Below, piece by piece: positions 1-64,000 of a DNA stretch of 64,000 nucleotides. Both the position numbers and the translations under genes were made by a program. Where the stretch lies: contig JAGVCW010000021.1 in assembly GCA_020059045.1 (NCBI GenBank), positions 27,821 through 91,820 of the forward strand, given 5' to 3'. Under the pieces are notes generated by a model, which did not search any database, had not been told where the DNA came from, and worked only from the letters and a program-made list of their open reading frames with translations. The DNA comes from Minisyncoccota bacterium. GTDB taxonomy: Bacteria; Patescibacteriota; Minisyncoccia; Phycocordibacterales; Zambryskibacteraceae. Numbering within the stretch: position 1 is the first letter of the stretch; the number at the start of each line of letters is the position of its first letter.

Positions 1-1
1 C

Positions 2-2101
2 ATTGATGCTGGTAAGACCACCACATCTGAGCGGGTTTTGTATTACACAGGTTCTCAGCACAAGATTGGAGAAGTGCACGAAGGAGACACTACTACAGAC
101 TGGATGGAACAAGAGCGTGAAAGAGGGATCACCATCACCGCAGCCGCTATTACATGCTTTTGGGCACCCACATATCTTTCTGCCGATGAACGCAAAAAGA
201 CAGAAAACAAATATCGTTTCAATGTCATAGACACACCCGGTCACATCGACTTCACAGTAGAGGTCAAGCGTTCGCTTCGAGTTCTCGATGGTGCGGTTGT
301 AGTGTTTGACGGAGTTGCAGGTGTAGAGCCTCAGTCAGAGACCAACTGGCGTTATGCAGAAGAAGCTCAAGTTCCTAGAATTTGCTTTATAAACAAGTTA
401 GACAGAACTGGTGCAAGTTTTGAGCGTTCATACAAATCGATTCTCGATAGACTTTCGAAGAAAGCAGTGCGAATGCAGATCCCACTTGGTGAAGAAGACG
501 CACACGAAGGTGTGATCGATCTTCTCAAGATGAAGATGTACAAGTTTGAAGGTGAGCTTGGCCGTGATGTAGTTGAACACGATATCCCAGCTGAACTCAA
601 GGCTGATGCGGATAAGTATCGTCATGAGCTTGTAGAGAGAATCGTAGAAAACGATGACGGCCTAATGAGCGCGTATCTAGAAGGTCGTGAAGTAGCACTC
701 GAAGATTTAAAGAAGACATTGCGTAAAGCTGTTATCGAAAACAAAATTTTTCCTGTTTTTACAGGCTCTGCTCTCAAGAACAAAGGTGTACAACTAGTGC
801 TTGACTCAGTTGTAGACTATCTTCCATCTCCACTCGATATCCCACCAATCAAAGGAGTGGATCCTCGCAATGGTGAAGAAGTAATACGCCATGCATCAGA
901 CACGGATCCCTTCGCGGCCCTTGCTTTCAAACTTCAAGCAGATCCATTTGTCGGTCAACTCACATTTTTCCGAGTATACTCGGGAACAATCGAGGCTGGA
1001 ACATATTTATATAATTCAACCACAGGTGAGAAGGAGCGCCTTGGCCGCATAGTGCGTCTCCAGGCAAATGATCGTGAAGAGGTGAAGAAAGTTTACGCTG
1101 GAGAGATTGCAGCCGCAGTAGGACTCAAAAATGCTAAAACATCTCACACTTTTTGCGATGAAGACCATCCTATAATCCTCGATCAGATTACATTTCCAGA
1201 ACCCGTTATCTCACTGCGTATTGAACCTAAGACCAAAGCTGATCAGGAGAAGATGGGACTTGCGCTCAAACGTCTTTCAGACGAGGACCCAACATTTAGA
1301 ATCAAGTCAGACCAAGAGACTGGTGAAACAGTGATCATGGGAATGGGAGAGCTACATCTTGAGATCATTGTTGACCGAATGAAGCGGGAGTTCAGCGTTG
1401 AAGCAAATGTTGGTAAGCCACAAGTGGCCTACAAGGAAACAATCATGGGTGAGGCAGAGGTTGAGAACAAGTACATCAAGCAGTCAGGAGGTAAGGGTCA
1501 GTATGGTCACGTTAGAATAACTATCAAGCCTCTTGAGAAAAGAGATCCAGAAGCGAAAGTTCCTAAGAATGTCAAAATTTCTGAAGGCTTTGAGTTTATA
1601 GACTCGATTAAAGGAGGTGTTATCCCACAAGAGTTCATCCCAGCTGTTGAGAAGGGAGTTAAGGAAGCGATGGAGCGTGGGGTTACTGCTGGATACAAAA
1701 TGACAGATATTTCATGTGAGCTAACGTTTGGAAGTTATCACGATGTTGACTCCTCAGAAATCGCTTACAAGATAGCAGCATCACAAGCTTTCCAGGAAGC
1801 TGCAAGAAAAGCAAAGCCAGTTATTCTTGAACCAATTATGAAAGTAGAAGTGGTGGTACCAGACAAGTTCATGGGTGACATCACAGGAAACCTATCGTCA
1901 CGTCGTGGCCAAGTGGAAGGTATGGAAGAGCGTGGAGAGCTAAAAGTCATTCGTGCCAAGGTTCCTCTGGCAGAAATGTTTGGCTATGTAACAAGTCTCC
2001 GATCAATGACCGAAGGTCGTGGATCTTCTACCATGGAATTCGATCACTACGAGGTGGTACCGGCTAACGTGGCGTTATCTATTATTGAATCTAGGAAATA
2101 A
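2..2101 (+). CDS. fusA: Translation elongation factor G; 5' end lies upstream of the window
   Basis: Frame is open from nt 2 ([17 protein letters not shown]..). GTPase motifs DTPGHIDF and NKLDR, then EF-G domains through to TAA at 2099. Confidence 0.95.
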
Positions 2102-2171
2102 AATAAGTTACTACTCGTAGTATTACCACTTCTCGCCCCGTACGAAATCCGCCGCTTATCTGTGGTAGTTA

Positions 2172-2200
2172 TTGACTTATGGAGTATTAGTCTGTATAAT
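2172..2200 (+). promoter_or_regulatory. Sigma70-type promoter
   Basis: TTGACT (2172-2177), 17-nt spacer, TATAAT (2195-2200). Confidence 0.6.
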
Positions 2201-2234
2201 TTACAAAGATTTAGAACCTCTAATGGGAGGCAAC

Positions 2235-2549
2235 ATGTTTTATTGGTGGGAGCGAACTTGGGAAGAAACAGATATAAGAATTTTCTTAGGAATGTTTGTC
2301 TTTCTCGGCTGGGTTTATTCCTTCTTCGCTTTTATTCACCGGGGGAGTGATATTCATAATGATTTTTATGGTTTGGTGCTTGTTTTTGGTTTTGCATTAT
2401 TCTGGGGCCTACTTTCTTTTTCAGCTTCTTGGAGTGTCTATCCGCGCAAGATGGCTCCGTTCCTCCTAGCTGCTCCATTTGTTGGGCTCATCATGGGTCT
2501 TGTTCCTTACCTGCTTACATACATAATTATACAAATTGCAGGGACGTAG
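2235..2549 (+). CDS. Small multi-pass membrane protein, function unknown
   Basis: ATG at 2235 follows GGGAGG and lies downstream of the 2172 promoter. The product is hydrophobic and a terminator follows. Confidence 0.55.
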   Translation: MFYWWERTWEETDIRIFLGMFVFLGWVYSFFAFIHRGSDIHNDFYGLVLVFGFALFWGLLSFSASWSVYPRKMAPFLLAAPFVGLIMGLVPYLLTYIIIQIAGT

Positions 2550-2579
2550 AAAATTTGCAGCAGTAACTTCAAGTACACT

Positions 2580-2602
2580 CCACGATGATATCGTGGTTTT
2601 TT
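2580..2602 (+). terminator. Intrinsic terminator
   Basis: CCACGAT..ATCGTGG stem followed by TTTTTT. Confidence 0.7.
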
Positions 2603-2669
2603 CATATAAAAAATTACTAAATAAAAATCTCCCGCTTCTCGAGTAGAGAATGGGAGATGCGGATTGAGG

Positions 2670-3170
2670 TTAATCTTTGATAGGAACTTCATCAGTGCTA
2701 CTCGCTCCGAAGATTCGTACGGGGTCTGCATTTTCCTGTCTTGAAAGATTTATCTCGTACTGATACAACAATGTGGGCAAAAGATATTTTTGAAGAAACT
2801 TTGCAAGGAGAGCAAGTTTCTCCTCTGGCGATTTGCCGAATGAATATATTGGCCCCCACAAATCTTCTTCGAAGAAAAGAGTTGCTTCGAAATATTCACT
2901 AGACACTATTGTCTCATGTGCCTTGCCACCTTTCTCATGACCTTCGTGTGTTTTACCATTGAGTTTAAGATGGTTTAGGATAATACCAGTAAGTGCAAAA
3001 AGATAGTCACTCCACTTAAGCTCGCTATGTTCAGTTCCAATCAAAAGCATTTCTCTACTTGCTTTTTCGAGCAGATGCTGCCTCTGCATTTCGCGTCTTT
3101 GCCATGCTGGCATTGTATTCGGCATTCGCCTCTCCTTTGGATGTAGGTACTTCTTGATCGAGCCTATCAC
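2670..3170 (-). CDS. Hypothetical protein
   Basis: 166-codon ORF. A terminator hairpin (TCTCCC/GGGAGA plus T-run on the minus strand, 2623-2657) follows it. I recognise no motif. Confidence 0.5.
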   Translation of the reverse strand: MIGSIKKYLHPKERRMPNTMPAWQRREMQRQHLLEKASREMLLIGTEHSELKWSDYLFALTGIILNHLKLNGKTHEGHEKGGKAHETIVSSEYFEATLFFEEDLWGPIYSFGKSPEEKLALLAKFLQKYLLPTLLYQYEINLSRQENADPVRIFGASSTDEVPIKD

Positions 3171-3254
3171 TCAAGTTTAAAAAAATCAATAAAAAGTTGA
3201 CAAGTATAGAACTTTATTTTACTCTTTCTCATAGAATGAATCCTTGGAGGAAGA

Positions 3255-3722
3255 GTGAAAGGAACGAGGGCAAGCCAGATAGAAGCCAAAGCAAGAAGCT
3301 TGGCAGGTTCAATACACCACCTTCTTGAGCGTGGCGAAGGACTAGTTGTAAATGTCCATATATCGAAACGTGTTAGTTCTCGAATTCAAGTAAGGGACGG
3401 CAGAATGAAATCTACTCGCCGTACGGAAGGACAGTTAGCCAATAGTGAGTGGAAACGTTTATTGAAACTTAGCCACAAGTTGTCTACTCAACTCTGGAAA
3501 GAGAAGGGAATAAATCCTATGTGTGACCTTGTAGCTATGCTTGCCAGAAACGGAAATAAACCTGTTCTGATTGGGAATATATGGACGAATTGGCCCGCTA
3601 GTCTTGGGTTTTGGTCTTTTCGAGATAGATTGAACGCTCTAATTCGTGACGAAGGAATGATGGTTCGTTTGCAGTACCTCAATCGTGACGACAGGCGAGT
3701 TAAATTTTTTAGGGTCAAGTAA
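3255..3722 (+). CDS. Hypothetical protein
   Basis: GTG start preceded by GGAGGA, with TTGACA about 55 nt upstream. No recognisable motif. Confidence 0.5.
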   Translation: MKGTRASQIEAKARSLAGSIHHLLERGEGLVVNVHISKRVSSRIQVRDGRMKSTRRTEGQLANSEWKRLLKLSHKLSTQLWKEKGINPMCDLVAMLARNGNKPVLIGNIWTNWPASLGFWSFRDRLNALIRDEGMMVRLQYLNRDDRRVKFFRVK

Positions 3723-3831
3723 CTGCACGGTATTTTATATGATGGCCGTGTTTTTTATACCTAGACTTTTCTTGATTTACCTGTAATCTCAAAAAAAGAA
3801 GCTCACTTACAATCTGCCACCAAGGTTCTTC

Positions 3832-4422
3832 ATGACTTATATTTCGGAGGGAGATCGTCGGTTCTGGCAAAGGAAGTACCCAGAGTTGACTGACCCGAAG
3901 AGATGGGATGATAAAGTCTGGAAAAGTGTAAAAATTGGAATGCACGCATCTCCAAATGCTTTGATAGCAGAAGTACGAGAAAAAGGTTTTGAAGTGGGAG
4001 AAGAAACTGTGCACATCTTACATAGTGTTACTTCAGAACCACGAACAGTTGAGCTCGTTCGTATGGAGAAGTGGAATATCACTCGCTGCATCACGCCAGG
4101 CATTGATGAGGATTGGTTGGCGAGACATCTCCCGATCTTTGGTCTAGAACCTGCAAACCCAGAAATTGCACTTGCACTACGCATGGACTACAGCGATCAG
4201 CCAGAAGGTGAAGAATTGGGAGTAGTTGTGGAAGATGCAAGAATTTGGCAGTTCGATCCTTCAGAGCTAGTCCATACAGGTGAGGCTCGTCCAGGTATAA
4301 TTTCACTAAAAAATCTGAAGGGAAGTAAGCAAGTGAGAATCTGGACGGGGGATTACACTTCTGCTCCATGGAATTTTGCCCCAGTGTATGATTGGGTCTT
4401 TGCTCGAGTAACTCCAAGATGA
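3832..4422 (+). CDS. Hypothetical protein
   Basis: 196-codon ORF ending in TGA. No recognisable motif; the start is uncertain. Confidence 0.45.
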   Translation: MTYISEGDRRFWQRKYPELTDPKRWDDKVWKSVKIGMHASPNALIAEVREKGFEVGEETVHILHSVTSEPRTVELVRMEKWNITRCITPGIDEDWLARHLPIFGLEPANPEIALALRMDYSDQPEGEELGVVVEDARIWQFDPSELVHTGEARPGIISLKNLKGSKQVRIWTGDYTSAPWNFAPVYDWVFARVTPR

Positions 4423-4506
4423 CCATATATTGTCTTGGTTTTTTGTTTTCGTAGTGATCTTTTCCTCAACATAGAGTATTCTGGAGCGAGAGGCTTTCAT
4501 CCCAAA

Positions 4507-4923
4507 ATGGAGGCAGATATGTCAAAGAAACTTCGTAAGCAAGTATTGGGCGAGGCTACAACAGTTGTGCGTCGCGTAACATCCGTGCCACAGCGTGAGC
4601 TAGCAGAGTCAATAGGGATTGATATAAGCAATTGCACAATTGAAAATGCAAAACCAGTTATTGCTAATCGGCTTAGAGACGAGGCTTGGGAACTTGTAGA
4701 AAGGAACAGAATAGTTCCAGGATTAAAGTGTCTTTGTGATGGCGTACCATGCATTGTACAAAAGATTGGTAGTACAGCCCGCGGGTGGGGTAACCCTGGT
4801 GCGATAGTTGTAGTTCGTAAGCTTACTGAGCGTCCATGGACCGGCCATGTACGTCCATCGAGACTTACTGAATTCGATTACTCTCACCCAGTTTCCGTCG
4901 AGCCTAGAACCGCTGCCCCATAA
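4507..4923 (+). CDS. Hypothetical protein
   Basis: I set the start to the internal ATG at 4507 (MEADMSKK..). A GCTGC/GCAGC hairpin plus T-run follows the stop. Confidence 0.45.
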   Translation: MEADMSKKLRKQVLGEATTVVRRVTSVPQRELAESIGIDISNCTIENAKPVIANRLRDEAWELVERNRIVPGLKCLCDGVPCIVQKIGSTARGWGNPGAIVVVRKLTERPWTGHVRPSRLTEFDYSHPVSVEPRTAAP

Positions 4924-5305
4924 TTTAGGAGCAGCTTTTTTCTTACCTGTTTTTGATTGAACAACTGCAATTCTCCAAGGATCTTTGGATAATTTTCGTT
5001 ATCCCGTTTTCATCCCCAGGATATTCACGATTTTTTAACCTTAAGTTTGACTATTCTACGCTCTCTGTTATGATGTTTCTCACGCTTTTCTCGATAGTAG
5101 TTTTTGGCTTTCCACGCTAGTTGCGGGACGAAACTTGGCCAAAATTTGCAATCAGTTGAGGCGATACTGTCCTTGCTTTGACAGGGAATTTTTTGTTTAT
5201 AAAAAGCATTATTAAAAGAAATTATTATTAGTAGCTCATTTGTATTAGTTGCTTCGGTCCGCTCGTTCTCGCGCAGCGAACCAAAGTAGTTATTACCACA
5301 TTATT

Positions 5306-6514
5306 ATGGCAGATTCACAAGCGTTTGATCGTTCCAAGCCTCACGTAAACGTGGGAACAATTGGTCATGTCGACCACGGCAAGACGACTCTCACAGCAAG
5401 TATTCTTCACATCCTTGATATGAACAAGGATAAGGGATATGGAGCTCGTGTAGAAGCTATAGACAAGATTGATAGTGCCCCAGAAGAGAAGGCCCGCGGT
5501 ATTACTATCGCTCTTCACCACTCAGAGTACTGGACCCCAAATCGTCACTACGCGCACATTGATGCTCCAGGTCACGCCGACTATATAAAGAACATGATTA
5601 CAGGTGCTGCCCAGATGGACGGCGCAGTACTCGTGGTTGCCGCAACTGACGGTGTTATGCCTCAGACTCGTGAGCACGTTCTACTTGCTCGCCAGGTTGG
5701 AGTGCCCAAGATCATAGTGTTTCTTAACAAGTGCGACATGGTTCCTGATAAAGAGCTTATAGATCTCGTGGAAGAAGAGGTTCGTGAACTTCTCACAAAG
5801 CAAGGTTTTGATGGTGCTAATACTCCGATTATCCGTGGTTCAGGTCTCAAGGCACTTGAAGCTAAAGCAGCGGATGACGAGTGGGCAATGAAAGTAATGG
5901 AACTTGTAAACACGCTCGATACTTTCATTCCAATGCCAGTTCGAGAAATCGACAAAGCATTCCTTATGCCAGTTGAAGACATCTTCTCTATTGAAGGTCG
6001 AGGCACGGTGGTAACAGGAAGAATTGAGAGAGGTCAAGTGAAGGTGAACGAAGAGATTGAGGTTATCGGTCTCAAGGACACTGCAAAGACTGTAGTCACA
6101 GGTATCGAAATGTTCAATAAGCAGCTCGATTCAGGTATGGCTGGAGACAATGCTGGTATTCTTCTCCGAGGATTGAAAAAGGAGGACATTACACGTGGTC
6201 AGGTTCTTGCAAAGCCAGGTTCAGTTACACCTCATACGGAGTTTGAATCAGAGGTCTACATCTTGAAGAAGGAAGAAGGCGGACGCCACACGCCATTCTT
6301 TACTGGTTACAAACCACAATTCTATGTTAGAACTACAGACGTTACAGGTGAAGTAACTTTGCCTGAGAAAGTAGAAATGGTTATGCCAGGAGACACAGTT
6401 ACATTCAAGGTCAAACTTGTAGCTCCAGTTGCGCTTGAAGCTCAACAGAGATTTGCTATCCGAGAGGGTGGTAAGACTGTTGGAGCAGGGGTGGTTACGA
6501 AGATAACGGCTTAA
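5306..6514 (+). CDS. tuf: Translation elongation factor Tu
   Basis: [42 protein letters not shown] set the start to ATG 5306 inside the longer TTG-initiated ORF. Confidence 0.97.
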
Positions 6515-6639
6515 CAAGTTGAGAAGTTTAATAAGTTGTATAAATTTAATAAGTTTGAATTCAAAACTTATTAAACTTATAAGCACTAGCCAAGTCAGGC
6601 AGATGCGGAACTTATGTAACTTAATAACTAGTTCATTAC
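6515..6639. repeat. Long AT-rich hairpin spacer between tuf and rpsJ
   Basis: Built from inverted TTAATAAGTT / AACTTATTAA words and centred on GAATTC near 6563. Confidence 0.5.
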
Positions 6640-7026
6640 ATGCCCAAAGCAAAAATAAAAAAAGAAGCTCCTAAGAAAAAGAAAAGTGACTCCAAGGTGA
6701 GTAAGGCTAAAGAAGAGACTGTCTCAAAGCTACGTATTCGAGTCCGAGCCTATGAGTACAAAATTCTTGATGTATCTGTAAAGCAGATCATAGACACAGC
6801 ACTAAGGTTTGACGCCCAAGTGCTTGGTCCTATACCGCTTCCAACAGAAATCAAGAAATATACTGTCAATCGTTCCTCATTTGTGTACAAAAATGCGCGA
6901 GAGCAGTTTGAAATGAGGATTCATAAGCGATTGATAGATATAGTAAACCCTACTCCGAAGTTGATTGAGTCACTTACCAACTTGTCCCTTCCATCAGGAG
7001 TGAACATAGATGTGAAATTGATGTGA
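6640..7026 (+). CDS. rpsJ: 30S ribosomal protein S10 with a Lys-rich N-terminal extension
   Basis: S10 core ([13 protein letters not shown]..) after about 25 extra K-rich residues. The stop is TGA. Confidence 0.93.
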
Positions 7027-7208
7027 TAGAGAAATAACGAACGAAGTGAGTATATTTCTCATCATCCCTCCCCACTTTCACTGTTGATATTAAAAGAATT
7101 ACTTAACACTGAATGGCCGATTTTAGCTAAAGTTATTTATTAATGTCGTTAGTGAAAGTGGGGAGGGATCACGATTGTTTCTAACTCGCTTCGCTCATAA
7201 GAAAAAAC
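7027..7208. repeat. Family-B nested hairpin element, copy B1 (rpsJ-rplC spacer)
   Basis: Outer arms are AACGAACGAAGTGAGT and AACTCGCTTCGCTCAT. The inner stem is a perfect 19 bp (ATCCCTCCCCACTTTCACT / AGTGAAAGTGGGGAGGGAT). Confidence 0.75.
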
Positions 7209-7817
7209 GTGAAATTTATCCTCGCAAAAAAGAATAGAATGTCAGAAGTCTTTACTGAGAGTGGTTTGGTAATTCCTGTTACTATTCTTTCTGCTACTCC
7301 TATGGTGGTAACTCAGATGAAAGATGAGTCGACCGACGGGTACAAAGCTGTACAAGTAGGATTTGGTACACGCAGAGAAAAGAGAATAAACAAGGCGGTA
7401 AAAGGGCATACCAAGGAGCTTGGCAATTTTCTAAAGCTAAAAGAATTTCGCCTCAAGGATGATACATTTGTCCGCGGTGACAAGATAGATGTTTCTGTCT
7501 TTACTGCAGGAGATGTGGTTGAAGTCTCAGCCATTTCTAAGGGTAAAGGTTTCCAAGGTGTCGTGAAGCGCCACGGATTTGCCGGTGGTCCACGAAGTCA
7601 TGGGCAGAAACACTCAGAGCGTGAGCCAGGATCTATCGGCGGAGGATTGCGTACACATGTTCCGAAAGGTATGCGCATGGCAGGGCGAATGGGTGGCGAT
7701 CGTATAACCGTAAGGAATCTTAAAGTTGTCGAGGTTAATCCTACAGAGAATATTATTTTAGTTTCTGGCGCGGTGCCGGGGAGAAGAGGAACGATTGTCG
7801 AAATCAGAGGTAAATAA
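7209..7817 (+). CDS. rplC: 50S ribosomal protein L3
   Basis: GTG start. KGKGFQGVVKRHGFAGGP region, and position within the S10 operon. Confidence 0.93.
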   Translation: MKFILAKKNRMSEVFTESGLVIPVTILSATPMVVTQMKDESTDGYKAVQVGFGTRREKRINKAVKGHTKELGNFLKLKEFRLKDDTFVRGDKIDVSVFTAGDVVEVSAISKGKGFQGVVKRHGFAGGPRSHGQKHSEREPGSIGGGLRTHVPKGMRMAGRMGGDRITVRNLKVVEVNPTENIILVSGAVPGRRGTIVEIRGK

Positions 7818-7888
7818 GTTGTAGATGTTCTAAATGTTATATATGTCTGACAATTACAACAACTAGAACAATTACAACAATTAGAACC
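7818..7888. repeat. Family-A hairpin element, copy A1 (rplC-rplD spacer)
   Basis: Imperfect arms GTTGTAGATGTTCTA.. and ..TAGAACAATTACAAC around the apex ATGTCTGACA. Confidence 0.7.
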
Positions 7889-8659
7889 ATGGACACAACA
7901 GTTTATAACCAAAAAGGTGATTCAGTAGGGAAGATTAAGATTCCTGAATCAGTTTTCGGCGTGAAGTGGAATTCTGACATGGTTCACCAAGTTGTGACGT
8001 CCATGACATCTAGTGCGCGCAGAAACACGGCTCATACAAAGACTCGTGGGGAAGTACGGGGAGGAGGCAAGAAGCCTTGGAAGCAGAAGGGTACAGGACA
8101 GGCTCGTCACGGCTCGACTCGTTCACCAATATGGGTAGGAGGAGGTGTGGCACACGGTCCAAGAAACGATAAGAATTATGATCGCAAGGTGAATCGCAAA
8201 ATGAAGACCAAGGCTCTGTTTGCTATACTTTCTAGAAAGCTAAGTGATGGAGAAATAATTTTTATAGATGCGATTACAATGGGAGAAGCGAAGACAAAGA
8301 ATGCAATCAATATTATTTCAAATTTGAGAAAAATTGAGGGTTTCGATAAGATCTTTAATAAAAAGAAAAACAGTGCTCTCATTACTCTTGGCGAGAAAGA
8401 CGATTCTATAACAAGAAGTTTTAAAAACATAGGGAACGTGAGTGTCGATGAAATTCGTAATATAAACCCAGTTACACTTTTAAATTACAAAGCTCTCATC
8501 ATTTTAAATCCAGAAGCGTCTCTTCGATTACTTGAATCAAGGCTTAAGCAGAAAGCTACAGGTGATGCAGAAGGAGTGATAAAGAAAAAGTTTACAGCTA
8601 AAAAGAAAGGAGCTACAACAAAGAAAAAAGTAGTAGCTGCAAAGCCAAAGTCTTTATAA
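7889..8659 (+). CDS. rplD: 50S ribosomal protein L4 with a Lys-rich C-terminal tail
   Basis: GGGKKPWKQKGTGQARHGS core. The 256 aa include about 50 extra basic C-terminal residues. Confidence 0.93.
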   Translation: MDTTVYNQKGDSVGKIKIPESVFGVKWNSDMVHQVVTSMTSSARRNTAHTKTRGEVRGGGKKPWKQKGTGQARHGSTRSPIWVGGGVAHGPRNDKNYDRKVNRKMKTKALFAILSRKLSDGEIIFIDAITMGEAKTKNAINIISNLRKIEGFDKIFNKKKNSALITLGEKDDSITRSFKNIGNVSVDEIRNINPVTLLNYKALIILNPEASLRLLESRLKQKATGDAEGVIKKKFTAKKKGATTKKKVVAAKPKSL

Positions 8660-8669
8660 CAACTCATTT

Positions 8670-9050
8670 ATGGCCCTATTTTCAAAAAAACCCAAAGAAA
8701 AAGTTAAGAAAGACTCTCCAAAGAGTGTTTCACCAGAAGGACCTGTCGCATCAATCGAAACGATGGGTGGTACATCTTTTGCCCATATTCTCTTGCAGCC
8801 ACGTATTACGGAGAAAGCATCTCTCAAGGCAGAGAGCAATAATGTTTATGTCTTTGAAGTAAGCCCTCGTGCGTCAAAAAGTGACATAAGGCAGGCAGTG
8901 AAAGAAATTTATAAAGTGTCTCCAGAAAAAGTTTCTGTCGCACGAATCCCAAGTAAAAGTATTGTGGTTCGTGGTAAGCAAGGTGTGCGATCAGGTGGCA
9001 AGAAAGCCTATGTGTACCTGAAGAAGGGAGAGAAGATAGAGGTAATTTAG
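8670..9050 (+). CDS. rplW: 50S ribosomal protein L23
   Basis: VYVFEVSPRASKSDIRQAVKEIY core, and operon position. Confidence 0.9.
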   Translation: MALFSKKPKEKVKKDSPKSVSPEGPVASIETMGGTSFAHILLQPRITEKASLKAESNNVYVFEVSPRASKSDIRQAVKEIYKVSPEKVSVARIPSKSIVVRGKQGVRSGGKKAYVYLKKGEKIEVI

Positions 9051-9225
9051 AAATTCAACGAACGAAGTGAGTATGAATTACTTAACCCCAACAAATTTTA
9101 TAGATACACAATTACCCAATTATTCTTGTGTATTTAATAACCACGAGTTATTATCCTTGGGCAATTTCTCAACGATAAAATTTGAGGGGGTCATGATTTT
9201 CTAATCGCTCTGCTCAAGAAAATCT
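9051..9225. repeat. Family-B nested hairpin element, copy B2 (rplW-rplB spacer)
   Basis: 5' arm is AACGAACGAAGTGAGTATGAATTACTTAACCCC. 3' arm is GGGGGTCATGATTTTCTAATCGCTCTGCTCAAGAAAATC, running into the ATG. Confidence 0.75.
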
Positions 9226-10065
9226 ATGAAACATTACAAACCAACAACCAAATCGCGAAGACAGATGACCGGTATAGACTACGGGAAAGTTTTGACCGCG
9301 AAAGATCCTTTGAAAAGTCTTACTCATGGAACTAAGCGTGATGTAGGCCGCAACCACCATGGTCGTGTTACAACACGTCACAAGGGAGGTGGGCACAAGC
9401 GTCTTTTCAGAGACATTGATTTTACATACAACAAATTTGATATTCCATTCAAAGTTTTAACAGTAGAATACGATCCAAACAGAACTGGTTTCATTGGCAT
9501 TGTAGTCTACAAGGATGGAGAAAAGAGATATGTCTTACTCCACAAAGGAGCGCGTGTTGGTGATACCTATATAGTTTCAGCTAAGGCTCCAGAGACAGTG
9601 GGCAACCGCCTGCCACTTGGCAAAATCACAGTGGGTACTTTCGTGTACAACGTAGAAGTTAAACCTCGTGGAGGTGCAAGGCTTGCAAGAAGCGCAGGTA
9701 ACTACATAGAAGTTGTTGCAAAGGATGCAGGCTACGTGGATCTTAAAATGCCATCTACAGAAGTAAGAAAAGTTTTAGAGACTTGCTGGGCGACAATCGG
9801 TGAAGTATCAAACGATGAGAACAGACTAGTAAATATCGGAAAAGCTGGAAGAAGTCGCTGGCTTGGTATAAGGCCTACTGTTCGTGGTTCTGCTATGAAC
9901 CCAGTAGATCATCCACACGGTGGAGGAGAGGGTCGTTCAGGACGCGGACGACGTCGAGCAGTGAGTGCATTTGGCAAACCAACAGGCAAGGGGCAGAAGT
10001 CTCGTACTCCAAAGAAATATTCAAACAAATTTATTGTTCGTCGCAGAAAAGTAGGAAAGAAGTAG
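9226..10065 (+). CDS. rplB: 50S ribosomal protein L2
   Basis: GRNHHGRVTTRHKGGGHKR and HPHGGGEGR signatures. Confidence 0.96.
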   Translation: MKHYKPTTKSRRQMTGIDYGKVLTAKDPLKSLTHGTKRDVGRNHHGRVTTRHKGGGHKRLFRDIDFTYNKFDIPFKVLTVEYDPNRTGFIGIVVYKDGEKRYVLLHKGARVGDTYIVSAKAPETVGNRLPLGKITVGTFVYNVEVKPRGGARLARSAGNYIEVVAKDAGYVDLKMPSTEVRKVLETCWATIGEVSNDENRLVNIGKAGRSRWLGIRPTVRGSAMNPVDHPHGGGEGRSGRGRRRAVSAFGKPTGKGQKSRTPKKYSNKFIVRRRKVGKK

Positions 10066-10103
10066 GATGATAAAGAGTAACCTACGACCGACAACACTAC
10101 TGA

Positions 10104-10121
10104 GTGGAAGCCGAGCTTCCA
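10104..10121. repeat. 18-nt GC hairpin GTGGAAGCCGAGCTTCCA, copy 1
   Basis: The identical 18-mer recurs at 19099-19116. Both copies lie just after the last r-protein gene before an operon interruption. Confidence 0.7.
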
Positions 10122-10154
10122 AAAATGTCTGTATTTCTTGCATAGCAGTGTAAA

Positions 10155-10182
10155 TAAAAAAGCCCCGCATGTTTATGGGGCT
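10155..10182 (-). terminator. Intrinsic terminator of the minus-strand MYG1-like gene
   Basis: AGCCCC/GGGGCT stem, with a T-run on the minus strand (A-run at 10155-10160). Confidence 0.65.
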
Positions 10183-10186
10183 ACGG

Positions 10187-11155
10187 TTATACTGTATCAA
10201 GCACAGCTTGTATCTCTGCGGCCAGTGCATTGGCTTCAGCCGCGTCTCTACTCTCATTTTCCTCAAGTTGAGCAGAGTCAACTGGTACTTCTCCAGGCAG
10301 AAGTGCAAGTTCAGCAAGTCGCAAAGCACCCTCTCTACTCTCGGCTACGATTAGGTATCGGTTTTGGTGGCAAAACACGGCATCTCCTACCCCGGTGATT
10401 TCCTGAAGTTCAAGACCTCTCATACCTGCCCACTCTCTTGGTAACAAGCGAGGCGAAGTTGTATCAGTAGCTCTGTGCCAGCGTTTCACTGTCTGTACGA
10501 GCCAGCCGACCCTTTTGGGGTACACGACGAGGACTATTTCTGGGAAGTTTCTACTTACGTAGTGATCCCAACGGCATGAGTCATCAAGGAGTAAAACCTG
10601 TGGGCTTAAGTGCTTCTCTACAGCTCTCTTGACCACCTCTTCTCCTCGAATCTCTTCTTTTGCGCGGAAGATTGCACCACTTATGTTTGCTCGTGCAAAC
10701 GCAAGAGCAATATCCCAGTCACTTGGCTTAAATGTAGCTACTGCACTTGAAATGCTGTATGGCCGGATTTCACCAGCTTTGTATCTTACCAGAGTATACC
10801 TGTTGTCTGCCGCATCTATGGGTATAACCATGTGCCTCTCAATTTCTTCAGCTATCCGAGTGTCTTGAGCAATTCGCAGTCCGAAATGTTTCCATACAAG
10901 ACCGAAGGCAGCGTATGGAACACCATTTGCTCGTCTACCAGCACCTCCTTGCATATGGTGATCGAAGTCTAGAGTTTCTGGGTTGTACACTCCTCCTACA
11001 TCAATACGTACATTGCTTTCAGCTATTACTCTTGGATCGCGGCTACGCACCACAAGAGCTTCCATGTATTCCGGAAGCAATTGTAAGGCCGCGATCGCGT
11101 ACACCTCGTCTGCATGGATGGGTCCGTCGTGGGTCACAATTTGCACAGACAACAC
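10187..11155 (-). CDS. MYG1/UPF0160-family metal-dependent hydrolase-like protein
   Basis: VTHDGPIHADEVYA, VVRSRDP and IDVGGVYNPETLDFDHH match the family layout I recall (HxGxFHxDE .. DVGG..(Y/F)DHH). Confidence 0.7.
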   Translation of the reverse strand: MLSVQIVTHDGPIHADEVYAIAALQLLPEYMEALVVRSRDPRVIAESNVRIDVGGVYNPETLDFDHHMQGGAGRRANGVPYAAFGLVWKHFGLRIAQDTRIAEEIERHMVIPIDAADNRYTLVRYKAGEIRPYSISSAVATFKPSDWDIALAFARANISGAIFRAKEEIRGEEVVKRAVEKHLSPQVLLLDDSCRWDHYVSRNFPEIVLVVYPKRVGWLVQTVKRWHRATDTTSPRLLPREWAGMRGLELQEITGVGDAVFCHQNRYLIVAESREGALRLAELALLPGEVPVDSAQLEENESRDAAEANALAAEIQAVLDTV

Positions 11156-11369
11156 CTCAAAATGGGAGTGAAATGCTTCTATAACAAAGGGCAGTACAAA
11201 ATACAGAGTACATATTTTTAGAAAATAGTCAAGATTTGCTAGATTTGCAATAAGTCTATGAGTTTATGGGTATTAGTTATTTTCTCACAATATAAGTGCT
11301 TATTTACTCCCAAAATATGGCCTAAGATAGCCCTTTTTGGGGATTTATGTAATTTAAATCAAAAAGTTC

Positions 11370-11397
11370 TTGACAAATAAATTGTATATGTTATACT
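11370..11397 (+). promoter_or_regulatory. Sigma70-type promoter
   Basis: TTGACA (11370-11375), 16-nt spacer, TATACT (11392-11397). Confidence 0.6.
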
Positions 11398-11479
11398 ATA
11401 GGTAGTAGTAAGTAGTACATTTCAGTTGCAGTTCCCCGTTCAAGGTAGTCCACTCAGCACACCTTATGGAGGTATTACC

Positions 11480-12199
11480 ATGGCTAGCAAGAAGAAGCAG
11501 CAGGTAGCAACGAGCCCGGTTCCCAGCATGCAGGCCGCGGTTGCCACGATGGCGGAAGAGGCTCCCGCCGAGAGCAGGCAGTTCTCTTCGAGCCAGCCGA
11601 AGTGGTCCCCGACTCAGTTCATTGAGACCCTGGGGAAGATCAAGGAAGAACTCCCGGCCGCCGTGTCGAACTTCAAGATCGTGAAGAAGATCGTGGGTCT
11701 CGAGATGGACGGCAAGGATGAGATGGCCTTTCGGCAGATGATTCAGCTCGCCGGGGCCGTTGCTACCAAAGCATCCCAGAAGGCGGACGCGGAAGACCCA
11801 TCAAAGGTGTATCTGGATGCCAGGAAGGTCCAGGCTGCGCTCACCGCATGTGAGCGTGCCAATTCCAATCTGGCACGCACCTTCGACAGGTACATCGGGA
11901 ACTGGCGGAAGCGGGCTGACACCATGATGTCGAACGCAAGGCGCAAGGACCCGGACGTGATCGAGCGCGAGAGTGACACAATCGCGGACAACATGGAGGC
12001 ACTGGATGAGGCACTTGAAGGAAAGAAGCCTCGTCAAGAGGTCCTCGAGATCTACAACAGGACCTTCACCCATCTTCGCGAGCTCTCAAAGGAAGCAACG
12101 GCGCTTGCTACTGAAGCTTCGAGGAGAGAGCAGATCGAAACGATCGGCTCACTCGGGGACGACATCCTCGACTCTCTCGCGGAACTCGACAGCATCTAA
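11480..12199 (+). CDS. GC-rich helical orphan protein (239 aa)
   Basis: ATG at 11480 follows GGAGG. It has its own promoter and terminator. Hand counts give 42/60 and 38/60 G+C in two lines, far above the flanks. Confidence 0.6.
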   Translation: MASKKKQQVATSPVPSMQAAVATMAEEAPAESRQFSSSQPKWSPTQFIETLGKIKEELPAAVSNFKIVKKIVGLEMDGKDEMAFRQMIQLAGAVATKASQKADAEDPSKVYLDARKVQAALTACERANSNLARTFDRYIGNWRKRADTMMSNARRKDPDVIERESDTIADNMEALDEALEGKKPRQEVLEIYNRTFTHLRELSKEATALATEASRREQIETIGSLGDDILDSLAELDSI

Positions 12200-12217
12200 G
12201 TGCTGCGAGCAGTAGTA

Positions 12218-12254
12218 CCCCACGAAAAACCCCCAAGGTATCGTGGGGTTTTTC
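12218..12254 (+). terminator. Intrinsic terminator
   Basis: CCCCACGA / TCGTGGGG 8-bp stem followed by TTTTTC. Confidence 0.7.
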
Positions 12255-12472
12255 TTTTATTGCAATTGCGGAGAATACCATGACAGCTAGGCTGCATGGG
12301 ATGAATCCGCAAATACATACTATATGTCGGCGGAGCCGACTCCTCTTGCAACAAAGTTTGCCCTGATGCCTCGTCCTGCTACTCGCCGAGGCTTTGCGAG
12401 GGAATAGCTTACTGCGATTATAGGACGAGGCCAATTTTATTAAGATAATAATCTTTCCTGTATAATTTATAT

Positions 12473-13441
12473 ATGGAATACAAAACTATTATTTTGCCTA
12501 CTAGGCCTCAGGTGGATACTGTTATTTCTATATTCGTATTAAAGCACTTTGGTGAAAGTTTCTTCCCTGGTATTAAGACTGCTAGCTATGAGTTCATGTC
12601 CAACTTACCAGCTGGTGCGAGCGAAGAGAGCTTGGCAGAGGAAGGAAGGCTCCCAATAGATATTGGTGGTGGACGATTTGATCATCACAACAAAGAGGAG
12701 AAAACCACTGTTCTAAATCTTTTGACTAGCTTTCTTGCTCAAGGGAATAATCCTGCTTTAATAAAACTCAAGAAGTTTGTAGAAAGAGATGATTTTTATG
12801 GTAAAGGAATAATATCCTCTGACCCCCTTGATCGTGCTTTCGGTTTGCCCGGGCTTATTGCTTGTCTTAATAAAAAGTATTCAAGTAACCCAGCGAAAGT
12901 GCTGGATATAATTCTTCCAGTTGTTGATGCGTACTACGAAGAAGAAGAGAAGAGGGCAATAGGAATGCCTCTTGAACTTAAGGAGAAAATAGCAAATGGT
13001 AAAGCTAGAGTATTTAATACAGAGCAGAGAGGCAGAAAACTTAAATGCATTTTCATAGAAAGCGATAACATAAGTCTACCGGGTTTTCTTCGATCTAAGA
13101 TTGGAGGGGAGCACGATGTGATTGCAATAAGGCTATCGTCTGGACACACAAATATTCTTACGAGTCTCAAAAATACAGTTGATTTGCGTTCACTCGCAGT
13201 GCTTATTCGCTTACAAGAAGCCGAGGCGCGAGGTGTGAAGCTAGATGGAGTGCCGGAAGATTTAGCAGTACCGGGTAAAATCGATGAAGTACTTAATTGG
13301 TACTACGATACAGCTACTAACTCTTTACTAAATGGTGGTCCTAATCCAAGTGAGACCGACCCAACGGGAATAGCATCTTTCGAATTTGAAAAAATAATGG
13401 AAATAGGGCTCTCTGAGAAACTCTGGTCTCCATCACGATAA
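12473..13441 (+). CDS. Divergent UPF0160/MYG1-like paralog that has lost the N-terminal metal motif
   Basis: Keeps IDIGGGRFDHH. Where the other copy has THDGPIHADE, this one has LPTRPQVDTV. Composition is AT-rich (20/60 G+C in line 12481). Confidence 0.45.
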   Translation: MEYKTIILPTRPQVDTVISIFVLKHFGESFFPGIKTASYEFMSNLPAGASEESLAEEGRLPIDIGGGRFDHHNKEEKTTVLNLLTSFLAQGNNPALIKLKKFVERDDFYGKGIISSDPLDRAFGLPGLIACLNKKYSSNPAKVLDIILPVVDAYYEEEEKRAIGMPLELKEKIANGKARVFNTEQRGRKLKCIFIESDNISLPGFLRSKIGGEHDVIAIRLSSGHTNILTSLKNTVDLRSLAVLIRLQEAEARGVKLDGVPEDLAVPGKIDEVLNWYYDTATNSLLNGGPNPSETDPTGIASFEFEKIMEIGLSEKLWSPSR

Positions 13442-13486
13442 GCCAAATACCCTTTATATTAGCCACGTAATGGTCTATAAAAATCC

Positions 13487-13515
13487 TTGACTTTTATAGA
13501 CCATTATGCTATTAT
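13487..13515 (+). promoter_or_regulatory. Sigma70-type promoter
   Basis: TTGACT (13487-13492), 17-nt spacer, TATTAT (13510-13515). Confidence 0.55.
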
Positions 13516-13564
13516 TATACAAGAACAGCAGTTTCACACACCGACCCTTTCACAAGGAGTTTGC

Positions 13565-14155
13565 ATGGTAAAAAGCAAGGAAGTCGTCGACCCCGCATTT
13601 GTCGGAGAAGTGGAAGCGGCGCTCGTGTACCTCACGGTGCCCGGCAATCTGAAGTATCTTATACCCGGGTGGGTAAAAGAGGCGGACTTCTCGAATACTC
13701 CAAAGTCCGAGCGCCAGATGGCCCCACGATCCGATAAGTTGTTCCAAGTTGCACAAGCGAGGATGGATGGGGTGCTCGGGGATCTTGCCGGCGCTGGTTT
13801 CCTCCCCTCTGAAGTGTTTTATCTGAATCGGGATGGTGGCGCGCGGCGGGTTCGTATCACATGCAAGCGCTTTGGCGCACCGCTGACACTCGATCAGGTG
13901 CAGTCTCTCATTCCCCTCACTACCGAGCGGATATGGGATGTGATGGCTCATCGGACGGCTGCTACCAGGAACATTCCATGGGAGCACATTTCGATCAATG
14001 CCGGACGCCCCGATCATGCTCCAGAAGGGGGATTCGAAGCGGTTCGCGTGGTCGAAGGTCGAGTCTCGGTAGTTTCCCTTCTCAACACGGACGAGCTGCG
14101 GAAGGCGTCTGAGTCCATCATCGGCCTCCTCGAATCGCTGCAGATAACACGCTAA
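13565..14155 (+). CDS. GC-rich orphan protein (196 aa)
   Basis: ATG at 13565 follows AAGGAG, downstream of the 13487 promoter, and a terminator follows. The 13550..14182 minus-strand ORF is its mirror. Confidence 0.55.
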   Translation: MVKSKEVVDPAFVGEVEAALVYLTVPGNLKYLIPGWVKEADFSNTPKSERQMAPRSDKLFQVAQARMDGVLGDLAGAGFLPSEVFYLNRDGGARRVRITCKRFGAPLTLDQVQSLIPLTTERIWDVMAHRTAATRNIPWEHISINAGRPDHAPEGGFEAVRVVEGRVSVVSLLNTDELRKASESIIGLLESLQITR

Positions 14156-14183
14156 TCCTCCTTGCGATAACAGGGGGGTCAAC

Positions 14184-14212
14184 GAGCCAGACAGAAATGT
14201 CTGGCTCTTTTC
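14184..14212 (+). terminator. Intrinsic terminator
   Basis: GAGCCAGAC / GTCTGGCTC stem followed by a T-run. Confidence 0.7.
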
Positions 14213-14219
14213 TATTTAA

Positions 14220-14246
14220 TTGACAACAAGTGTCTATTTCTATAAT
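14220..14246 (+). promoter_or_regulatory. Restart promoter for rpsS and the rest of the S10 operon
   Basis: TTGACA (14220-14225) and TATAAT (14241-14246) with a short 15-nt spacer. A GAAGCTC/GAGCTTT hairpin plus T-run follows in the leader. Confidence 0.5.
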
Positions 14247-14349
14247 ATCTTGAGAAGCTCATCCGAGCTTTTTGTATTCTAATTTTAGTTTTAGTAGCTG
14301 GGCAGGAGTAACCCTTCGACGAGCTCAGGGTAAAAATCTAAAGATTTTT

Positions 14350-14709
14350 GTGACACGATCATCAAAAAAAGGCCCCTATGTATATGAGCGCCTTCTGAAG
14401 AAAATTGAAGGCAAAAAGCCCGAGCAAGCTGGGGTTATTAAGACATGGGCAAGGGACAGCCAGATCGCTCCCGAGATGGTTGGCTACACATTTGGAGTAC
14501 ATAATGGTAAGGATCATATTGAAGTTTTTGTAACTGAAGACATGGTGGGTCATAGACTCGGCGAATTCTCACCTACACGTAAGTTCGTTAAACATGGCGG
14601 TAAGATGCAGAAAGAACTTGAGCAGAAGAAGAAAGAATCAGAAATAGCATCTGCTCAAGCGGCCAAAGCCTCTGTAAGTGCAGGAGCAAATACAGTACCG
14701 GCGAAGTAG
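14350..14709 (+). CDS. rpsS: 30S ribosomal protein S19 with a C-terminal tail
   Basis: I set the start to GTG 14350 (..[15 protein letters not shown]). [21 protein letters not shown] core. Confidence 0.9.
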
Positions 14710-14813
14710 CTTAAATGTTCTAAGTGTTGTATGTGTTATACATGTCATACAACTTCAACAATTCAAACAAATAAAACAACTAGAACATCTATAACAATTA
14801 AAACCGCGAATTT
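14710..14813. repeat. Family-A hairpin element, copy A2 (rpsS-rplV spacer)
   Basis: TGTTCTAAGTGTTGTATG.. and ..CAACTAGAACATCTATAACA arms around the apex CATGTCATACAAC. Confidence 0.65.
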
Positions 14814-15212
14814 ATGAGCGAAATAACTGCACAACTAAATGATTACAGACAGGCACCTCGTAAGGTGCGAGTTGTTGCAGGTCTTGTAAGAGGCAAGTCG
14901 GTCAAAGATGCTTTGGTGTCACTTGAATTTTTGCCTAAGCGTGCAGCAGATCCAATCTCAAAGCTTATAAGATCAGCGGTTGCAAACGCTCGATCTCAGA
15001 ACATTGAAACCGAGAATCTTATTCTAAAGGAACTACGTGTAGACGGAGGAAAAATATTATATCGAAGACGCAGCGCATCCCGCGGCCGAGCACCAGCTAT
15101 ACGAAAGAGGACAAGCCACATTCTCGTTGTCTTATCGGAAGACACCAAGAAGAAGTTGAAAAAGCAAAATGCAAAAAGTAAAAGTAATTCAGACGTAAGC
15201 GCTAAAAAATAA
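14814..15212 (+). CDS. rplV: 50S ribosomal protein L22 with a Lys-rich tail
   Basis: QAPRKVRVVAGLVRGKSVKDAL core, and operon position. Confidence 0.92.
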   Translation: MSEITAQLNDYRQAPRKVRVVAGLVRGKSVKDALVSLEFLPKRAADPISKLIRSAVANARSQNIETENLILKELRVDGGKILYRRRSASRGRAPAIRKRTSHILVVLSEDTKKKLKKQNAKSKSNSDVSAKK

Positions 15213-15248
15213 TTTTAAATTTTGATTTTTAAATTTTAATTTATATTC

Positions 15249-15929
15249 ATGAGTCATACAGTTCACCCATTTTCACACAGACTAGGTATCATAAGAGATT
15301 GGAGATCTCGATGGTTTGGTACAAAGAAGAATTACAAAGAATTTCTTCGCGGTGATCTTTTGATACGAGCATTTCTAGAAGGAAAGCTTCGTGGTATGTA
15401 CGTAAGTACTATTGAAATCGAGCGTAATGAAAAAGTTCTGCGCATTATAGTTGAGACTTCTCGACCCGGTATGATCATTGGTCGTAGTGGCGATGGAGCA
15501 GTCCGGCTCAAAGACCAGATCGTAGCCATGCTTCGCCGAGAGAAGGTGGGTCGTGCTAACGAAGAGGTTCGTCTCGATATTAAGGAGGTTAGATCTCCAG
15601 AATCAAATGCTCACATTGTTTCTCAGATGATAGGAGAGGGACTTGAGAAAAGACTTCCATACAGAAGAGTTGTGAAGCAAATGGTAGAAAAGGTTATGGC
15701 CAATCGTGATGTGAAAGGGGTAAAGGTAACTGTTGCAGGAAGACTCGGGGGCGCAAGTATTGCACGATCAGAGACAAGAAAGCTTGGTAGAATTCCTCTT
15801 CAGACATTTCGTGCTGATGTAGAGTTCGCACGGCACGAAGCTCGTCTCCCATATGGCAATCTGGGTATAAAAGTTTGGATTTACAAAGGTGACATTTTCT
15901 CCACCAAGGTTGGTGGAGAAAAGTCATAA
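15249..15929 (+). CDS. rpsC: 30S ribosomal protein S3
   Basis: HPFSHRLGIIRDWRSRWF, then KH and S3-C regions, with GIKVWIYKGDIF near the end. Confidence 0.95.
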   Translation: MSHTVHPFSHRLGIIRDWRSRWFGTKKNYKEFLRGDLLIRAFLEGKLRGMYVSTIEIERNEKVLRIIVETSRPGMIIGRSGDGAVRLKDQIVAMLRREKVGRANEEVRLDIKEVRSPESNAHIVSQMIGEGLEKRLPYRRVVKQMVEKVMANRDVKGVKVTVAGRLGGASIARSETRKLGRIPLQTFRADVEFARHEARLPYGNLGIKVWIYKGDIFSTKVGGEKS

Positions 15930-16396
15930 TTGTTCTACTTGTTATAGTTGTTCTATATGTCAGAGAGATTTCAAGGATATAGGTTTGAAAAATTGGAAGT
16001 TTGGCAGGTGGGAATGCGTATAGTAAGTAAGGTATATTCAATTACGAAAAGGTTTCCTAAAGACGAGACCTACGCCCTGTCTGACCAGTTAAAAAGAGCA
16101 GCCACTTCGATAGTTTTAAACTTGGCAGAAGGCTCAGGACAGCCAACAAAAAAGTTATTCTCTCTTTATATTGAACGTGCCAAGTCCTCAACACTTGAAT
16201 GTGTGGCTTGTACAAAAATTGCTGTTCAGGAAAAACTTGTAGAACCTGATGAGGTTAAATCTTTGGAAGAGCTACTTGCGGAAGAGTATTTTAAACTTAT
16301 TGCGCTAGCAAAATCTATGAGGTAAGATCTTCCTACTCTAGCTTGTAACCTATCTAACACCTATAACAACTAGAACATATATAACACTTACAACCA
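15930..16396. repeat. Family-A hairpin element, copy A3, with an ORF inserted at its apex
   Basis: Left arm TGTTCTACTTGTTATAG pairs with right arm CTATAACAACTAGAACA. The apex ATGTCAGAG supplies ATG 15957 of the enclosed ORF. Confidence 0.65.
15948..16325 (+). CDS. Four-helix-bundle protein of the 23S rRNA intervening-sequence protein family
   Basis: YRFEKLEVWQ..FPKDETYALSDQLKRAATSIVLNLAEGSG..AKSSTLE matches the family pattern I recall. The start is TTG 15948 or ATG 15957. Confidence 0.75.
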   Translation: MFYMSERFQGYRFEKLEVWQVGMRIVSKVYSITKRFPKDETYALSDQLKRAATSIVLNLAEGSGQPTKKLFSLYIERAKSSTLECVACTKIAVQEKLVEPDEVKSLEELLAEEYFKLIALAKSMR

Positions 16397-16813
16397 ATGC
16401 TTTTCCCAAAAAAAGTAAAATATCGAAAATGGCACACTATGCGCAAGAACCCCAAGAAGGTGGGTTCTGCTACTCGTGGTATAGAAGTTAACTTCGGATC
16501 CTATGGTCTGAAAGCTCTTGAGTATGGCCGTATTAAGTCGAACCAGATTGAGTCAGCAAGAAAGGTTATGTCTCGCTCACTCGGAAAGACTGGCAAGATT
16601 TGGATCAGGATTTTCCCAGACATGCCATACACAGCGAAACCTGCCGAAGTTAAGCTCGGTAAAGGAAAAGGTGATCTCCAAGGTTACGTCGCTCCAGTTC
16701 ACGCAGGCAGAGTACTTTTTGAAGTAGATGGAGTAACGGAGGCTGTGGCAAGAGAGTCGCTCCGTAAAGCAGGAACAAAGCTACCAGTGAAAACAAGGAT
16801 AGTGGCTAGGTAA
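16397..16813 (+). CDS. rplP: 50S ribosomal protein L16
   Basis: MLFPKKVKYRKWH.., then GKGKGDLQGYVAPVHAGRVLFEV. Confidence 0.95.
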   Translation: MLFPKKVKYRKWHTMRKNPKKVGSATRGIEVNFGSYGLKALEYGRIKSNQIESARKVMSRSLGKTGKIWIRIFPDMPYTAKPAEVKLGKGKGDLQGYVAPVHAGRVLFEVDGVTEAVARESLRKAGTKLPVKTRIVAR

Positions 16814-16903
16814 ATAGCGCTTGTTGTAAATGATGTATATGTTCTAAGTGTCTGACAAATACAACATCTACAACATTTAAAAACATTTACAACAAAATAT
16901 AGT
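16814..16903. repeat. Family-A hairpin element, copy A4 (rplP-rpmC spacer)
   Basis: TTGTTGTAAATGATGTATATGTTCTAAG arm, apex GTGTCTGACA, then AATACAACATCTACAACATTT arm. Confidence 0.7.
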
Positions 16904-17095
16904 ATGTCTAAGGAACTCAAAGAAAAAAACGAAAAGGAATTAAGTAAAATGCTTGCGGATAATCAAGAGAATTTACGCTCTTTTCGATTTGGTATCGCAG
17001 GTTCGAAGAATCGCAATGTGAAAGAGGGACGGGCAATTCGCAAAGACATTGCAAGGATCCAAACTGAGATGAGTGCTCGCAAGAAGGCTAAATAG
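16904..17095 (+). CDS. rpmC: 50S ribosomal protein L29
   Basis: 63-aa helical product (ELKEKNEKELSKML..LRSFRF) at the expected operon position. Confidence 0.88.
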   Translation: MSKELKEKNEKELSKMLADNQENLRSFRFGIAGSKNRNVKEGRAIRKDIARIQTEMSARKKAK

Positions 17096-17142
17096 ACAAG
17101 AGTCTGAAAATATGTAGTATAAACACACTAACTTATAGAGAG

Positions 17143-17382
17143 ATGAGTGCAATATCCACAAAAAATAAAGAATTTACAGGTACAGTAGTGTCAGACAAAA
17201 TGAAAGACACGATTGTTGTTAGTGTGGAGAGGTTTACGAAGCACCCTCGTTACGGCAAGTACATCCGAAGCCGTCGTAAGTTCAAGGTTCACGATGTAGG
17301 AAATACGAAAAAGATTGGAGAAAAAGTAGTATTCATTGCTTGTCGCCCAATTTCAAAAGATAAGAGATTCAGAGTTATTTAA
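17143..17382 (+). CDS. rpsQ: 30S ribosomal protein S17
   Basis: GTVVSDKMKDTIVVSVERFTKHPRYGKY core. Confidence 0.93.
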   Translation: MSAISTKNKEFTGTVVSDKMKDTIVVSVERFTKHPRYGKYIRSRRKFKVHDVGNTKKIGEKVVFIACRPISKDKRFRVI

Positions 17383-17558
17383 GGAGCTTGGCGACTATAA
17401 ATAACCTGACCCCCCATCATTTTTAACAATGAAACCTGAAACATTAAAAAAAGATATTGAAAAACATTTCTATTATAGTATCCGATGAAACATATTTTAA
17501 AAATGATGAGGGATGGTGATTTTCAAAAACTCACTATCGCTCGTTAAGAAAATCAACC
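17383..17558. repeat. Family-B nested hairpin element, copy B3 (rpsQ-rplN spacer)
   Basis: Inner stem is CCCCATCATTTTTAA / TTAAAAATGATGAGGG. The 3' end ACTCACTATCGCTCGTTAAGAAAATCAACC is identical to copy B6. Confidence 0.7.
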
Positions 17559-17930
17559 ATGATCCAACCCCGCTCAATAGTAAAAATAGCAGACAACTCA
17601 GGCGCCAAAATCGGTAGAGTTTTCAAGGTGCTTGGTGGGTCTAAGAAGAGATACGCACGTATTGGTGATGTGGTGGTATTGTCGGTTCAGGTAGCACAAC
17701 CTAGAAAGTCAGTGAAAAAGAAAGACATTTTGTACGCGGTGGTAGCACGTCAGAGAACACCATTTCGCAGACAAGATGGTTCCTACATTCGTTTCGATGA
17801 GAATGCAGTGATAATTGTTGATAAAGCAAAGCACGAGCCTATCGCAGGACGTGTTTTCGGACCGATCCCAAGAGAGCTTGGCGAGATGGGATTCCAGCAG
17901 GTAATATCATTAGCACAAGAGGTAGTTTAG
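17559..17930 (+). CDS. rplN: 50S ribosomal protein L14
   Basis: MIQPRSIVKIADNSGAK.. core. Confidence 0.96.
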   Translation: MIQPRSIVKIADNSGAKIGRVFKVLGGSKKRYARIGDVVVLSVQVAQPRKSVKKKDILYAVVARQRTPFRRQDGSYIRFDENAVIIVDKAKHEPIAGRVFGPIPRELGEMGFQQVISLAQEVV

Positions 17931-18149
17931 AAAATCAAGGAGTGAAACGACTATGATTTACTTAACCCCACCTAAATTTTGCATCGAAGACAGAAGCGCA
18001 GTGCGCGGCCGAGTAGGCCAAGCGGTCATGGGCGAAGCGCTGCGCCTCGAAAGGTTTGTGACTATTCGTCACTCGCACTTCTTGTGGTAATGTAAAAGCA
18101 AAATTTAGGCGGGGTCATGATTTTCCAATCGCTCCGCTCAAAAAAATCA
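17931..18149. repeat. Family-B nested hairpin element, copy B4 (rplN-rplX spacer), with a GC-rich insert
   Basis: Arms are ATGATTTACTTAACCCCACCTAAATTTT and AAAATTTAGGCGGGGTCATGATTTT. The loop holds a GC-rich segment (GCGCAG..CTGCGC). Confidence 0.75.
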
Positions 18150-18455
18150 ATGAAAATAAAAAGGGATGACAACGTAATAGTGATAGGAGGCAAGGACAGA
18201 GGCAAAACTGGTAAAGTTTTGCGTGCTTTTCCTCGTGAATCGAAAGTTGTCATCTCGGGCGTAAACTTGAAAAAACTTCATAAGCGTCCCACAAAATCCG
18301 GGCAGAAGGGACAAGTCGTTGAGCAAGCTGCACCCATACATGTATCAAATGTTATGATTGTGGATCCAAAATCTGGGAAGAGAACAAGAGTTCTACGCAA
18401 GATGGAAGGAGACAAGAAAGTCAGAGTAGCAAAAAGTAGCGGCACCACGCTGTAA
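18150..18455 (+). CDS. rplX: 50S ribosomal protein L24
   Basis: I set the start to ATG 18150 (MKIKRDDNVIVIGGKDRGKTGKV, the KOW motif). Confidence 0.92.
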   Translation: MKIKRDDNVIVIGGKDRGKTGKVLRAFPRESKVVISGVNLKKLHKRPTKSGQKGQVVEQAAPIHVSNVMIVDPKSGKRTRVLRKMEGDKKVRVAKSSGTTL

Positions 18456-18532
18456 AGTTATAAATGTTGTAATTGTTGTAGTGTCAGACATTTATAACAT
18501 CTACAACATTTAGAACAATTTCAACATACAAA
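18456..18532. repeat. Family-A hairpin element, copy A5 (rplX-rplE spacer)
   Basis: AAATGTTGTAATTGTTGTAG arm, apex GTGTCAGACA, then TTTATAACATCTACAACATTT arm. Confidence 0.7.
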
Positions 18533-19081
18533 ATGCAAAGCATAAAAGAAAAAACTCAAAAAACGTTTTCATCACTTAAGGCCACTCGTGGTTATAAAAA
18601 TCCCATGCAATCTCCACGTATTGTCAAAGTTGTTGTGAGTGTAGGAACGGGCTCATTTAAGGATGCGAAGAAAAAGGAACTTGCCCTGGATCGTCTTACG
18701 AAGATTACCGGCCAGCGCCCATCAGTACGCGGTGCAAAGCAGTCAATTGCCGCATTTAAAGTCCGACAGGGAGACCCGGTAGGACTTGCAGTCACACTTC
18801 GTGGCAAGAGAATGTACGATTTTCTAGATAAGTTAATCCATGTGGCCCTACCTCGTACCAAGGACTTCAGAGGAGTATCTTCTAAAGCTATTGATAAGAT
18901 GGGCAATTACACTCTAGGTATTAAGGAGCACACTATTTTCCCAGAGACAGCAGACGAGGAACTTAAAGACGTTTTTGGGCTAGCAATAACAATAGTTACG
19001 ACCGCAAGAACGAAGGAGGAGACCAAAGAATTTCTAGATTATCTAAGTTTCCCTTTCAAAAAAACAGAAGAGAAGAAGTAA
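18533..19081 (+). CDS. rplE: 50S ribosomal protein L5
   Basis: PRIVKVVVSVGTG.., then GNYTLGIKEHTIFPE. Confidence 0.95.
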   Translation: MQSIKEKTQKTFSSLKATRGYKNPMQSPRIVKVVVSVGTGSFKDAKKKELALDRLTKITGQRPSVRGAKQSIAAFKVRQGDPVGLAVTLRGKRMYDFLDKLIHVALPRTKDFRGVSSKAIDKMGNYTLGIKEHTIFPETADEELKDVFGLAITIVTTARTKEETKEFLDYLSFPFKKTEEKK

Positions 19082-19084
19082 ATC

Positions 19085-19120
19085 CGTGGAAGCGAAGCGT
19101 GGAAGCCGAGCTTCCACGGA
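19085..19120. repeat. GC hairpin with the shared 18-mer GTGGAAGCCGAGCTTCCA, copy 2
   Basis: CCGTGGAAGC..GCTTCCACGG stem. The 18-mer at 19099-19116 is identical to 10104-10121. Confidence 0.7.
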
Positions 19121-19184
19121 ACATACTGTGTTCAGAATCTTTAAATGCTTGTAAACTTCATATAAATTTGTTTCTATAATAGAT

Positions 19185-19391
19185 ATGACAGAAGAATCAC
19201 TAAACTTAAACGAGACAAAGGAGAAGAGCGCGTTTTCCATGGGCGATCATTCAGATTTTATTGCAAGAGAGCTTGACCAAGTGAATAGGGAGTTACTCGA
19301 TGTAAGTTTAGACATACCAGATGGGGAGGTATCAGGTTTGGAAGAAGTGTATGATGCGATGATAAGGGATCTAAAAATCGAAAATAAATAA
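19185..19391 (+). CDS. Small acidic hypothetical protein
   Basis: 68-codon ATG ORF. No motif. Confidence 0.35.
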   Translation: MTEESLNLNETKEKSAFSMGDHSDFIARELDQVNRELLDVSLDIPDGEVSGLEEVYDAMIRDLKIENK

Positions 19392-19410
19392 TTCAAGTTC
19401 TCACTTTCGT

Positions 19411-19752
19411 ATGAACAAATTTTTATCTTTAGTAACGCGTATTCTGGGTGAGCTAGAATTTTCGCAAGAAAACAAAGAAAAAGTTGCATATGATCTCAAT
19501 CGCCTAATTATGACAAAGGTTGTCATAGCACTTCTTGATGAGGCCCCAGAGAATGTTCAAACTGAAGTTGAAAAACTTTTAAGTGCTGGTGAAACACTTG
19601 AAGTTGCAAATATCCTCAAGTCTACATTTACGACTGAAAGATTCGAAGAAGTAAGCCTTCATATTACTCGAGATGTGGTTCACAAATACTTAAGCGAATT
19701 GTTTGCAAAAACTCACAAGGAAAACAAAGAGAAACTTGTCGCTTCACTCTAA
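19411..19752 (+). CDS. Hypothetical helical protein
   Basis: 113-codon ATG ORF that ends at the hairpin shared with the convergent RNA gene. Confidence 0.4.
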   Translation: MNKFLSLVTRILGELEFSQENKEKVAYDLNRLIMTKVVIALLDEAPENVQTEVEKLLSAGETLEVANILKSTFTTERFEEVSLHITRDVVHKYLSELFAKTHKENKEKLVASL

Positions 19753-19780
19753 TATTTGTGCTGGGCTCTAATAGCACAGT

Positions 19781-20281
19781 ACTTTTGTATAAAAACAAAC
19801 CCGCTCCTTGGTGAGGGCGGGCGATAGTGGGAAGAAAACTTCCAATGGTTTGGAAACTGCATGAAACCGGGTACTTCCTCCCTTTGTCTAGTCAATGGCG
19901 ATTGGGCGCCTATGACATCCTCTTGGCTGTAAACCTCGTAACTCACCATGAGTTACGGCAGGCTAACGCCAACTAAGCTGAGGACTTCGACTGGGCTGTC
20001 TCTGCACGTGGTCCCGAATGAGACGCCTAGTGAGCGAATGACCCGAACGCAGACTACCCGGTTTCACACTTTGTAATGAACTTATATCTTGCACTCTCTT
20101 TCGAGAGATGATTTCGTACCCTGGGGCGGCGAGCGGGCCGAAGCGCCGTCACGACCCCAGGGACTTCCTCGATATTTAACCTCTGATGCCGAGTACCGCA
20201 TCGGAGGCGATCCCCGTTAGGACGTAAGCGAATGCACCGGTTTAGGGCACATCACTGTATCCGAGCCCGCATGGGGGAGCT
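19781..20281 (-). ncRNA. Roughly 500-nt GC-rich structured RNA with RNase P RNA-like motifs; identity unresolved
   Basis: About 640 bp hold no ORF apart from one 66-aa shadow. Consensus promoter upstream; terminator CCCGC..GCGGG plus UUUGUUUUU at 19781-19811. GAAA-capped hairpin, 8-bp hairpin at 19928-19946, 12-bp long-range helix, and GAGGAAGUCC and ACCCGGUUUCA motifs. Confidence 0.6.
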
Positions 20282-20286
20282 TGTGA

Positions 20287-20314
20287 GCTTATGTATATTA
20301 TAGCATGTACACGT
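20287..20314 (-). promoter_or_regulatory. Consensus sigma70 promoter of the structured RNA
   Basis: The minus strand reads TTGACA (20314-20309), a 16-nt spacer, then TATAAT (20292-20287). Confidence 0.7.
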
Positions 20315-20592
20315 TATTTGTCAAGGAGTTTCTCATTATCTTTTCTGTGACACATGAAATATGGCTAAAACTAAGGCTTATTTGAATATCACTTTAAAGT
20401 AGAGGGAAATTTGTTGGCAAGTTCTTGAAATTATCCGCTTAACCCTTATTTTATTGACTTTATACGGCTCAATTGCTAAGCTGTTGCAAAGCTTTTGGAA
20501 GCTTTTTTCTTTACTTAATCGCTTCATTCGTCAATATTCTTCCTTTTGAGGGCTTTCGCTCATGCGAGGTCGCTAGAGGATAAACAATATTT

Positions 20593-20778
20593 GTGGCCAA
20601 GAAATCAGTTATAGCAAGATCAGTTAAAAAGCCTAAATTCTCGACTCGCATCGTGAGGCGTTGTTTCCGTTGTGGTCGAAAGCGTGGCTATATGCAAGAT
20701 TTTGATCTATGTAGAATATGTTTTCGCGAATTTGCAAATGAAGGCAAAATCCCGGGCGTTAAGAAATCAAGTTGGTAA
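20593..20778 (+). CDS. rpsN: 30S ribosomal protein S14, zinc-ribbon type Z
   Basis: 61 aa with a GTG start. [17 protein letters not shown] carries two CxxC pairs. Confidence 0.93.
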
Positions 20779-20881
20779 TAAAAGATTGTTCTAGATGTTG
20801 TAATTGATATACATGTTATAAATGTCTGACAAATACAACAACTAAAACATTTTGAAACAAATATAACATCTCAAACATTAC
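20779..20881. repeat. Family-A hairpin element, copy A6 (rpsN-rpsH spacer)
   Basis: TTGTTCTAGATGTTGTAATTG arm, apex ATGTCTGACA, then AATACAACAACTAAAACA arm. Confidence 0.7.
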
Positions 20882-21265
20882 ATGGATCCCATCGCTGACA
20901 TGATAATAAGAATCAAGAATGCAGGAGAATCCCGCAAGGATACAGTGGCTTTTCCATATTCAAATTTGAAAGCAAGCATCTGCAAAACTCTTCTAGATAG
21001 TGGATACATAAAATCTCTTGTTATAAAAGGGAAGATTGCCAAATCAATAGAAGTCGGACTTATTTACAACGGCAAGTTCCCAAAGATCCAAGGTGTGAAG
21101 AGACTTTCGAAGCCTTCTCGTCGTCTATACAAGGCCTCAAGTGATCTACGGCCGGTTAAGAGAGGGTATGGATCTCTCATCATGTCTACTCCGAAGGGAA
21201 TAATGGTAGGAGAGCATGCCCGTAAGTCTAAAGTCGGTGGTGAGGCATTATTTGAAATATGGTAA
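20882..21265 (+). CDS. rpsH: 30S ribosomal protein S8
   Basis: MDPIADMIIRIKNA.., ending ..GGEALFEIW. Confidence 0.95.
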   Translation: MDPIADMIIRIKNAGESRKDTVAFPYSNLKASICKTLLDSGYIKSLVIKGKIAKSIEVGLIYNGKFPKIQGVKRLSKPSRRLYKASSDLRPVKRGYGSLIMSTPKGIMVGEHARKSKVGGEALFEIW

Positions 21266-21353
21266 TGGCTTTGTCTAAATTTTACGAACGAAGTGAAATA
21301 AAATTTAGTAACAAAACATTAACTCACTATCGTTCGTTAAGAAAATCAACCAC
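21266..21353. repeat. Family-B element, short copy B5 (rpsH-rplF spacer)
   Basis: 88 nt that differ at 2 positions from 21888-21975. Arms are ACGAACGAAGTGA and TCACTATCGTTCGT. Confidence 0.85.
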
Positions 21354-21887
21354 ATGAGCAGAATCGGAAAAGGAAAAATAGATATCCCAGAGAAAACTGA
21401 AGTTATTCTTCTTGCAGACACTGTCGTGGTAAAGGGGCCATTAGGTGAATTGTCTCACAAAGTTCACTCAGATATAGGTATTGAGATTGCTTCCGGAAGC
21501 GTAACATTTGTTCCCAAAGTTAATACTCTTGAAGCAAATGCTCTCTGGGGCACGACGTCTTCTCACTTGTCCAATATGATAGATGGAGTGAACAAACCTT
21601 TTGAAAAGAAATTAGTTTTAGAAGGCATTGGATATAAGGTAGAGGTAAAGGGAGATAAGATTCATCTTGCACTAGGCTTTTCTCATCCTGTAGAAGTTTT
21701 AATACCAAAAGGCTTGAATGTAAAAGTTGAGAAAAATGCCGTAACGATATCTGGCATTAGCAAGGACGATGTCGGGAGTTTCACAGCACGTCTGCGTGAC
21801 TTGAAGAAGCCGGAACCTTACAAAGGCAAAGGATTCAAATATTTTGGCGAAGTGATCAAGATTAAGCAGGGTAAAAAGTCAGTATAA
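21354..21887 (+). CDS. rplF: 50S ribosomal protein L6
   Basis: MSRIGKGKIDIP.., then EPYKGKGFKY. Confidence 0.95.
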   Translation: MSRIGKGKIDIPEKTEVILLADTVVVKGPLGELSHKVHSDIGIEIASGSVTFVPKVNTLEANALWGTTSSHLSNMIDGVNKPFEKKLVLEGIGYKVEVKGDKIHLALGFSHPVEVLIPKGLNVKVEKNAVTISGISKDDVGSFTARLRDLKKPEPYKGKGFKYFGEVIKIKQGKKSV

Positions 21888-21975
21888 TGGCTTTGTCTAA
21901 ATTTTATGAACGAAGTGAAATAAAATTTAGTAACAAAACATTAACTCACTATCGCTCGTTAAGAAAATCAACCAC
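21888..21975. repeat. Family-B element, short copy B6 (rplF-rplR spacer)
   Basis: Near-identical to 21266-21353 (C/T at ..TTTTA[C/T]GAAC and T/C at ..ATCG[T/C]TCG). Confidence 0.85.
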
Positions 21976-22329
21976 ATGAAGACAACTAATCATAAAAGCT
22001 CAAAAAGAAATCGTAGACATACAAAAATCAGGACGAAAGTTTCTGGTACTTCTAGCCGCCCACGTCTTTCTGTATTTCGCTCCAATATGTATCTCTATGC
22101 TCAAGTCATAGATGATGAGAGTGGTAAAACACTTTTCTCCATTTCATCTAAAGGTATGAAGAAGGGAGGTGTCGGGTTTGAATCAGCTCGTGAACTGGGT
22201 AAGACGCTTGCCAAGTCTGTTATCGCAGGCAACATCAAGAAGGTTGTGTTTGATCGGGGTGGATATATGTATACTGGTAAGGTTCGTGCTCTTGCAGACG
22301 GAGCTCGCGAAGGAGGTCTAGAATTCTAA
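21976..22329 (+). CDS. rplR: 50S ribosomal protein L18
   Basis: RPRLSVFRSNMYLYAQVIDD.., then FDRGGYMYTGKVRALADGAREGGLEF. Confidence 0.95.
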   Translation: MKTTNHKSSKRNRRHTKIRTKVSGTSSRPRLSVFRSNMYLYAQVIDDESGKTLFSISSKGMKKGGVGFESARELGKTLAKSVIAGNIKKVVFDRGGYMYTGKVRALADGAREGGLEF

Positions 22330-22351
22330 TCAAATATTAATAATCAAATCA

Positions 22352-23005
22352 ATGCCGAACGAAGAAGAAAAAATTTCAACAACTGAACCAACGACACCAG
22401 CAGATGTAAATGTAGATGTTCCTATTGCTGCATCTGTCGCCACATCTCCCGACCCTCAAGCTGATGGTAAGAGAGGTTTTGTAAGGAGAGACCATGGTGA
22501 GAGGAAGAAAAATCCTCGCAAGGCACCAAGACGAGAGGCTAGAGTTAAACCAGAATTCGACAATAAAATGGTTTCAATTAGACGTGTAACTCGTGTGGTA
22601 GCTGGAGGACGCAGGTTTAGCTTCTCTGTGACTCTTGTTGCAGGTAATCGCAAAGGGACTGTTGGAGTGGGTCAAGGTAAAGCATCAGACACTCCTATTG
22701 CGATCGATAAGGCCATGAGAGATGCGAAGAAAAACATGATCCAAATTCACACCACGAAGGACATGTCGATACCTCACGAGGTTGCAGCTAAATATGGAAG
22801 TTCAAGAGTGCTCATCATGCCAGCTCCTGGCCGCGGGATGCTCGCAGGTAGCTCAATAAGAACAGTTCTGGAGCTTGCAGGTCTTACTGGAATAAATGCC
22901 AAGCTTCTTTCCGGGAGTAAAAACAGAGCAAACAATGCAAAAGCTGCTGTAGAAGCGCTTCGCAAACTAGCAAGAACACAAGTAAGAACAGCAGTGAAGA
23001 AATAA
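22352..23005 (+). CDS. rpsE: 30S ribosomal protein S5 with an N-terminal extension of about 55 aa
   Basis: VSIRRVTRVVAGGRRFSFSVTLVAGN.., then S5 C-terminal domain. Confidence 0.94.
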   Translation: MPNEEEKISTTEPTTPADVNVDVPIAASVATSPDPQADGKRGFVRRDHGERKKNPRKAPRREARVKPEFDNKMVSIRRVTRVVAGGRRFSFSVTLVAGNRKGTVGVGQGKASDTPIAIDKAMRDAKKNMIQIHTTKDMSIPHEVAAKYGSSRVLIMPAPGRGMLAGSSIRTVLELAGLTGINAKLLSGSKNRANNAKAAVEALRKLARTQVRTAVKK

Positions 23006-23032
23006 TTTACATCATCCAAACCATTTCCGCCC

Positions 23033-23476
23033 ATGCAAATGAATACCATAAAAAGAAGAATAAAGAACAAGAAATCACGTCAAGTGGCGCGTGGTGGCAC
23101 ACGTGGTAAAACTGCAGGGCGCGGAACCAAAGGGCAGAATGCCCGCTCAGGAAGAAAGAAACGTCCAGAAATAAGAGACATGATCAAGCGTATACCGAAG
23201 CTTCGTGGGCGTGGTGTTTCTTCACTTAAAAGTATTCAAAGAGATGCGATCGCAGTTAACCTTACAGTGCTTAACAAGTCTTTCAATTCAGGCGACACTG
23301 TGTCTAAAGAGACTCTTCTTGAGAAGGGAATTGTGAAGAAAGTATCAGGTAAATATCCAAATGTGAAGATCCTTTCAGGTGGAACTCTCGATAAGAAATT
23401 GGATTTTGTTTCTTGCCAGGTGTCAGCGGGGGCAAGGGCGAAGATTGAATCTTTGGGTGGAAGTATAAAAGTGTAA
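23033..23476 (+). CDS. rplO: 50S ribosomal protein L15
   Basis: GGTRGKTAGRGTKGQNARSG. It starts 27 nt after rpsE, so there is no room for an L30 gene. Confidence 0.93.
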   Translation: MQMNTIKRRIKNKKSRQVARGGTRGKTAGRGTKGQNARSGRKKRPEIRDMIKRIPKLRGRGVSSLKSIQRDAIAVNLTVLNKSFNSGDTVSKETLLEKGIVKKVSGKYPNVKILSGGTLDKKLDFVSCQVSAGARAKIESLGGSIKV

Positions 23477-23616
23477 TAGAATATAAGAACTTGTCCCGTT
23501 AGGTGTGATCGGGATATAAGATAATGATAAATTTGTATATGTCAGATAATCGAAATAATGTTTTATTTACTAACCTAACCAAGACAGGAGTCTAAGGACT
23601 CCTTACATCTAACGGG
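23477..23616. repeat. Structured rplO-secY spacer
   Basis: CCCGTTAGGTG (23495-23505) pairs with CATCTAACGGG (23606-23616), abutting the secY ATG. Internal GGAGTC/GACTCC hairpin and an ATATGTCAGATA apex-like motif. Confidence 0.55.
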
Positions 23617-24888
23617 ATGAACTCATTTTTTGATAAGGCACGTCTTGTTTTCACCGACAAAGTACTGCGCAAGCGTATATTCTTTGTGCTTGGCGCACTT
23701 ATTGTTTTTCGATTTCTTTCTACTATACCTGTCCCGGGTGTAGACGCAGATAAACTTGCAAGTTTCTTTTCTTCAAGTGAACTCCTTGGCCTCATAAACC
23801 TTTTTTCTGGAGGAGGATTTTCTAATCTTTCTATAATAATGCTTGGTGTTGGTCCTTACATTACGGCCTCGATCATAATGCAGCTTTTGACTATCATATT
23901 CCCAAAGTTAAAAGCAATGTATCAAGAAGAAGGTGATCTTGGAAGAAAGAAGTTTTCTCAGTACAGTCGTATGCTTTCTGTTCCTCTCGCTGTTATACAA
24001 GGTTTTGCCTTTCTGACACTTCTATCAAGGCAGGGCATCATGGCGCCTCTTAGCGGCTTTGAAATGGCTGTAAACATAGTTGTAATCACAGCAGGTTCAG
24101 TGCTTCTAATGTGGCTAGGTGAGCTTATGACAGAATTCGGAATCGGTAATGGTACGTCACTTATCATCTTTGCCGGTATAGTAAGCCAGCTTCCTCAGAT
24201 ACTTGGCCAGCTTGTGTTTACATTTGATGCGTCTCAGATTCCTCTATATTTATCATTTGTTGTAGCGGCCGTTATTATTATTTTTGCTGTTGTTATTATT
24301 ACAGAGGCAGAGCGTCCGATCCCAATAACATATGCGAAGCGTGTGAGAGGCGCGAGAGTTTATGGGGGGCTTTCTACGTACCTTCCAATCAGAGTTAACC
24401 AGGCTGGTGTTATACCTATAATATTTGCGTTATCTATCCTCCTATTTCCTCAACTAATATTTAGCTTCCTTGCAAATGTAGATAACAACATTATTAAAAC
24501 GGTTTCCACTTTCCTTCTTGGCCTTGTTGGCAACCCATGGTTCTATGCCGTTGCCTACTTTTTCCTAGTTTTTATTTTCACATATTTTTACACAGCTGTT
24601 ACGTTCGATCCTCATATGATTTCGACCAATCTACAGAAAAATGGAGCGTTTATCCCAGGAGTTAGACCAGGGGAGTCTACTGCAGACTATATTGCAAAGA
24701 TTTTGACACGTCTTACTCTTGTTGGCGCAATATTCCTCGGTCTCATTGCAGTCTTGCCTCTTATTATGAGAGGTGTTACGGGAATCCAATCTCTAGCTAT
24801 CGGTGGTACAGCACTTCTAATTGTGGTTTCTGTGGTTATTGATCTTATTAAAAAGATTGAGGCTCAGGTTTCGGTTAGGGAATATTAA
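23617..24888 (+). CDS. secY: Preprotein translocase subunit SecY
   Basis: 423-aa polytopic product with the SecY layout (..GGGFSNLSIIMLGVGPYITASIIMQLL..). Confidence 0.95.
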   Translation: MNSFFDKARLVFTDKVLRKRIFFVLGALIVFRFLSTIPVPGVDADKLASFFSSSELLGLINLFSGGGFSNLSIIMLGVGPYITASIIMQLLTIIFPKLKAMYQEEGDLGRKKFSQYSRMLSVPLAVIQGFAFLTLLSRQGIMAPLSGFEMAVNIVVITAGSVLLMWLGELMTEFGIGNGTSLIIFAGIVSQLPQILGQLVFTFDASQIPLYLSFVVAAVIIIFAVVIITEAERPIPITYAKRVRGARVYGGLSTYLPIRVNQAGVIPIIFALSILLFPQLIFSFLANVDNNIIKTVSTFLLGLVGNPWFYAVAYFFLVFIFTYFYTAVTFDPHMISTNLQKNGAFIPGVRPGESTADYIAKILTRLTLVGAIFLGLIAVLPLIMRGVTGIQSLAIGGTALLIVVSVVIDLIKKIEAQVSVREY

Positions 24889-25009
24889 AATTAGTAAAGA
24901 GTAATTGGTAGGCAGAAAATTATTGGTTATTGTTTTTTATCTACTGTCTACTTATTACTGATTACCAATAACTATTAAAAAACCATCCTTTAGGGATGGT
25001 GGTTTGTTG

Positions 25010-25486
25010 CTAGAGACCAGCAGCTACCCGCTCAGCTGGAACAAGGCAAATTGTACTATCGTTTTTGTTCTCACTAATTTCGTGGTATGACACAAACCAC
25101 TTTCTCCCATTCCAGTCTATCGTTTGGAATGGTCGGCACTGTTCTGCAATTTCTTCAGGAAGCTCGATATCAACGTCTGTTGCCCAAATGGGGGGAAGGT
25201 TTTTCCCCCGCCACCAAAAAGTTAATTGTGGAATAGAATATTTCTTAAAAACATCATTATCCATAATGCCATTTTCAAATACTTCCCCCGCACACATTTC
25301 TCTGTCTTCTCGTCGAAGTAAAGATAGTGGAACAGGTCCGTGCACCTCGTTTTCTGATTGAAGTCGGGAAAATGCTTGGAAAAACAATTTGCCGAGAGTA
25401 CTCTGAGGGTCAAGAGTAAGTGCGGCCGTCATTAGGGCCGGGTTTTCTTTTCCCATTTCACAAACTGCCGGCCAATTCATGTACAT
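25010..25486 (-). CDS. Hypothetical protein on the opposite strand between secY and adk
   Basis: 158-codon ATG ORF, less AT-rich than its neighbours. No motif. Confidence 0.5.
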   Translation of the reverse strand: MYMNWPAVCEMGKENPALMTAALTLDPQSTLGKLFFQAFSRLQSENEVHGPVPLSLLRREDREMCAGEVFENGIMDNDVFKKYSIPQLTFWWRGKNLPPIWATDVDIELPEEIAEQCRPFQTIDWNGRKWFVSYHEISENKNDSTICLVPAERVAAGL

Positions 25487-25660
25487 GAGTACTCCTTGTG
25501 GGTAAGGGAGGTATATTCCTCATATGTATTACCATTTAGGTGGCGCTTTAGTCAAACTGAATTTTTCTAAGTAAACCCATGGTATAGCATCACAAAACTA
25601 GCAATTTGTGTTATTATAATCAGACACTGCACCGTATTTCTAATGTCTTGTCGCCTGGTT

Positions 25661-25709
25661 TCATTCCTCATTCCTCATTCCTCATTCCTCATTCCTCATT
25701 CCTCATTAC
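25661..25709. repeat. Heptanucleotide tandem repeat (TCATTCC)x5 plus 2 degenerate units
   Basis: Five perfect units at 25661-25695, then TCATTAC and TTATTCA. The repeat ends 21 nt before the adk ATG. Confidence 0.9.
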
Positions 25710-25729
25710 TTATTCATAATTCTTCCTTC

Positions 25730-26320
25730 ATGTTCTCCTTTATTTTCATAGGTCGCTCTGGTTGTGGTAAAGGTACTCAAGCCGATTTGCTACAAGCCTA
25801 TATTAAATCCAAGGATGAAAGTCCAATTCTCTACATTGAGACTGGCGCTAATTTCAGAGAATTCATTAAAGGTGCAAATTATACAAACACTCTTTCAAAG
25901 CAAGTTTACGAAAGTGACCATGTCCAGCCCGCCTTTCTCGCAGCTTATATGTGGAGTTTCGAAATGGTAGCAAAGTATACGGGTAAGGAGCACCTGATTT
26001 TTGACGGGACTCCGCGGTCTCTTGAGGAAGCTCAGATTTTAGCTGGTGCACTAGACTTTTATTCAATTGCAAGTACTGTGGTGATTCATCTCGAAGTTTC
26101 ACGTGCTTGGTCGGAGCGTCATCTCTTGAGTCGCGGAAGGTCAGATGATGCTAATATCTCACGCATAGATAAGAGGCTTGATTGGTTTGATGCCAATGTG
26201 ATTCCAGCTATAAATTATTTTAAAAGTAACAGCAAGTATCACTTTGTAGAAGTAAATGGCGAGCAAACTATAGCTGAGGTCCAAAATGAAATTATTGAGA
26301 AACTTAAACCCGTTTTATAA
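25730..26320 (+). CDS. adk: Adenylate kinase
   Basis: FIFIGRSGCGKGTQA P-loop sits a few residues after ATG 25730. The longer ORF from 25643 only translates the tandem repeat. Confidence 0.85.
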   Translation: MFSFIFIGRSGCGKGTQADLLQAYIKSKDESPILYIETGANFREFIKGANYTNTLSKQVYESDHVQPAFLAAYMWSFEMVAKYTGKEHLIFDGTPRSLEEAQILAGALDFYSIASTVVIHLEVSRAWSERHLLSRGRSDDANISRIDKRLDWFDANVIPAINYFKSNSKYHFVEVNGEQTIAEVQNEIIEKLKPVL

Positions 26321-26341
26321 CATCATATTTTATTTACGGTA

Positions 26342-27109
26342 ATGATTACGTACAAAAGTGCTAAAGAAATACAAATTTTAATCGAAGGTGGTAAGAGGCA
26401 CAGTGCAATTCTAAGAAAGCTTCGAGAAATGATTGTTCCCACCCTTTCCGCAAGAGTTCTAAATGATTTTGCTTTGAGTGAAATAAATAAGTATGGAGAT
26501 ACACCTGCATTTCTCGGTTACACTCCAGATGGTGCCAAGCGCCCATATCCTGCAGCACTCTGTGTATCACTAAACGATGAGATTGTGCACGGTATTCCAA
26601 ATGAGAAAGAAAAAATCTTGAAAGAAGGCGACATTGTAAGTATAGACTTAGGTCTTGTACACCAAGGACTAATTACCGACGGAGCTTTCACTTGTGGAGT
26701 GGGTAAAATATCAAAAGAGGATCAAAATCTTATTAAGATGACAGAAAAAGCTCTGTGGTTTGGGATCGAAGAGGCCAAAGCTGGTAATACAACTGGTGAT
26801 ATCGGTTTTGCAATCGAATCGGTTGCGCGAAGTGCGGGGCTAAATATTACTGAAGGTCTTGCGGGTCATGGAGTAGGTTACCATGTCCACGAGGATCCAT
26901 ACGTTCCAAATTATGGAGAAAAAGGAATGGGAGACATACTGAAGACAGGAATGGTAATAGCCATAGAGCCCATGCTTACAAGCGGCAGTGGAGCTATTAT
27001 ACTTGCGAAAGACGGTTATACATACAAAACAAAAGATGGCAGGAATTGCGCACATTTTGAACACACGGTGGTTATTACAGAAGGCGACCCGATTGTTGTA
27101 ACTGCATAA
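26342..27109 (+). CDS. map: Type I methionine aminopeptidase
   Basis: Pita-bread metal-ligand context (..DIVSIDLG.., ..GHGVGYHVHEDP.., ..IAIEPM.., ..HFEHTVVIT). Confidence 0.93.
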   Translation: MITYKSAKEIQILIEGGKRHSAILRKLREMIVPTLSARVLNDFALSEINKYGDTPAFLGYTPDGAKRPYPAALCVSLNDEIVHGIPNEKEKILKEGDIVSIDLGLVHQGLITDGAFTCGVGKISKEDQNLIKMTEKALWFGIEEAKAGNTTGDIGFAIESVARSAGLNITEGLAGHGVGYHVHEDPYVPNYGEKGMGDILKTGMVIAIEPMLTSGSGAIILAKDGYTYKTKDGRNCAHFEHTVVITEGDPIVVTA

Positions 27110-27127
27110 TTGTGTAATATTAACTTT

Positions 27128-27526
27128 ATGACAGAAGGATTATCACTAGAACACTTTGAAGAATCTCGACGACAAATAGACCCGCGTCCAACTATAGTTA
27201 ATGCCGAATTTGGAGACGAGTCTTCAGAGCCTGATTTCGAATCTCCATATGTTCCAGTGACTCTCCCAGAGGAAGATCTAAAGGTGGATGCAGCAACAAA
27301 GGAAAAGGAAGAGACGAGTTTCGAGCGAGAAATTCGTGAGAGACAAATTTCACAGCATGCAAATTATGAAATAGAAAGAAGTGGTTTCCAGGCAAGACTC
27401 GATGTACTTAGAGAAAGAGCAGATAATTACAAGAAAGCTGGGATGAGCCCCCACGAACTCGAAGAATCGAATCGAGAATTGAAAGACACAGAACATTTTG
27501 CAAAGTATATTACGCAAATGATCTAA
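27128..27526 (+). CDS. Acidic hypothetical protein
   Basis: ORF directly after map. I set the start to ATG 27128. Glu/Asp-rich with no motif. Confidence 0.4.
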   Translation: MTEGLSLEHFEESRRQIDPRPTIVNAEFGDESSEPDFESPYVPVTLPEEDLKVDAATKEKEETSFEREIRERQISQHANYEIERSGFQARLDVLRERADNYKKAGMSPHELEESNRELKDTEHFAKYITQMI

Positions 27527-27845
27527 AGGAGTATGTAAGAAAGGTAGGAAAATTTTCTTATGATATTTATTCCTCAAAATCATTTGAAGATTTGGTGGTT
27601 ACAATAGAGCTGTGGGGCGGTTTGCCTACAAGTGAGGCTAAGGGTGGCTTCATGCCGCAAGAAGTTTTTAAACAAAACCTGGAAAAAATAATTTTCCCAA
27701 ATCCAGAGGATAGGGAAAATCTTTTGAATTCAATTTTTGAGGATGGAGAAATTAAACGAAAGATAAGGGTACTTCTTAATAAACCTAAATAGTTTTGCAT
27801 TTGTCTCACATATTCTGTATTATCTGTGTCTAATATTTTTTTGTC

Positions 27846-28457
27846 ATGAATACACCTCAAAAAGAAAGAACATTTGTTTTTGTTAAGCATGATGGAATAC
27901 AGCGCTCTCTTGTGGGAGAAATAATAAAGAGAATAGAGAGAACTGGGCTCAAAATTGTTGCTATGAAGATGTTTGTGCCAGATCGCAAACGTGCGGAGAT
28001 TCATTATGGCAAAAACGACACTTGGTGCGCGGAGAAAGGTCAAATCCAGGTAGAAAATCTAAAAAAGATGGGGATTGAGCCGACTAAGCCTGCAATAGAA
28101 TACGGACGTGACAAAGTAGAAGCAATAATAAATTACATAACAGTTGGACCTGTGATAGCCATGGTGATAGAAGGGAATCAGGCTGTAGGAATAGTGAAAA
28201 AGATTGTTGGGGGAACGGAACCCCTTACATCTGATGTTGGGACCATTCGAGGCGACCTTACACTAGACTCTTATGCTGCAGCAGATAGTGGTGGGGCGGT
28301 TACTAGGGCAGTTAGAAACCTAATGCATTGCACAGGCAAACCAGAGGAAGCAGAAGGGGAGATTAACCTGTGGTTTAAAGAAGATGAGATAATCAATTAT
28401 CGTCTTGTTCAGGAAGCGATTCTTTACGACGTAAATCTAGACGGCATCCTCGAATAA
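27846..28457 (+). CDS. ndk: Nucleoside diphosphate kinase, long form
   Basis: ERTFVFVKHDGIQRSLVGEIIKRIERTGLKIVAMK core. 203 aa, with internal insertions relative to the usual 140-150 aa. Confidence 0.85.
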   Translation: MNTPQKERTFVFVKHDGIQRSLVGEIIKRIERTGLKIVAMKMFVPDRKRAEIHYGKNDTWCAEKGQIQVENLKKMGIEPTKPAIEYGRDKVEAIINYITVGPVIAMVIEGNQAVGIVKKIVGGTEPLTSDVGTIRGDLTLDSYAAADSGGAVTRAVRNLMHCTGKPEEAEGEINLWFKEDEIINYRLVQEAILYDVNLDGILE

Positions 28458-28482
28458 ATGTTAAACACTCGGTGTTGTACAT
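28458..28482. repeat. 25-nt palindrome-like boundary repeat, left copy
   Basis: ATGTTAAACACTCGGTGTTGTACAT. Its reverse complement matches 29190-29214 at 23 of 25 positions. Confidence 0.8.
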
Positions 28483-28540
28483 TAACCAACGGTCTACAAA
28501 AAAGCCTTATTTCAAGGCTTTTTTGGTAAGTAAAAACTTC

Positions 28541-28570
28541 TTGACTTTTCTACTCAGTCTATGGTATAAT
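28541..28570 (+). promoter_or_regulatory. Sigma70-type promoter with an extended -10
   Basis: TTGACT (28541-28546), 18-nt spacer, TGG-TATAAT (28562-28570). Confidence 0.6.
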
Positions 28571-28666
28571 ATTGGTATATCTAGCTCCATTTAGGGTCTG
28601 GGTATGTATTAAAGGAATTGGCACTTAGGCCTCTTCCTCAACCGTTCTTTCCAGTTTGGAGGTCGT

Positions 28667-29110
28667 ATGGAACCCTATTCCAGGCTCCAGTATGTCGTAC
28701 TCGTTCTCTGCAGTGTTATTACTCTCGGGACGATCCTCTTCATGCTCAATCGGCAGTACAAGATAAGAAAGGCGGGTGCATTTCAGGAGATCTTTGGTTT
28801 CAATCCCATGCAAACGTGGGTCGAGACTCCTATGACAAGGCACGAGCGTCAAGATAAAGTCAATCTTGCTCTAGAGCACCTGGCTATGATGCTCTCAGTG
28901 CAGACCCATCTCGCAGGACGTGAGTTTGGGCATCCTCCGACCGCAAAAGGCGTAAAGAAAATGTTCTGGCAGGCGCACAAGATTGCCCGCTCATGGGGAT
29001 ACCAAGTGAGAGGCAGTTGGACTGAGTATCTTGATGTGAATCCTCTGCAATGGTTAGTTCTCGGTCAATCGATCCATGCAGCGACAGTGGCAGCAGCAAA
29101 GAAACCATAA
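28667..29110 (+). CDS. Orphan protein with an N-terminal TM helix
   Basis: 147-codon ORF with its own promoter and terminator. The segment is flanked by the 25-nt inverted repeats. Confidence 0.55.
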   Translation: MEPYSRLQYVVLVLCSVITLGTILFMLNRQYKIRKAGAFQEIFGFNPMQTWVETPMTRHERQDKVNLALEHLAMMLSVQTHLAGREFGHPPTAKGVKKMFWQAHKIARSWGYQVRGSWTEYLDVNPLQWLVLGQSIHAATVAAAKKP

Positions 29111-29128
29111 CCCCATCAGGAGGAGTAA

Positions 29129-29151
29129 ACCCCACCTGTTGGGGTTTTTTT
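29129..29151 (+). terminator. Intrinsic terminator
   Basis: ACCCCA / TGGGGT stem followed by a T7 run. Confidence 0.7.
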
Positions 29152-29189
29152 ATTTTAGAGACGTACAACTTAAGCGATAAGACCATTAA

Positions 29190-29214
29190 ATGTTAAACAC
29201 CGAGTGTTTAACAT
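29190..29214. repeat. 25-nt perfect palindrome boundary repeat, right copy
   Basis: ATGTTAAACACCGAGTGTTTAACAT, with 11-bp arms. Confidence 0.8.
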
Positions 29215-29317
29215 ACTACATAAGCTGCATGGTCGGTAAAGCTTTTCATAATGAGGTTTTTGTTTCCTACTGTGCTCTTCACACTTTCCTTATATTGTGT
29301 GAGTAATATAATGTATG

Positions 29318-29494
29318 AGGGTTATTTGGCATATTATCTAGATTAAAGTAATTTTAAAGGGAGTCCTATATTTCCTCACTTTAATGAAGCCTTCGGGCAT
29401 CTGACAAGTGAGGTTGCGGACACCCACCTGGCAAATAGCTAGGGCAATATGTCCAAGTAACCCACACAAAGAACCCCGTATACGGGATTTTTTG
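29318..29494 (+). ncRNA. Candidate small RNA of about 175 nt, unclassified
   Basis: TATAAT at 29306-29311. 8-bp stem CCTCACTT/AAGTGAGG (29374-29413) encloses a GCC-UUCG-GGC hairpin. Terminator CCCG-TATA-CGGG plus T-run lies at 29475-29494. Confidence 0.3.
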
Positions 29495-29542
29495 TTTACA
29501 TGACTAAATTTTAAAACAAACAGGTTATAATATTCGTAATAA

Positions 29543-29932
29543 ATGAAGCGACCACTTGTAACTACTGTAGTCATACTAGTTCTTGTTCTAGTTTTTCATC
29601 TTAGTGCACTTTCCAACTTTTGGTACTGGAAATATTGGTGGTTTGATATTTTAATGCATATTGCTGGTGGCTATGTCATTTTGCTTCTAATAATTATAGG
29701 TTGGGAAAGGTATCTGCGTGCCCACAGTGGTAGTTTAAAAAGAGCAATCATTACAGCCCTGTTTGGTGTACTTCTCGTTGCTGTAGGTTGGGAAGTTTTT
29801 GAGTACAAAGCTGGTGTAACATTTTTGGATGACAATTATTACGTGGACACAGCCCTCGATATTTTTATGGGAGTTCTAGGAGCAATTCTTGGAGCAAGGC
29901 AGATGTTTACTTACTTTAAAAAAAATGAATAA
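29543..29932 (+). CDS. Small polytopic membrane protein, paralog of 46175..46693
   Basis: It shares G(W/N)E(V/I)FE(Y/F) and a DTxLD..G..G motif pair with the 46175 gene. Confidence 0.55.
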   Translation: MKRPLVTTVVILVLVLVFHLSALSNFWYWKYWWFDILMHIAGGYVILLLIIIGWERYLRAHSGSLKRAIITALFGVLLVAVGWEVFEYKAGVTFLDDNYYVDTALDIFMGVLGAILGARQMFTYFKKNE

Positions 29933-31307
29933 AGATTTTTCTGTTACATTTTATGGAGGAGTAGGTACAGTCACTGGGTCCAACTTTCTTTTCGCGGGTC
30001 CAGAGTTTAGAGCACTTGTGGATTGTGGAATGTTTCAAGGTGATGCCGGTGTGGGTGGAAGGAATAGTGATCCGTTTCCATATGATCCTGCGTCAATTGA
30101 TTTTCTTTTTGTTACCCATGCACACATTGATCATATAGGGAGAATTCCTCATTTAGTCAAAGCAGGATTCAATGGCAAAATTTATTCCACACCTGAAACG
30201 AAAAGTATCGCGGAGCTTATGCTTCTTGACGCACTTCACATTGAGGAGATGTCTTCAAGAGAGAAAGGTATTCTTGCATTGTATGACGAAGTGGATGTCA
30301 GAAAAAGTTTTACACTTTGGCAGACACTTCCATATCGTATGGATCATGAAATCACAAATATTCTATCTGTAAATTTAAAAGATGCGGGGCATATACTCGG
30401 ATCTGCGATGTACCTTTTCACATATACGCAAGAAACTGGGGGCAAGCAGACAATTCTTTTTACCGGAGACTTGGGCAACTCGCCATCTGTGCTTCTTCCC
30501 GACACTGAGTATGTAGATGAGGCGGATTATGTTGTTATGGATAGTGTGTATGGCGATAGGAATCACGAAGATAGGTATACAAGTCTAAACAAATTTAAAA
30601 CTGCACTTCTCGAGGCTATATCAAGACAGGGCGCAGTTCTAATACCTGCTTTTTCACTTGAGCGTACACAAACAATTCTATATGAATTGAATAACCTAAT
30701 TGAAAACAAGGAGATTCCATCAATCCCAGTATTTTTAGACTCGCCGCTTGCCATCAAGCTTACGACAATATATGAAAGAATTTCTTCTTTATACAACAGT
30801 GATGTGCAAAAGGACATAAAAGGGGGAGACAAGATTTTCGAGTTTCCTCGACTGAAAGAAACGGCAAGGGTAGAGGAGTCAAAGAGAATCACAAATACTC
30901 CAAACCCGAAAGTTATTATTGCAGGCTCAGGTATGTCTACGGCAGGTAGGATTCTCCATCATGAAGAGCACTACCTTCCAGATCCGAAGACAACACTCAT
31001 TCTTATGGGATATCAAGCTCCAGGTACAATAGGGCGCAATCTAGAGGAGGGCATTAAAAAGATCAATTTTAAAGAGAAAGAAGTCATAGTTAGAGCCAAA
31101 GTTGTTAAAATTGATGGTTTTTCTGGCCATAAAGACTCAGACAATTTAGTAGATTTTGTTGCTCATTTTGACACACAGAAACTTAAAAAAGTCTTTATTT
31201 TACTGGGTGAACCGAAATCATCACTTTTTCTTGCACAGAGGCTTCACGACTATTTGGGGGTTAAAACTGTAATTCCAGAGGGGGGAAAGACCTATTCATT
31301 AGACTAA
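29925..31307 (+). CDS. Metallo-beta-lactamase / beta-CASP family nuclease (RNase J / CPSF-like)
   Basis: THAHIDHIGR (HxHxDH) and a beta-CASP-like length and layout. I set the start to ATG 29925. Confidence 0.65.
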   Translation: MNKDFSVTFYGGVGTVTGSNFLFAGPEFRALVDCGMFQGDAGVGGRNSDPFPYDPASIDFLFVTHAHIDHIGRIPHLVKAGFNGKIYSTPETKSIAELMLLDALHIEEMSSREKGILALYDEVDVRKSFTLWQTLPYRMDHEITNILSVNLKDAGHILGSAMYLFTYTQETGGKQTILFTGDLGNSPSVLLPDTEYVDEADYVVMDSVYGDRNHEDRYTSLNKFKTALLEAISRQGAVLIPAFSLERTQTILYELNNLIENKEIPSIPVFLDSPLAIKLTTIYERISSLYNSDVQKDIKGGDKIFEFPRLKETARVEESKRITNTPNPKVIIAGSGMSTAGRILHHEEHYLPDPKTTLILMGYQAPGTIGRNLEEGIKKINFKEKEVIVRAKVVKIDGFSGHKDSDNLVDFVAHFDTQKLKKVFILLGEPKSSLFLAQRLHDYLGVKTVIPEGGKTYSLD

Positions 31308-31360
31308 TGACAAATTTTTTGGTGTATACTTATAGCAATTAATTATAAAGTGAAATTCAT

Positions 31361-34300
31361 ATGAAAAAGATTGTCATAGCAGTTATTTTGCTCGCAGTGT
31401 TGCTGTTGTCTGGTCCGATTTCGGCTCAAACCCTAGAAGCACAAACCATAAACGACATGTATGCGGTAGTGTTGTCGCTTCAAAACTTGATTCGTCAGTT
31501 AGTTGCGCTTGTTTCTCAGGGAGGAAATCTTGCGCAAGTTACGAACATAGTCACAGTAACTGGGTCAGTCTCTCCTGTACCAGTAACTCTTGGTGACCAG
31601 GCCAATCTTACATGGGACTCAACTAATACAACATCCTGTCTGCTTGATATAGGTACAGCAAACATAACAGGCCAGGCAGTGTCTGGCACATACACTGTGA
31701 CACCAACAAAGTCGATGGATTATATAGTCAAATGTACTGGATCGACTGGCTCAAAATTCGTAAAAGTCCCAGTAGTCGTGGTGGCAGCCTCAACTCCTTC
31801 CACCCCGTCCACTCCAGCAACTCCTTCCACCCCGTCCACACCATCTACTCCATCTACTCCATCTACACCATCTACACCATCTACACCATCAACACCAGCA
31901 ATTCCAAGTGGTCCAATAGTTTTACCAGATTTACCACAAACCTTTTCCGTGTCGGTTCCAGCTCAAACTGGAACAGTCATCTCAGTTCCGGCCGGGAACG
32001 CTGCAGCTTTTCAAGCGGCACTCAACAGTGCAGTCCTGGGTGATGTGATCGAGCTCCAAGCAGGCTCCACCTACACCGGAACATTTACGTTTCCCAATAA
32101 AACTTCTGGCAGCGGCTGGATTACAGTACGCTCCAGTGCCCACAACAGTCTCCCTCAAGGAATTCGAGTAGACCCCGGGGATGTTTCTAAAATGGCTAAA
32201 ATTATCACTAATGCCGTTGGATCAGGGGGGGCAGCATCAGGTTCTGCTATAATTTTTGCTAATAGTGCTCATCATTATTATCTACTAGGCTTAGAAGTGA
32301 CTGCGGCCACTGCAGCCAAGATTGCCACAGGTCCTACTATCCAGATGGACTTTACTACTCCTCTTTCTAATCAGCCCACGAACATTACACTCGATCGCAT
32401 GTATGTTCACGGTCATTCTAATTTAGACATGACCAGATGTATTCTAGCCAACGGTGCCTACATCGCTGTTATCAATAGTTATGTTTCTGAATGTCACTCT
32501 GGAGCGGATGCTCAAGCCATCGAAGTATGGACTGGATCTGGACCATTTAAATTTGTAAATAACCACCTGGAAGCGTCCGGCGAAAATATCATGTTCGGGG
32601 GTGCAGATCCCAAAGTGCAAGGACTCATTCCGTCGGACGCCGAAATTCGTGGAAATTATATTTATACTCCCATTGCCTGGGGGCCCTCGACTCCGTGGAC
32701 TAGAAAAAACTTATTTGAGACTAAAAATGCGCAAAGAGTACTTCTCGAAGGTAATATTCTAGATGGATCTTGGGCAGATGGGCAAGTGGGGTATGCTATT
32801 GTGCTCAAATCTTCAGATCAAGGAGGTGTTGGCACCGGGTGTACTTGGTGTGCATCAAAAGATATTACCGTAAGGTACAACATTATTCGCAATGCAGCCG
32901 GTACAGTGGATATAAGTGGAAAGCAAAACGCTATCGGTACTGCTCCGGCCCTTACCGAACGAATCCTAATTGAACACAACATTTTTGAAAATATTAATGT
33001 TGCCCCATACACCGGGGCTGCCCGACTGCTTAGTTTTAGCCTCGATGTGCGTGATCTTATATATAGGAATAACACTGTTAATACCACGGGCTATCTTCAG
33101 GGTATGATATTAGTGGGTGGAACTCCATCGAACTCTCTGAGTTTCCCGGGTGTCACAAACTTTGAATACAAGGACAATATCACTCCTTTTGGAGAATTCG
33201 GTATATTTGCCACTAACCTAATCGGGGAAGCCCTTTTTGCTGGCTCGCCAAACATTGCTGGTATCTCTAATTATTCGGGTAACGTGACTTACAACAATAC
33301 GTCAGCAAATAAGTACAATGCAACTACTCATCCCACGACTAAACTTTATTCAAGTTACAGCGCAGCAGTGGCCAGTGGTAAAGGCGCAAATACAGCGGCT
33401 GTGCTTGCGGCTACTAAGAATGCGCAAAACGGCGGAGGCGCTGGGACCCAGCCACCTCCTCCACCTCCTCCACCCCCGCCTAACACAACTGTTCCTACCC
33501 CTCCTTCTCCCGTTGCCATTACAACCTATGTTACACCTCCGGCAAACGGAGAGTCGACGCCTCCTTCTGCGGTAAAAAATTTACGTACTTGGGGAGTGTG
33601 CGACAACATGATCGGAGTTACTTGGGATCACGCTACAGATAATTACGGAGTGGCGGGTTATATTATTTCTCGAGACGGACAACCCTATACTATGACGGTG
33701 AGAAGTAGACCTCTCGGCACAACCGGAGGTGTTCCCAACAATACTGCCACCACCATAAGAAATTGGGTCACTGACTCCGGCCGGCAACCCAACACCTCGC
33801 ATTCTTACTCCGTGCAAGCGTTCGATACCTCCAACAACAAAGGCCCCGTGGCTACTTTCTCTGCCAAGACATCAACGGGCGGTTGTTTTGACCCGACCCC
33901 CCCAGTGCCGATGAATCTTAGACTTACAGGTTCGACATTAAATAGCGCGGGGTTAACTTGGGATCCCGTTACAGATTCCCGTTATAACGTAGTTCAATAT
34001 AGAATATATCTGGATTTTCCGCTCTTTACGCCTTTTCCTTTTCCCGCAGCACCTACATTTATGAATCCTGCTACTCCTCCTTTTGTCTATGGGAATCTTC
34101 CCTCAGCTCCTAGTCACAATTTCTTTGTTTCCTCTCGTAGCAACCTTGGTAAAGAGGGTGACTGGACTATGCCTCTTATTATGACTCCCGGTCAAACCAC
34201 GCCTGCTCCTACCGTGATGCTATCCGCTTCACCAAGCTCTGTGATTCCAGGTGGACAAACAATTCTCACCTGGTCTTCTACTAATGCAACAAGCTGTACC

Positions 34301-35746
34301 GCAAGCGGCGGGTGGTCTGGTTCGCAAGCTTTAGTCGGGACTCTTACAATCACACCCATAACAAGTTCACCATACACACTTTCATGTAGTGGAGCAGGTG
34401 GATCATCAATTAAATCAGTAACGGTTACTGTTGGTGGAATCATACCTCCACCACCAAACCCATTGTTTAGTATAGGAGATAGAGCAGAAACCACAGCTAA
34501 CCTAAATGTTCGATCTGGCCCAAGTGTCGATGCAACAGTTTTTGGTATCCAATCTCTTGGATCACTTGGCACCATTATTGAAGGACCAAGTATAGGTTCA
34601 ATTTACACTTGGTGGAATATTAACTTCGATGCGGGTGTAGATGGATGGAGTGCAGAAAGTTTCCTAAAGAAATCTACCATCTCGACACCACCTCCAGCTA
34701 GTCAACCCGTTGTTACTCTTTCTGTTTCACCTTCCACAATCACTTCTGGTTCGCCAGCAACTCTCACCTGGTCTTCTACTAATGCAACAAGCTGTACTGC
34801 AAGCAGTGGGTGGTCTGGTTCTAAGTCCACGTCTGGTGTGCATGGTATTGCTCCTGCTACAAACACTACGTATACACTCTCATGTAGTGGGGGAGGTGGA
34901 TCGTCAAGTAAATCTGTAACAGTCACAGTAATATCTACTACTCCAACTCCAACACCTAGTGATCCTACGCCTACTGACCCAACCCCGACTCCAACTCCAA
35001 CTCCTACACCTAATCCCGTTCCTACCCCAGGAGATGGCCAGGTATGTGCTCAAGTTGCAACATGGGCTAAAAGTCCATCAGGACAAATTAGGCAGTTCCC
35101 AAGTGCATGTATTCCAAGTGGTTGGGTCGTAATAGCATCTCCACTTATAGAAATTCCTAAAATTCCTACGACTCCAATTCCACCTGTTGGAGAGGTTCCT
35201 ACTATCCCAACAACTGAATCTCCAAGAACAGTTATTACTAAACAGCTTTACTTTGGAGTATCTGATCCCCAAGTTACAGCTCTTCAGATTTTCTTGAGGT
35301 CAAAAGGACTGTATTCAGATGACATTACTGGATTCTTCGGTACAAAAACTCTTCAATCTGTGCGTCTATACCAGACATCAAAGGGGATAGATGCGACAGG
35401 TGCTGTGGGCCCACAAACAAGAGCATCAATATCGGCTGAGACGACAGGTATCACTACGCCATCTACACCAACGACGCAAGCCCCAAGCGCACCTACGACC
35501 GGTTCGCTACCAAGAACACTGTATCGAGGTATATCAGGTAGTGATGTTTCATCTCTACAGACCATACTTATGAACCTGGGATATTACAATGACGAGATTA
35601 CAGGATACTTCGGTGTGAAAACGGAAGCGGCAGTTCAGGCATTCCAGAGAGCAAATGGAATAGTATCTTCAGGTAGTCCTGGTACTACTGGGTATGGGCT
35701 CGCAGGGCAACTAACAAGAGCAAAACTTATTGAACTAAGCCAATAA
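31361..35746 (+). CDS. Giant secreted cell-surface protein (1461 aa)
   Basis: Signal peptide, (S/A)TP repeat, parallel beta-helix-like repeats, a P10 run, and repeated LTWSSTNATSCTASGGWSG beta-domains. Also an SH3b-like NVRSGPS..WWNINF segment and two C-terminal peptidoglycan-binding-like repeats. Confidence 0.85.
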   Translation: MKKIVIAVILLAVLLLSGPISAQTLEAQTINDMYAVVLSLQNLIRQLVALVSQGGNLAQVTNIVTVTGSVSPVPVTLGDQANLTWDSTNTTSCLLDIGTANITGQAVSGTYTVTPTKSMDYIVKCTGSTGSKFVKVPVVVVAASTPSTPSTPATPSTPSTPSTPSTPSTPSTPSTPSTPAIPSGPIVLPDLPQTFSVSVPAQTGTVISVPAGNAAAFQAALNSAVLGDVIELQAGSTYTGTFTFPNKTSGSGWITVRSSAHNSLPQGIRVDPGDVSKMAKIITNAVGSGGAASGSAIIFANSAHHYYLLGLEVTAATAAKIATGPTIQMDFTTPLSNQPTNITLDRMYVHGHSNLDMTRCILANGAYIAVINSYVSECHSGADAQAIEVWTGSGPFKFVNNHLEASGENIMFGGADPKVQGLIPSDAEIRGNYIYTPIAWGPSTPWTRKNLFETKNAQRVLLEGNILDGSWADGQVGYAIVLKSSDQGGVGTGCTWCASKDITVRYNIIRNAAGTVDISGKQNAIGTAPALTERILIEHNIFENINVAPYTGAARLLSFSLDVRDLIYRNNTVNTTGYLQGMILVGGTPSNSLSFPGVTNFEYKDNITPFGEFGIFATNLIGEALFAGSPNIAGISNYSGNVTYNNTSANKYNATTHPTTKLYSSYSAAVASGKGANTAAVLAATKNAQNGGGAGTQPPPPPPPPPPNTTVPTPPSPVAITTYVTPPANGESTPPSAVKNLRTWGVCDNMIGVTWDHATDNYGVAGYIISRDGQPYTMTVRSRPLGTTGGVPNNTATTIRNWVTDSGRQPNTSHSYSVQAFDTSNNKGPVATFSAKTSTGGCFDPTPPVPMNLRLTGSTLNSAGLTWDPVTDSRYNVVQYRIYLDFPLFTPFPFPAAPTFMNPATPPFVYGNLPSAPSHNFFVSSRSNLGKEGDWTMPLIMTPGQTTPAPTVMLSASPSSVIPGGQTILTWSSTNATSCTASGGWSGSQALVGTLTITPITSSPYTLSCSGAGGSSIKSVTVTVGGIIPPPPNPLFSIGDRAETTANLNVRSGPSVDATVFGIQSLGSLGTIIEGPSIGSIYTWWNINFDAGVDGWSAESFLKKSTISTPPPASQPVVTLSVSPSTITSGSPATLTWSSTNATSCTASSGWSGSKSTSGVHGIAPATNTTYTLSCSGGGGSSSKSVTVTVISTTPTPTPSDPTPTDPTPTPTPTPTPNPVPTPGDGQVCAQVATWAKSPSGQIRQFPSACIPSGWVVIASPLIEIPKIPTTPIPPVGEVPTIPTTESPRTVITKQLYFGVSDPQVTALQIFLRSKGLYSDDITGFFGTKTLQSVRLYQTSKGIDATGAVGPQTRASISAETTGITTPSTPTTQAPSAPTTGSLPRTLYRGISGSDVSSLQTILMNLGYYNDEITGYFGVKTEAAVQAFQRANGIVSSGSPGTTGYGLAGQLTRAKLIELSQ
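31789..31900 (+). repeat. In-frame 9-bp tandem repeat encoding (S/A)TP units
   Basis: TCTACACCA-type units encode STPSTPATPSTPSTPSTPSTP... Confidence 0.85.
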
Positions 35747-35809
35747 GAAAAGATAACAAAAAATCTTGTCTACTTAGACAAGATTTTTTGTTATAAAGAT
35801 TTTAGAGAC

Positions 35810-36154
35810 TTATTTCACCTGTTCAAATATTCTTTTGAAAGTTTCTGGGTTACTTCCTGCTAATGTCGAAAGTATTTTTCTATCTATCAAAATATTTTTC
35901 TTCTTCATATTACCCATAAATTTACTGTAAGTACCTCCAAGTTCGCGAAGTGCGGCATTAATACGTACATTCCATAGGCGACGGAAATCACCCTTTTTGT
36001 CTCTTCGGTGAGCAAAGGCATAGCTTCCAGCATGAACAATCGCCTCGTTTGCCGCTCTCTCCTTCTTACTACGAGAAAAGCGATAGCCCTTTACTTGTTT
36101 AAGGATATTACGGCGTGTCTTTAATGCATTTACTCCCTTCTTTACTCTTGTCAT
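35810..36154 (-). CDS. rplT: 50S ribosomal protein L20
   Basis: MTRVKKGVNALKTRRNILKQVKGYR.., then AHRRDKKGDFRRLWNVRINAA. Confidence 0.95.
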   Translation of the reverse strand: MTRVKKGVNALKTRRNILKQVKGYRFSRSKKERAANEAIVHAGSYAFAHRRDKKGDFRRLWNVRINAALRELGGTYSKFMGNMKKKNILIDRKILSTLAGSNPETFKRIFEQVK

Positions 36155-36193
36155 TTGATTGATTTCTACTCGCTACTTATTACTTTCTACTAT

Positions 36194-36385
36194 TTATATA
36201 TTAACTAAATACCTGCTTCTTTCTTTGTTTGCCATTACGATTGAACCCTGGCGTTTCTTGCCAAGCTGACTGCGGCGACTTTCCTTGGCGTTGAAGTGAT
36301 TCTGGCCAGCCTTACGTGCTAAAACTTTGCCGCCCTTTGTGAGCTTCAATCTTTTCGAGTACGACTTATTGGTTTTCATTGCCAT
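36194..36385 (-). CDS. rpmI: 50S ribosomal protein L35
   Basis: 63-aa basic product (KTNKSYSKRLKLTKGGKVLARKAGQNH) between infC and rplT. Confidence 0.9.
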   Translation of the reverse strand: MAMKTNKSYSKRLKLTKGGKVLARKAGQNHFNAKESRRSQLGKKRQGSIVMANKERSRYLVNI

Positions 36386-36427
36386 AGGAAGCTAATCTTA
36401 ACTATTTTTGGAATATTGTCCAGCACG

Positions 36428-36474
36428 TACCCCACACTTACTTGGCAGTGAAACTGCCAAGTAAGTGTGGGGTA
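36428..36474. promoter_or_regulatory. Perfect 21-bp hairpin in the infC-rpmI spacer
   Basis: TACCCCACACTTACTTGGCAG, loop tgaaa, CTGCCAAGTAAGTGTGGGGTA. No U-tract on either strand. Confidence 0.6.
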
Positions 36475-36644
36475 ACTTAACATAATAATTATTTATATAA
36501 ATCTTTGGCCCTTTTGCAGATTTAAATATTTAGTACAGTTCCTGGTCTTATTAGTACGAATGTGCGAATAGCATTGAATTACCTATACTGATAAATCTTC
36601 ATCTAAAATTCAAAAAATAAAGACCACTTGGTTGTTTGCAGGTG

Positions 36645-37184
36645 CTAATTGCTTGTATTCTGCTTTCCTCCTTCGTTTGATTTCTCAACGAGGAGGGTAA
36701 GACCTTTAGGACTTTTCTGGGGAGGTTCAGCAATTTTATACTCTTCAGAAATGAGCTTAAGGATTCGCTCAAGTCGAGTGTTTAGAAAATTTCTATCTAG
36801 GTACTTCGCACGCCCGGGTAGGAATAGATCTATCTTAACTCTGTGACCTTCTCGGAGCCACTCTGATATCTTCTTAGCTTTGAGAGCAAGGTCATGTTCT
36901 CCAGTACCGAGCTTCACTTGGGCGCTCTTCACTTCCACACTATGACTCTTTGCTTTGCTTGCTTTAGCTTTTTTGTTTTCTAGATATTGGAATTTTCCAA
37001 AATCCATTATCTTTGCTACTGGAGGGGTAGCATTGGGAGAGATTTCTATTAGATCAAGTCCGTACTCCTTGGCTTTTACAAGGGCAGATGATAGTTCCAA
37101 TACACCTATATTTTCACCTTCTGGGCCTATTACTCGTACTTCTTTCGCTTTTATTTGATGATTAATTCGTGTTTGTGTACTCAA
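36645..37184 (-). CDS. infC: Translation initiation factor IF-3
   Basis: INHQIKAKEVRVIGPEGENIGV.. Apparent TTG start. Operon order is infC-rpmI-rplT. Confidence 0.93.
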   Translation of the reverse strand: MSTQTRINHQIKAKEVRVIGPEGENIGVLELSSALVKAKEYGLDLIEISPNATPPVAKIMDFGKFQYLENKKAKASKAKSHSVEVKSAQVKLGTGEHDLALKAKKISEWLREGHRVKIDLFLPGRAKYLDRNFLNTRLERILKLISEEYKIAEPPQKSPKGLTLLVEKSNEGGKQNTSN

Positions 37185-37243
37185 CAGGGTGTATGTTTAA
37201 TGTCGGTTAATACTAAATGATTATTCAATGCAGCTATAATATA

Positions 37244-37828
37244 CTAATTATTCTTTAATTCAAATGATCTCATAATGATGTCGAAATCGCGAACAATTTG
37301 ATCATTTGGGCCGAGGTAAGTGACACTCGACATAATAATATTCCCCTTGTGTGAGAAGACAATGGAGTTTCCCTCATATAGCCCAGACCACCTGTAGGCA
37401 TAACCGTCACGACTGCCAACTTTTGCTGTGAGTAGTATCCCGTCAGGTGATAATTTAAAGTTTGAGTTGCCATTGCCGCGTATCCAGCTCTCTCCAGTTT
37501 CGTTCTCTAAGTTTTGGAACACGTCGATAGTGATAGCGGTGGGCCCCTCACGTGCAGTTGTACTAGCCGTGCCTTCTCGTAGAGTCCGATTTTCTTCCGA
37601 ATCTTCTGTTAATACTAGTACAGTGTGCATTCGTTCAGAATTTCCTAAGTCCTTCTCTTCCAGAAAATAATTTTCGGGGTAATCAAATGAAAATCCAAAC
37701 AAAGATGAGTTGTACGTTTTAGTATTTACGTCTCCCGTGTTAGTCCCAAGGTTCTTTATTTGAAGTGTCCAAACAATAAGTCCAAGCACGACAATTATTA
37801 TCCCAGTTATTATAATTTTTTTAGTCAT
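37244..37828 (-). CDS. Membrane-anchored or secreted hypothetical protein
   Basis: N-terminal TM helix (KKIIITGIIIVVLGLIVW). No motif. Confidence 0.55.
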   Translation of the reverse strand: MTKKIIITGIIIVVLGLIVWTLQIKNLGTNTGDVNTKTYNSSLFGFSFDYPENYFLEEKDLGNSERMHTVLVLTEDSEENRTLREGTASTTAREGPTAITIDVFQNLENETGESWIRGNGNSNFKLSPDGILLTAKVGSRDGYAYRWSGLYEGNSIVFSHKGNIIMSSVTYLGPNDQIVRDFDIIMRSFELKNN

Positions 37829-37940
37829 ATAGGTATTATAGCAAAGAGGTGTTTTCTATGAGAAATATGCCTTATTTTTCAAAAAAAAAGACAAGAAACG
37901 TTAACCCACAGAAGAGAATCGGTTGTAATATAATTTATAT

Positions 37941-38204
37941 ATGGACGAATCATTCAAAAAGTTGCCGCCTGAAGATTGGGTTTCAGAAAAAACTCTTGCT
38001 CGAGAACTAAGACTTACCCCGGAAGTCATCAATCATGAGATAGGGTGGCAGATAGAGAAGATTTTAGAGGAAAGTAATGGAGAGGGGATAGAGTGGATAA
38101 ATAACCAGGAACGCTATTGGTCACCTGAAGCTGCCGAAAAAGTGAAAGCAGGTATTATTGTCCGCGTGCAGGCAATAAGTGCAACAGTAAACAAAAAACA
38201 CTAA
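37941..38204 (+). CDS. Small hypothetical protein
   Basis: ATG lies 8 nt after a TATAAT at 37928-37933, so the mRNA may be leaderless. Confidence 0.4.
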   Translation: MDESFKKLPPEDWVSEKTLARELRLTPEVINHEIGWQIEKILEESNGEGIEWINNQERYWSPEAAEKVKAGIIVRVQAISATVNKKH

Positions 38205-38239
38205 GTAAAACTAGTAGGGTATAAGTTTTCTAGCTAAAT

Positions 38240-38653
38240 TTAAAGCATAGAAACTATTATAATCCCAGAGATCATGAGAGTAACGATAGAGTAGAGTGCG
38301 TTTATCATAAAGAGTTTCATTGATTTCATGTCCCAGAGAACTGAACCGATGTGTATTGGTACCTGGAAGCCAAGCCATGCCCATAATGCAAGACTTAGTG
38401 CTCCCGCAATAGATGTCACTTCTTGGATAGCGATAAAGTGAGCAAGTATATAAGTAGAAATAAGTGCGAATATAAACATAAAGATGTAAGACTTCGCTAC
38501 ACCTTTAGTCTTCGCACCCGCCATCATCTCGTCTGTAATGCCAGATTCTCTTTGCCAAATTTTGCCAAACAGCGGTCCATACCAGAGGCCACCCACAATC
38601 ATGGAAGCTATTCCTCCCATAAGTACTGCCCAATAATTTATTGCAATTTCCAT
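38240..38653 (-). CDS. DUF1761-like membrane protein
   Basis: INYWAVLMGGIASMIVGGLWYGPLFGKIW resembles the DUF1761 N-terminus as I recall it. Confidence 0.5.
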   Translation of the reverse strand: MEIAINYWAVLMGGIASMIVGGLWYGPLFGKIWQRESGITDEMMAGAKTKGVAKSYIFMFIFALISTYILAHFIAIQEVTSIAGALSLALWAWLGFQVPIHIGSVLWDMKSMKLFMINALYSIVTLMISGIIIVSML

Positions 38654-38764
38654 AATAAATATTATTACTTTTTAATGTGTGTATTCTACCACTCTAAATG
38701 TTTTGGGGTATAACAAAAAACCGACCACGACTGATAGAAGTGGGAGGCTTTTTGTAAGGAGTAA

Positions 38765-39019
38765 TTATTCTTCTTCTGTAAACGATCCATCAAGTAGATC
38801 CTGGACATTCTTCAAAGCATCTGCACATGTATCCCTTCCTGCTTCAGTTGTCATATCACTACATGCTGGCCCCACTTTGGCTCGAAGGTCTGCAAGCTCA
38901 GTATTGAAGTCAGATACACTATCTGGCTTATTCAACTCCATAATGTAGAGAGCACCTACAATCACTAGCGCAATTGCTAGAACGTAGATCCATATGGTTT
39001 TTGTATCTTGTTGTGCCAT
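38765..39019 (-). CDS. Small membrane-anchored protein
   Basis: One TM helix (IWIYVLAIALVIVGALYI) followed by a Cys-containing tail. Confidence 0.45.
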   Translation of the reverse strand: MAQQDTKTIWIYVLAIALVIVGALYIMELNKPDSVSDFNTELADLRAKVGPACSDMTTEAGRDTCADALKNVQDLLDGSFTEEE

Positions 39020-39239
39020 ATTTGTTAGTTAATGTTATTACGACCTCATGGTTATTACTACACTATGGTGGTGAAGGCTTCATGAAGAGAGTACTACAAA
39101 AATAACAATTCTTCTCATATACAAAACTGCGAGTTTTGTCCGTTAGATTGATAAAGGTGGCAATAAAAACAAGTTTGTTATAGACTCGCTATGCAAGGCC
39201 TCGATCTTGCATAGAGCTCTTTAACCACAGGAATGGGCC

Positions 39240-39992
39240 ATGACCTCGGACAAGGCCGGAAGTTCGCGAACACGCAATCAGCTGGACTACGCTTTGGGCA
39301 AGAAGAGAATAAGCCTTAGAGGGCTTAAACCGAAAGAATTTGATGATTTTCTGGAAGCGGAACTATCGAAGATCAATCTTCGGGAGCTTCAAGGGTTTGA
39401 GCCTCTTGAGGAGTTGATTTCTCGAAGGCCGGGTAGTGTAATTTATGGTTCTCATGTTAGGCAGGATCCTTCAGAGACAGTAAGTGTAGCACCGGCAACT
39501 AAGTTCGAAGTAGCTAGTTCCGTTCCTCCACCGTTCAACTTGAAAACCCATGTAGTATGGGTTTCACAAGGAGTACTTAGTCAACTGGTTACCTGGCGCA
39601 GGTTTGAATCTCAGGAGGAGACTACTGATTGGAAGGTGGCTGACAACTGGAAAGGAGGTAGATATATTCAGAAAATGGAAGAGGAGATCCTTGTGCTTCG
39701 TTGTCCTGCAGATCACAGTGGGGCAGATGAAAACATTTTTATTGTCTGGTACGTTGCGGAGAAAGTTCCGCATGAGGATGAGATGGTTGTTAAAGTAGTA
39801 AGAGTGAAACTAGTGCCAATATCAAAGTTCCGAAAACAGTTCGGGAAAAAGTACCCATCTGTTGCTATAGAACTCATCTCAAGGATTGCGATGTTGTCTA
39901 GTATTACACTTGATGCACTTAAGAACAACGTTACTGTTTTTCAAAGGAGTGTGGTTGATATTCAAAGACTTTCTGATGCGCTCCTTCCGTAA
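39240..39992 (+). CDS. Hypothetical protein
   Basis: 250-codon ATG ORF. A 9-bp hairpin CTATGCAAG/CTTGCATAG lies in the leader and a terminator-like hairpin follows the stop. Confidence 0.5.
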   Translation: MTSDKAGSSRTRNQLDYALGKKRISLRGLKPKEFDDFLEAELSKINLRELQGFEPLEELISRRPGSVIYGSHVRQDPSETVSVAPATKFEVASSVPPPFNLKTHVVWVSQGVLSQLVTWRRFESQEETTDWKVADNWKGGRYIQKMEEEILVLRCPADHSGADENIFIVWYVAEKVPHEDEMVVKVVRVKLVPISKFRKQFGKKYPSVAIELISRIAMLSSITLDALKNNVTVFQRSVVDIQRLSDALLP

Positions 39993-40180
39993 AGCATGAG
40001 CATCGCTTACCTTTAAAAGGTGAGCTTTTTATTTGTCATATCTAATTTACTCTATTATTTTATTAACAATCATAATTCCTGCCAATCGGAGGCAATTATA
40101 ATGAGATAAATTTTCGTATCAAGGAAAATTTTGATCTTGTGTAAATGAAAAATCACACCAAGTTTTGTGTGATTATATGA

Positions 40181-40435
40181 TCAGTGTGGTCGGAAGTGGG
40201 AAATGTATAGAACACTACGATCCTTGAGTGCTTGGAGCTCTTTTTTCGTAAGTTTTCTTACAGTACCAGCACCAATTGCTGGGGTATGGCGTTGACCCTT
40301 TGACCTTTCTTCGCAATAAATGCCACTCACATTTCTATGTCGACGCAGTTTTCCATCTGCTCGTAATAGAATCATCCGCCAGCATTTTCGACATTCTCCG
40401 GCGTATGTAGACTGTGGTTTCTTTTTCTTCCCCAC
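40181..40435 (-). CDS. Small basic Cys-containing protein
   Basis: 84 codons. A CRKC pair is followed by a lone distal Cys, so it could be a zinc-ribbon-like fold. Confidence 0.4.
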   Translation of the reverse strand: MGKKKKPQSTYAGECRKCWRMILLRADGKLRRHRNVSGIYCEERSKGQRHTPAIGAGTVRKLTKKELQALKDRSVLYISHFRPH

Positions 40436-40696
40436 GTGGGTCTCCTTGTACAGTAAATTTCTGTACGAAGCTTAGTACATAGAATAAAAAAACACAACTT
40501 CAGTAAGTAAAACATAAAAAACAAAAGCGCCCGAAGGCGGTTAGATTTATTTGTGGCGCCACAGAGTACTGCGGCATCCTACAAAAATATAGTCACTATG
40601 TTTCTTTTTTTGTGGACTTAGTAAGCCGAAATTGGAACCAGCTCCACATGTATGGGCTTTCGAGGCGTCTGAGGCGATTTTAGGGAAGCAATGGCC

Positions 40697-41131
40697 TTAT
40701 AACCGTATCTGATACATTAGCATATTGTCTTCATCTGTATATACATATGAAAAACCAGCTTTTTCTAGAAGTTTTTTAGATATTTCGTTTTCCTTTTCAA
40801 TTCCGGCTTCCACAACTTTTACTTGTTTTACTTCGGGAAGTTTTAGGCCTTCTGTTAAGAGCTCATAACCGAAACCCTTACCTCTCAATTCTGGTGCGAT
40901 AAAGAACGCGACGTATCCTATTTCAGGAGTGTCTATTTCAAAGTCTAGAAAACCAATTGGGTTCTCATCGTTTGAGACTATGAATAAATATCTCTTTTTA
41001 AAATCTATAAGATGTTTATAATCGTCCGTAGATCTATAGGTGGGTAAAAATCTCATCCCAATAGAATCATTTTCAAACCACTTCTTGATGAGTTCTCGGT
41101 CTTTTTCCTTAAATTTTCTGAAATTGATCAT
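40697..41131 (-). CDS. GNAT-family N-acetyltransferase
   Basis: GFLDFEI..VAFFIAPELRGKGFGYELL is the acetyl-CoA motif A context. Start is ATG 41131 or TTG 41155. Confidence 0.7.
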   Translation of the reverse strand: MINFRKFKEKDRELIKKWFENDSIGMRFLPTYRSTDDYKHLIDFKKRYLFIVSNDENPIGFLDFEIDTPEIGYVAFFIAPELRGKGFGYELLTEGLKLPEVKQVKVVEAGIEKENEISKKLLEKAGFSYVYTDEDNMLMYQIRL

Positions 41132-41243
41132 GTCTCTATCATAGAGCAAAAGCACCCTGAGGGTGTTTTTGCTATTTCGCTCCCAGGTGGTTTACCACGA
41201 GCGAGCCTTCGACCTGGCTCAGGCCAGGGCGAAGCGAGTCGAG

Positions 41244-41678
41244 TGGAGATGGGCGGAATCGAACCGCCGTGCAATAGAAGAGATGAAAGATTTCTACAAG
41301 AGGTAGTTTGTTTCAATCTGCCTGTTGGCAGATATTTAGACTCTGTAAGTATGGAACAAACAAAATCTTACAAAGTCGAGCTTCTACATTTCGGAAACAA
41401 GCAAAGCAATTTGTTTCCAGAGTCTCAAGTTATTACGCGAGCAACTTGTTATGAGACATCACAAGTGCTAACGTCGCTTAGGCCGACCCAGACACCGAAG
41501 TGTCGGGTTAAGAGGCGTAAACGAAAGCGAAATCCTTAGCTCCAAAATATGGAGAAACTAGAGACCCAGCTTTTGCGACAATGCTGTTTGCAATTATCGG
41601 TTGTGGCGGATTTAAGAGTCACCACAGCTCTCCCTTGCATCTATCAAATGAATTCTACTGTCTAGGCCGATCATCCCC
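41244..41678 (-). ncRNA. ssrA: tmRNA
   Basis: 5' GGGGAUGAUCGGCCUAGACAG and 3' GGCGGUUCGAUUCCGCCCAUCUCCA. The acceptor stem GGGGAUG/CAUCUCC has the G3:U identity pair. smpB lies 350 nt away. Confidence 0.85.
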
Positions 41679-41746
41679 TAAATCATCTTGACTACAAGAT
41701 GATCGGGCGAACAATTTGCGGAGCAAAATTGTTTTAGCCCCACAAA

Positions 41747-42019
41747 CTAATTGTTACGCCCTATTTTGTCTAAATATTTCTTTAGTATTTTCTTTTTTTC
41801 TCTTGCTGACCACAATGTCTTAAGAAAACGCTCCCTTTGGAATGCATCTGACTTGTCTAAGTATTTTTCTTGGTGAATAACAACAAGAGGTCTGCGCGAT
41901 CTAGTAGAAAGTACTTTTCCACTATTGTGCGCTTGAATTCTTTTTTGTATATTCTTCGTGCATCCAACATAGAGCCCACTGTCTTTGGTACTAAGCAATA
42001 TGTATACAAAATAGTGCAT
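41747..42019 (-). CDS. GIY-YIG nuclease-superfamily small protein
   Basis: YFVYILLSTKDSGLYVGCTKNIQKRIQAHN is the GIY..YVG..R..H pattern. Confidence 0.75.
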   Translation of the reverse strand: MHYFVYILLSTKDSGLYVGCTKNIQKRIQAHNSGKVLSTRSRRPLVVIHQEKYLDKSDAFQRERFLKTLWSAREKKKILKKYLDKIGRNN

Positions 42020-42023
42020 AAGC

Positions 42024-42467
42024 CTATTTATATTTCAAAGTTCTTCTCATCTCTCTCTCGGTCTCTCTTTTCTTTATACTCTGACGTTTGTCCCGTGTTT
42101 TCTTACCACGGGCTATGCCGATTGCTACCTTGATTTTTCTTCCTTTATTATACACCGAAAGTGGTACTACTGTCAAACCTCTTTGCCTCTCAGAATCCAT
42201 AATAGTTTTAATCTCAGCTTTGGTTAGCAGGAGCTTGCGGTTTCTTCTCGAATCATAACCTTTTGGGGTGTTCGCAGCCTGATAGGGAGGAATATCTGAG
42301 CCCACGAGGAATGCTTCATTACCTCGTGCGATTACGTGCGATCCGTCGAGTGACCCACGTTTCATGCGCAAAGCTTTAACTTCAAATCCAAGCAGCTCTA
42401 TACCCGCCTCGATTTTCTCGAGTATTTCGTAGTTAAACCCTACCTTTTTGTTCTCAACTAGTGACAT
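42024..42467 (-). CDS. smpB: SsrA-binding protein
   Basis: NKKVGFNYEILEKIEAGIELLGFEVKALR core. Confidence 0.93.
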   Translation of the reverse strand: MSLVENKKVGFNYEILEKIEAGIELLGFEVKALRMKRGSLDGSHVIARGNEAFLVGSDIPPYQAANTPKGYDSRRNRKLLLTKAEIKTIMDSERQRGLTVVPLSVYNKGRKIKVAIGIARGKKTRDKRQSIKKRETEREMRRTLKYK

Positions 42468-42609
42468 ATGTGAATAATATCAGATTTATTCTACTCTATT
42501 GGTCTAACACTCTAAGCTCCACACTTTGCGCTCTGTGTCATTTTAATTGACACTTCATCATAAATACAATATTGTTTGGGTAGAACTCACAACAGGAGAC
42601 GAGTATAAG

Positions 42610-42873
42610 ATGTTACGTCGTCAGTGTCATGCCGCACCAAAGAGAAGTATGGTGCCGCTCTGTCGGAAGGAAACAGTTGAGCAGACACAGATCCAAATTG
42701 GTGAGTTATGGGCAGAACCTCATGAAAAAGATTTGGTTGATTGTCCCGAGTGTGTAGCACTTATCGATAAGTATCTTCTGGGGCAAAAGGAGATACGTAT
42801 GAGAAAAGAAGTTAATACAAAGAATGATCGCAGGTCCAAGTACTTGCTCAACGATCTTTCAAACGTAGCGTGA
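42610..42873 (+). CDS. Small Cys-containing hypothetical protein
   Basis: ATG 42610 follows AGGAG. Two lone Cys residues and a distal CPEC pair. A terminator-like hairpin follows. Confidence 0.4.
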   Translation: MLRRQCHAAPKRSMVPLCRKETVEQTQIQIGELWAEPHEKDLVDCPECVALIDKYLLGQKEIRMRKEVNTKNDRRSKYLLNDLSNVA

Positions 42874-42960
42874 TCCCGGGGAATCGGGGTCATTTTTTAT
42901 TTATAATTTTCATAGCAAAATAAGTATATTTGTGTATAATTGCTCTCTAATATTAGCCAT

Positions 42961-44892
42961 ATGGCAACACAGAATCCTAAAAACAAAAAGCAGTTCAAGG
43001 TGGTAATGAAGAAGGACTGGAAGAGCCCGGGAAGCAGTTCTATGTGGAAGAACTTTCTGTCAGTCGTTCTCATTTTTTTAATTATTTCTACAATTTATTC
43101 AGCGTTAACTGAAGGCAGTCAAGAGGCACTTCAGATTCCCATTTCAGAATTAGCTCGCGATGTGAACCAAGAGCTTGTTCTAAAAGTAGTGGTTGAAGGT
43201 GATGAGGTGAAAGCAGAATACAAGTCAGGAGAGATAAAGGATACTAAGAAGGAAGAGGGTATCGCACTCACTGAGACACTCGTAAGATATGGTGTAACGC
43301 CAGAGAAGCTTCTGGGTCTCAATATTGAAATAGTAAAGGAGAGTGGTTTCATGTTTTGGCTTTTGAATCTTTTGCCGATAATTCTGCCAATTCTCTTCAT
43401 TGTTTTTTTCATTTGGTATTTATCTCGCCAGGTCAAGGGTGCTGGGATGCAAGCATTTACATTCGGCCAATCCAAGGCTCGTCTCATACCGCCAAACGAC
43501 AAGAAACAGAAAGTAACTTTCAAGGATGTTGCCGGGGTCAAGGAAGCAAAGCAAGAGCTCACCGAGATCGTAGATTTTCTTCGAAATCCTAAAAAGTTTT
43601 TAGACATTGGAGCACAGATTCCAAAAGGAGTACTGCTCATGGGTGCCCCAGGAACAGGTAAAACTTTGCTTGCTCGAGCTGTAGCGGGAGAAGCAAACGT
43701 GGCTTTCTTTTCTATATCTGGTTCTGAGTTCGTAGAAATGTTTGTAGGAGTTGGAGCTTCGCGTGTACGTGACCTTTTTCAGCTTGCCAAGCGTGCAGCA
43801 CCCGCGATTATTTTCGTTGATGAGATAGATGCTGTAGGACGAGTGCGAGGAGTGGGTGCGGGTGGTGGTAATGATGAAAGGGAACAGACTTTGAACCAGA
43901 TTCTAGTTGAGATGGACGGTTTCGAGCCAAATGAGAAAGTTATTGTGATGGCAGCGACCAATAGACCGGACGTTCTAGACCCTGCACTCCTGCGTCCTGG
44001 CCGATTCGACAGGCGCGTTGTTATAGATCTGCCAGACCGAGCAGAAAGAGAAGAGATTCTCCATATTCACTCACGGCAAAAACCTTTTGGTGAAGACGTA
44101 AAATTGAATGTAATAGCTGAGAGAACACCAGGATTTTCTGGTGCAGACCTCTATTCACTTATGAATGAGGGTGCGATACTTGCTGCACGTGAAGATAGAA
44201 CGAAGATTTCTCAGTTTGATCTGATTCGCTCTATTGAGAAGGTGATCCTTGGCCCGGAGCGAAAGAGCCATATCTTGTCTCTCAAAGAGAAAGAGATCAC
44301 CGCGTATCACGAAGCCGGTCATGCACTTGTCTCATCAGTTCTTGATTATGCCGACCCAGTGCACAAAATTTCAATAATTTCTCGTGGCAGAGCTGCTGGC
44401 TACACTCTCAACTTGCCAATAGAAGATCGCAAGCTTCAGTCTAAGAAAGAGTTTCTAGATGATATAGCTATGGCTCTCGGTGGCTATGTTGCTGAGCGTA
44501 CTGTCTTTGGTGATCTTACTACTGGTCCATCCAATGATCTCCAGGTTTCCACGGGCCTTGCACGTGATATGGTGACCAAGTATGGAATGTCTGAAAAGAT
44601 TGGCCCCATAGCTCTAGAGGAGCCAACAGGCAGGGTGCTCTTTGGTAAAGGTCTTGAAGATAGGGAATACTCCGAGAAGGTAGGTGCAGAGATTGACGGA
44701 GAAGTCTCAAAAATTATGAAGGAAGCCCTAGAGCGCGCAGAGAAGGTGATTGGTGAGTACAGAAAAGCACTCGATGCTATTGCCAAGCGACTGATAGAAG
44801 TAGAAACTATAGAGAGGGACGAGTTCGAGCTTATTTTAATCGCTCATGGCATTACTCCCAAGAAGAAAAAAGATATAGAACATCAAGTTTAA
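42961..44892 (+). CDS. ftsH: ATP-dependent zinc metalloprotease FtsH
   Basis: Walker A GAPGTGKT, the SRH region, and HEAGHAL zinc motif. I set the start to ATG 42961. Confidence 0.96.
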
Positions 44893-44898
44893 ATTTTT

Positions 44899-45756
44899 AT
44901 GAGATCATTTGAAGCGGAAAGCTTACATAATGCAGATATAGATAGGTTTTACCAGAAAGCTACAGAAAGGTTAGCAGCGGGAGGTTTTAAAGAAGAAGAA
45001 TTTATCGATCCGTATGGGGAGCAAACAGTGGGGGCAGACTTAATTGAAGTTAAGAAAAGAGAAGCGGTACATAATCGCACAAGAGACGAACAGACAGAAG
45101 AGCAGAAAAAAGTCGCAGATATATTTGAAGCAATTGTACTTGAGGTTGGAGAACTCAACGAATGGTGGGGCAGCAATGCCTTCATTTTGCAAACCTCTAA
45201 GTATGATGATTATGTTAATGGAGTTGATGCGGTAATTGAATTTAGAGTTGAAGATCCTAAATCTGCCTCGTACTTAGGTCTTGCAACTGACGTCACGTTT
45301 TCTGGAGATACAGGAGACAAATTTTTAAGAATTTTCAGCCAGATTGACAGTGGAAATCTTACAAAAGTTAAATATTTCCACTCTAAGCATATGGGCATAC
45401 ACGGGCCGCTAAGTGACTTGCCCAAGGTGATAATTGGTGCGCATAGAGAAACTGTTCTTGAGGTTGCAGAAAAATGGATTGCAGGGAAATACAATGCTCT
45501 AGCAAGACACAAACTCCAAATAATGATTCTTCTGCAAACAGTTGAGCAGCTAAGAGTATTTCGAAATTATGCAAAAAAAATAGGCAAAGAAGATCTTGTA
45601 CGGATTTATTCAGAACGAATTACTGTAGTGGAGAGAATTCTGGAAGAAAAGAAAGATATTTATAATCAAGTAAAAAGTGATTTAAATGATGATAATGTTC
45701 ATTACTCAATTATGGATTTCCTGAAAAGGAAACAAAGGGAGATAGACCAAATGTAA
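44899..45756 (+). CDS. Hypothetical protein
   Basis: 285-codon ORF starting 6 nt after ftsH. No motif. Confidence 0.55.
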   Translation: MRSFEAESLHNADIDRFYQKATERLAAGGFKEEEFIDPYGEQTVGADLIEVKKREAVHNRTRDEQTEEQKKVADIFEAIVLEVGELNEWWGSNAFILQTSKYDDYVNGVDAVIEFRVEDPKSASYLGLATDVTFSGDTGDKFLRIFSQIDSGNLTKVKYFHSKHMGIHGPLSDLPKVIIGAHRETVLEVAEKWIAGKYNALARHKLQIMILLQTVEQLRVFRNYAKKIGKEDLVRIYSERITVVERILEEKKDIYNQVKSDLNDDNVHYSIMDFLKRKQREIDQM

Positions 45757-45839
45757 TAATTTTGGCAGCTTGGGCTAGGTGCTTGTCATTCGCATCAATG
45801 TTGCTATTCTGTACTTAGAATCGAGCCCTCGAGGTGCAA

Positions 45840-46013
45840 ATGGACGTAACTCTCTTGCTCGAGTATTGGAAGCTTATGGAAAGAGAGAAAGAGCTTGCCG
45901 ATATGGGGCAAGCAGAGTCAAAAATAAATGTTCGTAAAGAGCAAATACAAAAAGCTCTTGTGTCTACTCATGAAGAGATTGTAGAGAAAATTGAAGAACT
46001 GCATGTATCCTAG
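45840..46013 (+). CDS. Small helical ORF (57 aa), below the ORF-track cutoff
   Basis: ATG follows GAGGTG. The product is MDVTLLLEYWKLMEREKELADMG... A terminator-like hairpin and T-run follow. Confidence 0.35.
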   Translation: MDVTLLLEYWKLMEREKELADMGQAESKINVRKEQIQKALVSTHEEIVEKIEELHVS

Positions 46014-46174
46014 CTACGTACTCGCACAACCCAAGGTGTGAGTTTTTGTTTCAATTTTTATACATCTTAACCCACCCCGCATAATTTATTACCCTATTCG
46101 TACGAATAAGACCAGTAGATTTTGTTTTATATATAGAAGGAATTAGCAAGGAATCATTGCTTTAATTTTCCGTT

Positions 46175-46693
46175 TTAGTGTTCACTACTTTCAAGTAATG
46201 AAGACTCTCTATCTTGAATTCTTATAAACGGAGTGAATATGACACCTGCTAGGAGTATACCGAGAGAGTTGCTTATAAGATCAAGCCAAGTGTCGTTTAT
46301 TGTTGTCGCCATTACGAGATTAGTATAGTTTTGAAGGAAAAATTCGAAAATCTCGTTTCCTACTCCGAGTGCAGTTACGACAAGTGCAGTAAATACTAAA
46401 AATTGGAATCTACTTACTTTTGCTCCTGAATCTTTTACAGCAAGAAAGCAAATGAGAAATGCGGCGAATCCTCCTGCAAAGCCATGCTGAATCCTGTTGG
46501 CTATTTCGCGATCCGGAGTTAGATACACGATTGCGAAAGCTACAACACAGAACAAAACTATAATTCCAAGTGATCGAGAAGTGTTGCCATCTCTCATGTT
46601 CATTTCGTTATCGTTTGCAAAAAACTTAGAGAAGAGATATCTAAGAGGGAAGTAGGCAATACAGTATGTAATTGTAGTTAAAATTGAAAACAT
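46175..46693 (-). CDS. Polytopic membrane protein, paralog of 29543..29932
   Basis: I set the start to ATG 46693, right after the ABC-gene stop. GNEIFEF and NDTWLDLISNSLG motifs. Confidence 0.55.
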   Translation of the reverse strand: MFSILTTITYCIAYFPLRYLFSKFFANDNEMNMRDGNTSRSLGIIVLFCVVAFAIVYLTPDREIANRIQHGFAGGFAAFLICFLAVKDSGAKVSRFQFLVFTALVVTALGVGNEIFEFFLQNYTNLVMATTINDTWLDLISNSLGILLAGVIFTPFIRIQDRESSLLESSEH

Positions 46694-46694
46694 A

Positions 46695-48443
46695 TTATTC
46701 TTCTCGTACCGCACTCTGCTGTCTCCACAAGGCCGAGTAGAGACCGTTTTTTGAAAGCAGCTCCACGTGACTACCAGCTTCGGACAAGCTGCCCTTTTCG
46801 AGAACATATATTGTATCAGCGTGTGCGATTGTTGACAGCCTATGAGCAACCATCACTATTACAAGATCAGGTTTGGTCTTTGCAATGTCTTGTATTGTTT
46901 TTGTAATCTCTTTTTCTGTAATCGAGTCTAGACTAGATGTCGCCTCGTCAAATATTATTAAGTCAGGATTTCGTAGTAGCGCTCGTGCAATGGCAAGTCT
47001 TTGGCGTTCCCCACCAGAGACCTTTATGCCACCTTCACCAATCTTTGTATCAAGTCCCTCTGTACTCCGCTCAATAATAGAAAGCACTGCCGCACCACGT
47101 AGAGCCTCCAAGCACTCTTCATCACGAGCTTTCGGATTTACGAAGAGCAAGTTTTCGCGAATGGTGCCTGCGAAGAGCTGAGTTTCTTGTGATACGTATC
47201 CTATGCGACGACGGAGAAGGTCGTAATCAATATTTTCTCCAGAAATATTATTAACTAACACTGTGCCTTCTGTGGGTTTATACAAGCCTACAAGTAGTTT
47301 AATCGTTGTAGATTTTCCAGATCCTGATGGTCCGACGAAAGCAGCTACTTCTCCCTTCTTAATTTTGAAAGTTAAATCTTTAACCGCAGGGCTATTGCCT
47401 GTTGCATGAGTGAACCCAACCCGCTCGAACCGAATACTATCGAGTGCCCCAAGCGTTGTTGGATTTTCTGGTTTTACCTCTGGCTTTTGTTTCAGTATGT
47501 CATCGAGCTTCTCCATACTTGCACGAGCTTCCTGGAAAATGTTTGCAACGGTTCCAAGCTCGCCAAGCGGTCCAAATACGAAGAAAAGATATATGTATAG
47601 ACTGAAGAATTCTCCAAACGTAATGAGCTTCTCATAAATGAGGTACATCATTATAAGAAGTAAGACTGACCGGATAGCGTTTATGAGTGTGCCCTGTACG
47701 AAGCTAAGAAGACGAATGACTTTGATCTTTCGTAGCTCAAGAGATAATATTTTTTTATTTACTATATTGAGTCGATCTGTTTCTTGGTTTTCAAGCCCTA
47801 GAGATTTTACAAGTTCTACATTGCGCAATGTTTCTGTTGTCGATCCTGAGAGAGCGGCCGTTTCTGTCACGATCTCTTTCTGCATTGCCTTTATGCGTCG
47901 CGTAAGGAAAAAGGTTACAGTTCCAACAGTAGGAATGATAAGAATATACATGAGCCCCACAAGCCAGTGAACATAGAAACCGTATCCTACTACGAAGATA
48001 ATAGAAACAAGTGGTAGAAAAATAATTCCGACAGCGGCACCTATGAGCTGTTCAGAATCCTTACGAGCCTTCTGAAGCTTTTGTAATAGCTCACCAGATC
48101 TTTCATCTTCGAATGCGGCATAGGGGAGAGAGAATGAATGCGCAACACTTTTTTCATACATTGTTGCACCCACTCGCTGAGTTACCGTGCTTAAGTAGTA
48201 GTCTTGAAAGTTTTTCGCGACTCTTGAGACAAAAGCTACACCGACGGATGCAAGAAGCAGGAGTATTATTCCCTGGAAGAATTCTTCCCGGGGTATCTCA
48301 AAGGCTCGAGACGCATAGTTGTCTACAATAAGTCTGAAAATCTGAGGGTCAAGAAGTGAGAAGACTTGGTTAATGGTTGCAAGAACAAGCGCGAAAGTAA
48401 GCATCACTTTCTGCTCCTTTAGGTATACAAGAAGTTGTCGCAT
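46695..48443 (-). CDS. ABC transporter, fused permease and ATPase (exporter type)
   Basis: Six-TM N-terminal domain, Walker A GPSGSGKST, signature VSGGERQR, Walker B LIIFDEATS. The start is ambiguous (48443-48476). Confidence 0.9.
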   Translation of the reverse strand: MRQLLVYLKEQKVMLTFALVLATINQVFSLLDPQIFRLIVDNYASRAFEIPREEFFQGIILLLLASVGVAFVSRVAKNFQDYYLSTVTQRVGATMYEKSVAHSFSLPYAAFEDERSGELLQKLQKARKDSEQLIGAAVGIIFLPLVSIIFVVGYGFYVHWLVGLMYILIIPTVGTVTFFLTRRIKAMQKEIVTETAALSGSTTETLRNVELVKSLGLENQETDRLNIVNKKILSLELRKIKVIRLLSFVQGTLINAIRSVLLLIMMYLIYEKLITFGEFFSLYIYLFFVFGPLGELGTVANIFQEARASMEKLDDILKQKPEVKPENPTTLGALDSIRFERVGFTHATGNSPAVKDLTFKIKKGEVAAFVGPSGSGKSTTIKLLVGLYKPTEGTVLVNNISGENIDYDLLRRRIGYVSQETQLFAGTIRENLLFVNPKARDEECLEALRGAAVLSIIERSTEGLDTKIGEGGIKVSGGERQRLAIARALLRNPDLIIFDEATSSLDSITEKEITKTIQDIAKTKPDLVIVMVAHRLSTIAHADTIYVLEKGSLSEAGSHVELLSKNGLYSALWRQQSAVREE

Positions 48444-48538
48444 GGCACCCATAATACAGCAATACCAAGTACCCACAAAATATTTATGATAACAAAACTA
48501 CTCCGTCACGCCGTGACGGAGTAGTTTTGTTATAGAGC

Positions 48539-48739
48539 CTACATTGATGGCCGAGAATCGCAATCTCTGCAATTCTTTTTGTGTGTGAAGATTTCGTAAA
48601 TAGCGGCAAGACCTACAAGGACGTATATGATTTTTACAATCATAGCCGGGATTCCCCAAGATCCTAGTCCATAGCTAAATGCTTCGAGAAGCCAGTTTAA
48701 GCCCCCAATAATAAGTAAAACGAAAGCAACTTTATGCAT
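48539..48739 (-). CDS. DUF378-like small membrane protein
   Basis: LLIIGGLNWLLEAF..IIYVLVGLAAIYEI pattern. Confidence 0.55.
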   Translation of the reverse strand: MHKVAFVLLIIGGLNWLLEAFSYGLGSWGIPAMIVKIIYVLVGLAAIYEIFTHKKNCRDCDSRPSM

Positions 48740-48802
48740 AATTTCTTTCTAATTAATAATTTGAAACTACGTTTAGTATATCAAGTTATGCAAGAATATT
48801 TG

Positions 48803-48876
48803 TCCACCCTCCACGATTTGAACGTGGGACCCTCGAGGTATAAGCTCGATGCTCTAACCAACTGAGCTAAGGGTGG
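48803..48876 (-). tRNA. tRNA-Ile with a genomically encoded UAU anticodon
   Basis: Hand-folded cloverleaf: CCACCCT ta GCTC agttggtta GAGC a TCGAG CTTATAC CTCGA gggtc CCACG ttcaaat CGTGG AGGGTGG a. No CCA is encoded. Confidence 0.8.
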
Positions 48877-49053
48877 TATAGCGCTCAAATACTATATCAA
48901 ATATGGAAATCCTTCAATTATTACAGTCGTGCGGTTAAGTGTCCCAGCTATCCACAACGTGAGTATTCACATTGTTATAACCTAAGGGTATACTTCTAAT
49001 CAAGTTGCGGTCCTGTCTTGAAACCTTATTTATTCTTAACTTCTCTTAATAAT

Positions 49054-52000
49054 ATGTTCTCTAAAAAATTGCCATTAGTAATTGGTTTTGTTTTTGCTTT
49101 TCTTTTTATTGGACTATCTGTAGATGCACAAACTACTTCTCTAAGTTTGACGAGAAACCTAAGTTTTGGTTCTAGCGGCACAGACGTCAGCTCTCTCCAA
49201 CAATTTTTAATATCACAAGGACATTTGTCTTCTGGGAACGCCACAGGTTACTTTGGCCCCTTGACTCAAGCTGCCGTGCAAAGCTTTCAGCGAGCGCAAG
49301 GGATCGTTACTACAGGAACTGTTCAGACAACTGGGTACGGTTTAGTGGGCATACGAACACGTGCAGCCTTGGCTACATTTACGGGAGCTCAAGGCACCTT
49401 TACGCAGAATGCTACTATTGGTACTACTTTTAATACCGCAGTTTCTACGACTCTACCCCCGACCGTGGATCTAAAAGTTAATGGTTCGGATGGGCCTGTC
49501 TTGTTGCCTCCGTCTATTTCGATACAAGCCCACCAACAAGCAAACTTATCCTGGTCCTCGACTAACGCTACCAGTTGTACTGCATCGGGGGGTTGGAGTG
49601 GTACCCAAAAAACTTCAGGCAGTCAGTCATTTAAACCAACAGTAAATACTCTATATATAATTACATGTACAGGATCGGGTGGAAGTGCTAGCGATGAAGT
49701 AACTGTAAATAAAATTGGGGCCCCAAGCTCAAGCATGTTTAATCTCGGGGAAGACGTTGAAACTATTTATAGTAGCGGAAATATTTTTAATTATCCCGCT
49801 CCTGACCCCAGGGGAGGTCAAAGTATGTTTGGCGGTGTAAAAGGTAGAGTTGTTGGGGGTCCAGCGGCAGGCACATGTTGTGGCCATATTTTTTGGCATG
49901 TGGATTATGTAAACGGAATGAAGGGGTGGACCGAAAAAGATAATCTTAAAAAAGCTATCATTAATTCTACCTATACTCTTTCAAATATGGGAGATGTGAT
50001 TGTAACGAAAACCAACTTCACCCAGGCTAAGATAGTTACTTTTACAATGACTGCGATTTCTGGTAAACCCGTAGTATCAGCCGTAATAAGCTCTTCCCTG
50101 CCATCTGGCGTAACAGTCAGTCCTGATCATTATAACTCTGGTAGTCATAACGCTTGTGGCGCAGACCCAAGTGCCGCAGACCCAACTTGTTCGCATAAAC
50201 CTGTTTTTTCCATAGCTAGTAACGCGGCTACCGGAGTCTTCCCAGTTACTCTGACTACTTATGGTCCCAGCGCTCCTACAGAAACCAGCACATTTAATCT
50301 GCATATTCTTCCCGCTGGAACGGCTGTTCCCACCGTATCTCTAAAAGCTAACAACACACCTGGCACACTTTCTATCACTAACGGTACCCAGATCTCTCTC
50401 ACTTGGGACTCAACCAATGTTACGAGTTGTGACCTTAGTGGAGACGGCTGGAGTGGCACAAAATATGCGGCCAAAATGCCAAGTCCAGGATTCTCTGCTA
50501 TACCGCTATCCAATAAAACCACCACATACATTATTATTTGTTCTGATGTTGCCGGCCAAAAGAGCGCGCCGAGCACGGTGGTGGTCACGACCACGGCCGG
50601 TTCTCAAACTAACAAATTTAACCAAAATGATAAGGTTGAAACCAATGCTGATGCTGTAAACGTTCGATCTACGCCGAATGGTAATCCTCCTATAGATTCT
50701 AAAAGCAAAGGAGCTAAGGGCGTGATTATGTGGGATGCTACGACAAGCGCAGGGGGTCATAATTGGTGGGAGATCAACTACGATACAGGAAAAGACGGCT
50801 GGACTGCGGAGCAGTATCTTAATCTTATATTGTCTACAGCTACTCCGCCTCCGCCACCAGGTACCCCAACAGTCGAACTTAAAGCTAATAACACTCTTGG
50901 CTCACTTTCTGTCACTAACGGTACCCAGATTTCTCTCACTTGGGTCTCCACGGATGCTACCGGTTGCGCCCTTAGTGCCAACAGCTGGAGCAGTACGAAC
51001 TTTTCGGCCCAGATGGGAAGTCCAGGATTCACTACTACTCCGTTGTCTAATACCACTACCACTTATACTATCACTTGCTATGATGCAAATGGCGTGAAAA
51101 GTGCACCAAGTACTGTAGTGGTGACAACAACTGGCTCAAGTAATACATTTAAAGACGGAGATACGGTGGAGGTGACAAACACGACCACTTCAGTCAATGT
51201 CCGCTCTTCTGCAAACGGAACAGTAATTGGCACTCAGCCACTTGGGGCTCTAGGATTAATTAAAGGTACAAGTATTAACTCTGGAGGATACGACTGGTGG
51301 AATGTGGATTACGTTCACGCCCCTGACGGCTGGACCGCAGAGCAGTTTCTTCAAAAGAATGCCGGAGGAATCCCAAGTTCCAGCAGAGTGAGTCTTCAAG
51401 CCACTCCAAATTCAGTGGCAGTCAATACCCCTGTTCTCCTTATCTGGGCACTTAGCAACTGGCCCACCAGCAGTCCCACTACTACATGTAATGCGACCGG
51501 TGGCACGGCGGGATGGCCCGGTACAAAATACGGTTTTATGACCGGCGGACAAGCTGTAGTTACTCCTACAACTGCTGGTACTCACACTTTCAACATTGAC
51601 TGTAGCGGTTATAAAGACTCGGTGACTGTGACGGTGACTACTGCGGGTTCAACCAACAAACCTCCAGTCGCGAATGCTGGCCAAGACAAAACAATCACTC
51701 TACCCACGAGCTCCGTTTCTGTGGTGAGCCCTCCAGTCGACGCAACCGATCCTGATGGTTCAAGCGACATAAATACCCATACCTGGTCTTTCGTCTCTGG
51801 TCCTGCTGGTGTTACTCCAGGCATCGCCGCTCCCGGCAACAAGAACAGTACTTTTTCTGGTCTTACTGTTGCAGGTACCTACACTTTCCGCTTCACCGTG
51901 GAAGATAAAGGGGGACTCAGGGCAACCGATGACATGAATGTAGTTGTTTTAACAAGTGGCACGCAGTCATCGGGTCCAGTTGTCGATCTAAAAGCAAATG

Positions 52001-53538
52001 GTTCAAACGGACCAGTAACTCTTTCAAAGGGTGATTCGGTTCAGTTTTCTTGGACGGGATCCAACTTAGTAAATTCTTGTTCCATTAAGGACGAAAATAA
52101 TAGCACTATATCTGGGGGGACAGGACTCAATCCTTTGGGGGGTACTCTCACTCTAGTAAATCTTACTTCTACACACACCTATACAATTACTTGTTTTACA
52201 AGTAACAACAGTACTGCAACTGATAGCGTGACGGTAATTATTTCTGGAGTATTCACAACCCCAGTTGTAGATCTCAAAGCAAATGGCTCAGACAATCCTA
52301 TAACGCTTACTGCGAACCAAGATCTTACTTTGAGTTGGACAATACAAGGAGTGTTACCAACTTGCTCATTGCGTGGTTGGGGAGTGTCCGGCTCTAATTC
52401 ATCTGGCTATGTTGAACTCTCTTCTAAAGTATTAATCGGTTCAGCATTCACTATTACCCCAACTACTGCAGGCTATCCGACTGCTGCTGGCAATATGTAC
52501 GAGATCAACTGTACAGTTTCTGGAGCAGTCACAAAGTACGATCGAGTAATAGTGACGGCAGCAGCGGTAACACCTCCAGGAGGAGGGACTACTGCATCTC
52601 CAGTAGTAACTTTATCTGCTAGTTCTGGCTCTGTAGCCGATGGTCAATCTGTTGCTCTGACTCTCACTTCTCAAAACGCTACTTACTGCACAGGAAATGT
52701 TTTTTCTGACAACAGAACTTCTGGCACGGCATATGTTGTTCCTCCCTTTGGCGGAAATACTAGCGTGGGCTACTCTGTAATATGTTACAACGGTCTTGGC
52801 GGCCCATCTAAAACTGCCTCCGTAAACGTCACCAAGTCAACGTCTGGAGGCTCACCCTCTAGCGGGGCACCGACACTTGATTTCAAAGCTGATAACTCTA
52901 AGGGGCCACTTTCTGTAGGAACTTCCGGGTCTGTATATCTCAGCTGGTCAACAACAAATGTATCTAGCTGTACGTTGAGTAATGCTGGAATATCGTACGT
53001 TTCACTTCCTAGTGGTTTCTGGAATGCAACTCCAAGTAGCTACACTTCGAAAGTCATATACACTATGAGCTGTACTGGGACAAACGGCGCTTCTATATCA
53101 GAATCAATCACCGTATATCCTGTCTACACTACAGTAAGCGTCAACAGTAGCTATCCTCTACCAAAAACTACTTATACGCTACACAATTCCCAAGACCTTA
53201 ACTTGGCTTGGAGTGCCCCAAATCTTCCAGCAGATGCACACTGTGATCTCACTTCACCTGTTAGTCTTACAAACCCCGCAGGTCAGAAGACCGGATCATG
53301 GAAGTTTACATCTACATCAACAAACTATCCTCCAAACAATGTGAGCAGCTGGTATTCACCTGGAATTGTCTACACTGTTACATGTAGTAATTCTGGCGGC
53401 ATCGTAGGCATGGCCACGGCCAATATTCTTCTTGACCCAAATACTACGAGTCTCAATAGCTCTAGTTCAAACCAACTAGCTGCTATATTTTCAGCCATAC
53501 AAAACATTTTGGCTGAGCTTAGTCTATCTGCTCGGTAG
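49054..53538 (+). CDS. Giant secreted cell-surface protein (about 1494 aa)
   Basis: Signal/TM segment, an N-terminal peptidoglycan-binding-like repeat, and many LSWSSTNATSCTASGGWSG-type beta-domains. Also SH3b-like NVRSTPNG..WWEINYD segments and a PKD-like PPVANAGQDKTITLP domain. Confidence 0.85.
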   Translation: MFSKKLPLVIGFVFAFLFIGLSVDAQTTSLSLTRNLSFGSSGTDVSSLQQFLISQGHLSSGNATGYFGPLTQAAVQSFQRAQGIVTTGTVQTTGYGLVGIRTRAALATFTGAQGTFTQNATIGTTFNTAVSTTLPPTVDLKVNGSDGPVLLPPSISIQAHQQANLSWSSTNATSCTASGGWSGTQKTSGSQSFKPTVNTLYIITCTGSGGSASDEVTVNKIGAPSSSMFNLGEDVETIYSSGNIFNYPAPDPRGGQSMFGGVKGRVVGGPAAGTCCGHIFWHVDYVNGMKGWTEKDNLKKAIINSTYTLSNMGDVIVTKTNFTQAKIVTFTMTAISGKPVVSAVISSSLPSGVTVSPDHYNSGSHNACGADPSAADPTCSHKPVFSIASNAATGVFPVTLTTYGPSAPTETSTFNLHILPAGTAVPTVSLKANNTPGTLSITNGTQISLTWDSTNVTSCDLSGDGWSGTKYAAKMPSPGFSAIPLSNKTTTYIIICSDVAGQKSAPSTVVVTTTAGSQTNKFNQNDKVETNADAVNVRSTPNGNPPIDSKSKGAKGVIMWDATTSAGGHNWWEINYDTGKDGWTAEQYLNLILSTATPPPPPGTPTVELKANNTLGSLSVTNGTQISLTWVSTDATGCALSANSWSSTNFSAQMGSPGFTTTPLSNTTTTYTITCYDANGVKSAPSTVVVTTTGSSNTFKDGDTVEVTNTTTSVNVRSSANGTVIGTQPLGALGLIKGTSINSGGYDWWNVDYVHAPDGWTAEQFLQKNAGGIPSSSRVSLQATPNSVAVNTPVLLIWALSNWPTSSPTTTCNATGGTAGWPGTKYGFMTGGQAVVTPTTAGTHTFNIDCSGYKDSVTVTVTTAGSTNKPPVANAGQDKTITLPTSSVSVVSPPVDATDPDGSSDINTHTWSFVSGPAGVTPGIAAPGNKNSTFSGLTVAGTYTFRFTVEDKGGLRATDDMNVVVLTSGTQSSGPVVDLKANGSNGPVTLSKGDSVQFSWTGSNLVNSCSIKDENNSTISGGTGLNPLGGTLTLVNLTSTHTYTITCFTSNNSTATDSVTVIISGVFTTPVVDLKANGSDNPITLTANQDLTLSWTIQGVLPTCSLRGWGVSGSNSSGYVELSSKVLIGSAFTITPTTAGYPTAAGNMYEINCTVSGAVTKYDRVIVTAAAVTPPGGGTTASPVVTLSASSGSVADGQSVALTLTSQNATYCTGNVFSDNRTSGTAYVVPPFGGNTSVGYSVICYNGLGGPSKTASVNVTKSTSGGSPSSGAPTLDFKADNSKGPLSVGTSGSVYLSWSTTNVSSCTLSNAGISYVSLPSGFWNATPSSYTSKVIYTMSCTGTNGASISESITVYPVYTTVSVNSSYPLPKTTYTLHNSQDLNLAWSAPNLPADAHCDLTSPVSLTNPAGQKTGSWKFTSTSTNYPPNNVSSWYSPGIVYTVTCSNSGGIVGMATANILLDPNTTSLNSSSSNQLAAIFSAIQNILAELSLSAR

Positions 53539-53622
53539 GCAAAGGTGTTTCCTGTTTTTTTAAAATAAAAACCATTCCCGAATTAAATAGGGAATGGTTT
53601 TCATTTCGCTTAATATAATTAA

Positions 53623-55782
53623 CTATTCAAAATGGAATTGTTTGCGCTTCTCATCTATTTGATTTTTCAAAATGGGATATTTTTTAAGCTCTGGGTCTTC
53701 TTCAATAAGTTTTCCTGCTTCAAGTCGAGCAGCTTCAACCATCTTCAGATTTTTTATTGCTTCCATTCCTATATCAGAGAGCCCCCACTGCTTGCGACCG
53801 TAGAGCTCGCCTGCACCTCTCTGCACAAGGTCGAACTCGGCAAGCTCAAAGCCACTTTTTGCAGTGCGAAGTGCTTTGAGACGATCCATACTCTTACCAC
53901 TCTTTGTCTCAGAAAATATATAGCAGTAAGGTTGGTGTGAGCTTCGCATTACTCGCCCGCGAAGCTGGTGAAGCTGAGCAAGACCAAATCTTTCTGCCCC
54001 TTCAATTATGATTATTGTGGCATTTGGAACATTTACTCCAACTTCAACAACAGAAGTTGAAACCAAAATATTTATTTTTCCATCCTTAAAGTCGTTCATG
54101 ACTTCATCCTTCTCCCCAGGTTTCATTTTGCCGTGCATGACCCCAACTTGAAATTCGGTAAAAACATCTTTTTTAAGACGCTTTGCTTCTTCTGTAACAG
54201 ATTTTGCAATCAAAGCCATTTCCCGAGTAGGGTCTGGTTCATCAATACGAGGGCAAATCACGTATGCTTGGCGACCAGACCTTAGCTCTTTACGTATTTT
54301 TTCGTACACTTGGCCTCGAGTATTTGGCAATACAATTTCTGTAATAGGCCATTTACGACCAGGAGGTAGCTCATCAAGTAGTGAAAGATCGAGGTCCCCA
54401 TAGACAGTTAGGGCCAGTGTGCGGGGTATGGGGGTCGCAGTCATGCTCAAAAGGTGGGGGATGACTCCACCTCTCTCTCTAAATTTCTGCCTCTGTGTGG
54501 TTCCAAATTTGTGTTGTTCGTCGATAATTGAAAAAGCAAGATGTTTAAATTTAACGCTTTTCTGGATAAGAGTGTGAGTGCCAATAAGTATTGGTATCTC
54601 GCCACTTGCGACCCACTTGAGGAGCTGGGAACGAGAGATGTTTGTCGCACCAAGCGGATTTATTTTGGACGGAAACTTCCTTGCACCACTTCCGGTGATG
54701 AGGCCCACCTGAACTCCAGTATATGCAAAGTATTTAACAAATGACTCAAAGTGTTGCTCAGCCAAGATTTCTGTTGGAACCATGTATGCAACCTGAAGGT
54801 TCCCAAAGTCCTGATTCTTCGGCTTTGTGGAGATTACAGCGAATGATGCGGTGGCGGCGACAGCAGTTTTCCCACTTCCCACATCTCCTTCGAGAAGCCG
54901 AGCCATAGGCACACCCTTCTTGAAGTCATCTAGAATATGGTTTACAGATTTTTTTTGGGCTTCTGTAAGAGGGAAGGGAAATCTGCTGATAAAGTCCGTT
55001 AGTTCACTAAATTTTTTAGAGATCTCAAATGAATCATGTTGTTGCCAAAGTTTGCGACTCTTGTGTTTCTCAAGTTGAATGAAGAATACTTCTTCAAATG
55101 CAAACCGTTTACGTGCTGAGAGTGCATCGTCTTTGTTCTTCGGAGTGTGGATCCATATGAGAGCAGTTTTAAGTGTAGGAAGATTGTATTTTTTTAAAAT
55201 ACTTTCAGGTATGGGGTCCACCAGCTCATCAAGCAATCCTGATTTGAAAACTTTTTGGATTGCATGGAATATCCAGTTGGATGTTACACCACGGGTTTCA
55301 GGGTAGACAGGGTATAGGTAGTGGTCCTCGTTACCTTCACCAAATAGTGAAGTTGCCCCAGTGTGAAGTGGAAGCTTCGCAATATTTTCTATCTTCGGGT
55401 TAGAAAGATAGAGCTCTCCTTTTCTCTCCGAAACTTTTCCTTCGGCACGGACAAAGCTGCCATCCTGAAGCATTTTTGCCAAGTATGGCTGATTGAACCA
55501 AACAACCTTTATACTTCCAGTCTCATCTTCAAGCATACCTTCAGCCATAGGGATTTTCTTCTTCCATGCTTTCTTCATTTTGAGCCCAGAAATTTTCCCA
55601 AATATTACTGCCGCTTCTCCTCGAGCCAAGCTTTCTATAGATTTAATTTCTGAGGTGTCTCCATACCGGCTGGGGAAGTAGTGGAGAATGTCCTCGACAG
55701 TTAGTATGTCAATCTTCTTAAGAGCCTTTTGTTGAGGAGGAAGAATGCGTAGGTGATCCGTAAGTATAGAATCATTTTTCAT
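53623..55782 (-). CDS. recG: ATP-dependent DNA helicase RecG
   Basis: GDVGSGKT, DEQHKFG, SMTATPIPRTL, and QLHQLRGRV. Confidence 0.93.
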   Translation of the reverse strand: MKNDSILTDHLRILPPQQKALKKIDILTVEDILHYFPSRYGDTSEIKSIESLARGEAAVIFGKISGLKMKKAWKKKIPMAEGMLEDETGSIKVVWFNQPYLAKMLQDGSFVRAEGKVSERKGELYLSNPKIENIAKLPLHTGATSLFGEGNEDHYLYPVYPETRGVTSNWIFHAIQKVFKSGLLDELVDPIPESILKKYNLPTLKTALIWIHTPKNKDDALSARKRFAFEEVFFIQLEKHKSRKLWQQHDSFEISKKFSELTDFISRFPFPLTEAQKKSVNHILDDFKKGVPMARLLEGDVGSGKTAVAATASFAVISTKPKNQDFGNLQVAYMVPTEILAEQHFESFVKYFAYTGVQVGLITGSGARKFPSKINPLGATNISRSQLLKWVASGEIPILIGTHTLIQKSVKFKHLAFSIIDEQHKFGTTQRQKFRERGGVIPHLLSMTATPIPRTLALTVYGDLDLSLLDELPPGRKWPITEIVLPNTRGQVYEKIRKELRSGRQAYVICPRIDEPDPTREMALIAKSVTEEAKRLKKDVFTEFQVGVMHGKMKPGEKDEVMNDFKDGKINILVSTSVVEVGVNVPNATIIIIEGAERFGLAQLHQLRGRVMRSSHQPYCYIFSETKSGKSMDRLKALRTAKSGFELAEFDLVQRGAGELYGRKQWGLSDIGMEAIKNLKMVEAARLEAGKLIEEDPELKKYPILKNQIDEKRKQFHFE

Positions 55783-55909
55783 ATAGTCTCCAAATCATAG
55801 CCGATTTGGTCTTTATGACAAATGTTAGTTCCTGTGCTCACACTAACTAAAGCACCAAGTCGTACGACTTGGTGCTTTAGTTAGTGTTTAATACCCCTAC
55901 AGCTTACTA

Positions 55910-56164
55910 CTATGTAAGATGCTTTGAAACAAGCTTTGTCATCTCAAACATGTTCACAGTTTCCTTGCCTCCGAAGACTTTCTTCAAGTTTTCGTCTGCG
56001 TTGATGTTGCGCTTGTTAGTAGGGTCCTGGAGATTCTTCCCTTTAATGTAAACCCAGAGCTTCTTAACAACTTCTGATCTAGGCATAGGTCCATTGCCCA
56101 CAACAGCCGCTAGTTCATCACTAACGTTCAAAGGCTTCATAAATGCTGAATTTGCTTTTGGCAT
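55910..56164 (-). CDS. SWIB/MDM2-domain protein
   Basis: LNVSDELAAVVGNGPMPRSEVVKKLWVYIKGKNLQDPTNKRNI..LKKVFG is the SWIB pattern. Confidence 0.75.
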   Translation of the reverse strand: MPKANSAFMKPLNVSDELAAVVGNGPMPRSEVVKKLWVYIKGKNLQDPTNKRNINADENLKKVFGGKETVNMFEMTKLVSKHLT

Positions 56165-56284
56165 GTATTTTTTATTTATATTTAACCCTACTATCCTACC
56201 ATATTTGCTGTTTTAGGGAAGGGGATGATTGGGGGTTGAAAAAACCTCCACAAAAGATGCGGAGGCTAAAGGGTTCAAATAGAG

Positions 56285-57073
56285 TCAAAAACTTAAGAAC
56301 TCAGGTTTCTGTCTAAATGCAGCTGACAAACCGACGGATTTACCGCGGTAGTCGTCGCTATAGCTGGTGATAGCGAGACCTCGATGATCAAAGTCGCCAA
56401 CAGCGACACGGGCACCGAATGAGTCGACATTGATGCAACGAACGTAGATCCCTTCAAACAAGCGCTCATCGGTGGCAAGAAAGTGACCGATTATGGTGTA
56501 AACCATGATCTGAGCAGTCGGGAGTTCCTCGTTTTTTGAAAGGAGTGCCAACTGGCCTTCCAAGGTTTCCCAGACTGAGTTGGGAATTGGTTCCTTGCGG
56601 ACCAACTGCCATGTGGGTATACCTTTGTCTGCCGCGAACGGCAGCTTTTTATACCAGTTCATGCTGTAAAGCAGGGTTTGGTCGGGCAGGTTCTTATCAA
56701 CGCCATGGATGTCGAGAATAGACAGTGGGAAAACTGCAACGAGAATGTGCGTATCCTTACAGGATTCGAGCACACTCTTTTTGAACGGAATTTCGCCGAG
56801 ATCGGAAAGCTGTTGCTTCGTGGCTTTAACCCCGAAGTACTTGATCGCCTCCTCGATACCGAAGAAGTTCCTTCCCATGATCACTCGTGCAAGTATCTGT
56901 GATTCGGAAGGTTCATAACCACCGCTGATCATGAATCGTGCAACTTTTCCCACGAATTCAGGGTCCGTATTGAGGCGGTCGGCGACTTCGTCAGCGTTGT
57001 TCCTGAAAGCCCTCCATAAGCGTTGATTGGCGGCATTGATGTCACCATGGGGGACTTGAGTCCATACTTTCAT
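56285..57073 (-). CDS. Orphan protein (262 aa)
   Basis: I set the start to ATG 57073 after AAAGGTG. TTGCTT-17-TATAAT on the minus strand near 57250-57290. The leader contains a 12-bp inverted repeat. Confidence 0.5.
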   Translation of the reverse strand: MKVWTQVPHGDINAANQRLWRAFRNNADEVADRLNTDPEFVGKVARFMISGGYEPSESQILARVIMGRNFFGIEEAIKYFGVKATKQQLSDLGEIPFKKSVLESCKDTHILVAVFPLSILDIHGVDKNLPDQTLLYSMNWYKKLPFAADKGIPTWQLVRKEPIPNSVWETLEGQLALLSKNEELPTAQIMVYTIIGHFLATDERLFEGIYVRCINVDSFGARVAVGDFDHRGLAITSYSDDYRGKSVGLSAAFRQKPEFLSF

Positions 57074-57439
57074 GTTTTTCACCTTTTCTGTTAGCCTTTT
57101 TGAAGTTATCTTGAAGGCGACTAGAAAGTGGGAATACGATCCCGGTTTACGTCTTGCCTCGGATGAGACAAGCTTTTTAAGTCCTAATATTTTAAGGCCC
57201 AGAAAGCTTGTCTCACTTGAGTTTTGTATGAAGAGCAGTTGTTTATGTTCTTTTTGTATTATACTATATATGAGCTTAAAAAGCAAGGGCTATTTCCGGC
57301 CTATAAATATGCCGTTTTTTGGTTGTAATATGTCTTGACATGTATGTTATAATATGCTATGTTGCAAGTGGATTCAGCGGTATGTCCTTGGGCAATTTCG
57401 CTTCAGGGGTGAGTCGCTGACCAAAACAAGGAGCTAGGC

Positions 57440-58015
57440 ATGTCATTTGGAAAAGATTACCGTCTCGTTGGTGAAGCTACAGTGACCGGAGAGAAGTTTG
57501 GTGCTGGAACAACCTTCTGGTCATCTCTTGTACATACCGACATTATCGGTCGGATCAGGCTGATGGTTGAACACTACGCCATTGTTGGGAAGTACATTGG
57601 TCAGCCACTGGTCTATGATCGGGAAGAGCTCATTGCATGGCTCACTGATCGATCTAGCAACTGTCTCAAGTGTTACCCGTATTACGTGGATGATGAGAAA
57701 ATGTTAATAACGGACCAACCCCGTTTCATTTCCGAGTTTTTTTCCAAAATGAAGGAAATCGGGCTCGGGTGGATGGAGTTCCGGCTGTATTACGGTAGGC
57801 TAATCGACAAGTATTTTCAAAGAAATACCAAGTCCCTCGAATCCGATTGGGATGAGAAGGAAATCTTTCGCTCAGAACCGCGTCCTGGGGCACTCTTCGA
57901 TGATTGCATAACTCCCCAACGCTTCGTTGATGTTCTGGATGAGATCGTAGCGAACCGGCGACGGATACACGAGCTTCCTGTTGCACGGGCTGTGCCCACG
58001 TATAGCTATAAGTAA
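57440..58015 (+). CDS. Orphan protein (191 aa)
   Basis: ATG follows AAGGAG, with TTGACA at 57335 upstream. A strong terminator follows. Confidence 0.5.
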   Translation: MSFGKDYRLVGEATVTGEKFGAGTTFWSSLVHTDIIGRIRLMVEHYAIVGKYIGQPLVYDREELIAWLTDRSSNCLKCYPYYVDDEKMLITDQPRFISEFFSKMKEIGLGWMEFRLYYGRLIDKYFQRNTKSLESDWDEKEIFRSEPRPGALFDDCITPQRFVDVLDEIVANRRRIHELPVARAVPTYSYK

Positions 58016-58053
58016 AATCGTACTCGGCGAAATCGAGTAGAGAAATCATATCG

Positions 58054-58083
58054 GTCGGTAGGCCAAAAACCTACCGACTTTTT
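58054..58083 (+). terminator. Intrinsic terminator
   Basis: GTCGGTAGG / CCTACCGAC stem followed by TTTTT. Confidence 0.75.
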
Positions 58084-58099
58084 CATGTAAATTTATTTT

Positions 58100-58560
58100 G
58101 AGAGAGAGTGGGAATTTCTCCCTCGACTCAAAATTGTTTCATTTTACTTAAAATAGATTGAAAAGGGATTCGGTCACAGATAATTTTCTGTTGAAAAAGT
58201 TCACCCCACAAGTTTTTGCATACTTGCAAAACTTGCAGGCCCACCTCAGCTCGACAGCTTCCGGTCTTGCGAAAGCTTCAACTATTCGCTTTCTCACCCC
58301 GCCTCGCGCCGTCGCGCTCCGGCTTTCGAATCCCACCTCTCACGCGCCGACGTCCGACTCGAACAGCACATTTGGCTGTTCTTTCCGGTCGTTGCGGAGA
58401 CGATGCCCGGAACTTTGAACCAAAAATACGGCTCAAATTCGAGGATCTTGATAAAAGTATACAGAAACTAAGAGCTATCTACAAAGTCCACCCTGAATGG
58501 TTTGAAGTACCAAAACCCAAATCAACCAAAGGTAAGAACGAGGTAGACTATTCGATTTAG
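58100..58560 (+). repeat. Composite tRNA-Ser-debris plus coding-fragment module, copy 1
   Basis: Contains GAGAGAGTGGGAATT (antisense tRNA-Ser 3' remnant), a 36-nt block at 58167-58202, and TTCGAATCCCAC (58325-58336). A conserved 53-codon segment at 58396-58554 ends in TAG at 58558. Confidence 0.8.
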
Positions 58561-58570
58561 CACTGGTTAT

Positions 58571-59497
58571 TTAGTAACTTTGTGCAAGAGTATTATCAAA
58601 TACATGCTCGTATCTTTCGGGCGAACCAAATCCATGCTCATCAAAATCATCAAGTAAATCTTTTAGCGGAAATGACCTGGCGCCATCTTTTCTCCTGACT
58701 ATGCAGCGACCACCTTGTTTAGTACCAAAAGGATGCCTTTGAGGACTGACCACATCTTCTTGGATATAAGGCTTAGAAAAGACCTCTTTATTAAAGTAAG
58801 CAATGACTTTCTTGTGAACCGTATCTAAATAATTCTTTCCTGAATCATCCCCGTTGAAATATTCCCCATGCACCAATCGATTTCTTAACCCATTTTCATC
58901 TGCAAATATTTCTGTTGCTAAATCCTCACCTAAAATCTTTGTATATAAATTTATTGACTTTTTGAATACAGATTTATTCCTTTTCCGAGCCATTGCTTCC
59001 ATTGCAGAAAACATCAAAAGAAGTTTTGCAGAATAACCTGAAGCGTTTACAGCGTCATTCCAGTAATGATAGAAGGGTTCTGGAATTTCCTCATGTTTTA
59101 GGAGTTCTACTAGACCGTCTCGTTCTTTCTCCATAAACATCAACCCTCCTGATTTCACATCTTGACTGTACTCAAAAAACGCAATGTCTCTACTGAGATC
59201 ATGAACTATAAAAGGTTCTCTTGTGAATTCTATGTACGACTGACAAATTAATGATATGCGTGGAATGAGTTTGTTCAACCTTGCTCTAAAAACATTTATT
59301 GCGTCTATAAAGTTTTCAGCTTCAATTTCACAGGTTGCAATCCAAGCATCTGAATCTTTCCAGCCATCTCTAAAATTAAAGTCACAATGGGAAAATTCCA
59401 AACCTTCAATTTCAAACGAAGCAGGTTTTTCTTTCACCTCCATTACTGCGCAATGAGCAAGTGTGAGAATTTTATGTTCTATTCTGTATTTTTTCAT
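58571..59497 (-). CDS. Orphan protein with a HEPN-like RNxxxH motif (putative RNase or Abi-type)
   Basis: GLRNRLVHGEY sits in a helical C-terminal half, after a beta-rich N-terminal half. The start codon abuts the guaA stop (TAAATG). Confidence 0.4.
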   Translation of the reverse strand: MKKYRIEHKILTLAHCAVMEVKEKPASFEIEGLEFSHCDFNFRDGWKDSDAWIATCEIEAENFIDAINVFRARLNKLIPRISLICQSYIEFTREPFIVHDLSRDIAFFEYSQDVKSGGLMFMEKERDGLVELLKHEEIPEPFYHYWNDAVNASGYSAKLLLMFSAMEAMARKRNKSVFKKSINLYTKILGEDLATEIFADENGLRNRLVHGEYFNGDDSGKNYLDTVHKKVIAYFNKEVFSKPYIQEDVVSPQRHPFGTKQGGRCIVRRKDGARSFPLKDLLDDFDEHGFGSPERYEHVFDNTLAQSY

Positions 59498-61030
59498 TTA
59501 TTCGTACTCAATTGTAGCTGGAGGCTTTTGAGTAATATCGTAAAGAACGCGATTTACCCCTCGCACCTTGCCGATAATCGCGCTGGATATTTTTTCCAGC
59601 AGCTCATTTGGGATTTTGTGCCAGTCAGCACTCATACCATCTATCGAATCAACTGCGCGAAGCGCGATCACGTATTCATACGTACGACCATCGCCCATAA
59701 CACCTACCACTTTAACTGGCAGTAGTGCGGCAAAGGCCTGCCAGATCTTTTCGTACTCTCCTGCTTTGCGTAGCTCCTCAATAAATACCGAATCAGCTTC
59801 GCGGAGGATTTGAAGCCGCTCTTCGGTGATTTCTCCGACAATACGTACTGCAAGTCCTGGACCTGGGAATGGATGCCTCCAGAGAAGTTCTCTTGGAAGT
59901 CCTAGAGTTAAACCTACGCGACGCACTTCATCTTTGTACAAATCCTTTATGGGCTCAAGTATTTTGAAGCCCATCTTTTCGGGAAGCGTGAGGTTGTGAT
60001 GGCTCTTGATTTTCGCTACCGTTTTAGATGTTGAAGCAGACTCAATACGGTCGGGATAAATAGTACCTTGAGCTAAATATGCGATTGTATGTTTTTTGAG
60101 TTCATTTTTAATTGCTTTCTCAAACACTTCAATAAAGCTGTGGCCGATGATTTTACGTTTCTGCTCTGGGTCGGAAATGCCCTTTAAGCGTTTTAAGAAG
60201 AGAGGGCTTGCATCTATGACATGTAGTTGTCTGAAGCCATTTTTGCGTAGGTATGAAGCTACTTGTTCAACCTCCCCCTTACGAAGAAGCCCTGTATCGA
60301 CAAAGACTGCATGTAGGCGATTGCCAATGGTCCTATGGATAAGTGTAGCTGCTACCAGTGAATCGACGCCGCCTGAAATACCCACAACTACGTGCCTGTC
60401 TCCAACCTCATTTTTAACCTCCGCGACGATATTTTCTGTCACTGAGTTAATCCTCCAGTTCTTTTTGGCTTTACATATTGAGAATAGGAAGTTCTTAAGT
60501 AATTTTTCTCCATGCTGAGTATGGGTGACCTCTGGATGGAACTGGATGCCGTAGAAGTTGTTTTGTAAATCAGCAAAAGCAGCATATTTGCAGCCAATAG
60601 TAGATGCTGTCTGTTTAAACCCCTTAGGCAAAGCTGATACTTGGTCACCATGCGAGAACCACACAACTTCTTTTGAGGAGAGCGTCTGGAAAATTCCGCT
60701 CTTGTTTTTGATTGCAAGATTTTCTTTGCCGAACTCTCGATGTTTCCCTTTGGCAACCTTGCCACCAAGCATTTGCGCCATGACTTGATGCCCGTAGCAG
60801 ATGCCAAGAACTGGAATACCGATTTTGAATATTGGTTTGTCGGGTCTAGGACTACCTTTTTCTAGGACTGATGCAGGGCCACCTGAAAGGATGATACCAA
60901 CAGGATTATGTTTCTGTATTTCAGAAGCAGGAGTATCAAAAGGCAAAATCTCGGCTTTTACACCGAGATCCCGCACGCGTCTTGCAATGAGATGGGCAAA
61001 CTGGCTTCCGAAATTGAGGATTATGACCAT
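59498..61030 (-). CDS. guaA: GMP synthase (glutamine-hydrolysing)
   Basis: GATase region (GICYGHQ), the ATP-PPase SGGVDS loop, and C-terminal ..PPATIEYE. I set the start to ATG 61030. Confidence 0.95.
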   Translation of the reverse strand: MVIILNFGSQFAHLIARRVRDLGVKAEILPFDTPASEIQKHNPVGIILSGGPASVLEKGSPRPDKPIFKIGIPVLGICYGHQVMAQMLGGKVAKGKHREFGKENLAIKNKSGIFQTLSSKEVVWFSHGDQVSALPKGFKQTASTIGCKYAAFADLQNNFYGIQFHPEVTHTQHGEKLLKNFLFSICKAKKNWRINSVTENIVAEVKNEVGDRHVVVGISGGVDSLVAATLIHRTIGNRLHAVFVDTGLLRKGEVEQVASYLRKNGFRQLHVIDASPLFLKRLKGISDPEQKRKIIGHSFIEVFEKAIKNELKKHTIAYLAQGTIYPDRIESASTSKTVAKIKSHHNLTLPEKMGFKILEPIKDLYKDEVRRVGLTLGLPRELLWRHPFPGPGLAVRIVGEITEERLQILREADSVFIEELRKAGEYEKIWQAFAALLPVKVVGVMGDGRTYEYVIALRAVDSIDGMSADWHKIPNELLEKISSAIIGKVRGVNRVLYDITQKPPATIEYE

Positions 61031-61079
61031 AGTAAATAATATCACTAATTATTGGCCAAACGAACCTTATTTTACCTTG

Positions 61080-61106
61080 GTTCAAAGTTGCCAATCTGGC
61101 GGAGAG
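61080..61106. repeat. 27-bp att-like core, copy 1 (tRNA-Ser 3' end plus 17 nt of downstream flank)
   Basis: GTTCAAAGTTGCCAATCTGGCGGAGAG is identical to 62654-62680. Confidence 0.9.
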
Positions 61107-61186
61107 AGTGGGATTCGAACCCACGGTTCCGGTAAAGGAACGACGGTTTAGTAAACCGTTGATTTAAACCACTCATCCATCTCTCC
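61097..61186 (-). tRNA. Class II tRNA (Ser-type long variable arm); anticodon loop UUACUAA reads ACU
   Basis: GGAGAGA tg GAT gagtggtttaa ATC a ACGGT TTACTAA ACCGT, variable arm cGTTCCtttaccGGAACc, GTGGG ttcgaat CCCAC TCTCTCC g CCA. Confidence 0.8.
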
Positions 61187-61258
61187 ATATATTTACTTCG
61201 CTCAAATGGAGGCGCATACGCGCATCGGTGGACTCGTGGTCAGCTTTAAGGCCGGCTT

Positions 61259-61302
61259 GGATAGAAGCAGTTCTATCCTTCGCCCATCTCATCCGTCTCT
61301 CC
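61259..61302 (-). pseudogene. Decayed tRNA-Ser(GCU)-like 5' half
   Basis: GGAGAGACGGATGAGATGGGCGAAGG mirrors the acceptor and D-arm of the neighbouring tRNA. TAGAA-CTGC-TTCTA looks like a GCU anticodon arm with a shortened loop. There is no T-arm. Confidence 0.5.
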
Positions 61303-61358
61303 ATTGTTCAGGTAAGAAGTATACCTTGTGAATGAAAAGTGTTAAATATAGTTTATAT

Positions 61359-61634
61359 CTAGTCGGAAAAGAGAATACTTCTTAATTTATTGTATTCCTC
61401 TTCATTAAGTTTGTACTCTTGAACAACAAAGTGGGCAAAGGCATCTCCTGCCCAATTATCTATGCCTGGGCGGATTTCTCCTTTTTGAAAAGCTTCTACA
61501 AACTGAGGGAAGTTCTCAGAAGGTGACGTGGGGTAACTCTCAAGTAACCTGCGAGCAATTTTCTCTCTAATTTCAGCTAAAAATGCTCTGCTCTCTACAT
61601 CGGGACGTTCTTTTTTAGGTTGTTCTGGAGTCAT
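61359..61634 (-). CDS. Small hypothetical protein
   Basis: 91-codon ATG ORF. No motif. Confidence 0.45.
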   Translation of the reverse strand: MTPEQPKKERPDVESRAFLAEIREKIARRLLESYPTSPSENFPQFVEAFQKGEIRPGIDNWAGDAFAHFVVQEYKLNEEEYNKLRSILFSD

Positions 61635-61712
61635 GATGAAAATTATATATGAATTGGTCGTAATTTGTAATTAATCTTCAAGACTTTTGAACTTAAATTA
61701 AAGTTTAGAACC

Positions 61713-62261
61713 TTATTCTAAAGTATATTCCCATCCCGGCTTCCAAGATTTTGTTTTTCGCCAATCTTCAGCAAGTGCCTGCTTCCAAGTCTTTCCTTTA
61801 AGCAAAACATCGAGTGAAAGCTGTGGGGCTTTATGGCCAACAATCGCAATATTTTTCCCATCATAATTTTGCTTTAGAAATTCGAGAAAATCAGCAATGC
61901 GAGCTTTTACGTCTTCATAACTTTCACCTTCGGGAAAGGATTTTTCGATACACTCTTCCTCCTGCATTGGCTCAACAATATCTGAAGAAGCGCCGTTCAA
62001 TTTTCCGTAGTTACATTCACGCAATCTCGCGTCGGGGATGATTTGGTATATGTCTTCCCATGCAAGCTTTGCAGAATCATAAGCACGTTTTAGGTCAGAG
62101 CAGAAAACCACATCAAATTTCTGATCTTTGGTTTGGTCTTTGAGTGCGATTGATTGCTGTACGCCAAGTTCTGAAAGTTCAACATCCTTCCAGCCGGAAG
62201 AAATATGCTGCTCGTTGTCAGTTGTGGTGCCGTGTACGAAATAAGTAATTTTGATTGCCAT
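61713..62261 (-). CDS. Histidine-phosphatase (PGAM-like) family protein
   Basis: ITYFVHGTTTDNE.. N-terminus and a later ..VGHKAP.. context. I set the start to ATG 62261. Confidence 0.6.
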   Translation of the reverse strand: MAIKITYFVHGTTTDNEQHISSGWKDVELSELGVQQSIALKDQTKDQKFDVVFCSDLKRAYDSAKLAWEDIYQIIPDARLRECNYGKLNGASSDIVEPMQEEECIEKSFPEGESYEDVKARIADFLEFLKQNYDGKNIAIVGHKAPQLSLDVLLKGKTWKQALAEDWRKTKSWKPGWEYTLE

Positions 62262-62265
62262 AAGA

Positions 62266-62622
62266 TTAGGATAATTTACTTCCAAGTATTACCGAGTCGC
62301 TTTTAGGCTCAATGAGTACCCATCCATCACCTGCACTATTTTTAAAACCAAGAGTGAGAACTTCTGACCTAAATGGACCAACTTGCTTGGGTGGAAAATT
62401 AACAACACAACACACAAGCGAATTCAGAAGCTCTTCCTTGGTATGTGCTCCTACTGCCTGAACGCTCGATTGTTTTATTCCAATTTCAGTACCGAAATCG
62501 ATCTTGAGCTTATATGCAGGCTTTCGGGCTTCTGGAAAATCGGAAACCTCGACAATTTTACCAACTCGAATATCGACTTTTTCAAAATCGTCAAATGTTA
62601 TGGTTTTAGGTTTGTTGTCCAT
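62266..62622 (-). CDS. CsaA/Trbp111-like tRNA-binding-domain protein
   Basis: FEKVDIRVGKIVEVSDFPEARKPAYKLKIDFG..VCCVVNFPPKQVGPFRSEVLTLG is the OB-fold tRNA-binding pattern. Confidence 0.8.
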   Translation of the reverse strand: MDNKPKTITFDDFEKVDIRVGKIVEVSDFPEARKPAYKLKIDFGTEIGIKQSSVQAVGAHTKEELLNSLVCCVVNFPPKQVGPFRSEVLTLGFKNSAGDGWVLIEPKSDSVILGSKLS

Positions 62623-62653
62623 AATTTGTTCAAAATGGCCTTACTTTGCTTAA

Positions 62654-63073
62654 GTTCAAAGTTGCCAATCTGGCGGAGAGGGAAGAATGATTCGGTCACG
62701 AATCTTTTTCTGTTGAAAAAGTTCTCGACCTGGATTTCGAATCTGTTTCGAGTCTTACAGACTCTGTACACCTTTCGTATCGTGCTCGTAAACTGCGCGC
62801 GATGTACTCAAGGTTTTCGAATCTCCCACGTCCCGCTGTGGTGGGACTCCTCTCTCGCAAAATCACATCCCTTAAGAAGGGATAGATTTTGGCGGGGATG
62901 ATGCTCGGAACTTTGAACCTAAAACACGGCTCACGTTCGAGAATCTTGATAAAAGTATACAGAAACTAAGGGCTATCTACAAAGTCCACCCTGAATGGTT
63001 TGAAGTTCCTAAGCCGAAATCAGATAAAGGCAGGAATGAGGTTGATTACACTGAGCTTAACCAACCTTCATGA
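62654..63073 (+). repeat. Composite tRNA-Ser-debris plus coding-fragment module, copy 2
   Basis: Starts with the 27-bp att-like core. Then a 36-nt block (62689-62724), TTCGAATC-T-CCCAC (62816-62829), and the conserved coding segment at 62894-63052, open from 62876 to TGA 63071 with no ATG/GTG/TTG. Confidence 0.8.
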
Positions 63074-63990
63074 GCAGAATCGGCTGCTTTCGTATTGTCG
63101 AAAATAGAGTCAATGCGACGGATTATCGGAGCGTCGAGTGCAGAACCAACGTGCAAGAGAAATTCTTTTGTCGTTTCTAATATTAACTGTGCAATTGGCA
63201 GTATTTGTTGAGGTCTTGGGCGCCCCCATTCAAATTTTGGACTGAATCCTTGATCGCTGTATTCAAGATGATGGTCTAAAATGTCCGTCCAGTTACCATG
63301 AATGCTACGAGAACTACCGCCGTAAAGAGCAAGATACGTAGACTCAAGTCCTACGTCCCTAGTTCTCTCATAGAAGTTTTTATTTCCCCATTCTTTCGGT
63401 TGGTTTGGTAATACATCATCAATTTTTATTCCTGACTTCCTCGCGACTTTTTCAATAGATGAGAGCATTCGGTGCTCAATGTGTAAACTTATTCCTTTTC
63501 TATTTTCAATGTTTTTTGAAATTAAATCTCGTAATTTTCTCTCATTGCGTAATGCGTATTTTACGTATGAGTCGAACAGTTCTGTTGAATCATTTTTAAT
63601 TAAAAACTTTATGTTTACTACGTTTTCAAATAGAAGACGCGAAATAATAAAAACGACTTCTTGCCGTTTTTGACAAATTTGATCTAAATGAGCAGATAAG
63701 AGTTTGGAAAGACGTACAAAGTTGCCACCAATGATAGCTTGATCTCGAGTCCACTTCTTTGAGTCCGGGGGCAATACACCAGCAGCGAGCGCTACTATTG
63801 AAGCTGTTTCTTTCATCAGCTCTACTGACAGATGCATAAAATCGTCTTCGTTCTTTAGAGAATCAAGCTGTTCAGGAGTTATTTCGATGTGATTGATGGT
63901 CTCGAGTATCTCACCAATATCCGCTAATTCAGTTTCTTTACTTTCATTCATGAATGTCGTGCTTACCGTCGTTATAAAGTTTACGACCAT
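63046..63990 (-). CDS. Orphan helical protein, possibly Abi-like
   Basis: 314-codon ORF whose 3' end overlaps module copy 2 convergently by 28 nt. NRKGISLH fits Rx5H and GGSSRSIHGNW is also present. I cannot place the family. Confidence 0.45.
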   Translation of the reverse strand: MVVNFITTVSTTFMNESKETELADIGEILETINHIEITPEQLDSLKNEDDFMHLSVELMKETASIVALAAGVLPPDSKKWTRDQAIIGGNFVRLSKLLSAHLDQICQKRQEVVFIISRLLFENVVNIKFLIKNDSTELFDSYVKYALRNERKLRDLISKNIENRKGISLHIEHRMLSSIEKVARKSGIKIDDVLPNQPKEWGNKNFYERTRDVGLESTYLALYGGSSRSIHGNWTDILDHHLEYSDQGFSPKFEWGRPRPQQILPIAQLILETTKEFLLHVGSALDAPIIRRIDSIFDNTKAADSAHEGWLSSV

Positions 63991-64000
63991 ACATGACTGG

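Follow-up and report, generated by a model that had tools for sequence, protein, structure and literature searches.

The gene at positions 48803-48876 (minus strand) of the window, as the whole 64,000-nt stretch of DNA analysed is termed here, very probably specifies a functional elongator tRNA-Ile whose UAU anticodon, encoded as such, reads AUA directly, and which is an old housekeeping gene of its lineage. Reading AUA as isoleucine without also misreading AUG as isoleucine is a classic decoding problem. With UAU encoded, conversion of a CAU-anticodon tRNA by TilS to the lysidine form is needed neither for identity nor for decoding. Textbooks, and papers as late as 2025-2026, treat TilS and lysidine as nearly universal in bacteria, and the native UAU anticodon as a rare exception (PMC11947777; bioRxiv 10.64898/2026.02.03.703510). 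That rarity does not hold for this phylum, in which the window gene, a 'tRNA-Ile3(UAU)' of the Mycoplasma mobile type, is ordinary. What is apparently new is how widespread UAU tRNAs are among CPR bacteria, where their position is syntenically fixed, and the existence of a C1:G72/C38 subfamily in Paceibacteria; literature searches found neither the CPR-wide UAU tRNA nor the Paceibacteria subfamily described.

The tRNA gene and its isoleucine identity

The 74-nt gene, with C1:G72 and A73, is delimited by ARAGORN, Rfam, sequence and family covariation. ARAGORN calls a minus-strand tRNA-Ile at 48802-48876, anticodon tat, one more base (48802) being included at the 3′ end, and Rfam RF00005 matches 48803-48876 of the same strand over the full model (1-71) with 67.1 bits (gathering score 29, E=1.9e-12). 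In RNA sense it reads CCACCCU UA GCUC AGUUGGUUA GAGC A UCGAG CUUAUAC CUCGA GGGUC CCACG UUCAAAU CGUGG AGGGUGG A, with stems of 7, 4, 5 and 5 bp, U8, a T-loop UUCAAAU and an anticodon loop CUUAUAC that provides C32, U33, A37 and C38. The anticodon, UAU, is at 48840-48842 of the minus strand (ATA on the plus strand), as placed by sequence and by ARAGORN (anticodon position 35). The bases following A73 are CAA, so no CCA is encoded. The first-pass annotation had described a canonical hand-folded cloverleaf (7/4/5/5 stems, U8, U33, TTCAAAT loop), an anticodon UAU within the loop CTTATAC, a C1:G72 pair and the absence of encoded CCA; the ARAGORN call, which it had suggested as a check, the Rfam score and the minus-strand sequence bear all of this out, the strand, which it had left unstated, being the minus. 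The single-sequence minimum free energy fold is not a cloverleaf in the D-arm and anticodon region (z = -3.1), as is common among unmodified tRNA sequences, and it is covariation across 102 distinct homologues, not that fold, that establishes the cloverleaf. About 41 nt upstream of the 5′ end, a sigma-70-like match (GGGACA-17-AATAAT with a TG extension; 48917-48945, minus) is, on its consensus match, a possible promoter of the tRNA's own in a region with five such sites where 2.4 are expected.

Features of isoleucine type are present as a set in A73, A3:U70, C4:G69, C5:G68, U12:A23 and A37. According to Silva et al. (PMC1635315), G3 or A3, and never C3:G70, distinguishes Ile-type from Met-type tRNAs, and C4:G69 together with C5:G68 is typical of tRNA-Ile(CAU). 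Throughout the family described below, position 3:70 is G:C, A:U or U:A and never C:G (0 of 102 unique sequences), C4:G69 is present in 73 of the 102, and the D-stem pair U12:A23 in all of them. At 29:41 the window tRNA has G29:C41, unlike the E. coli IleRS element C29:G41. Two other assignments were considered and set aside. A tRNA-Ile2(CAU) serving as a lysidine substrate is ruled out by a DNA anticodon of TAT, and an elongator or initiator tRNA-Met (CAU with C3:G70, and in the initiator C1xA72 and A11:U24) by UAU, A3:U70, a paired C1:G72 and C11:G24. The earlier proposal of an isoleucine tRNA with a native, genome-encoded UAU is thus supported, by A73, A3:U70 instead of C3:G70, C4:G69, C5:G68 and U12:A23.

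The UAU tRNA family across genomes

A pattern combining the D-arm with the CUUAUA anticodon loop was scanned against one genome per species (185,579 species) and matched at least 120 loci. Among the 120 matches listed, at least 74 carry CPR or Patescibacteria labels in their record titles. They span Saccharibacteria/Nanosyncoccus, Collierbacteria, Dojkabacteria and Peri-/Peregrinibacteria, and, within Paceibacteria/Parcubacteria, Nomura-, Taylor-, Zambryski-, Kaiser-, Uhr-, Magasanik-, Falkow-, Moran- and Doudnabacteria. Another 28 comprise 17 unlabelled MAGs and 11 with the doubtful label 'uncultured Gammaproteobacteria'. About 18 are non-CPR (Ignavibacteria, Dormibacterota, Chloroflexota and others), including one match each from Planctomycetota, a chlamydia, Bacilli and Clostridiales and three from archaeal MAGs. 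ARAGORN calls tRNA-Ile(tat) in essentially all of the 120 loci listed. The closest copy among them, in Candidatus Nomurabacteria GW2011_GWE2_34_25 (L081), is identical to the window tRNA at 71 of 74 positions.

All 116 intact, in-register copies are 74 nt long and all have A73. Among the 102 sequences that are distinct, standard pairs fill 99.4% of stem cells, as against 40-45% on displacing the 3′ partner by one or two positions, and most positions of the acceptor, anticodon and T stems display three to five pair types, which amounts to abundant compensatory change. C1:G72 is found in 32 intact copies including that of the window, 28 of the 32 having the loop CUUAUAC (C38), and encoded CCA is absent from 25 of 31 C1:G72 copies, as it is in the window. 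The rest of the family is mainly G1:C72, its loops divided between CUUAUAA and CUUAUAC.

Published tallies are small. Nine species without tilS were counted by Taniguchi et al. (PMC3575796), UAU tRNAs were tallied in 19 species in tRNADB-CE (PMC4013482) and in 17 genomes by tRNAscan-SE 2.0 (PMC8450103), and a 2026 preprint still has them as 'rare cases' (10.64898/2026.02.03.703510). The first-pass statement that a native UAU anticodon is known from only a few lineages accords with that literature (9-19 species), but is outdated by at least 120 species-level loci, at least 74 of them CPR-labelled. With so many CPR-labelled loci and a conserved syntenic slot, a UAU gene is the lineage norm here.

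One locus (L076) holds both a 5′-half remnant of a G1-type tRNA(UAU), adjoining recG (2228-2270), and, about 100 nt downstream of the remnant, an intact C1:G72 tRNA(UAU) at 2367-2439 with a shorter D-loop (GCUCAAUGGUAGAGC). Together they hint at gene turnover inside the slot, and since the search pattern does not match that D-loop, it undercounts the family. As to the doubtful labels, the 11 'uncultured Gammaproteobacteria' MAGs with CPR-type UAU tRNAs are L001, L014, L026, L039, L054, L055, L066, L087, L109, L110 and L117; the tRNAs of L014 closely match those of two loci titled 'Patescibacteria group' (L002 and L056), one of the eleven, L087, is a chromosome of 0.93 Mb, and the labels look unreliable.

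The body of the tRNA was also sought with the other anticodon. When metagenomes were scanned for this C1/C4/C5 acceptor and D-arm combined with CAU, at least 120 loci matched, many of them C1:G72/A73 tRNAs with the loop CUCAUAA. C1:G72 therefore also occurs outside UAU genes, and the architecture is compatible, as far as sequence goes, with an Ile2-like ancestry. No orthologous replacement of CAU by UAU was found, none of the 120 CAU loci listed being near ftsH, recG or smpB. In L207 (1155-2528), the one locus among those listed with a TilS-like ORF alongside, a C1:G72 tRNA(CAU) is followed in order by a tRNA-Lys, a 233-aa ORF with a PP-loop/TilS N-domain and a tmRNA-like gene whose tag is long. 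This metagenome contig is phage-like in its content (DNA methylase, PcfJ, HNH) and may represent a phage-borne kit for AUA decoding; as an ancestral CPR state it was rejected because of that phage-like gene content.

The slot between ftsH and recG

The window, at about 42% GC, has fusA at its left edge, a ribosomal-protein cluster with L3, L4, L2 and S3, and secY, adk, map, ndk, an RNase J-like beta-CASP protein and infC. Further along are smpB beside tmRNA, then ftsH, an MsbA-like ABC exporter, recG and guaA, with many ORFs lacking a family match. Next to the tRNA, ftsH is at 42940-44892 on the plus strand (Pfam Peptidase_M41 and AAA), recG at 53623-55782 on the minus strand (Pfam RecG_wedge/DEAD/Helicase_C), and smpB, divergent from ftsH, at 42024-42467 on the minus strand (Pfam SmpB). 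A 438-nt tmRNA (41241-41678, minus; Rfam RF00023, 101.5 bits) was missed by ARAGORN, which called tmRNAs of 379-421 nt in several relatives.

tblastn with the window proteins reveals a conserved order of tmRNA/smpB, divergent ftsH, tRNA-Ile(UAU) and recG. Within an 8-kb slice, among the 120 loci listed, ftsH is found in 40, recG in 27 and smpB in 20, and a tmRNA is near the tRNA(UAU) in L013, L027, L037, L050, L061, L068, L073, L084 and L101. In relatives the usual place of the tRNA is directly downstream of ftsH: in 16 loci the two share a strand and at most 132 nt separate the end of ftsH from the tRNA, and in about 12 more the tRNA is at most 900 nt downstream; it is on the strand of recG in a minority of loci, the window included. 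In all, about 45 genomes have an orthologous tRNA in synteny. The FtsH orthologues in the loci from Nomura-, Taylor- and Zambryskibacteria and other Paceibacteria share 65-76% identity with that of the window. These relatives and the gene content of the window place the host in Patescibacteria (CPR), as a bacterium of Paceibacteria/Parcubacteria type nearest to genomes like those of Nomurabacteria and Taylorbacteria. A different context, unlike the Paceibacteria ftsH-recG slot, has tRNA-Ile(UAU) paired with tRNA-Val(GAC) and adjoining valS, the gene for ValRS, in loci that are Uhrbacteria-like, Falkowbacteria-like or related (L095, L074, L053, L045, L034, L026, L022).

The immediate surroundings of the tRNA in the window are of another kind. 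The interval from ftsH to the tRNA contains a lineage-specific insertion (44899-48476) with no tblastn counterpart in the syntenic loci; as characterized with Pfam and NCBIfam, it comprises an orphan 285-aa ORF (plus), an orphan 224-aa ORF (minus) and the MsbA-like ABC exporter at 46695-48476 (minus). On the other side, between the tRNA and recG, is the gene for a 1506-aa surface protein (49018-53538, plus; Pfam PG_binding_1 and PKD-like) which has internal repeats, 254 nt and 48 nt long, and whose counterpart is absent from the slots of relatives by tblastn. A second giant protein (1461 aa, PG_binding_1) is encoded at 31361-35746 on the plus strand, and both giants are surface proteins specific to the lineage, of a sort typical among CPR episymbionts. 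Elsewhere in the window the ribosomal-protein operon is itself broken, at 10187-14155, between L2 (9226-10065) and S3 (15249-15929), the break holding a MYG1/UPF0160 gene on the minus strand (10187-11155) and three ORFs without a Pfam match (11426-12199, 12473-13441 and 13487-14155).

With both flanks of the tRNA absent from relatives (ABC exporter, orphan ORFs, giant surface protein), and with tRNA genes often serving as integration sites, the gene could be taken for a pseudogene, or for mobile-element or phage cargo beside lineage-specific genes, instead of a core gene. That is very improbable for a tRNA which is intact in the window (67 bits, Rfam), and which is orthologous and syntenic across genomes as described. 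The 3′ 21-mer of the tRNA has a single match in the window, with up to three mismatches allowed, so that its 3′ end is not duplicated; relevant direct repeats were absent, and the flanking genes gave no match to an integrase family (Pfam/NCBIfam). A tRNA-linked integrative element was accordingly rejected, there being neither att duplication nor integrase, and the flanking genes are to be seen as inserted around a resident tRNA. The tRNA itself would then be an old, vertically inherited housekeeping gene between ftsH and recG.

AUA decoding and the question of TilS

Examination of AUA usage, suggested in the first-pass annotation, disclosed a heavily used codon. In 21 confident genes of the window (9,668 codons) ATA makes up 220 of 721 isoleucine codons (30.5%), or 22.8 per 1000, and is commoner than ATC and than ATG (17.3 per 1000). 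On the scale of Muraski et al. 22.8 AUA per 1000 is 'high' (PMC12514573). With AUA a major codon, its tRNA is needed in quantity.

The meaning of AUA was assessed from the codons that relatives have at window AUA positions in alignments of FtsH (33 genomes) and RecG (22 genomes). These positions align to AUU in 19%, AUA in 17% and AUC in 15% of cells (51% together), followed by leucine and valine codons, and to AUG in 1.1%, while window AUG positions align to AUG in 61.5%. The profile is the same as that of window AUU and AUC positions. Since AUA positions align as AUU and AUC positions do, with AUG in only 1.1%, AUA on this sequence evidence is isoleucine, not methionine, in this lineage.

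AUA is a methionine codon in many mitochondria. A C1:G72 pair is atypical for bacterial tRNA-Ile, and UAU might in principle pair with AUG by wobble, so reassignment or mischarging, with the UAU tRNA carrying methionine or another amino acid and AUA not being isoleucine, is a conceivable alternative. It has only a minute probability in the face of AUA positions that exchange with AUU and AUC, are indistinguishable from them and have AUG at the 1.1% level, and of an acceptor signature (A73 with G3 or A3) that is Ile-type, not Met-type (PMC1635315). A suspected oddity of stop codons was likewise rejected. TGA terminates none of the first 21 genes but 5 of 61 non-overlapping window ORFs and 23 of 123 ORFs in relatives, and is an ordinary, if less used, stop and not a recoded codon.

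In the preferred reading, isoleucine decoding by a native UAU anticodon, IleRS would charge the tRNA, as judged from A73, the Ile-type acceptor stem, A35-U36 and A37, and CCA would be added post-transcriptionally. The encoded UAU would read AUA by Watson-Crick pairing, U34 with the A of AUA. Rejection of AUG, by analogy with M. mobile, may involve competition with tRNA-Met, the ribosome together with the anticodon-loop context (C32/C38), or both. The UAU tRNA would be the main, and probably the only, AUA decoder of the lineage.

A broader proposal, for which the chances fall slightly short of even, is that Paceibacteria, and perhaps much of the CPR, gave up TilS and lysidine altogether. AUA would be read only by the inherited tRNA-Ile(UAU), with C1:G72 and C32/C38 as adaptations for charging and for rejection of AUG, and the ftsH link would mark the site of the replacement. 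Next to ftsH is where tilS, or tilS-hpt, is situated in many bacteria. Beside ftsH in the window and in relatives are smpB or short orphan ORFs, with neither tilS nor hpt. Pfam finds no TilS (PF01171) domain in about 40 window ORFs. ORFs with an SGGxDS PP-loop, sought in the window and in about 0.9 Mb of the loci of relatives, proved to be GuaA only, and tblastn with E. coli TilS, a distant query that makes for a weak negative, yielded no match in the window and the 120 loci listed. Neither of the two tRNAs that ARAGORN finds in the window has a CAU anticodon, and no tRNA-Ile2(CAU) was seen beside ftsH in relatives or in the 0.9 Mb of their loci. These searches covered the 64-kb window and the loci of relatives, and for the genome as a whole it is an even call whether tilS is truly absent. 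Literature searches found no paper linking the CPR with lysidine or tilS.

The competing possibility, somewhat less probable than that absence yet to be taken seriously, is that the genome also retains tilS and tRNA-Ile2(CAU), with AUA read redundantly by LAU and UAU tRNAs. This would correspond to what Taniguchi et al. call a 'transition state', exemplified by Lactobacillus casei and L. plantarum, and double systems are known in these two and in Cyanothece and Ferrimonas (PMC3575796). The search for tilS and Ile2 extends over 64 kb of this genome, and the natural C1:G72/A73 tRNAs with CAU imply that the same type of body can be a TilS substrate. Weighing on the other side are the failure to find tilS in the window, beside ftsH or in the roughly 0.9 Mb of relatives' loci, the lack of any CAU orthologue in the slot (ftsH, recG and smpB are near none of the 120 CAU-version loci listed), and the heavy use of AUA. 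Retention at one syntenic position, with only compensatory changes, in dozens of species-level lineages would also be unexpected for a redundant gene. Deep syntenic conservation under purifying selection and heavy AUA use thus argue that the UAU tRNA is not a dispensable duplicate.

The first-pass annotation took a native UAU to imply changes in IleRS and in the modification system; an IleRS able to recognise U34 would be expected to have Arg or Lys at the position of E. coli Trp905, or to be of eukaryote type (type 2). The IleRS that tblastn with the E. coli enzyme seemed to place beside tRNA(UAU) in L095, L074 and others is ValRS by its Pfam Val_tRNA-synt_C domain, and no ileS is present in the window or in any retrieved locus. 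CAU tRNAs adjacent to UAU genes in some CPR loci, considered as tandem Ile2 duplicates, are of initiator and elongator types with unrelated bodies.

Of known systems the closest in kind is the tRNA-Ile2(UAU) of M. mobile, which shares the encoded UAU, AUA as isoleucine, heavy AUA use and a small genome (PMC3575796, PMC1635315). M. mobile lost tilS from a position adjoining ftsH (PMC1635315), and in the window nothing TilS-like is beside ftsH. The M. mobile case is one species, recent within Tenericutes, with a tRNA body resembling tRNA-Ile(GAU), whereas the window gene, with its C1:G72 acceptor and C38 loop, belongs to a deep family spread over many CPR classes. For M. mobile, unmodified U34, an adaptation at Arg865 of IleRS and ribosomal discrimination against AUG are experimental findings (PMC3575796), the CPR tRNA being known from sequence. 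Replacement of Ile2(CAU)/TilS in whole genera has a likeness in the 'tRNA-Ile3(UAU)' of Bifidobacterium and Neorickettsia (PMC8450103), where IleRS is of eukaryote type (PMC3575796). In L. casei/plantarum, Cyanothece PCC 7424 and Ferrimonas balearica, where a UAU gene and tilS coexist, the occurrence is sporadic and at the level of species, in contrast to the clade-wide, syntenic CPR gene. The canonical tRNA-Ile2(CAU) with TilS has in common with it the task of reading AUA as isoleucine, G3 or A3, C4:G69, C5:G68, the D-arm and A73, and differs in that the window anticodon is encoded as UAU and needs no modification of C34.

A native UAU for AUA is also the archaeal and eukaryotic solution (Nanoarchaeum, Korarchaeum; PsiAPsi), but those tRNAs often have introns and in eukaryotes are pseudouridylated, while the window gene is bacterial and intronless. 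The archaeal MAG matches in the UAU scan are L025, L034 and L094. In L094 the gene matching the pattern (3094-3246, minus; Rfam 58.9 bits) was missed by ARAGORN, and from its 153-nt span it contains an intron.

Should CPR-wide loss of TilS be borne out, native-UAU decoding would be normal across a large part of bacterial diversity instead of a peculiarity of some 20 species. TilS would then not be valid as a universal essential gene or drug target for that part of the tree, and CPR bacteria, some of them co-culturable, would constitute a natural system for studying the handling of an A/G-ambiguous U34 by IleRS and by the ribosome. For annotation, a TAT-anticodon tRNA in a CPR MAG is acceptable and not suspect.

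A separate observation concerns serine. At 61097-61186 on the minus strand is a tRNA-Ser(ACU) with A34, the loop UUACUAA and encoded CCA; codon use in the window is 14.8 per 1000 for AGU and 9.2 per 1000 for AGC. Deamination of this A34 to inosine, if it occurs, would extend its reading to AGA (arginine). The same distinctive D-arm and anticodon arm recur in the closest relative, L081 (4623-4710, minus), with compensatory changes in the acceptor stem, and there the gene adjoins a normal tRNA-Ser(GCU).

Follow-up and report, generated by a model that had tools for sequence, protein, structure and literature searches.

The 64,000-nucleotide stretch of DNA analysed here, from a Minisyncoccota bacterium and referred to below as the window, carries on its minus strand a gene for a protein of 308 amino acids (58571..59497 in the ORF listing, ATG start; hereafter the focal gene), which follows the backbone gene guaA, encoding GMP synthase (59498..61045, minus strand; Pfam GATase and GMP_synt_C). 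Read from the window sequence, the TAA of guaA is directly contiguous with the focal ATG, leaving a gap of 0 nt, so that the TAAATG junction reported in a preliminary description of this DNA is borne out both by the ORF coordinates and by the sequence. Neither a promoter nor a terminator is predicted at this junction. The focal gene has a GC content of 0.364 and a GC3 of 0.291, the second-lowest GC among the 40 window ORFs of at least 150 aa, for which the mean is 0.434 (guaA itself, 0.445). Its codon 38 (59384-59386) specifies cysteine, whereas tryptophan stands at this position in at least 90% of close homologs, the protein P0001 (95% identical; discussed below) among them; to judge from this comparison, the C38 allele of the window may be mildly impaired.

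Upstream of guaA lies a tRNA-Ser gene with the anticodon ACT (61097-61186, minus strand; ARAGORN and Rfam), which heads an array made up of tRNA-Ser, guaA, cargo and a short boundary element that we call D1. The ACT anticodon (A34) is unusual in bacteria, where GCU normally reads the AGY codons. A first copy of D1, 54 codons plus a stop (58394..58560, plus strand), is convergent with the focal gene, with 10 nt between the two stop codons. The second copy (62892..63052, plus strand; found by tblastn) is 87% identical to the first and convergent with the gene of a 314-aa DUF5677 protein (63046..63990, minus strand; Pfam PF18928, E = 2.9e-24; GC 0.387). Also present are a CsaA-like tRNA_bind protein (62266-62622; Pfam) and a tRNA-Ile gene with the anticodon TAT at 48802-48876 (minus strand). 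Downstream of the focal gene and D1 lie two ORFs with a GC of 0.47-0.48, above that of their surroundings (56285-57286, minus strand, 333 aa, and 57440-58015, plus strand, 191 aa), neither of which matched any profile library used, as well as a strong terminator-like hairpin at 58053-58079 (plus strand).

The focal gene had been taken for an orphan, a view that database comparison does not sustain. A word-indexed search of 5.8 billion proteins returned 205 homologs (best E = 5.6e-199), nearly all full-length (303-318 aa, 47-95% identity), originating from Levybacteria, Parcubacteria, Moraniibacteria and other Patescibacteria, and all labelled 'hypothetical'. An exhaustive HMM search of 1.84 billion representatives of 50% identity clusters gave 349 clusters at E <=1e-3 and 158 at E <=1e-30, an architecture of ~300 aa being common to almost all of the 349. 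None of the 205 homologs has a Pfam domain; the focal protein has no Pfam match even at E = 10 and none in NCBIfam or PADLOC, matches PHROGs at the level of noise, and likewise gave noise and no relative in sequence searches of the PDB with the single sequence and with a profile. The literature searched held nothing specific on this family or on HEPN defence in CPR bacteria. The family occurs in 45 of 185,579 species genomes, and its hosts comprise CPR bacteria, Nitrospirota, Nocardia, Micavibrio, Omnitrophota, Elusimicrobia, Binatia and one DPANN archaeon (a Woesearchaeote). A 95%-identical homolog, P0001 (loci L006 and L082), lies in an unrelated genomic context, and the window and the P0001 locus share 92% nucleotide identity over a segment that begins precisely at the ATG and runs ~177 nt beyond the stop, to the end of D1. 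Frameshifted or truncated copies are found at L034 (716-1637), L043 (8061-9016), L047 (7157-8073) and L051 (2765-3292), which is consistent with a dispensable or costly gene. The low GC, the nearly identical copy elsewhere, the scattered distribution and the frameshifted copies together indicate an accessory, mobile gene, and on the sequence evidence the focal gene is an intact, horizontally mobile accessory member of an undescribed single-architecture family of ~300 aa.

In catalytically active HEPN domains, helix 3 ends in an Rx4-6H motif whose arginine is directly followed by a polar residue, in most cases N, D or H; helix 2 contributes a conserved acidic residue, often within Ex3[KR], and is separated from helix 3 by a variable insert (Anantharaman et al., 2013; PMC3710099). 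In the focal protein a HEPN domain is predicted at residues ~120-245 (58763..59140, minus strand), and its GLRNRLVHGEY block, present just as the preliminary description had it, contains the Rx4H motif R205-N-R-L-V-H210 (58868-58885, minus strand). The pattern GLR-x-R-L-V-H-G-E-Y is invariant in an alignment of 37 close homologs. In a wider alignment of 111 members, which reaches down to 25% identity, the sole invariant residues are R205, H210 and R254 (each 111/111), the last belonging to a P252-Q-R254 motif (58736..58744, minus strand; P252 in 100/111) in a loop modelled with low confidence. Position 206 is H in 70 members, N in 36, Q in four and I in one, hence H, N or Q in 110/111. The preceding long helix holds E167-A-M-A-R171 (58985..58999, minus strand), an Ex3[KR] motif whose first position is E or D in 110/111, with K or R at +4 in 57/111 only. 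In the AlphaFold2 model, E167 falls within helix 155-171, which is followed by a segment (172-180) rich in indels in the alignment, and the kinked third core helix ends in a short helix formed by R205-H210, after which comes the loop leading to the last helix. The pattern at R205/H210, position 206 and E167 thus matches the published description of active HEPN domains (PMC3710099). Failure of the arginine and histidine to be conserved among homologs had been named beforehand as an observation that would speak against a HEPN assignment, and both are retained in every aligned member.

Structural and profile comparisons add to this. The model of the domain alone matches mainly HEPN structures; the whole chain, searched with Foldseek against the PDB, gave no match with E <=0.001. 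Pfam and PADLOC searches, suggested at the outset as checks, had a divided outcome: the focal protein itself remained unmatched, and no curated HEPN-clan profile reached threshold for it, whereas a permissive Pfam scan of the 111 members gave sub-threshold matches to five HEPN-clan families in eight of them, namely HEPN_MAE_28990 (three members, best E = 4.8e-4), HEPN_Swt1 (two), HEPN_Apea, HepT-like and HEPN_RiboL-PSP. The remaining weak matches in that scan were almost all isolated ones to unrelated families. When a profile of the HEPN domain (Neff 2.3) was aligned by hhalign to single sequences, those of the DUF3644 protein of locus L004 and of a gene from locus L087 described below, the probability was <1%, a value that at so low a Neff carries no information. 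From the alignment and the structural model, the central helical domain is very likely HEPN, in keeping with the earlier proposal, and would represent a separate family beyond the curated models.

The AlphaFold2 model (pLDDT 76) divides the protein into a beta-rich alpha/beta part (residues 1-114), a helical middle (residues 123-239, with helices at 123-133, 140-151, 155-171, 181-198, 204-209 and 223-239) and a beta/alpha tail. The N-terminal alpha/beta domain (residues 1-115; 59153..59497, minus strand), an antiparallel sheet with one long helix, is proposed to be a sensor or substrate-binding module. Neither Pfam nor the model revealed an NTPase domain or P-loop family in the protein.

The position of the gene is best understood from close relatives of this genome region. 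Four contigs (L056, L069, L087 and L116) carry guaA orthologs with 92-94% protein identity, and in each of them guaA is followed, after a gap of 2-7 nt, by a different and unrelated gene and then by D1. The genes concerned encode proteins of 169 aa (L056, 5189-5698), 329 aa (L069, 3216-4205), 188 aa (L087, 5156-5722) and 177 aa (L116, 762-1295); the L087 protein has an NRDKLFAH motif (Rx5H) and, from its sequence, may be another HEPN protein. A match to the PIN_8 family was also seen among the island ORFs. With the window included, five different genes therefore occupy the slot after guaA, all starting 0-7 nt past its stop codon. Since other genes stand at the same place in close relatives, the abutting ATG is a property of the slot, and since 0-7 nt leaves no space for a promoter of the gene's own, co-transcription with guaA, as earlier proposed, is likely. 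Expression of the slot cargo probably depends on transcripts reading through from guaA and on translational coupling to it. The functional meaning that had been attached to this arrangement does not follow: other homologs have no tie to guaA, the link is positional and not functional, and co-transcription implies nothing about function.

The D1 element that closes the slot encodes, on the strand opposite to the cargo, the peptide GDDARNFEPK.RLKFEDLDKSIQKLRAIYKVHPEWFEVPKPKS.KGKNEVDYSI*, which has no match in the PDB. At the first, second and third codon positions, the variability in 66 unique copies amounts to 0.118/0.090/0.253, from which it follows that D1 evolves as coding sequence. Its conservation sets in abruptly at TGGCGG followed by GGACGATGCC and ends at the stop codon; at the outer edge, TGGCGG reads CCGCCA in reverse complement, similar to the 3' end of a tRNA. 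There is no conserved start, and the upstream open frame, with a median of 15 codons, is not conserved. Database proteins containing the D1 peptide are all CPR hypotheticals of 56-100 aa. The idea that D1 belongs to a longer parent gene, as its 3' end, was rejected, given this short and unconserved upstream frame and the size of these proteins. D1 occurs in more than 351 copies in metagenomes (groundwater, sediment), at up to 3 per 10 kb; the two window copies align as a repeat over 58394-58550 and 62892-63048, and further copies stand behind other genes at L006 (4693-4863 and 6927-7088) and L035 (491-631), with others in L053-L132. At 57/96 D1 copies, a convergent ORF of 100 aa or more ends within -60 to +40 nt. 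This cargo amounts to 46 unique proteins in 38 clusters, among them a further DUF5677 protein and two additional members of the focal family, and all of the annotatable cargo is of defence type: Type I and IIG methylases, specificity subunits, HsdR, OLD/PtuA/AriA-like ATPases, GmrSD, HEPN_AbiU2, DUF4238 and HNH. D1 is absent from most loci of focal homologs.

At the other end of the array, two further repeats accompany the tRNA. The last 10 nt of tRNA-Ser and a 45-nt downstream spacer (D2 copy 1, 61052..61106, minus strand) recur upstream of the CsaA-like gene as an orphan tRNA-Ser 3' end (CTCTCCGCCA) with the same spacer (D2 copy 2, 62626..62680, minus strand), and at L006 the end of D1 (...CCCGCCA) is followed by the D2 spacer. 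A 48-nt repeat, D3, lies 3' of both D1 copies (58155-58202 and 62677-62724). D2 and D3 were probably left behind by earlier insertions of cassettes or islands. Among the 50 D1 loci scanned, 29 (within L054-L129) have a tRNA-Ser gene on the cargo strand, 1.6-4.3 kb upstream of D1 and with the isoacceptors CGA, TGA, GGA or GCT, and their layout is a tRNA-Ser gene followed by one to four genes in the same orientation, of R-M or Abi type, and then by D1 in the opposite orientation. A tRNA-Ser gene is found within 4.6 kb upstream at six loci of the focal family, the window among them. When the 60 ORFs in intervals between tRNA-Ser and D1 were ranked by frequency of Pfam family, the 25 commonest families, headed by R-M genes, included no integrase or recombinase. 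The layout of tRNA-Ser, cargo and D1 looks like a CPR-wide defence hotspot architecture; neither tRNA-Ser hotspots in Patescibacteria nor D1-bounded slots were met with in the literature searched. The preliminary description had seen in the tRNA-rich neighbourhood a clue to the substrate of the protein. The tRNA features are indeed present, yet a tRNA-Ser-linked hotspot explains them, and they are not evidence on what the enzyme acts upon. Its further suggestion that tRNA-like debris could be an RNA partner of the protein is not supported, as the repeats consist of the 3' end and flank of tRNA-Ser together with a D1 element that is under coding selection and common to many cargo types. Rfam, at gathering as well as permissive thresholds, detected no RNA downstream of the focal gene.

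The company kept by homologs points in the same direction as the D1 cargo. The 150 neighbours within two genes of focal homologs belong most commonly to the Pfam/PADLOC families N6_Mtase/Eco57I, AAA_21/AAA_15, Methylase_S, ResIII, phage integrase, GmrSD_N, RadC and DUF5677, a ranking by plain frequency in which R-M, Abi and ATPase types take the top places. Recognisable defence neighbours occur in a minority of the loci, most neighbours being unannotated. The homolog adjoins a Type I R-M system at L001; follows an MvaI R-M system and an AAA_15/21 ATPase at L006; lies within Type I operons, between hsdM and hsdS/hsdR, at L008, L018, L020 and L041; and at L004 stands between EcoRI-methylase/GmrSD-HNH genes and a DUF3644 protein, DUF3644 being a HEPN family (PMC3710099). 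At this last locus the GmrSD_N/HNH gene, the focal homolog and the DUF3644 gene form one co-directional array (4891-7963), two different HEPN-type genes thus being stacked after a type IV restriction enzyme. Directly upstream of the homolog at L041 there is a Type I-like N6 methylase with a fused C-terminal Schlafen AlbA_2 domain (5799-7604). DUF5677 turns up repeatedly, both next to focal homologs and in the cargo of D1; in a 2025 preprint (PMC12632615), a DUF5677 ORF was picked as an antiphage candidate. The DUF5677 protein of the window, whose gene is followed by the second D1 copy, has an RSIHGNW motif and a weak PADLOC match to DitA (E = 0.0012). The neighbouring R-M and defence genes, together with the D1 cargo company, argue for a defence role, and the toxin or defence function first hypothesised fits both.

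The reading that we consider probable is that the focal gene is a promoterless, single-gene HEPN RNase of abortive-infection type, carried as defence cargo between guaA and D1, and has no part in purine metabolism. By analogy with HEPN biology (PMC3710099), the protein would dimerise through its HEPN domain, giving a composite Rx4H active site in which E167 would support R205-x4-H210 of a predicted catalytically competent ribonuclease domain. The protein's own alpha/beta N-terminal and C-terminal module would keep it inactive until an infection cue arrives. Phage infection would then trigger metal-independent RNA cleavage leaving 2',3'-cyclic phosphate ends, as expected from HEPN enzymes in general (PMC3710099) and from the ApeA and PrrC precedents, and this cleavage would arrest translation. 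Such an abortive-infection-type system would consist of a single gene and would need no antitoxin gene. By analogy, tRNA is a plausible target of the predicted RNase.

An unlikely alternative is that the island is stabilised by a toxin-antitoxin module whose toxin is this protein; the antitoxin, be it an RNA, a small ORF or the accessory module of the protein itself, would have escaped recognition. No obvious antitoxin ORF had been seen next to the gene at first inspection, and this holds for the family: clustering of all neighbours at 48 loci revealed no conserved neighbour, partner or antitoxin, and no nucleotidyltransferase of MNT type is among the frequent neighbour families. D1 accompanies at least 38 unrelated cargo families, which speaks against a specific antitoxin, and most homolog loci have no D1 at all. 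Quite improbable, too, is a helical domain that is not a HEPN RNase, with the R-x4-H motif embedded in another helical fold of different function and the defence-island context incidental. Against the favoured reading as a whole stand the lack of a curated profile match, of a PDB sequence match and of a whole-chain structural match, the empty hhalign comparisons, the minority of loci with recognisable defence neighbours, and C38; the invariant R205 and H210 and the domain-only structural matches favour HEPN. A housekeeping partnership with guaA, for instance as a factor that senses nucleotides or processes RNA in connection with purine metabolism, draws on the co-transcription implied by the TAA/ATG junction and on the absence of a predicted promoter or terminator there, but it is contradicted by the observations that guaA lies upstream only in the window among 48 non-redundant focal-family loci, that unrelated genes hold the same position in close relatives, and that the family is present in so few species and is atypical in GC, and we regard it as having hardly any chance of being correct.

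Single-protein HEPN Abi or defence effectors in R-M islands are well known, and the HEPN RNase cargo proposed here would be an unnamed new family of them; the more unusual result lies beyond the gene itself, in the D1-bounded, tRNA-Ser-linked cargo slots of CPR bacteria. We raise tentatively the joint proposal that the HEPN gene is a promoterless cassette of an undescribed, integrase-less exchange system widespread in CPR, in which defence genes would be exchanged at sites downstream of tRNA-Ser genes (here after guaA), each site being closed by D1 with its outer edge mimicking a tRNA 3' end, and that the family constitutes a novel HEPN system against phages, made up of one gene and equipped with a sensor domain of a new kind. 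D1 might then encode a small protein required for capture or expression, or else act as a portable homology for recombinational exchange. This raises the question of how cassettes are swapped with no integrase among the frequent island families. To our knowledge, little is known of anti-phage immunity beyond R-M in the ultra-small CPR bacteria, and current defence finders miss this unannotated family, which comprises at least 349 clusters and probably consists of compact single-protein HEPN RNase effectors. Its three invariant residues (R205, H210 and R254) are immediate mutational targets, and the D1 peptide offers a sequence-searchable anchor for harvesting unknown defence genes from CPR metagenomes. 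The locus also corrects a tempting misreading, as the operon-like fusion to guaA and the tRNA features close by are due to hotspot architecture, not to function.

The focal family can be placed among several known systems. ApeA, which is said to be the system of Gao et al. 2020, provides a plausible working model by analogy. It cleaves tRNA anticodon loops after activation by a ligand (10.64898/2026.01.26.701840; 10.64898/2026.03.20.713152). The preliminary description had likened the beta-rich N-terminal half of the focal protein to ApeA-type proteins; the beta-rich half is supported by the AlphaFold2 model, but not the likeness, since ApeA is a mainly alpha-helical protein of ~580 aa that is built of N, Mid and split-HEPN domains and assembles into decamers or dodecamers (10.64898/2026.01.26.701840; 10.64898/2026.03.20.713152), whereas the focal protein has 308 aa and a beta-rich N-domain. 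No ApeA model of PADLOC matches the focal protein, and HEPN_Apea (PF18739) matches 1/111 members (E = 0.0018). An identification of the focal protein as ApeA itself was rejected on size, architecture and the missing PADLOC match.

Closer in general plan are AbiU2, AbiJ, AbiV, ApeA/BMEI1217 and EC042_2821/DUF3644 (Anantharaman et al., 2013; PMC3710099), which like the focal family have one HEPN domain with Rx4-6H and a family-specific accessory domain, come without an antitoxin gene, lie inside or beside Type I R-M operons, and are patchily distributed and horizontally transferred. The focal family differs from them in having no threshold profile match, a distinct alpha/beta domain and C-terminal tail, the additional invariant R254, and a distribution centred on CPR bacteria. 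PrrC, from the EcoprrI Type Ic R-M locus, resembles the situation at L008, L018, L020 and L041 in being a HEPN gene amid hsdM, hsdS and hsdR; it begins with an ABC-type ATPase domain and is controlled by the R-M complex, whereas the focal family has no NTPase and lies mostly outside Type I operons, and the N-terminal ABC/Rad50-like ATPase that defines PrrC and RloC was not found in the focal protein. HepT/MNT and RnlA/LsoA differ in domain order and size as well as in their adjacent antitoxins of MNT or RnlB/Dmd type, which are absent here. The slot, for its part, can be compared with tycheposons (preprint 10.1101/2020.12.28.424599), integron cassettes and core-gene-flanked hotspots. It departs from these in that no integrase occurs in the 25 top families of its 60 ORFs and that D1 is coding and not an attC-like hairpin. 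It shares with them variable defence cargo placed directly after a tRNA gene, repeated tRNA 3' end fragments, cargo without space for a promoter, and a conserved 3' boundary element.

Follow-up and report, generated by a model that had tools for sequence, protein, structure and literature searches.

A tRNA-Ser gene with anticodon ACU in a Parcubacteria lineage and in phages: a possible split of the AGY codon box

The AGY serine codons are normally decoded in bacteria by tRNA-Ser(GCU), and the one standard bacterial tRNA with an adenosine encoded at position 34 is tRNA-Arg(ACG), in which this base is converted to inosine (I34). The locus analysed here lies in a 64-kb stretch of DNA (the window) and carries a tRNA-Ser gene with the anticodon ACU, which is outside the usual serine set (NGA or GCU) and still matches the serine codon AGU. 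The question raised by this locus is whether such a gene is a working tRNA and, if so, which codons its A34 would serve. The near-absence of A34 tRNAs is a long-standing puzzle, especially in the two-codon boxes. A34 in the Ser/Arg split box was described as "universally missing" in a 2021 review, and in a May 2026 preprint (bioRxiv 10.64898/2026.05.15.725136) the A34 tRNAs of two-codon boxes were called "extremely rare", with their absence unexplained, and were built artificially to ask why. Ser-ACU was not mentioned in the main text of a 2026 tRNA-gene study covering 95 complete Patescibacteria genomes. No description of a natural tRNA-Ser(ACU) was found in the literature by text searches that do not match the bracketed form "Ser(ACU)".

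The analysis favoured, with a probability of about 0.6, a working and vertically inherited serine tRNA of Parcubacteria (Patescibacteria/CPR), in which A34 would not be inosine and which would read AGU only, a separate tRNA-Ser(GCU) reading AGC. The broader statement has about an even chance of being right, namely that the AGY box of this Parcubacteria lineage is split with an unmodified A34, ACU serving AGU and GCU serving AGC, and that the ACU tRNA has been spread by phages, often as the sole AGY tRNA.

The gene and its anticodon

Two tRNAs were reported by ARAGORN in the window, both on the minus strand: tRNA-Ile(UAU) and tRNA-Ser(ACU) (Table 1). The latter was the sole tRNA-Ser called, which bears out its earlier designation as the only intact one. 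The Rfam tRNA model (RF00005) matched the same segment with 59 bits and E=3.4e-10, all 71 of 71 model positions being matched. Read on the minus strand, the gene has the layout GGAGAGA-TG-GAT-GAGTGGTTTAA-ATC-A-ACGGT-TTACTAA-ACCGT-(18-nt variable arm)-GTGGG-TTCGAAT-CCCAC-TCTCTCC-G-CCA. The acceptor stem has 7 bp (GGAGAGA/TCTCTCC) and the D stem 3 bp (GAT/ATC); the anticodon stem is ACGGT/ACCGT and the T stem GTGGG/CCCAC. The variable region of 18 nt includes a 5-bp stem, four pairs of which covary in relatives. The cloverleaf given in the preliminary description, made from the sequence before the present analysis, was correct in all these details.

The 7-nt loop has the canonical U33 and A37 at their usual places, so the anticodon is A34-C35-U36. 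ARAGORN also placed ACU, the same anticodon as in the preliminary description. Two other readings of this region were considered and rejected: a suppressor anticodon CUA at positions 35-37 would place A at position 33, and the hairpin of 7 bp with a 3-nt loop drawn by the terminator scan and by RNAalifold is at odds with the canonical 7-nt loop.

The G+C content of the window is about 42%, and the nearest named relatives of its RecG are Parcubacteria, Paceibacterota and "Patescibacteria group" bacteria with 65-71% identity. Parcubacteria are ultra-small bacteria.

Table 1. Features of the tRNA-Ser(ACU) locus and its surroundings, in window coordinates.
Feature	Position	Strand	Basis and remarks
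tRNA-Ser(ACU) gene	61097..61186	-	Class II cloverleaf, G73, encoded CCA; ARAGORN, Rfam tRNA, family covariation
Anticodon A34-C35-U36 in loop UUACUAA	61150..61152	-	Sequence; ARAGORN, gene position 35
Promoter-like TTAACA-16-TATACT	61318..61345	-	Consensus scan 10/12, pattern match only; upstream of the tRNA-like remnant
tRNA-like remnant	61200..61302	-	Directly upstream of tRNA-Ser(ACU); sequence; fold z=-1.9
66-nt leader GATTGGCAACTTTGAACC...	61031..61096	-	From directly after the CCA of the tRNA to the guaA start; mobile guaA cassette junction
guaA (GMP synthase)	59498..61030	-	Pfam GATase and GMP_synt_C; cassette gene downstream of the tRNA
Second junction copy CTCTCCGCCA + GATTGGCAACTTTGAAC	62626..62680	-	Direct repeat D2, exact 12-mer match, sequence
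Cassette-boundary repeat, copy B	62677..63048	-	Direct repeats D1 and D3
Cassette-boundary repeat, copy A	58155..58553	-	Direct repeats D1 and D3; beyond guaA and a 308-aa ORF
recG	53623..55782		Neighbourhood gene
tRNA-Ile(UAU)	48802..48876	-	ARAGORN

Recurrence in a cellular lineage and in phages

The recurrence of the gene was analysed with a degenerate search pattern, GAGNGGTNNAANNCNNNGGNTTACTAANCC, which spans D loop and anticodon arm and requires ACT, in a metagenome and a viral collection. Matches were obtained at 120 loci at least in each collection, and among the matches listed tRNA-Ser(act) was called by ARAGORN at 115 of the 120 metagenome and at all 120 viral loci. The matches listed held 147 distinct Ser(ACU) sequences in 10 clusters. 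The cluster of the window (cluster 7) comprised 51 loci including the window, with 44 distinct sequences, a median of 2 tRNAs per locus and no viral-collection member among the matches listed. Membership of this family was defined by about 80% identity or more to other members together with the arm (A/G)CGGTTTACTAAACCG(T/C); the window gene has this arm and is 97%, 93% and 82% identical to the genes of loci L190, L110 and L024, respectively. The window's Ser(ACU) cluster is cellular.

Besides the window, the same anticodon was found in 236 other independent loci, and Ser-ACU was the only A-starting anticodon among the 1061 tRNAs called in all fetched loci. The earlier statement that A34 is essentially restricted to tRNA-Arg(ACG) in bacteria matches the reviews but is false for this lineage and for phages. 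A family this widespread, in one Parcubacteria lineage and many phages, had not been anticipated in the preliminary description.

The fold of the family was then evaluated. In alignment A2 (32 cluster members), 99.1% of the cells were in standard pairs and 12 of the 25 pairs had changes on both sides. The covariation score of 0.455 compared with 0.141 in shuffles, none of 500 reaching 0.455, and with at most 0.086 when partners were slid. The cloverleaf was also recovered by RNAalifold from all clusters together, 20 of the 27 pairs having changed in a compensatory way. Where the search pattern left no freedom, in the anticodon loop and in part of the arm, invariance is uninformative; the covariation signal came from the free columns, namely the acceptor, variable and T stems and the pairs 11:25 and 28:44 (A2 columns). 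G73 and the pairs G1-C72, G2-C71 and A3-U70 were invariant in this alignment, and the G1-C72/G2-C71 acceptor start and G73 are common to the relatives' tRNA-Ser genes for GCU, GGA, UGA and CGA. Covariation of this kind indicates that the Ser(ACU) fold is under selection. Being strongly compensatory, it points to a working tRNA and lends no support to the decoy that had been proposed among four alternatives for this gene.

The gene usually has a GCU companion. tRNA-Ser(GCU) was located within 600 nt upstream in 22 of the 43 related loci that extend 600 nt or more upstream, and no GCU was seen in the covered sequence of 16 of these 43 (about 40%). Across the 51 cluster loci it was present somewhere in 31, usually 100-500 nt from the ACU gene, and 26 close partners were counted, 22 divergent and 4 tandem. 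The GCU partner belongs to another sequence family (stem CCTCT/AGAGG, loop UUGCUAA), and the ACU gene is therefore no recent point mutant of its neighbour. The existence of another tRNA-Ser(GCU), the first of the four alternatives, was thus met with in the relatives but not in the 64-kb window, which ends 2.8 kb upstream of the ACU gene. As judged through the relatives, this alternative appears the best supported of the four, and a GCU gene would be expected in the window's own genome. It may lie on the minus strand just beyond coordinate 64000, a few kb upstream of the ACU gene, by analogy with locus L384, in which the array is attached to the GCU partner.

The neighbourhood of the gene is also shared. 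recG was found near the ACU gene in 13 cluster loci, and tRNA-Ile(UAU) was nearby in 6, the window not counted, as was a 650-aa protein flanking tRNA-Ile(UAU), likewise in 6. Both recG and tRNA-Ile(UAU) are present in the window, with cassettes between the genes. Further loci were picked through recG alone, a sampling free of the anticodon. Near recG, the NCBI genome GCA_002396705.1 (L384) had the GCU/ACU pair and tRNA-Ile(UAU), a 752-kb JGI contig (L382) had tRNA-Ser GCU only, and GW2011_GWA1_40_21 (L386/L387) had no tRNA-Ser gene. These three outcomes argue for an ACU gene that is vertically inherited and confined to one lineage within Parcubacteria.

The phage copies present a different picture. 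At least 120 viral contigs carried tRNA-Ser(ACU), and the nine clusters other than that of the window consisted mostly of viral contigs. The phage genes are placed in arrays with Gln-UUG, Asn-GUU, Thr-UGU, Arg-UCU, Lys-UUU, Glu-UUC and Ile-UAU. Ser-ACU and Ser-GCU occurred together in 2 of the 120 viral loci among the matches listed, ACU usually standing in the place of GCU. A scan with A or G allowed at position 34 gave 65 ACU and 55 GCU among the 120 matches listed. The phage ACU and GCU genes share the arm CGGTTT-NCT-AAACCG; the window arm, CGGTTT-ACT-AAACCG, is of this type and closer to it than to the GCU tRNA of the cell. Ralstonia phage RP13 (LC554890.1, 138609-138698) was the sole ACU carrier of the six cultured or GenBank phage matches checked with ARAGORN, most of the cultured-phage matches checked having UGA or GCU. 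The use of AGU was lower in the ACU phage contigs than in the GCU ones (median 0.59 versus 0.71, p=4e-5, for small local stretches that are not phylogenetically independent). Adaptation to AGU-rich coding was rejected as the reason of the phages, as this trend is opposite.

An explanation still in contention for the phage copies is evasion of defence. It supposes that A34 was selected to escape an anticodon nuclease, or another tRNA-targeting defence, directed against tRNA-Ser(GCU), that phages spread it and that the Parcubacteria lineage acquired it, AGU decoding being a retained function. The similar frequency of ACU and GCU among phage tRNA-Ser genes with the same arm is consistent with this, as are the phage-type arm of the window gene, unlike that of the cell's GCU tRNA, the ACU phage contigs being no richer in AGU, and the Abi-like (DUF5677) and cassette genes that surround the window locus. 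However, the gene of the cellular lineage is stably syntenic and stands alongside GCU, no tRNA-Ser(GCU)-specific nuclease was found here, and we know of no nuclease with that specificity. Phage tRNAs do evade anticodon nucleases through loop mutations, but tRNA-Ser(GCU) is listed as an untargeted species in the same source (PMC10264068). As an account of the whole family, evasion is considered unlikely.

Decoding of the AGY codons

In the favoured reading, that of a working serine tRNA for AGU, the genomically encoded A34 would stay adenosine and the tRNA would read AGU alone by Watson-Crick pairing. tRNA-Ser(GCU) would read AGC and could also wobble on AGU. Charging with serine is predicted on the basis of identity elements only. 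The variable arm and the acceptor are the parts recognised by SerRS, which disregards the anticodon; the synthetases serving the remaining NNY two-codon boxes make use of it. AGY is therefore the one two-codon pyrimidine box in which the change from G34 to A costs nothing in charging. If some genomes are without GCU, the ACU tRNA would have to read AGC too.

Codon usage bears on the state of A34. The 61 long ORFs of the window contain 239 AGT, 142 AGC and 253 AGA codons; AGC is thus in use, as had been stated, and AGA is the top arginine codon. AGU is the more frequent of the two AGY codons, in keeping with the favoured reading. Inosine at position 34 pairs with U, C and A. It would probably be avoided here, as an ICU anticodon would put serine at AGA.

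The opposing explanation is that a TadA-like deaminase makes I34, by which the tRNA would serve both AGU and AGC, with weak reading of AGA, and could take the place of GCU as a decoder for the whole AGY box. Its appeal comes from the phage arrays, which mostly hold ACU without GCU, and from the related cellular loci in which no GCU was seen. An encoded A34 is normally I34 in bacteria according to the 2021 review, and Phe-tRNA(AAA), an A34 tRNA of a two-codon box, is deaminated in E. coli (bioRxiv 10.64898/2026.05.15.725136). Given this deamination, the specificity of TadA is less tight than one study suggests. That study (PMC11066159) describes inosine as detectable in only 3 of 15 A34 tRNAs, AAG and AUG, and not ACU, being named among them and ACG being treated as fully modified; on other A34 tRNAs TadA was blocked by changes at 32, 37 or 38. 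An orthogonal ACU tRNA in E. coli was, in the same study, without deamination and read AGU at 9.4% and AGG at 0.36%, AGC and AGA being below detection.

The loop of Ser(ACU) is U32-U33-A34-C35-U36-A37-A38, compared with C32-U33-A34-C35-G36-A37-A38 in the TadA substrate tRNA-Arg2, and the differences at positions 32 and 36 speak against deamination. The tRNA-Arg genes of the related Patescibacteria loci were GCG, UCG, CCG and UCU, and tRNA-Arg(ACG) was never found in these loci. No HAE...PCxxC deaminase motif was detected among the window ORFs, which is weak evidence from 64 kb only. The GCU partner is kept beside ACU in most loci, and misreading of AGA would fall on the commonest arginine codon of the window. 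The suggestion that A34 is modified to inosine, also among the four alternatives, is not supported by these observations and is regarded as distinctly improbable.

Mobile cassettes and comparison with known systems

The surroundings of the gene revealed a further set of tRNA-related sequences. The remnant directly upstream has three parts: a copy of the first 19 nt or so of the tRNA (GGAGAGAcGGATGAGaTGG), a hairpin with the loop AACUGCUU and a tRNA-3'-like end, GCGCCTCCA. Counterparts were found upstream of the tRNA-Ser genes in loci L024, L128 and L195. The remnant was not called as a tRNA by ARAGORN and had no Rfam match at E up to 10, and the AACUGCUU-hairpin element in the related loci gave no Rfam match either. 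The possibility that the remnant is the missing tRNA-Ser(GCU) was rejected, as it is without a D or T arm and was not called by ARAGORN even with introns and low thresholds allowed; the extra calls obtained at low threshold were noise. Because a promoter-like site stands upstream of the remnant, the remnant and tRNA-Ser(ACU) are probably one transcript, with the remnant as part of the tRNA precursor.

Downstream of the tRNA, the leader and guaA DNA were nearly identical to those after tRNA-Ser(GGA/GCU/CGA) in loci L001, L002, L004 and L008; the tRNA bodies themselves are different (alignment A1). Copies of guaA with 82-94% identity adjoin different tRNA-Ser genes in other Patescibacteria, and the guaA relatives are Patescibacteria MAGs. 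The second junction is without an intact tRNA and stands ahead of tRNA_bind and His_Phos genes. The repeats that bound the units are about 160-400 nt long. Copy B contains the degraded T arm and 3' acceptor strand of a tRNA-Ser-like sequence, split by an insertion; the boundary repeat of about 160 nt also occurs in L001-L005 and L384, and it is accompanied by the His_Phos cassette in L003 and L384. The recurrence of the leader and guaA, the junction copy and the boundary repeats together indicate that the locus is an array of mobile cassettes inserting at tRNA-Ser 3' ends, the ACU tRNA being one anchor. An island-borne variant, as had been suggested, is thus right insofar as the gene sits inside a mobile cassette array, but in relatives recG, tRNA-Ile(UAU) and GCU accompany the tRNA in conserved synteny. 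From this synteny tRNA-Ser(ACU) looks like the chromosomal target and the cassettes like the cargo.

This setting invites the explanation that tRNA-Ser(ACU) takes no part in translation and is a relic or decoy, a by-product of tRNA-Ser-targeting cassettes such as a recombination site kept only for integrases, the more so as the array is bounded by tRNA-Ser-like repeats and has a decayed copy resembling a tRNA right upstream of the gene. For a recombination site, however, the 3' part of a tRNA is enough, while all four stems covary here and the long variable arm has been retained together with U33, A37 and G73. The true remnants alongside show obvious decay and drew no tRNA call, and the ACU gene is without cassettes in most related loci. 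A relic is accordingly held to be very improbable. The single base that separates ACU from the normal GCU could point to a mistake in sequencing or assembly, or to a G-to-A mutation private to one genome; sequencing error had also been named beforehand as a possible refutation. Both are refuted by the 236 other loci, including GCA_002396705.1, in the finding of which the anticodon played no part.

An anticodon believed not to occur in nature has thus been found as a conserved gene family in one bacterial lineage and is abundant in phages. If the reading of a split AGY box is true, the textbook view of this anticodon as "universally missing" would be overturned, and a natural system, including the cultured Ralstonia phage RP13, would be at hand for testing why A-starting anticodons are avoided. 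The family offers natural material for asking whether A34 is unmodified, whether AGU alone is read, what cost or gain is involved and why serine is the exception. For annotators, Ser-ACU calls in Patescibacteria and phage genomes are not to be dismissed as errors or pseudogenes.

Among the known systems, the closest is the bacterial tRNA-Ser(GCU) of the E. coli serV type, with which the window gene shares class II structure, the long variable arm, the 3-bp D stem, G73, the loop ending in CUAA and the codon box. It differs in having A34 and not G34, by which reading of AGC is not expected and AGU would be read by Watson-Crick pairing instead of a G·U wobble; in the cellular lineage, moreover, ACU is an additional gene beside a GCU gene of a different sequence family. 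The phage tRNA-Ser(GCU) with the arm CGGTTT-GCT-AAACCG is identical to the window gene in this arm except at position 34.

tRNA-Arg(ACG), the partner of TadA, is similar in its gene-encoded A34 and in the context of U33-A34-C35 and A37-A38. It serves the four-codon CGN box of arginine, in which I34 is harmless, whereas in the tRNA of the window I34 would misread AGA; the window loop departs from it at two positions, with U32 for C32 and U36 for G36, and the relatives appear to be without tRNA-Arg(ACG). Natural tRNAs with unmodified A34 are known in Mycoplasma (tRNA-Thr(AGU)), in yeast mitochondria (tRNA-Arg(ACG)) and in Oenococcus oeni, in which they make up two of four A34 tRNAs. The tRNA of the window resembles them in an A34 that is probably left as adenosine, and differs from them in that they serve four-codon family boxes and it serves a split box.

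Phage tRNA arrays are known to serve A/U-ending codons, and the phage ACU genes are placed in such arrays, whereas the window gene is cellular and chromosomal and has no array. The same anticodon is present in the ACU tRNAs engineered in E. coli (Schmitt et al. 2024, PMC11066159; bioRxiv 10.64898/2026.05.15.725136). According to the former, the engineered tRNA was tolerated, was not deaminated in that tRNA body and read almost only AGU. These tRNAs are artificial, being charged with tyrosine or set on E. coli backbones, whereas that of the window belongs to a natural and conserved gene family.

Gene cassettes at tRNA-Ser 3' ends

The comparison of loci collected from metagenomes, viruses and genomes (L-numbers) revealed a mobile gene-cassette system in Patescibacteria, for which the 3' end of tRNA-Ser genes is the insertion site. 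The gene guaA is always preceded by the CCA of a tRNA-Ser in the loci compared, with the anticodon being GGA, GCU, CGA, UGA or ACU, and the two are joined in most cases by the same 66-nt leader (the window, L001, L002, L004 and L008). The identity of the guaA proteins was 82-94% between MAGs assigned to different candidate phyla. Between one cassette and the next (guaA and His_Phos are among them) stands a repeat of ~160-400 nt whose terminus resembles a tRNA 3' end, and at least four copies of this repeat were found in L003. Genes of defence type are interspersed with the cassettes adjoining tRNA-Ser genes in the window and in the locus L384.

The 3' end of tRNA-Ser(UGA) in the Patescibacteria relative L009 is partly duplicated (GAATCTCACCCTCTCCGCCAG), and the duplicate lies 20 nt past the intact tRNA and ahead of guaA. 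It is the type of repeat that site-specific integration leaves.

Coordinates of the features (locus positions)
Feature	Locus	Position	Strand
Cassette system	window	58155-63048	
Cassette system	L001-L005, L008, L384		
DUF5677 protein and several ORFs without family match	window	63046-63990 (-) and 56285-59497	
AbiTii, BglII-type endonuclease, methyltransferase	L384	2247-5996	
Partial tRNA-Ser(UGA) duplicate	L009	5921-5990	
tRNA-like element	L199	~960-1095	
tRNA-like element	L172	~760-630	-
tRNA-like element	L090, L133, L146, L157		
tRNA-like element, decayed copies	window	62677-62830 and 58155-58400	
One-piece tmRNA, 438 nt (Rfam 101.5 bits)	window	41241-41678	-
tRNA-Ile(UAU) with C1-G72	window	48802-48876	-
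tRNA-Ile(UAU) with C1-G72	L021, L024, L083, L090, L105, L143, L172, L382, L384, L386		
CUA tRNA	L326	507-584	

A tRNA-like element beyond the terminators

An element of about 135-190 nt resembling a tRNA was observed just 3' of tRNA-Ser genes, beyond their terminators. Its 5' part consists, in order, of a 7-nt acceptor 5' strand (GGAGNCG), AGC and a 7-bp hairpin with an invariant 8-nt loop, AACUGCUU, followed by the T-stem GNGAGA, TTCGAA and a structured insert of ~95 nt that includes a hairpin with the loop UGUAAG. The 3' part comprises TCTCNC, then the 3' strand that matches the acceptor's 5' strand, then G and CA; both acceptor halves covary from locus to locus, and the D arm and the anticodon arm are absent. 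The element gave no match to Rfam in the related loci. The element may serve as a site of recombination or else be a novel kind of RNA, and in the latter case it is perhaps a substrate charged by SerRS.

Translation components and codon use

Among the matches listed, the median AGU fraction was 0.59 for phage contigs with tRNA-Ser(ACU) (L201-L320) while that for phage contigs with the matching tRNA-Ser(GCU) (L327-L381) was 0.71 (p=4e-5), which is the opposite of the prediction of a simple codon-supply model. The human-gut phage scaffold L326 (MT835556.1) carries within a tRNA array a CUA-anticodon tRNA labelled Pyl by ARAGORN, probably an amber suppressor of a phage with a recoded stop codon.

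The tmRNA of the window has an insertion of ~50 nt where the Rfam alignment places the region just before pseudoknot 1, and a similar tmRNA follows smpB in L382 and L384.

The Patescibacteria relatives L009, L011, L018, L025, L026 and L028 possess tRNA-Arg(GCG) alongside CCG, UCG and UCU, while the usual bacterial type, tRNA-Arg(ACG), was found in none of the six, thereby suggesting the absence of wobble inosine and TadA from these lineages. A tRNA-Ile with anticodon UAU and first pair C1-G72 recurs in Parcubacteria loci, and the ATA codon is common in the window (379 uses). In most bacteria AUA is read by a CAU tRNA carrying lysidine; the Parcubacteria lineage of the window, having tRNA-Ile(UAU), therefore probably decodes AUA independently of TilS.
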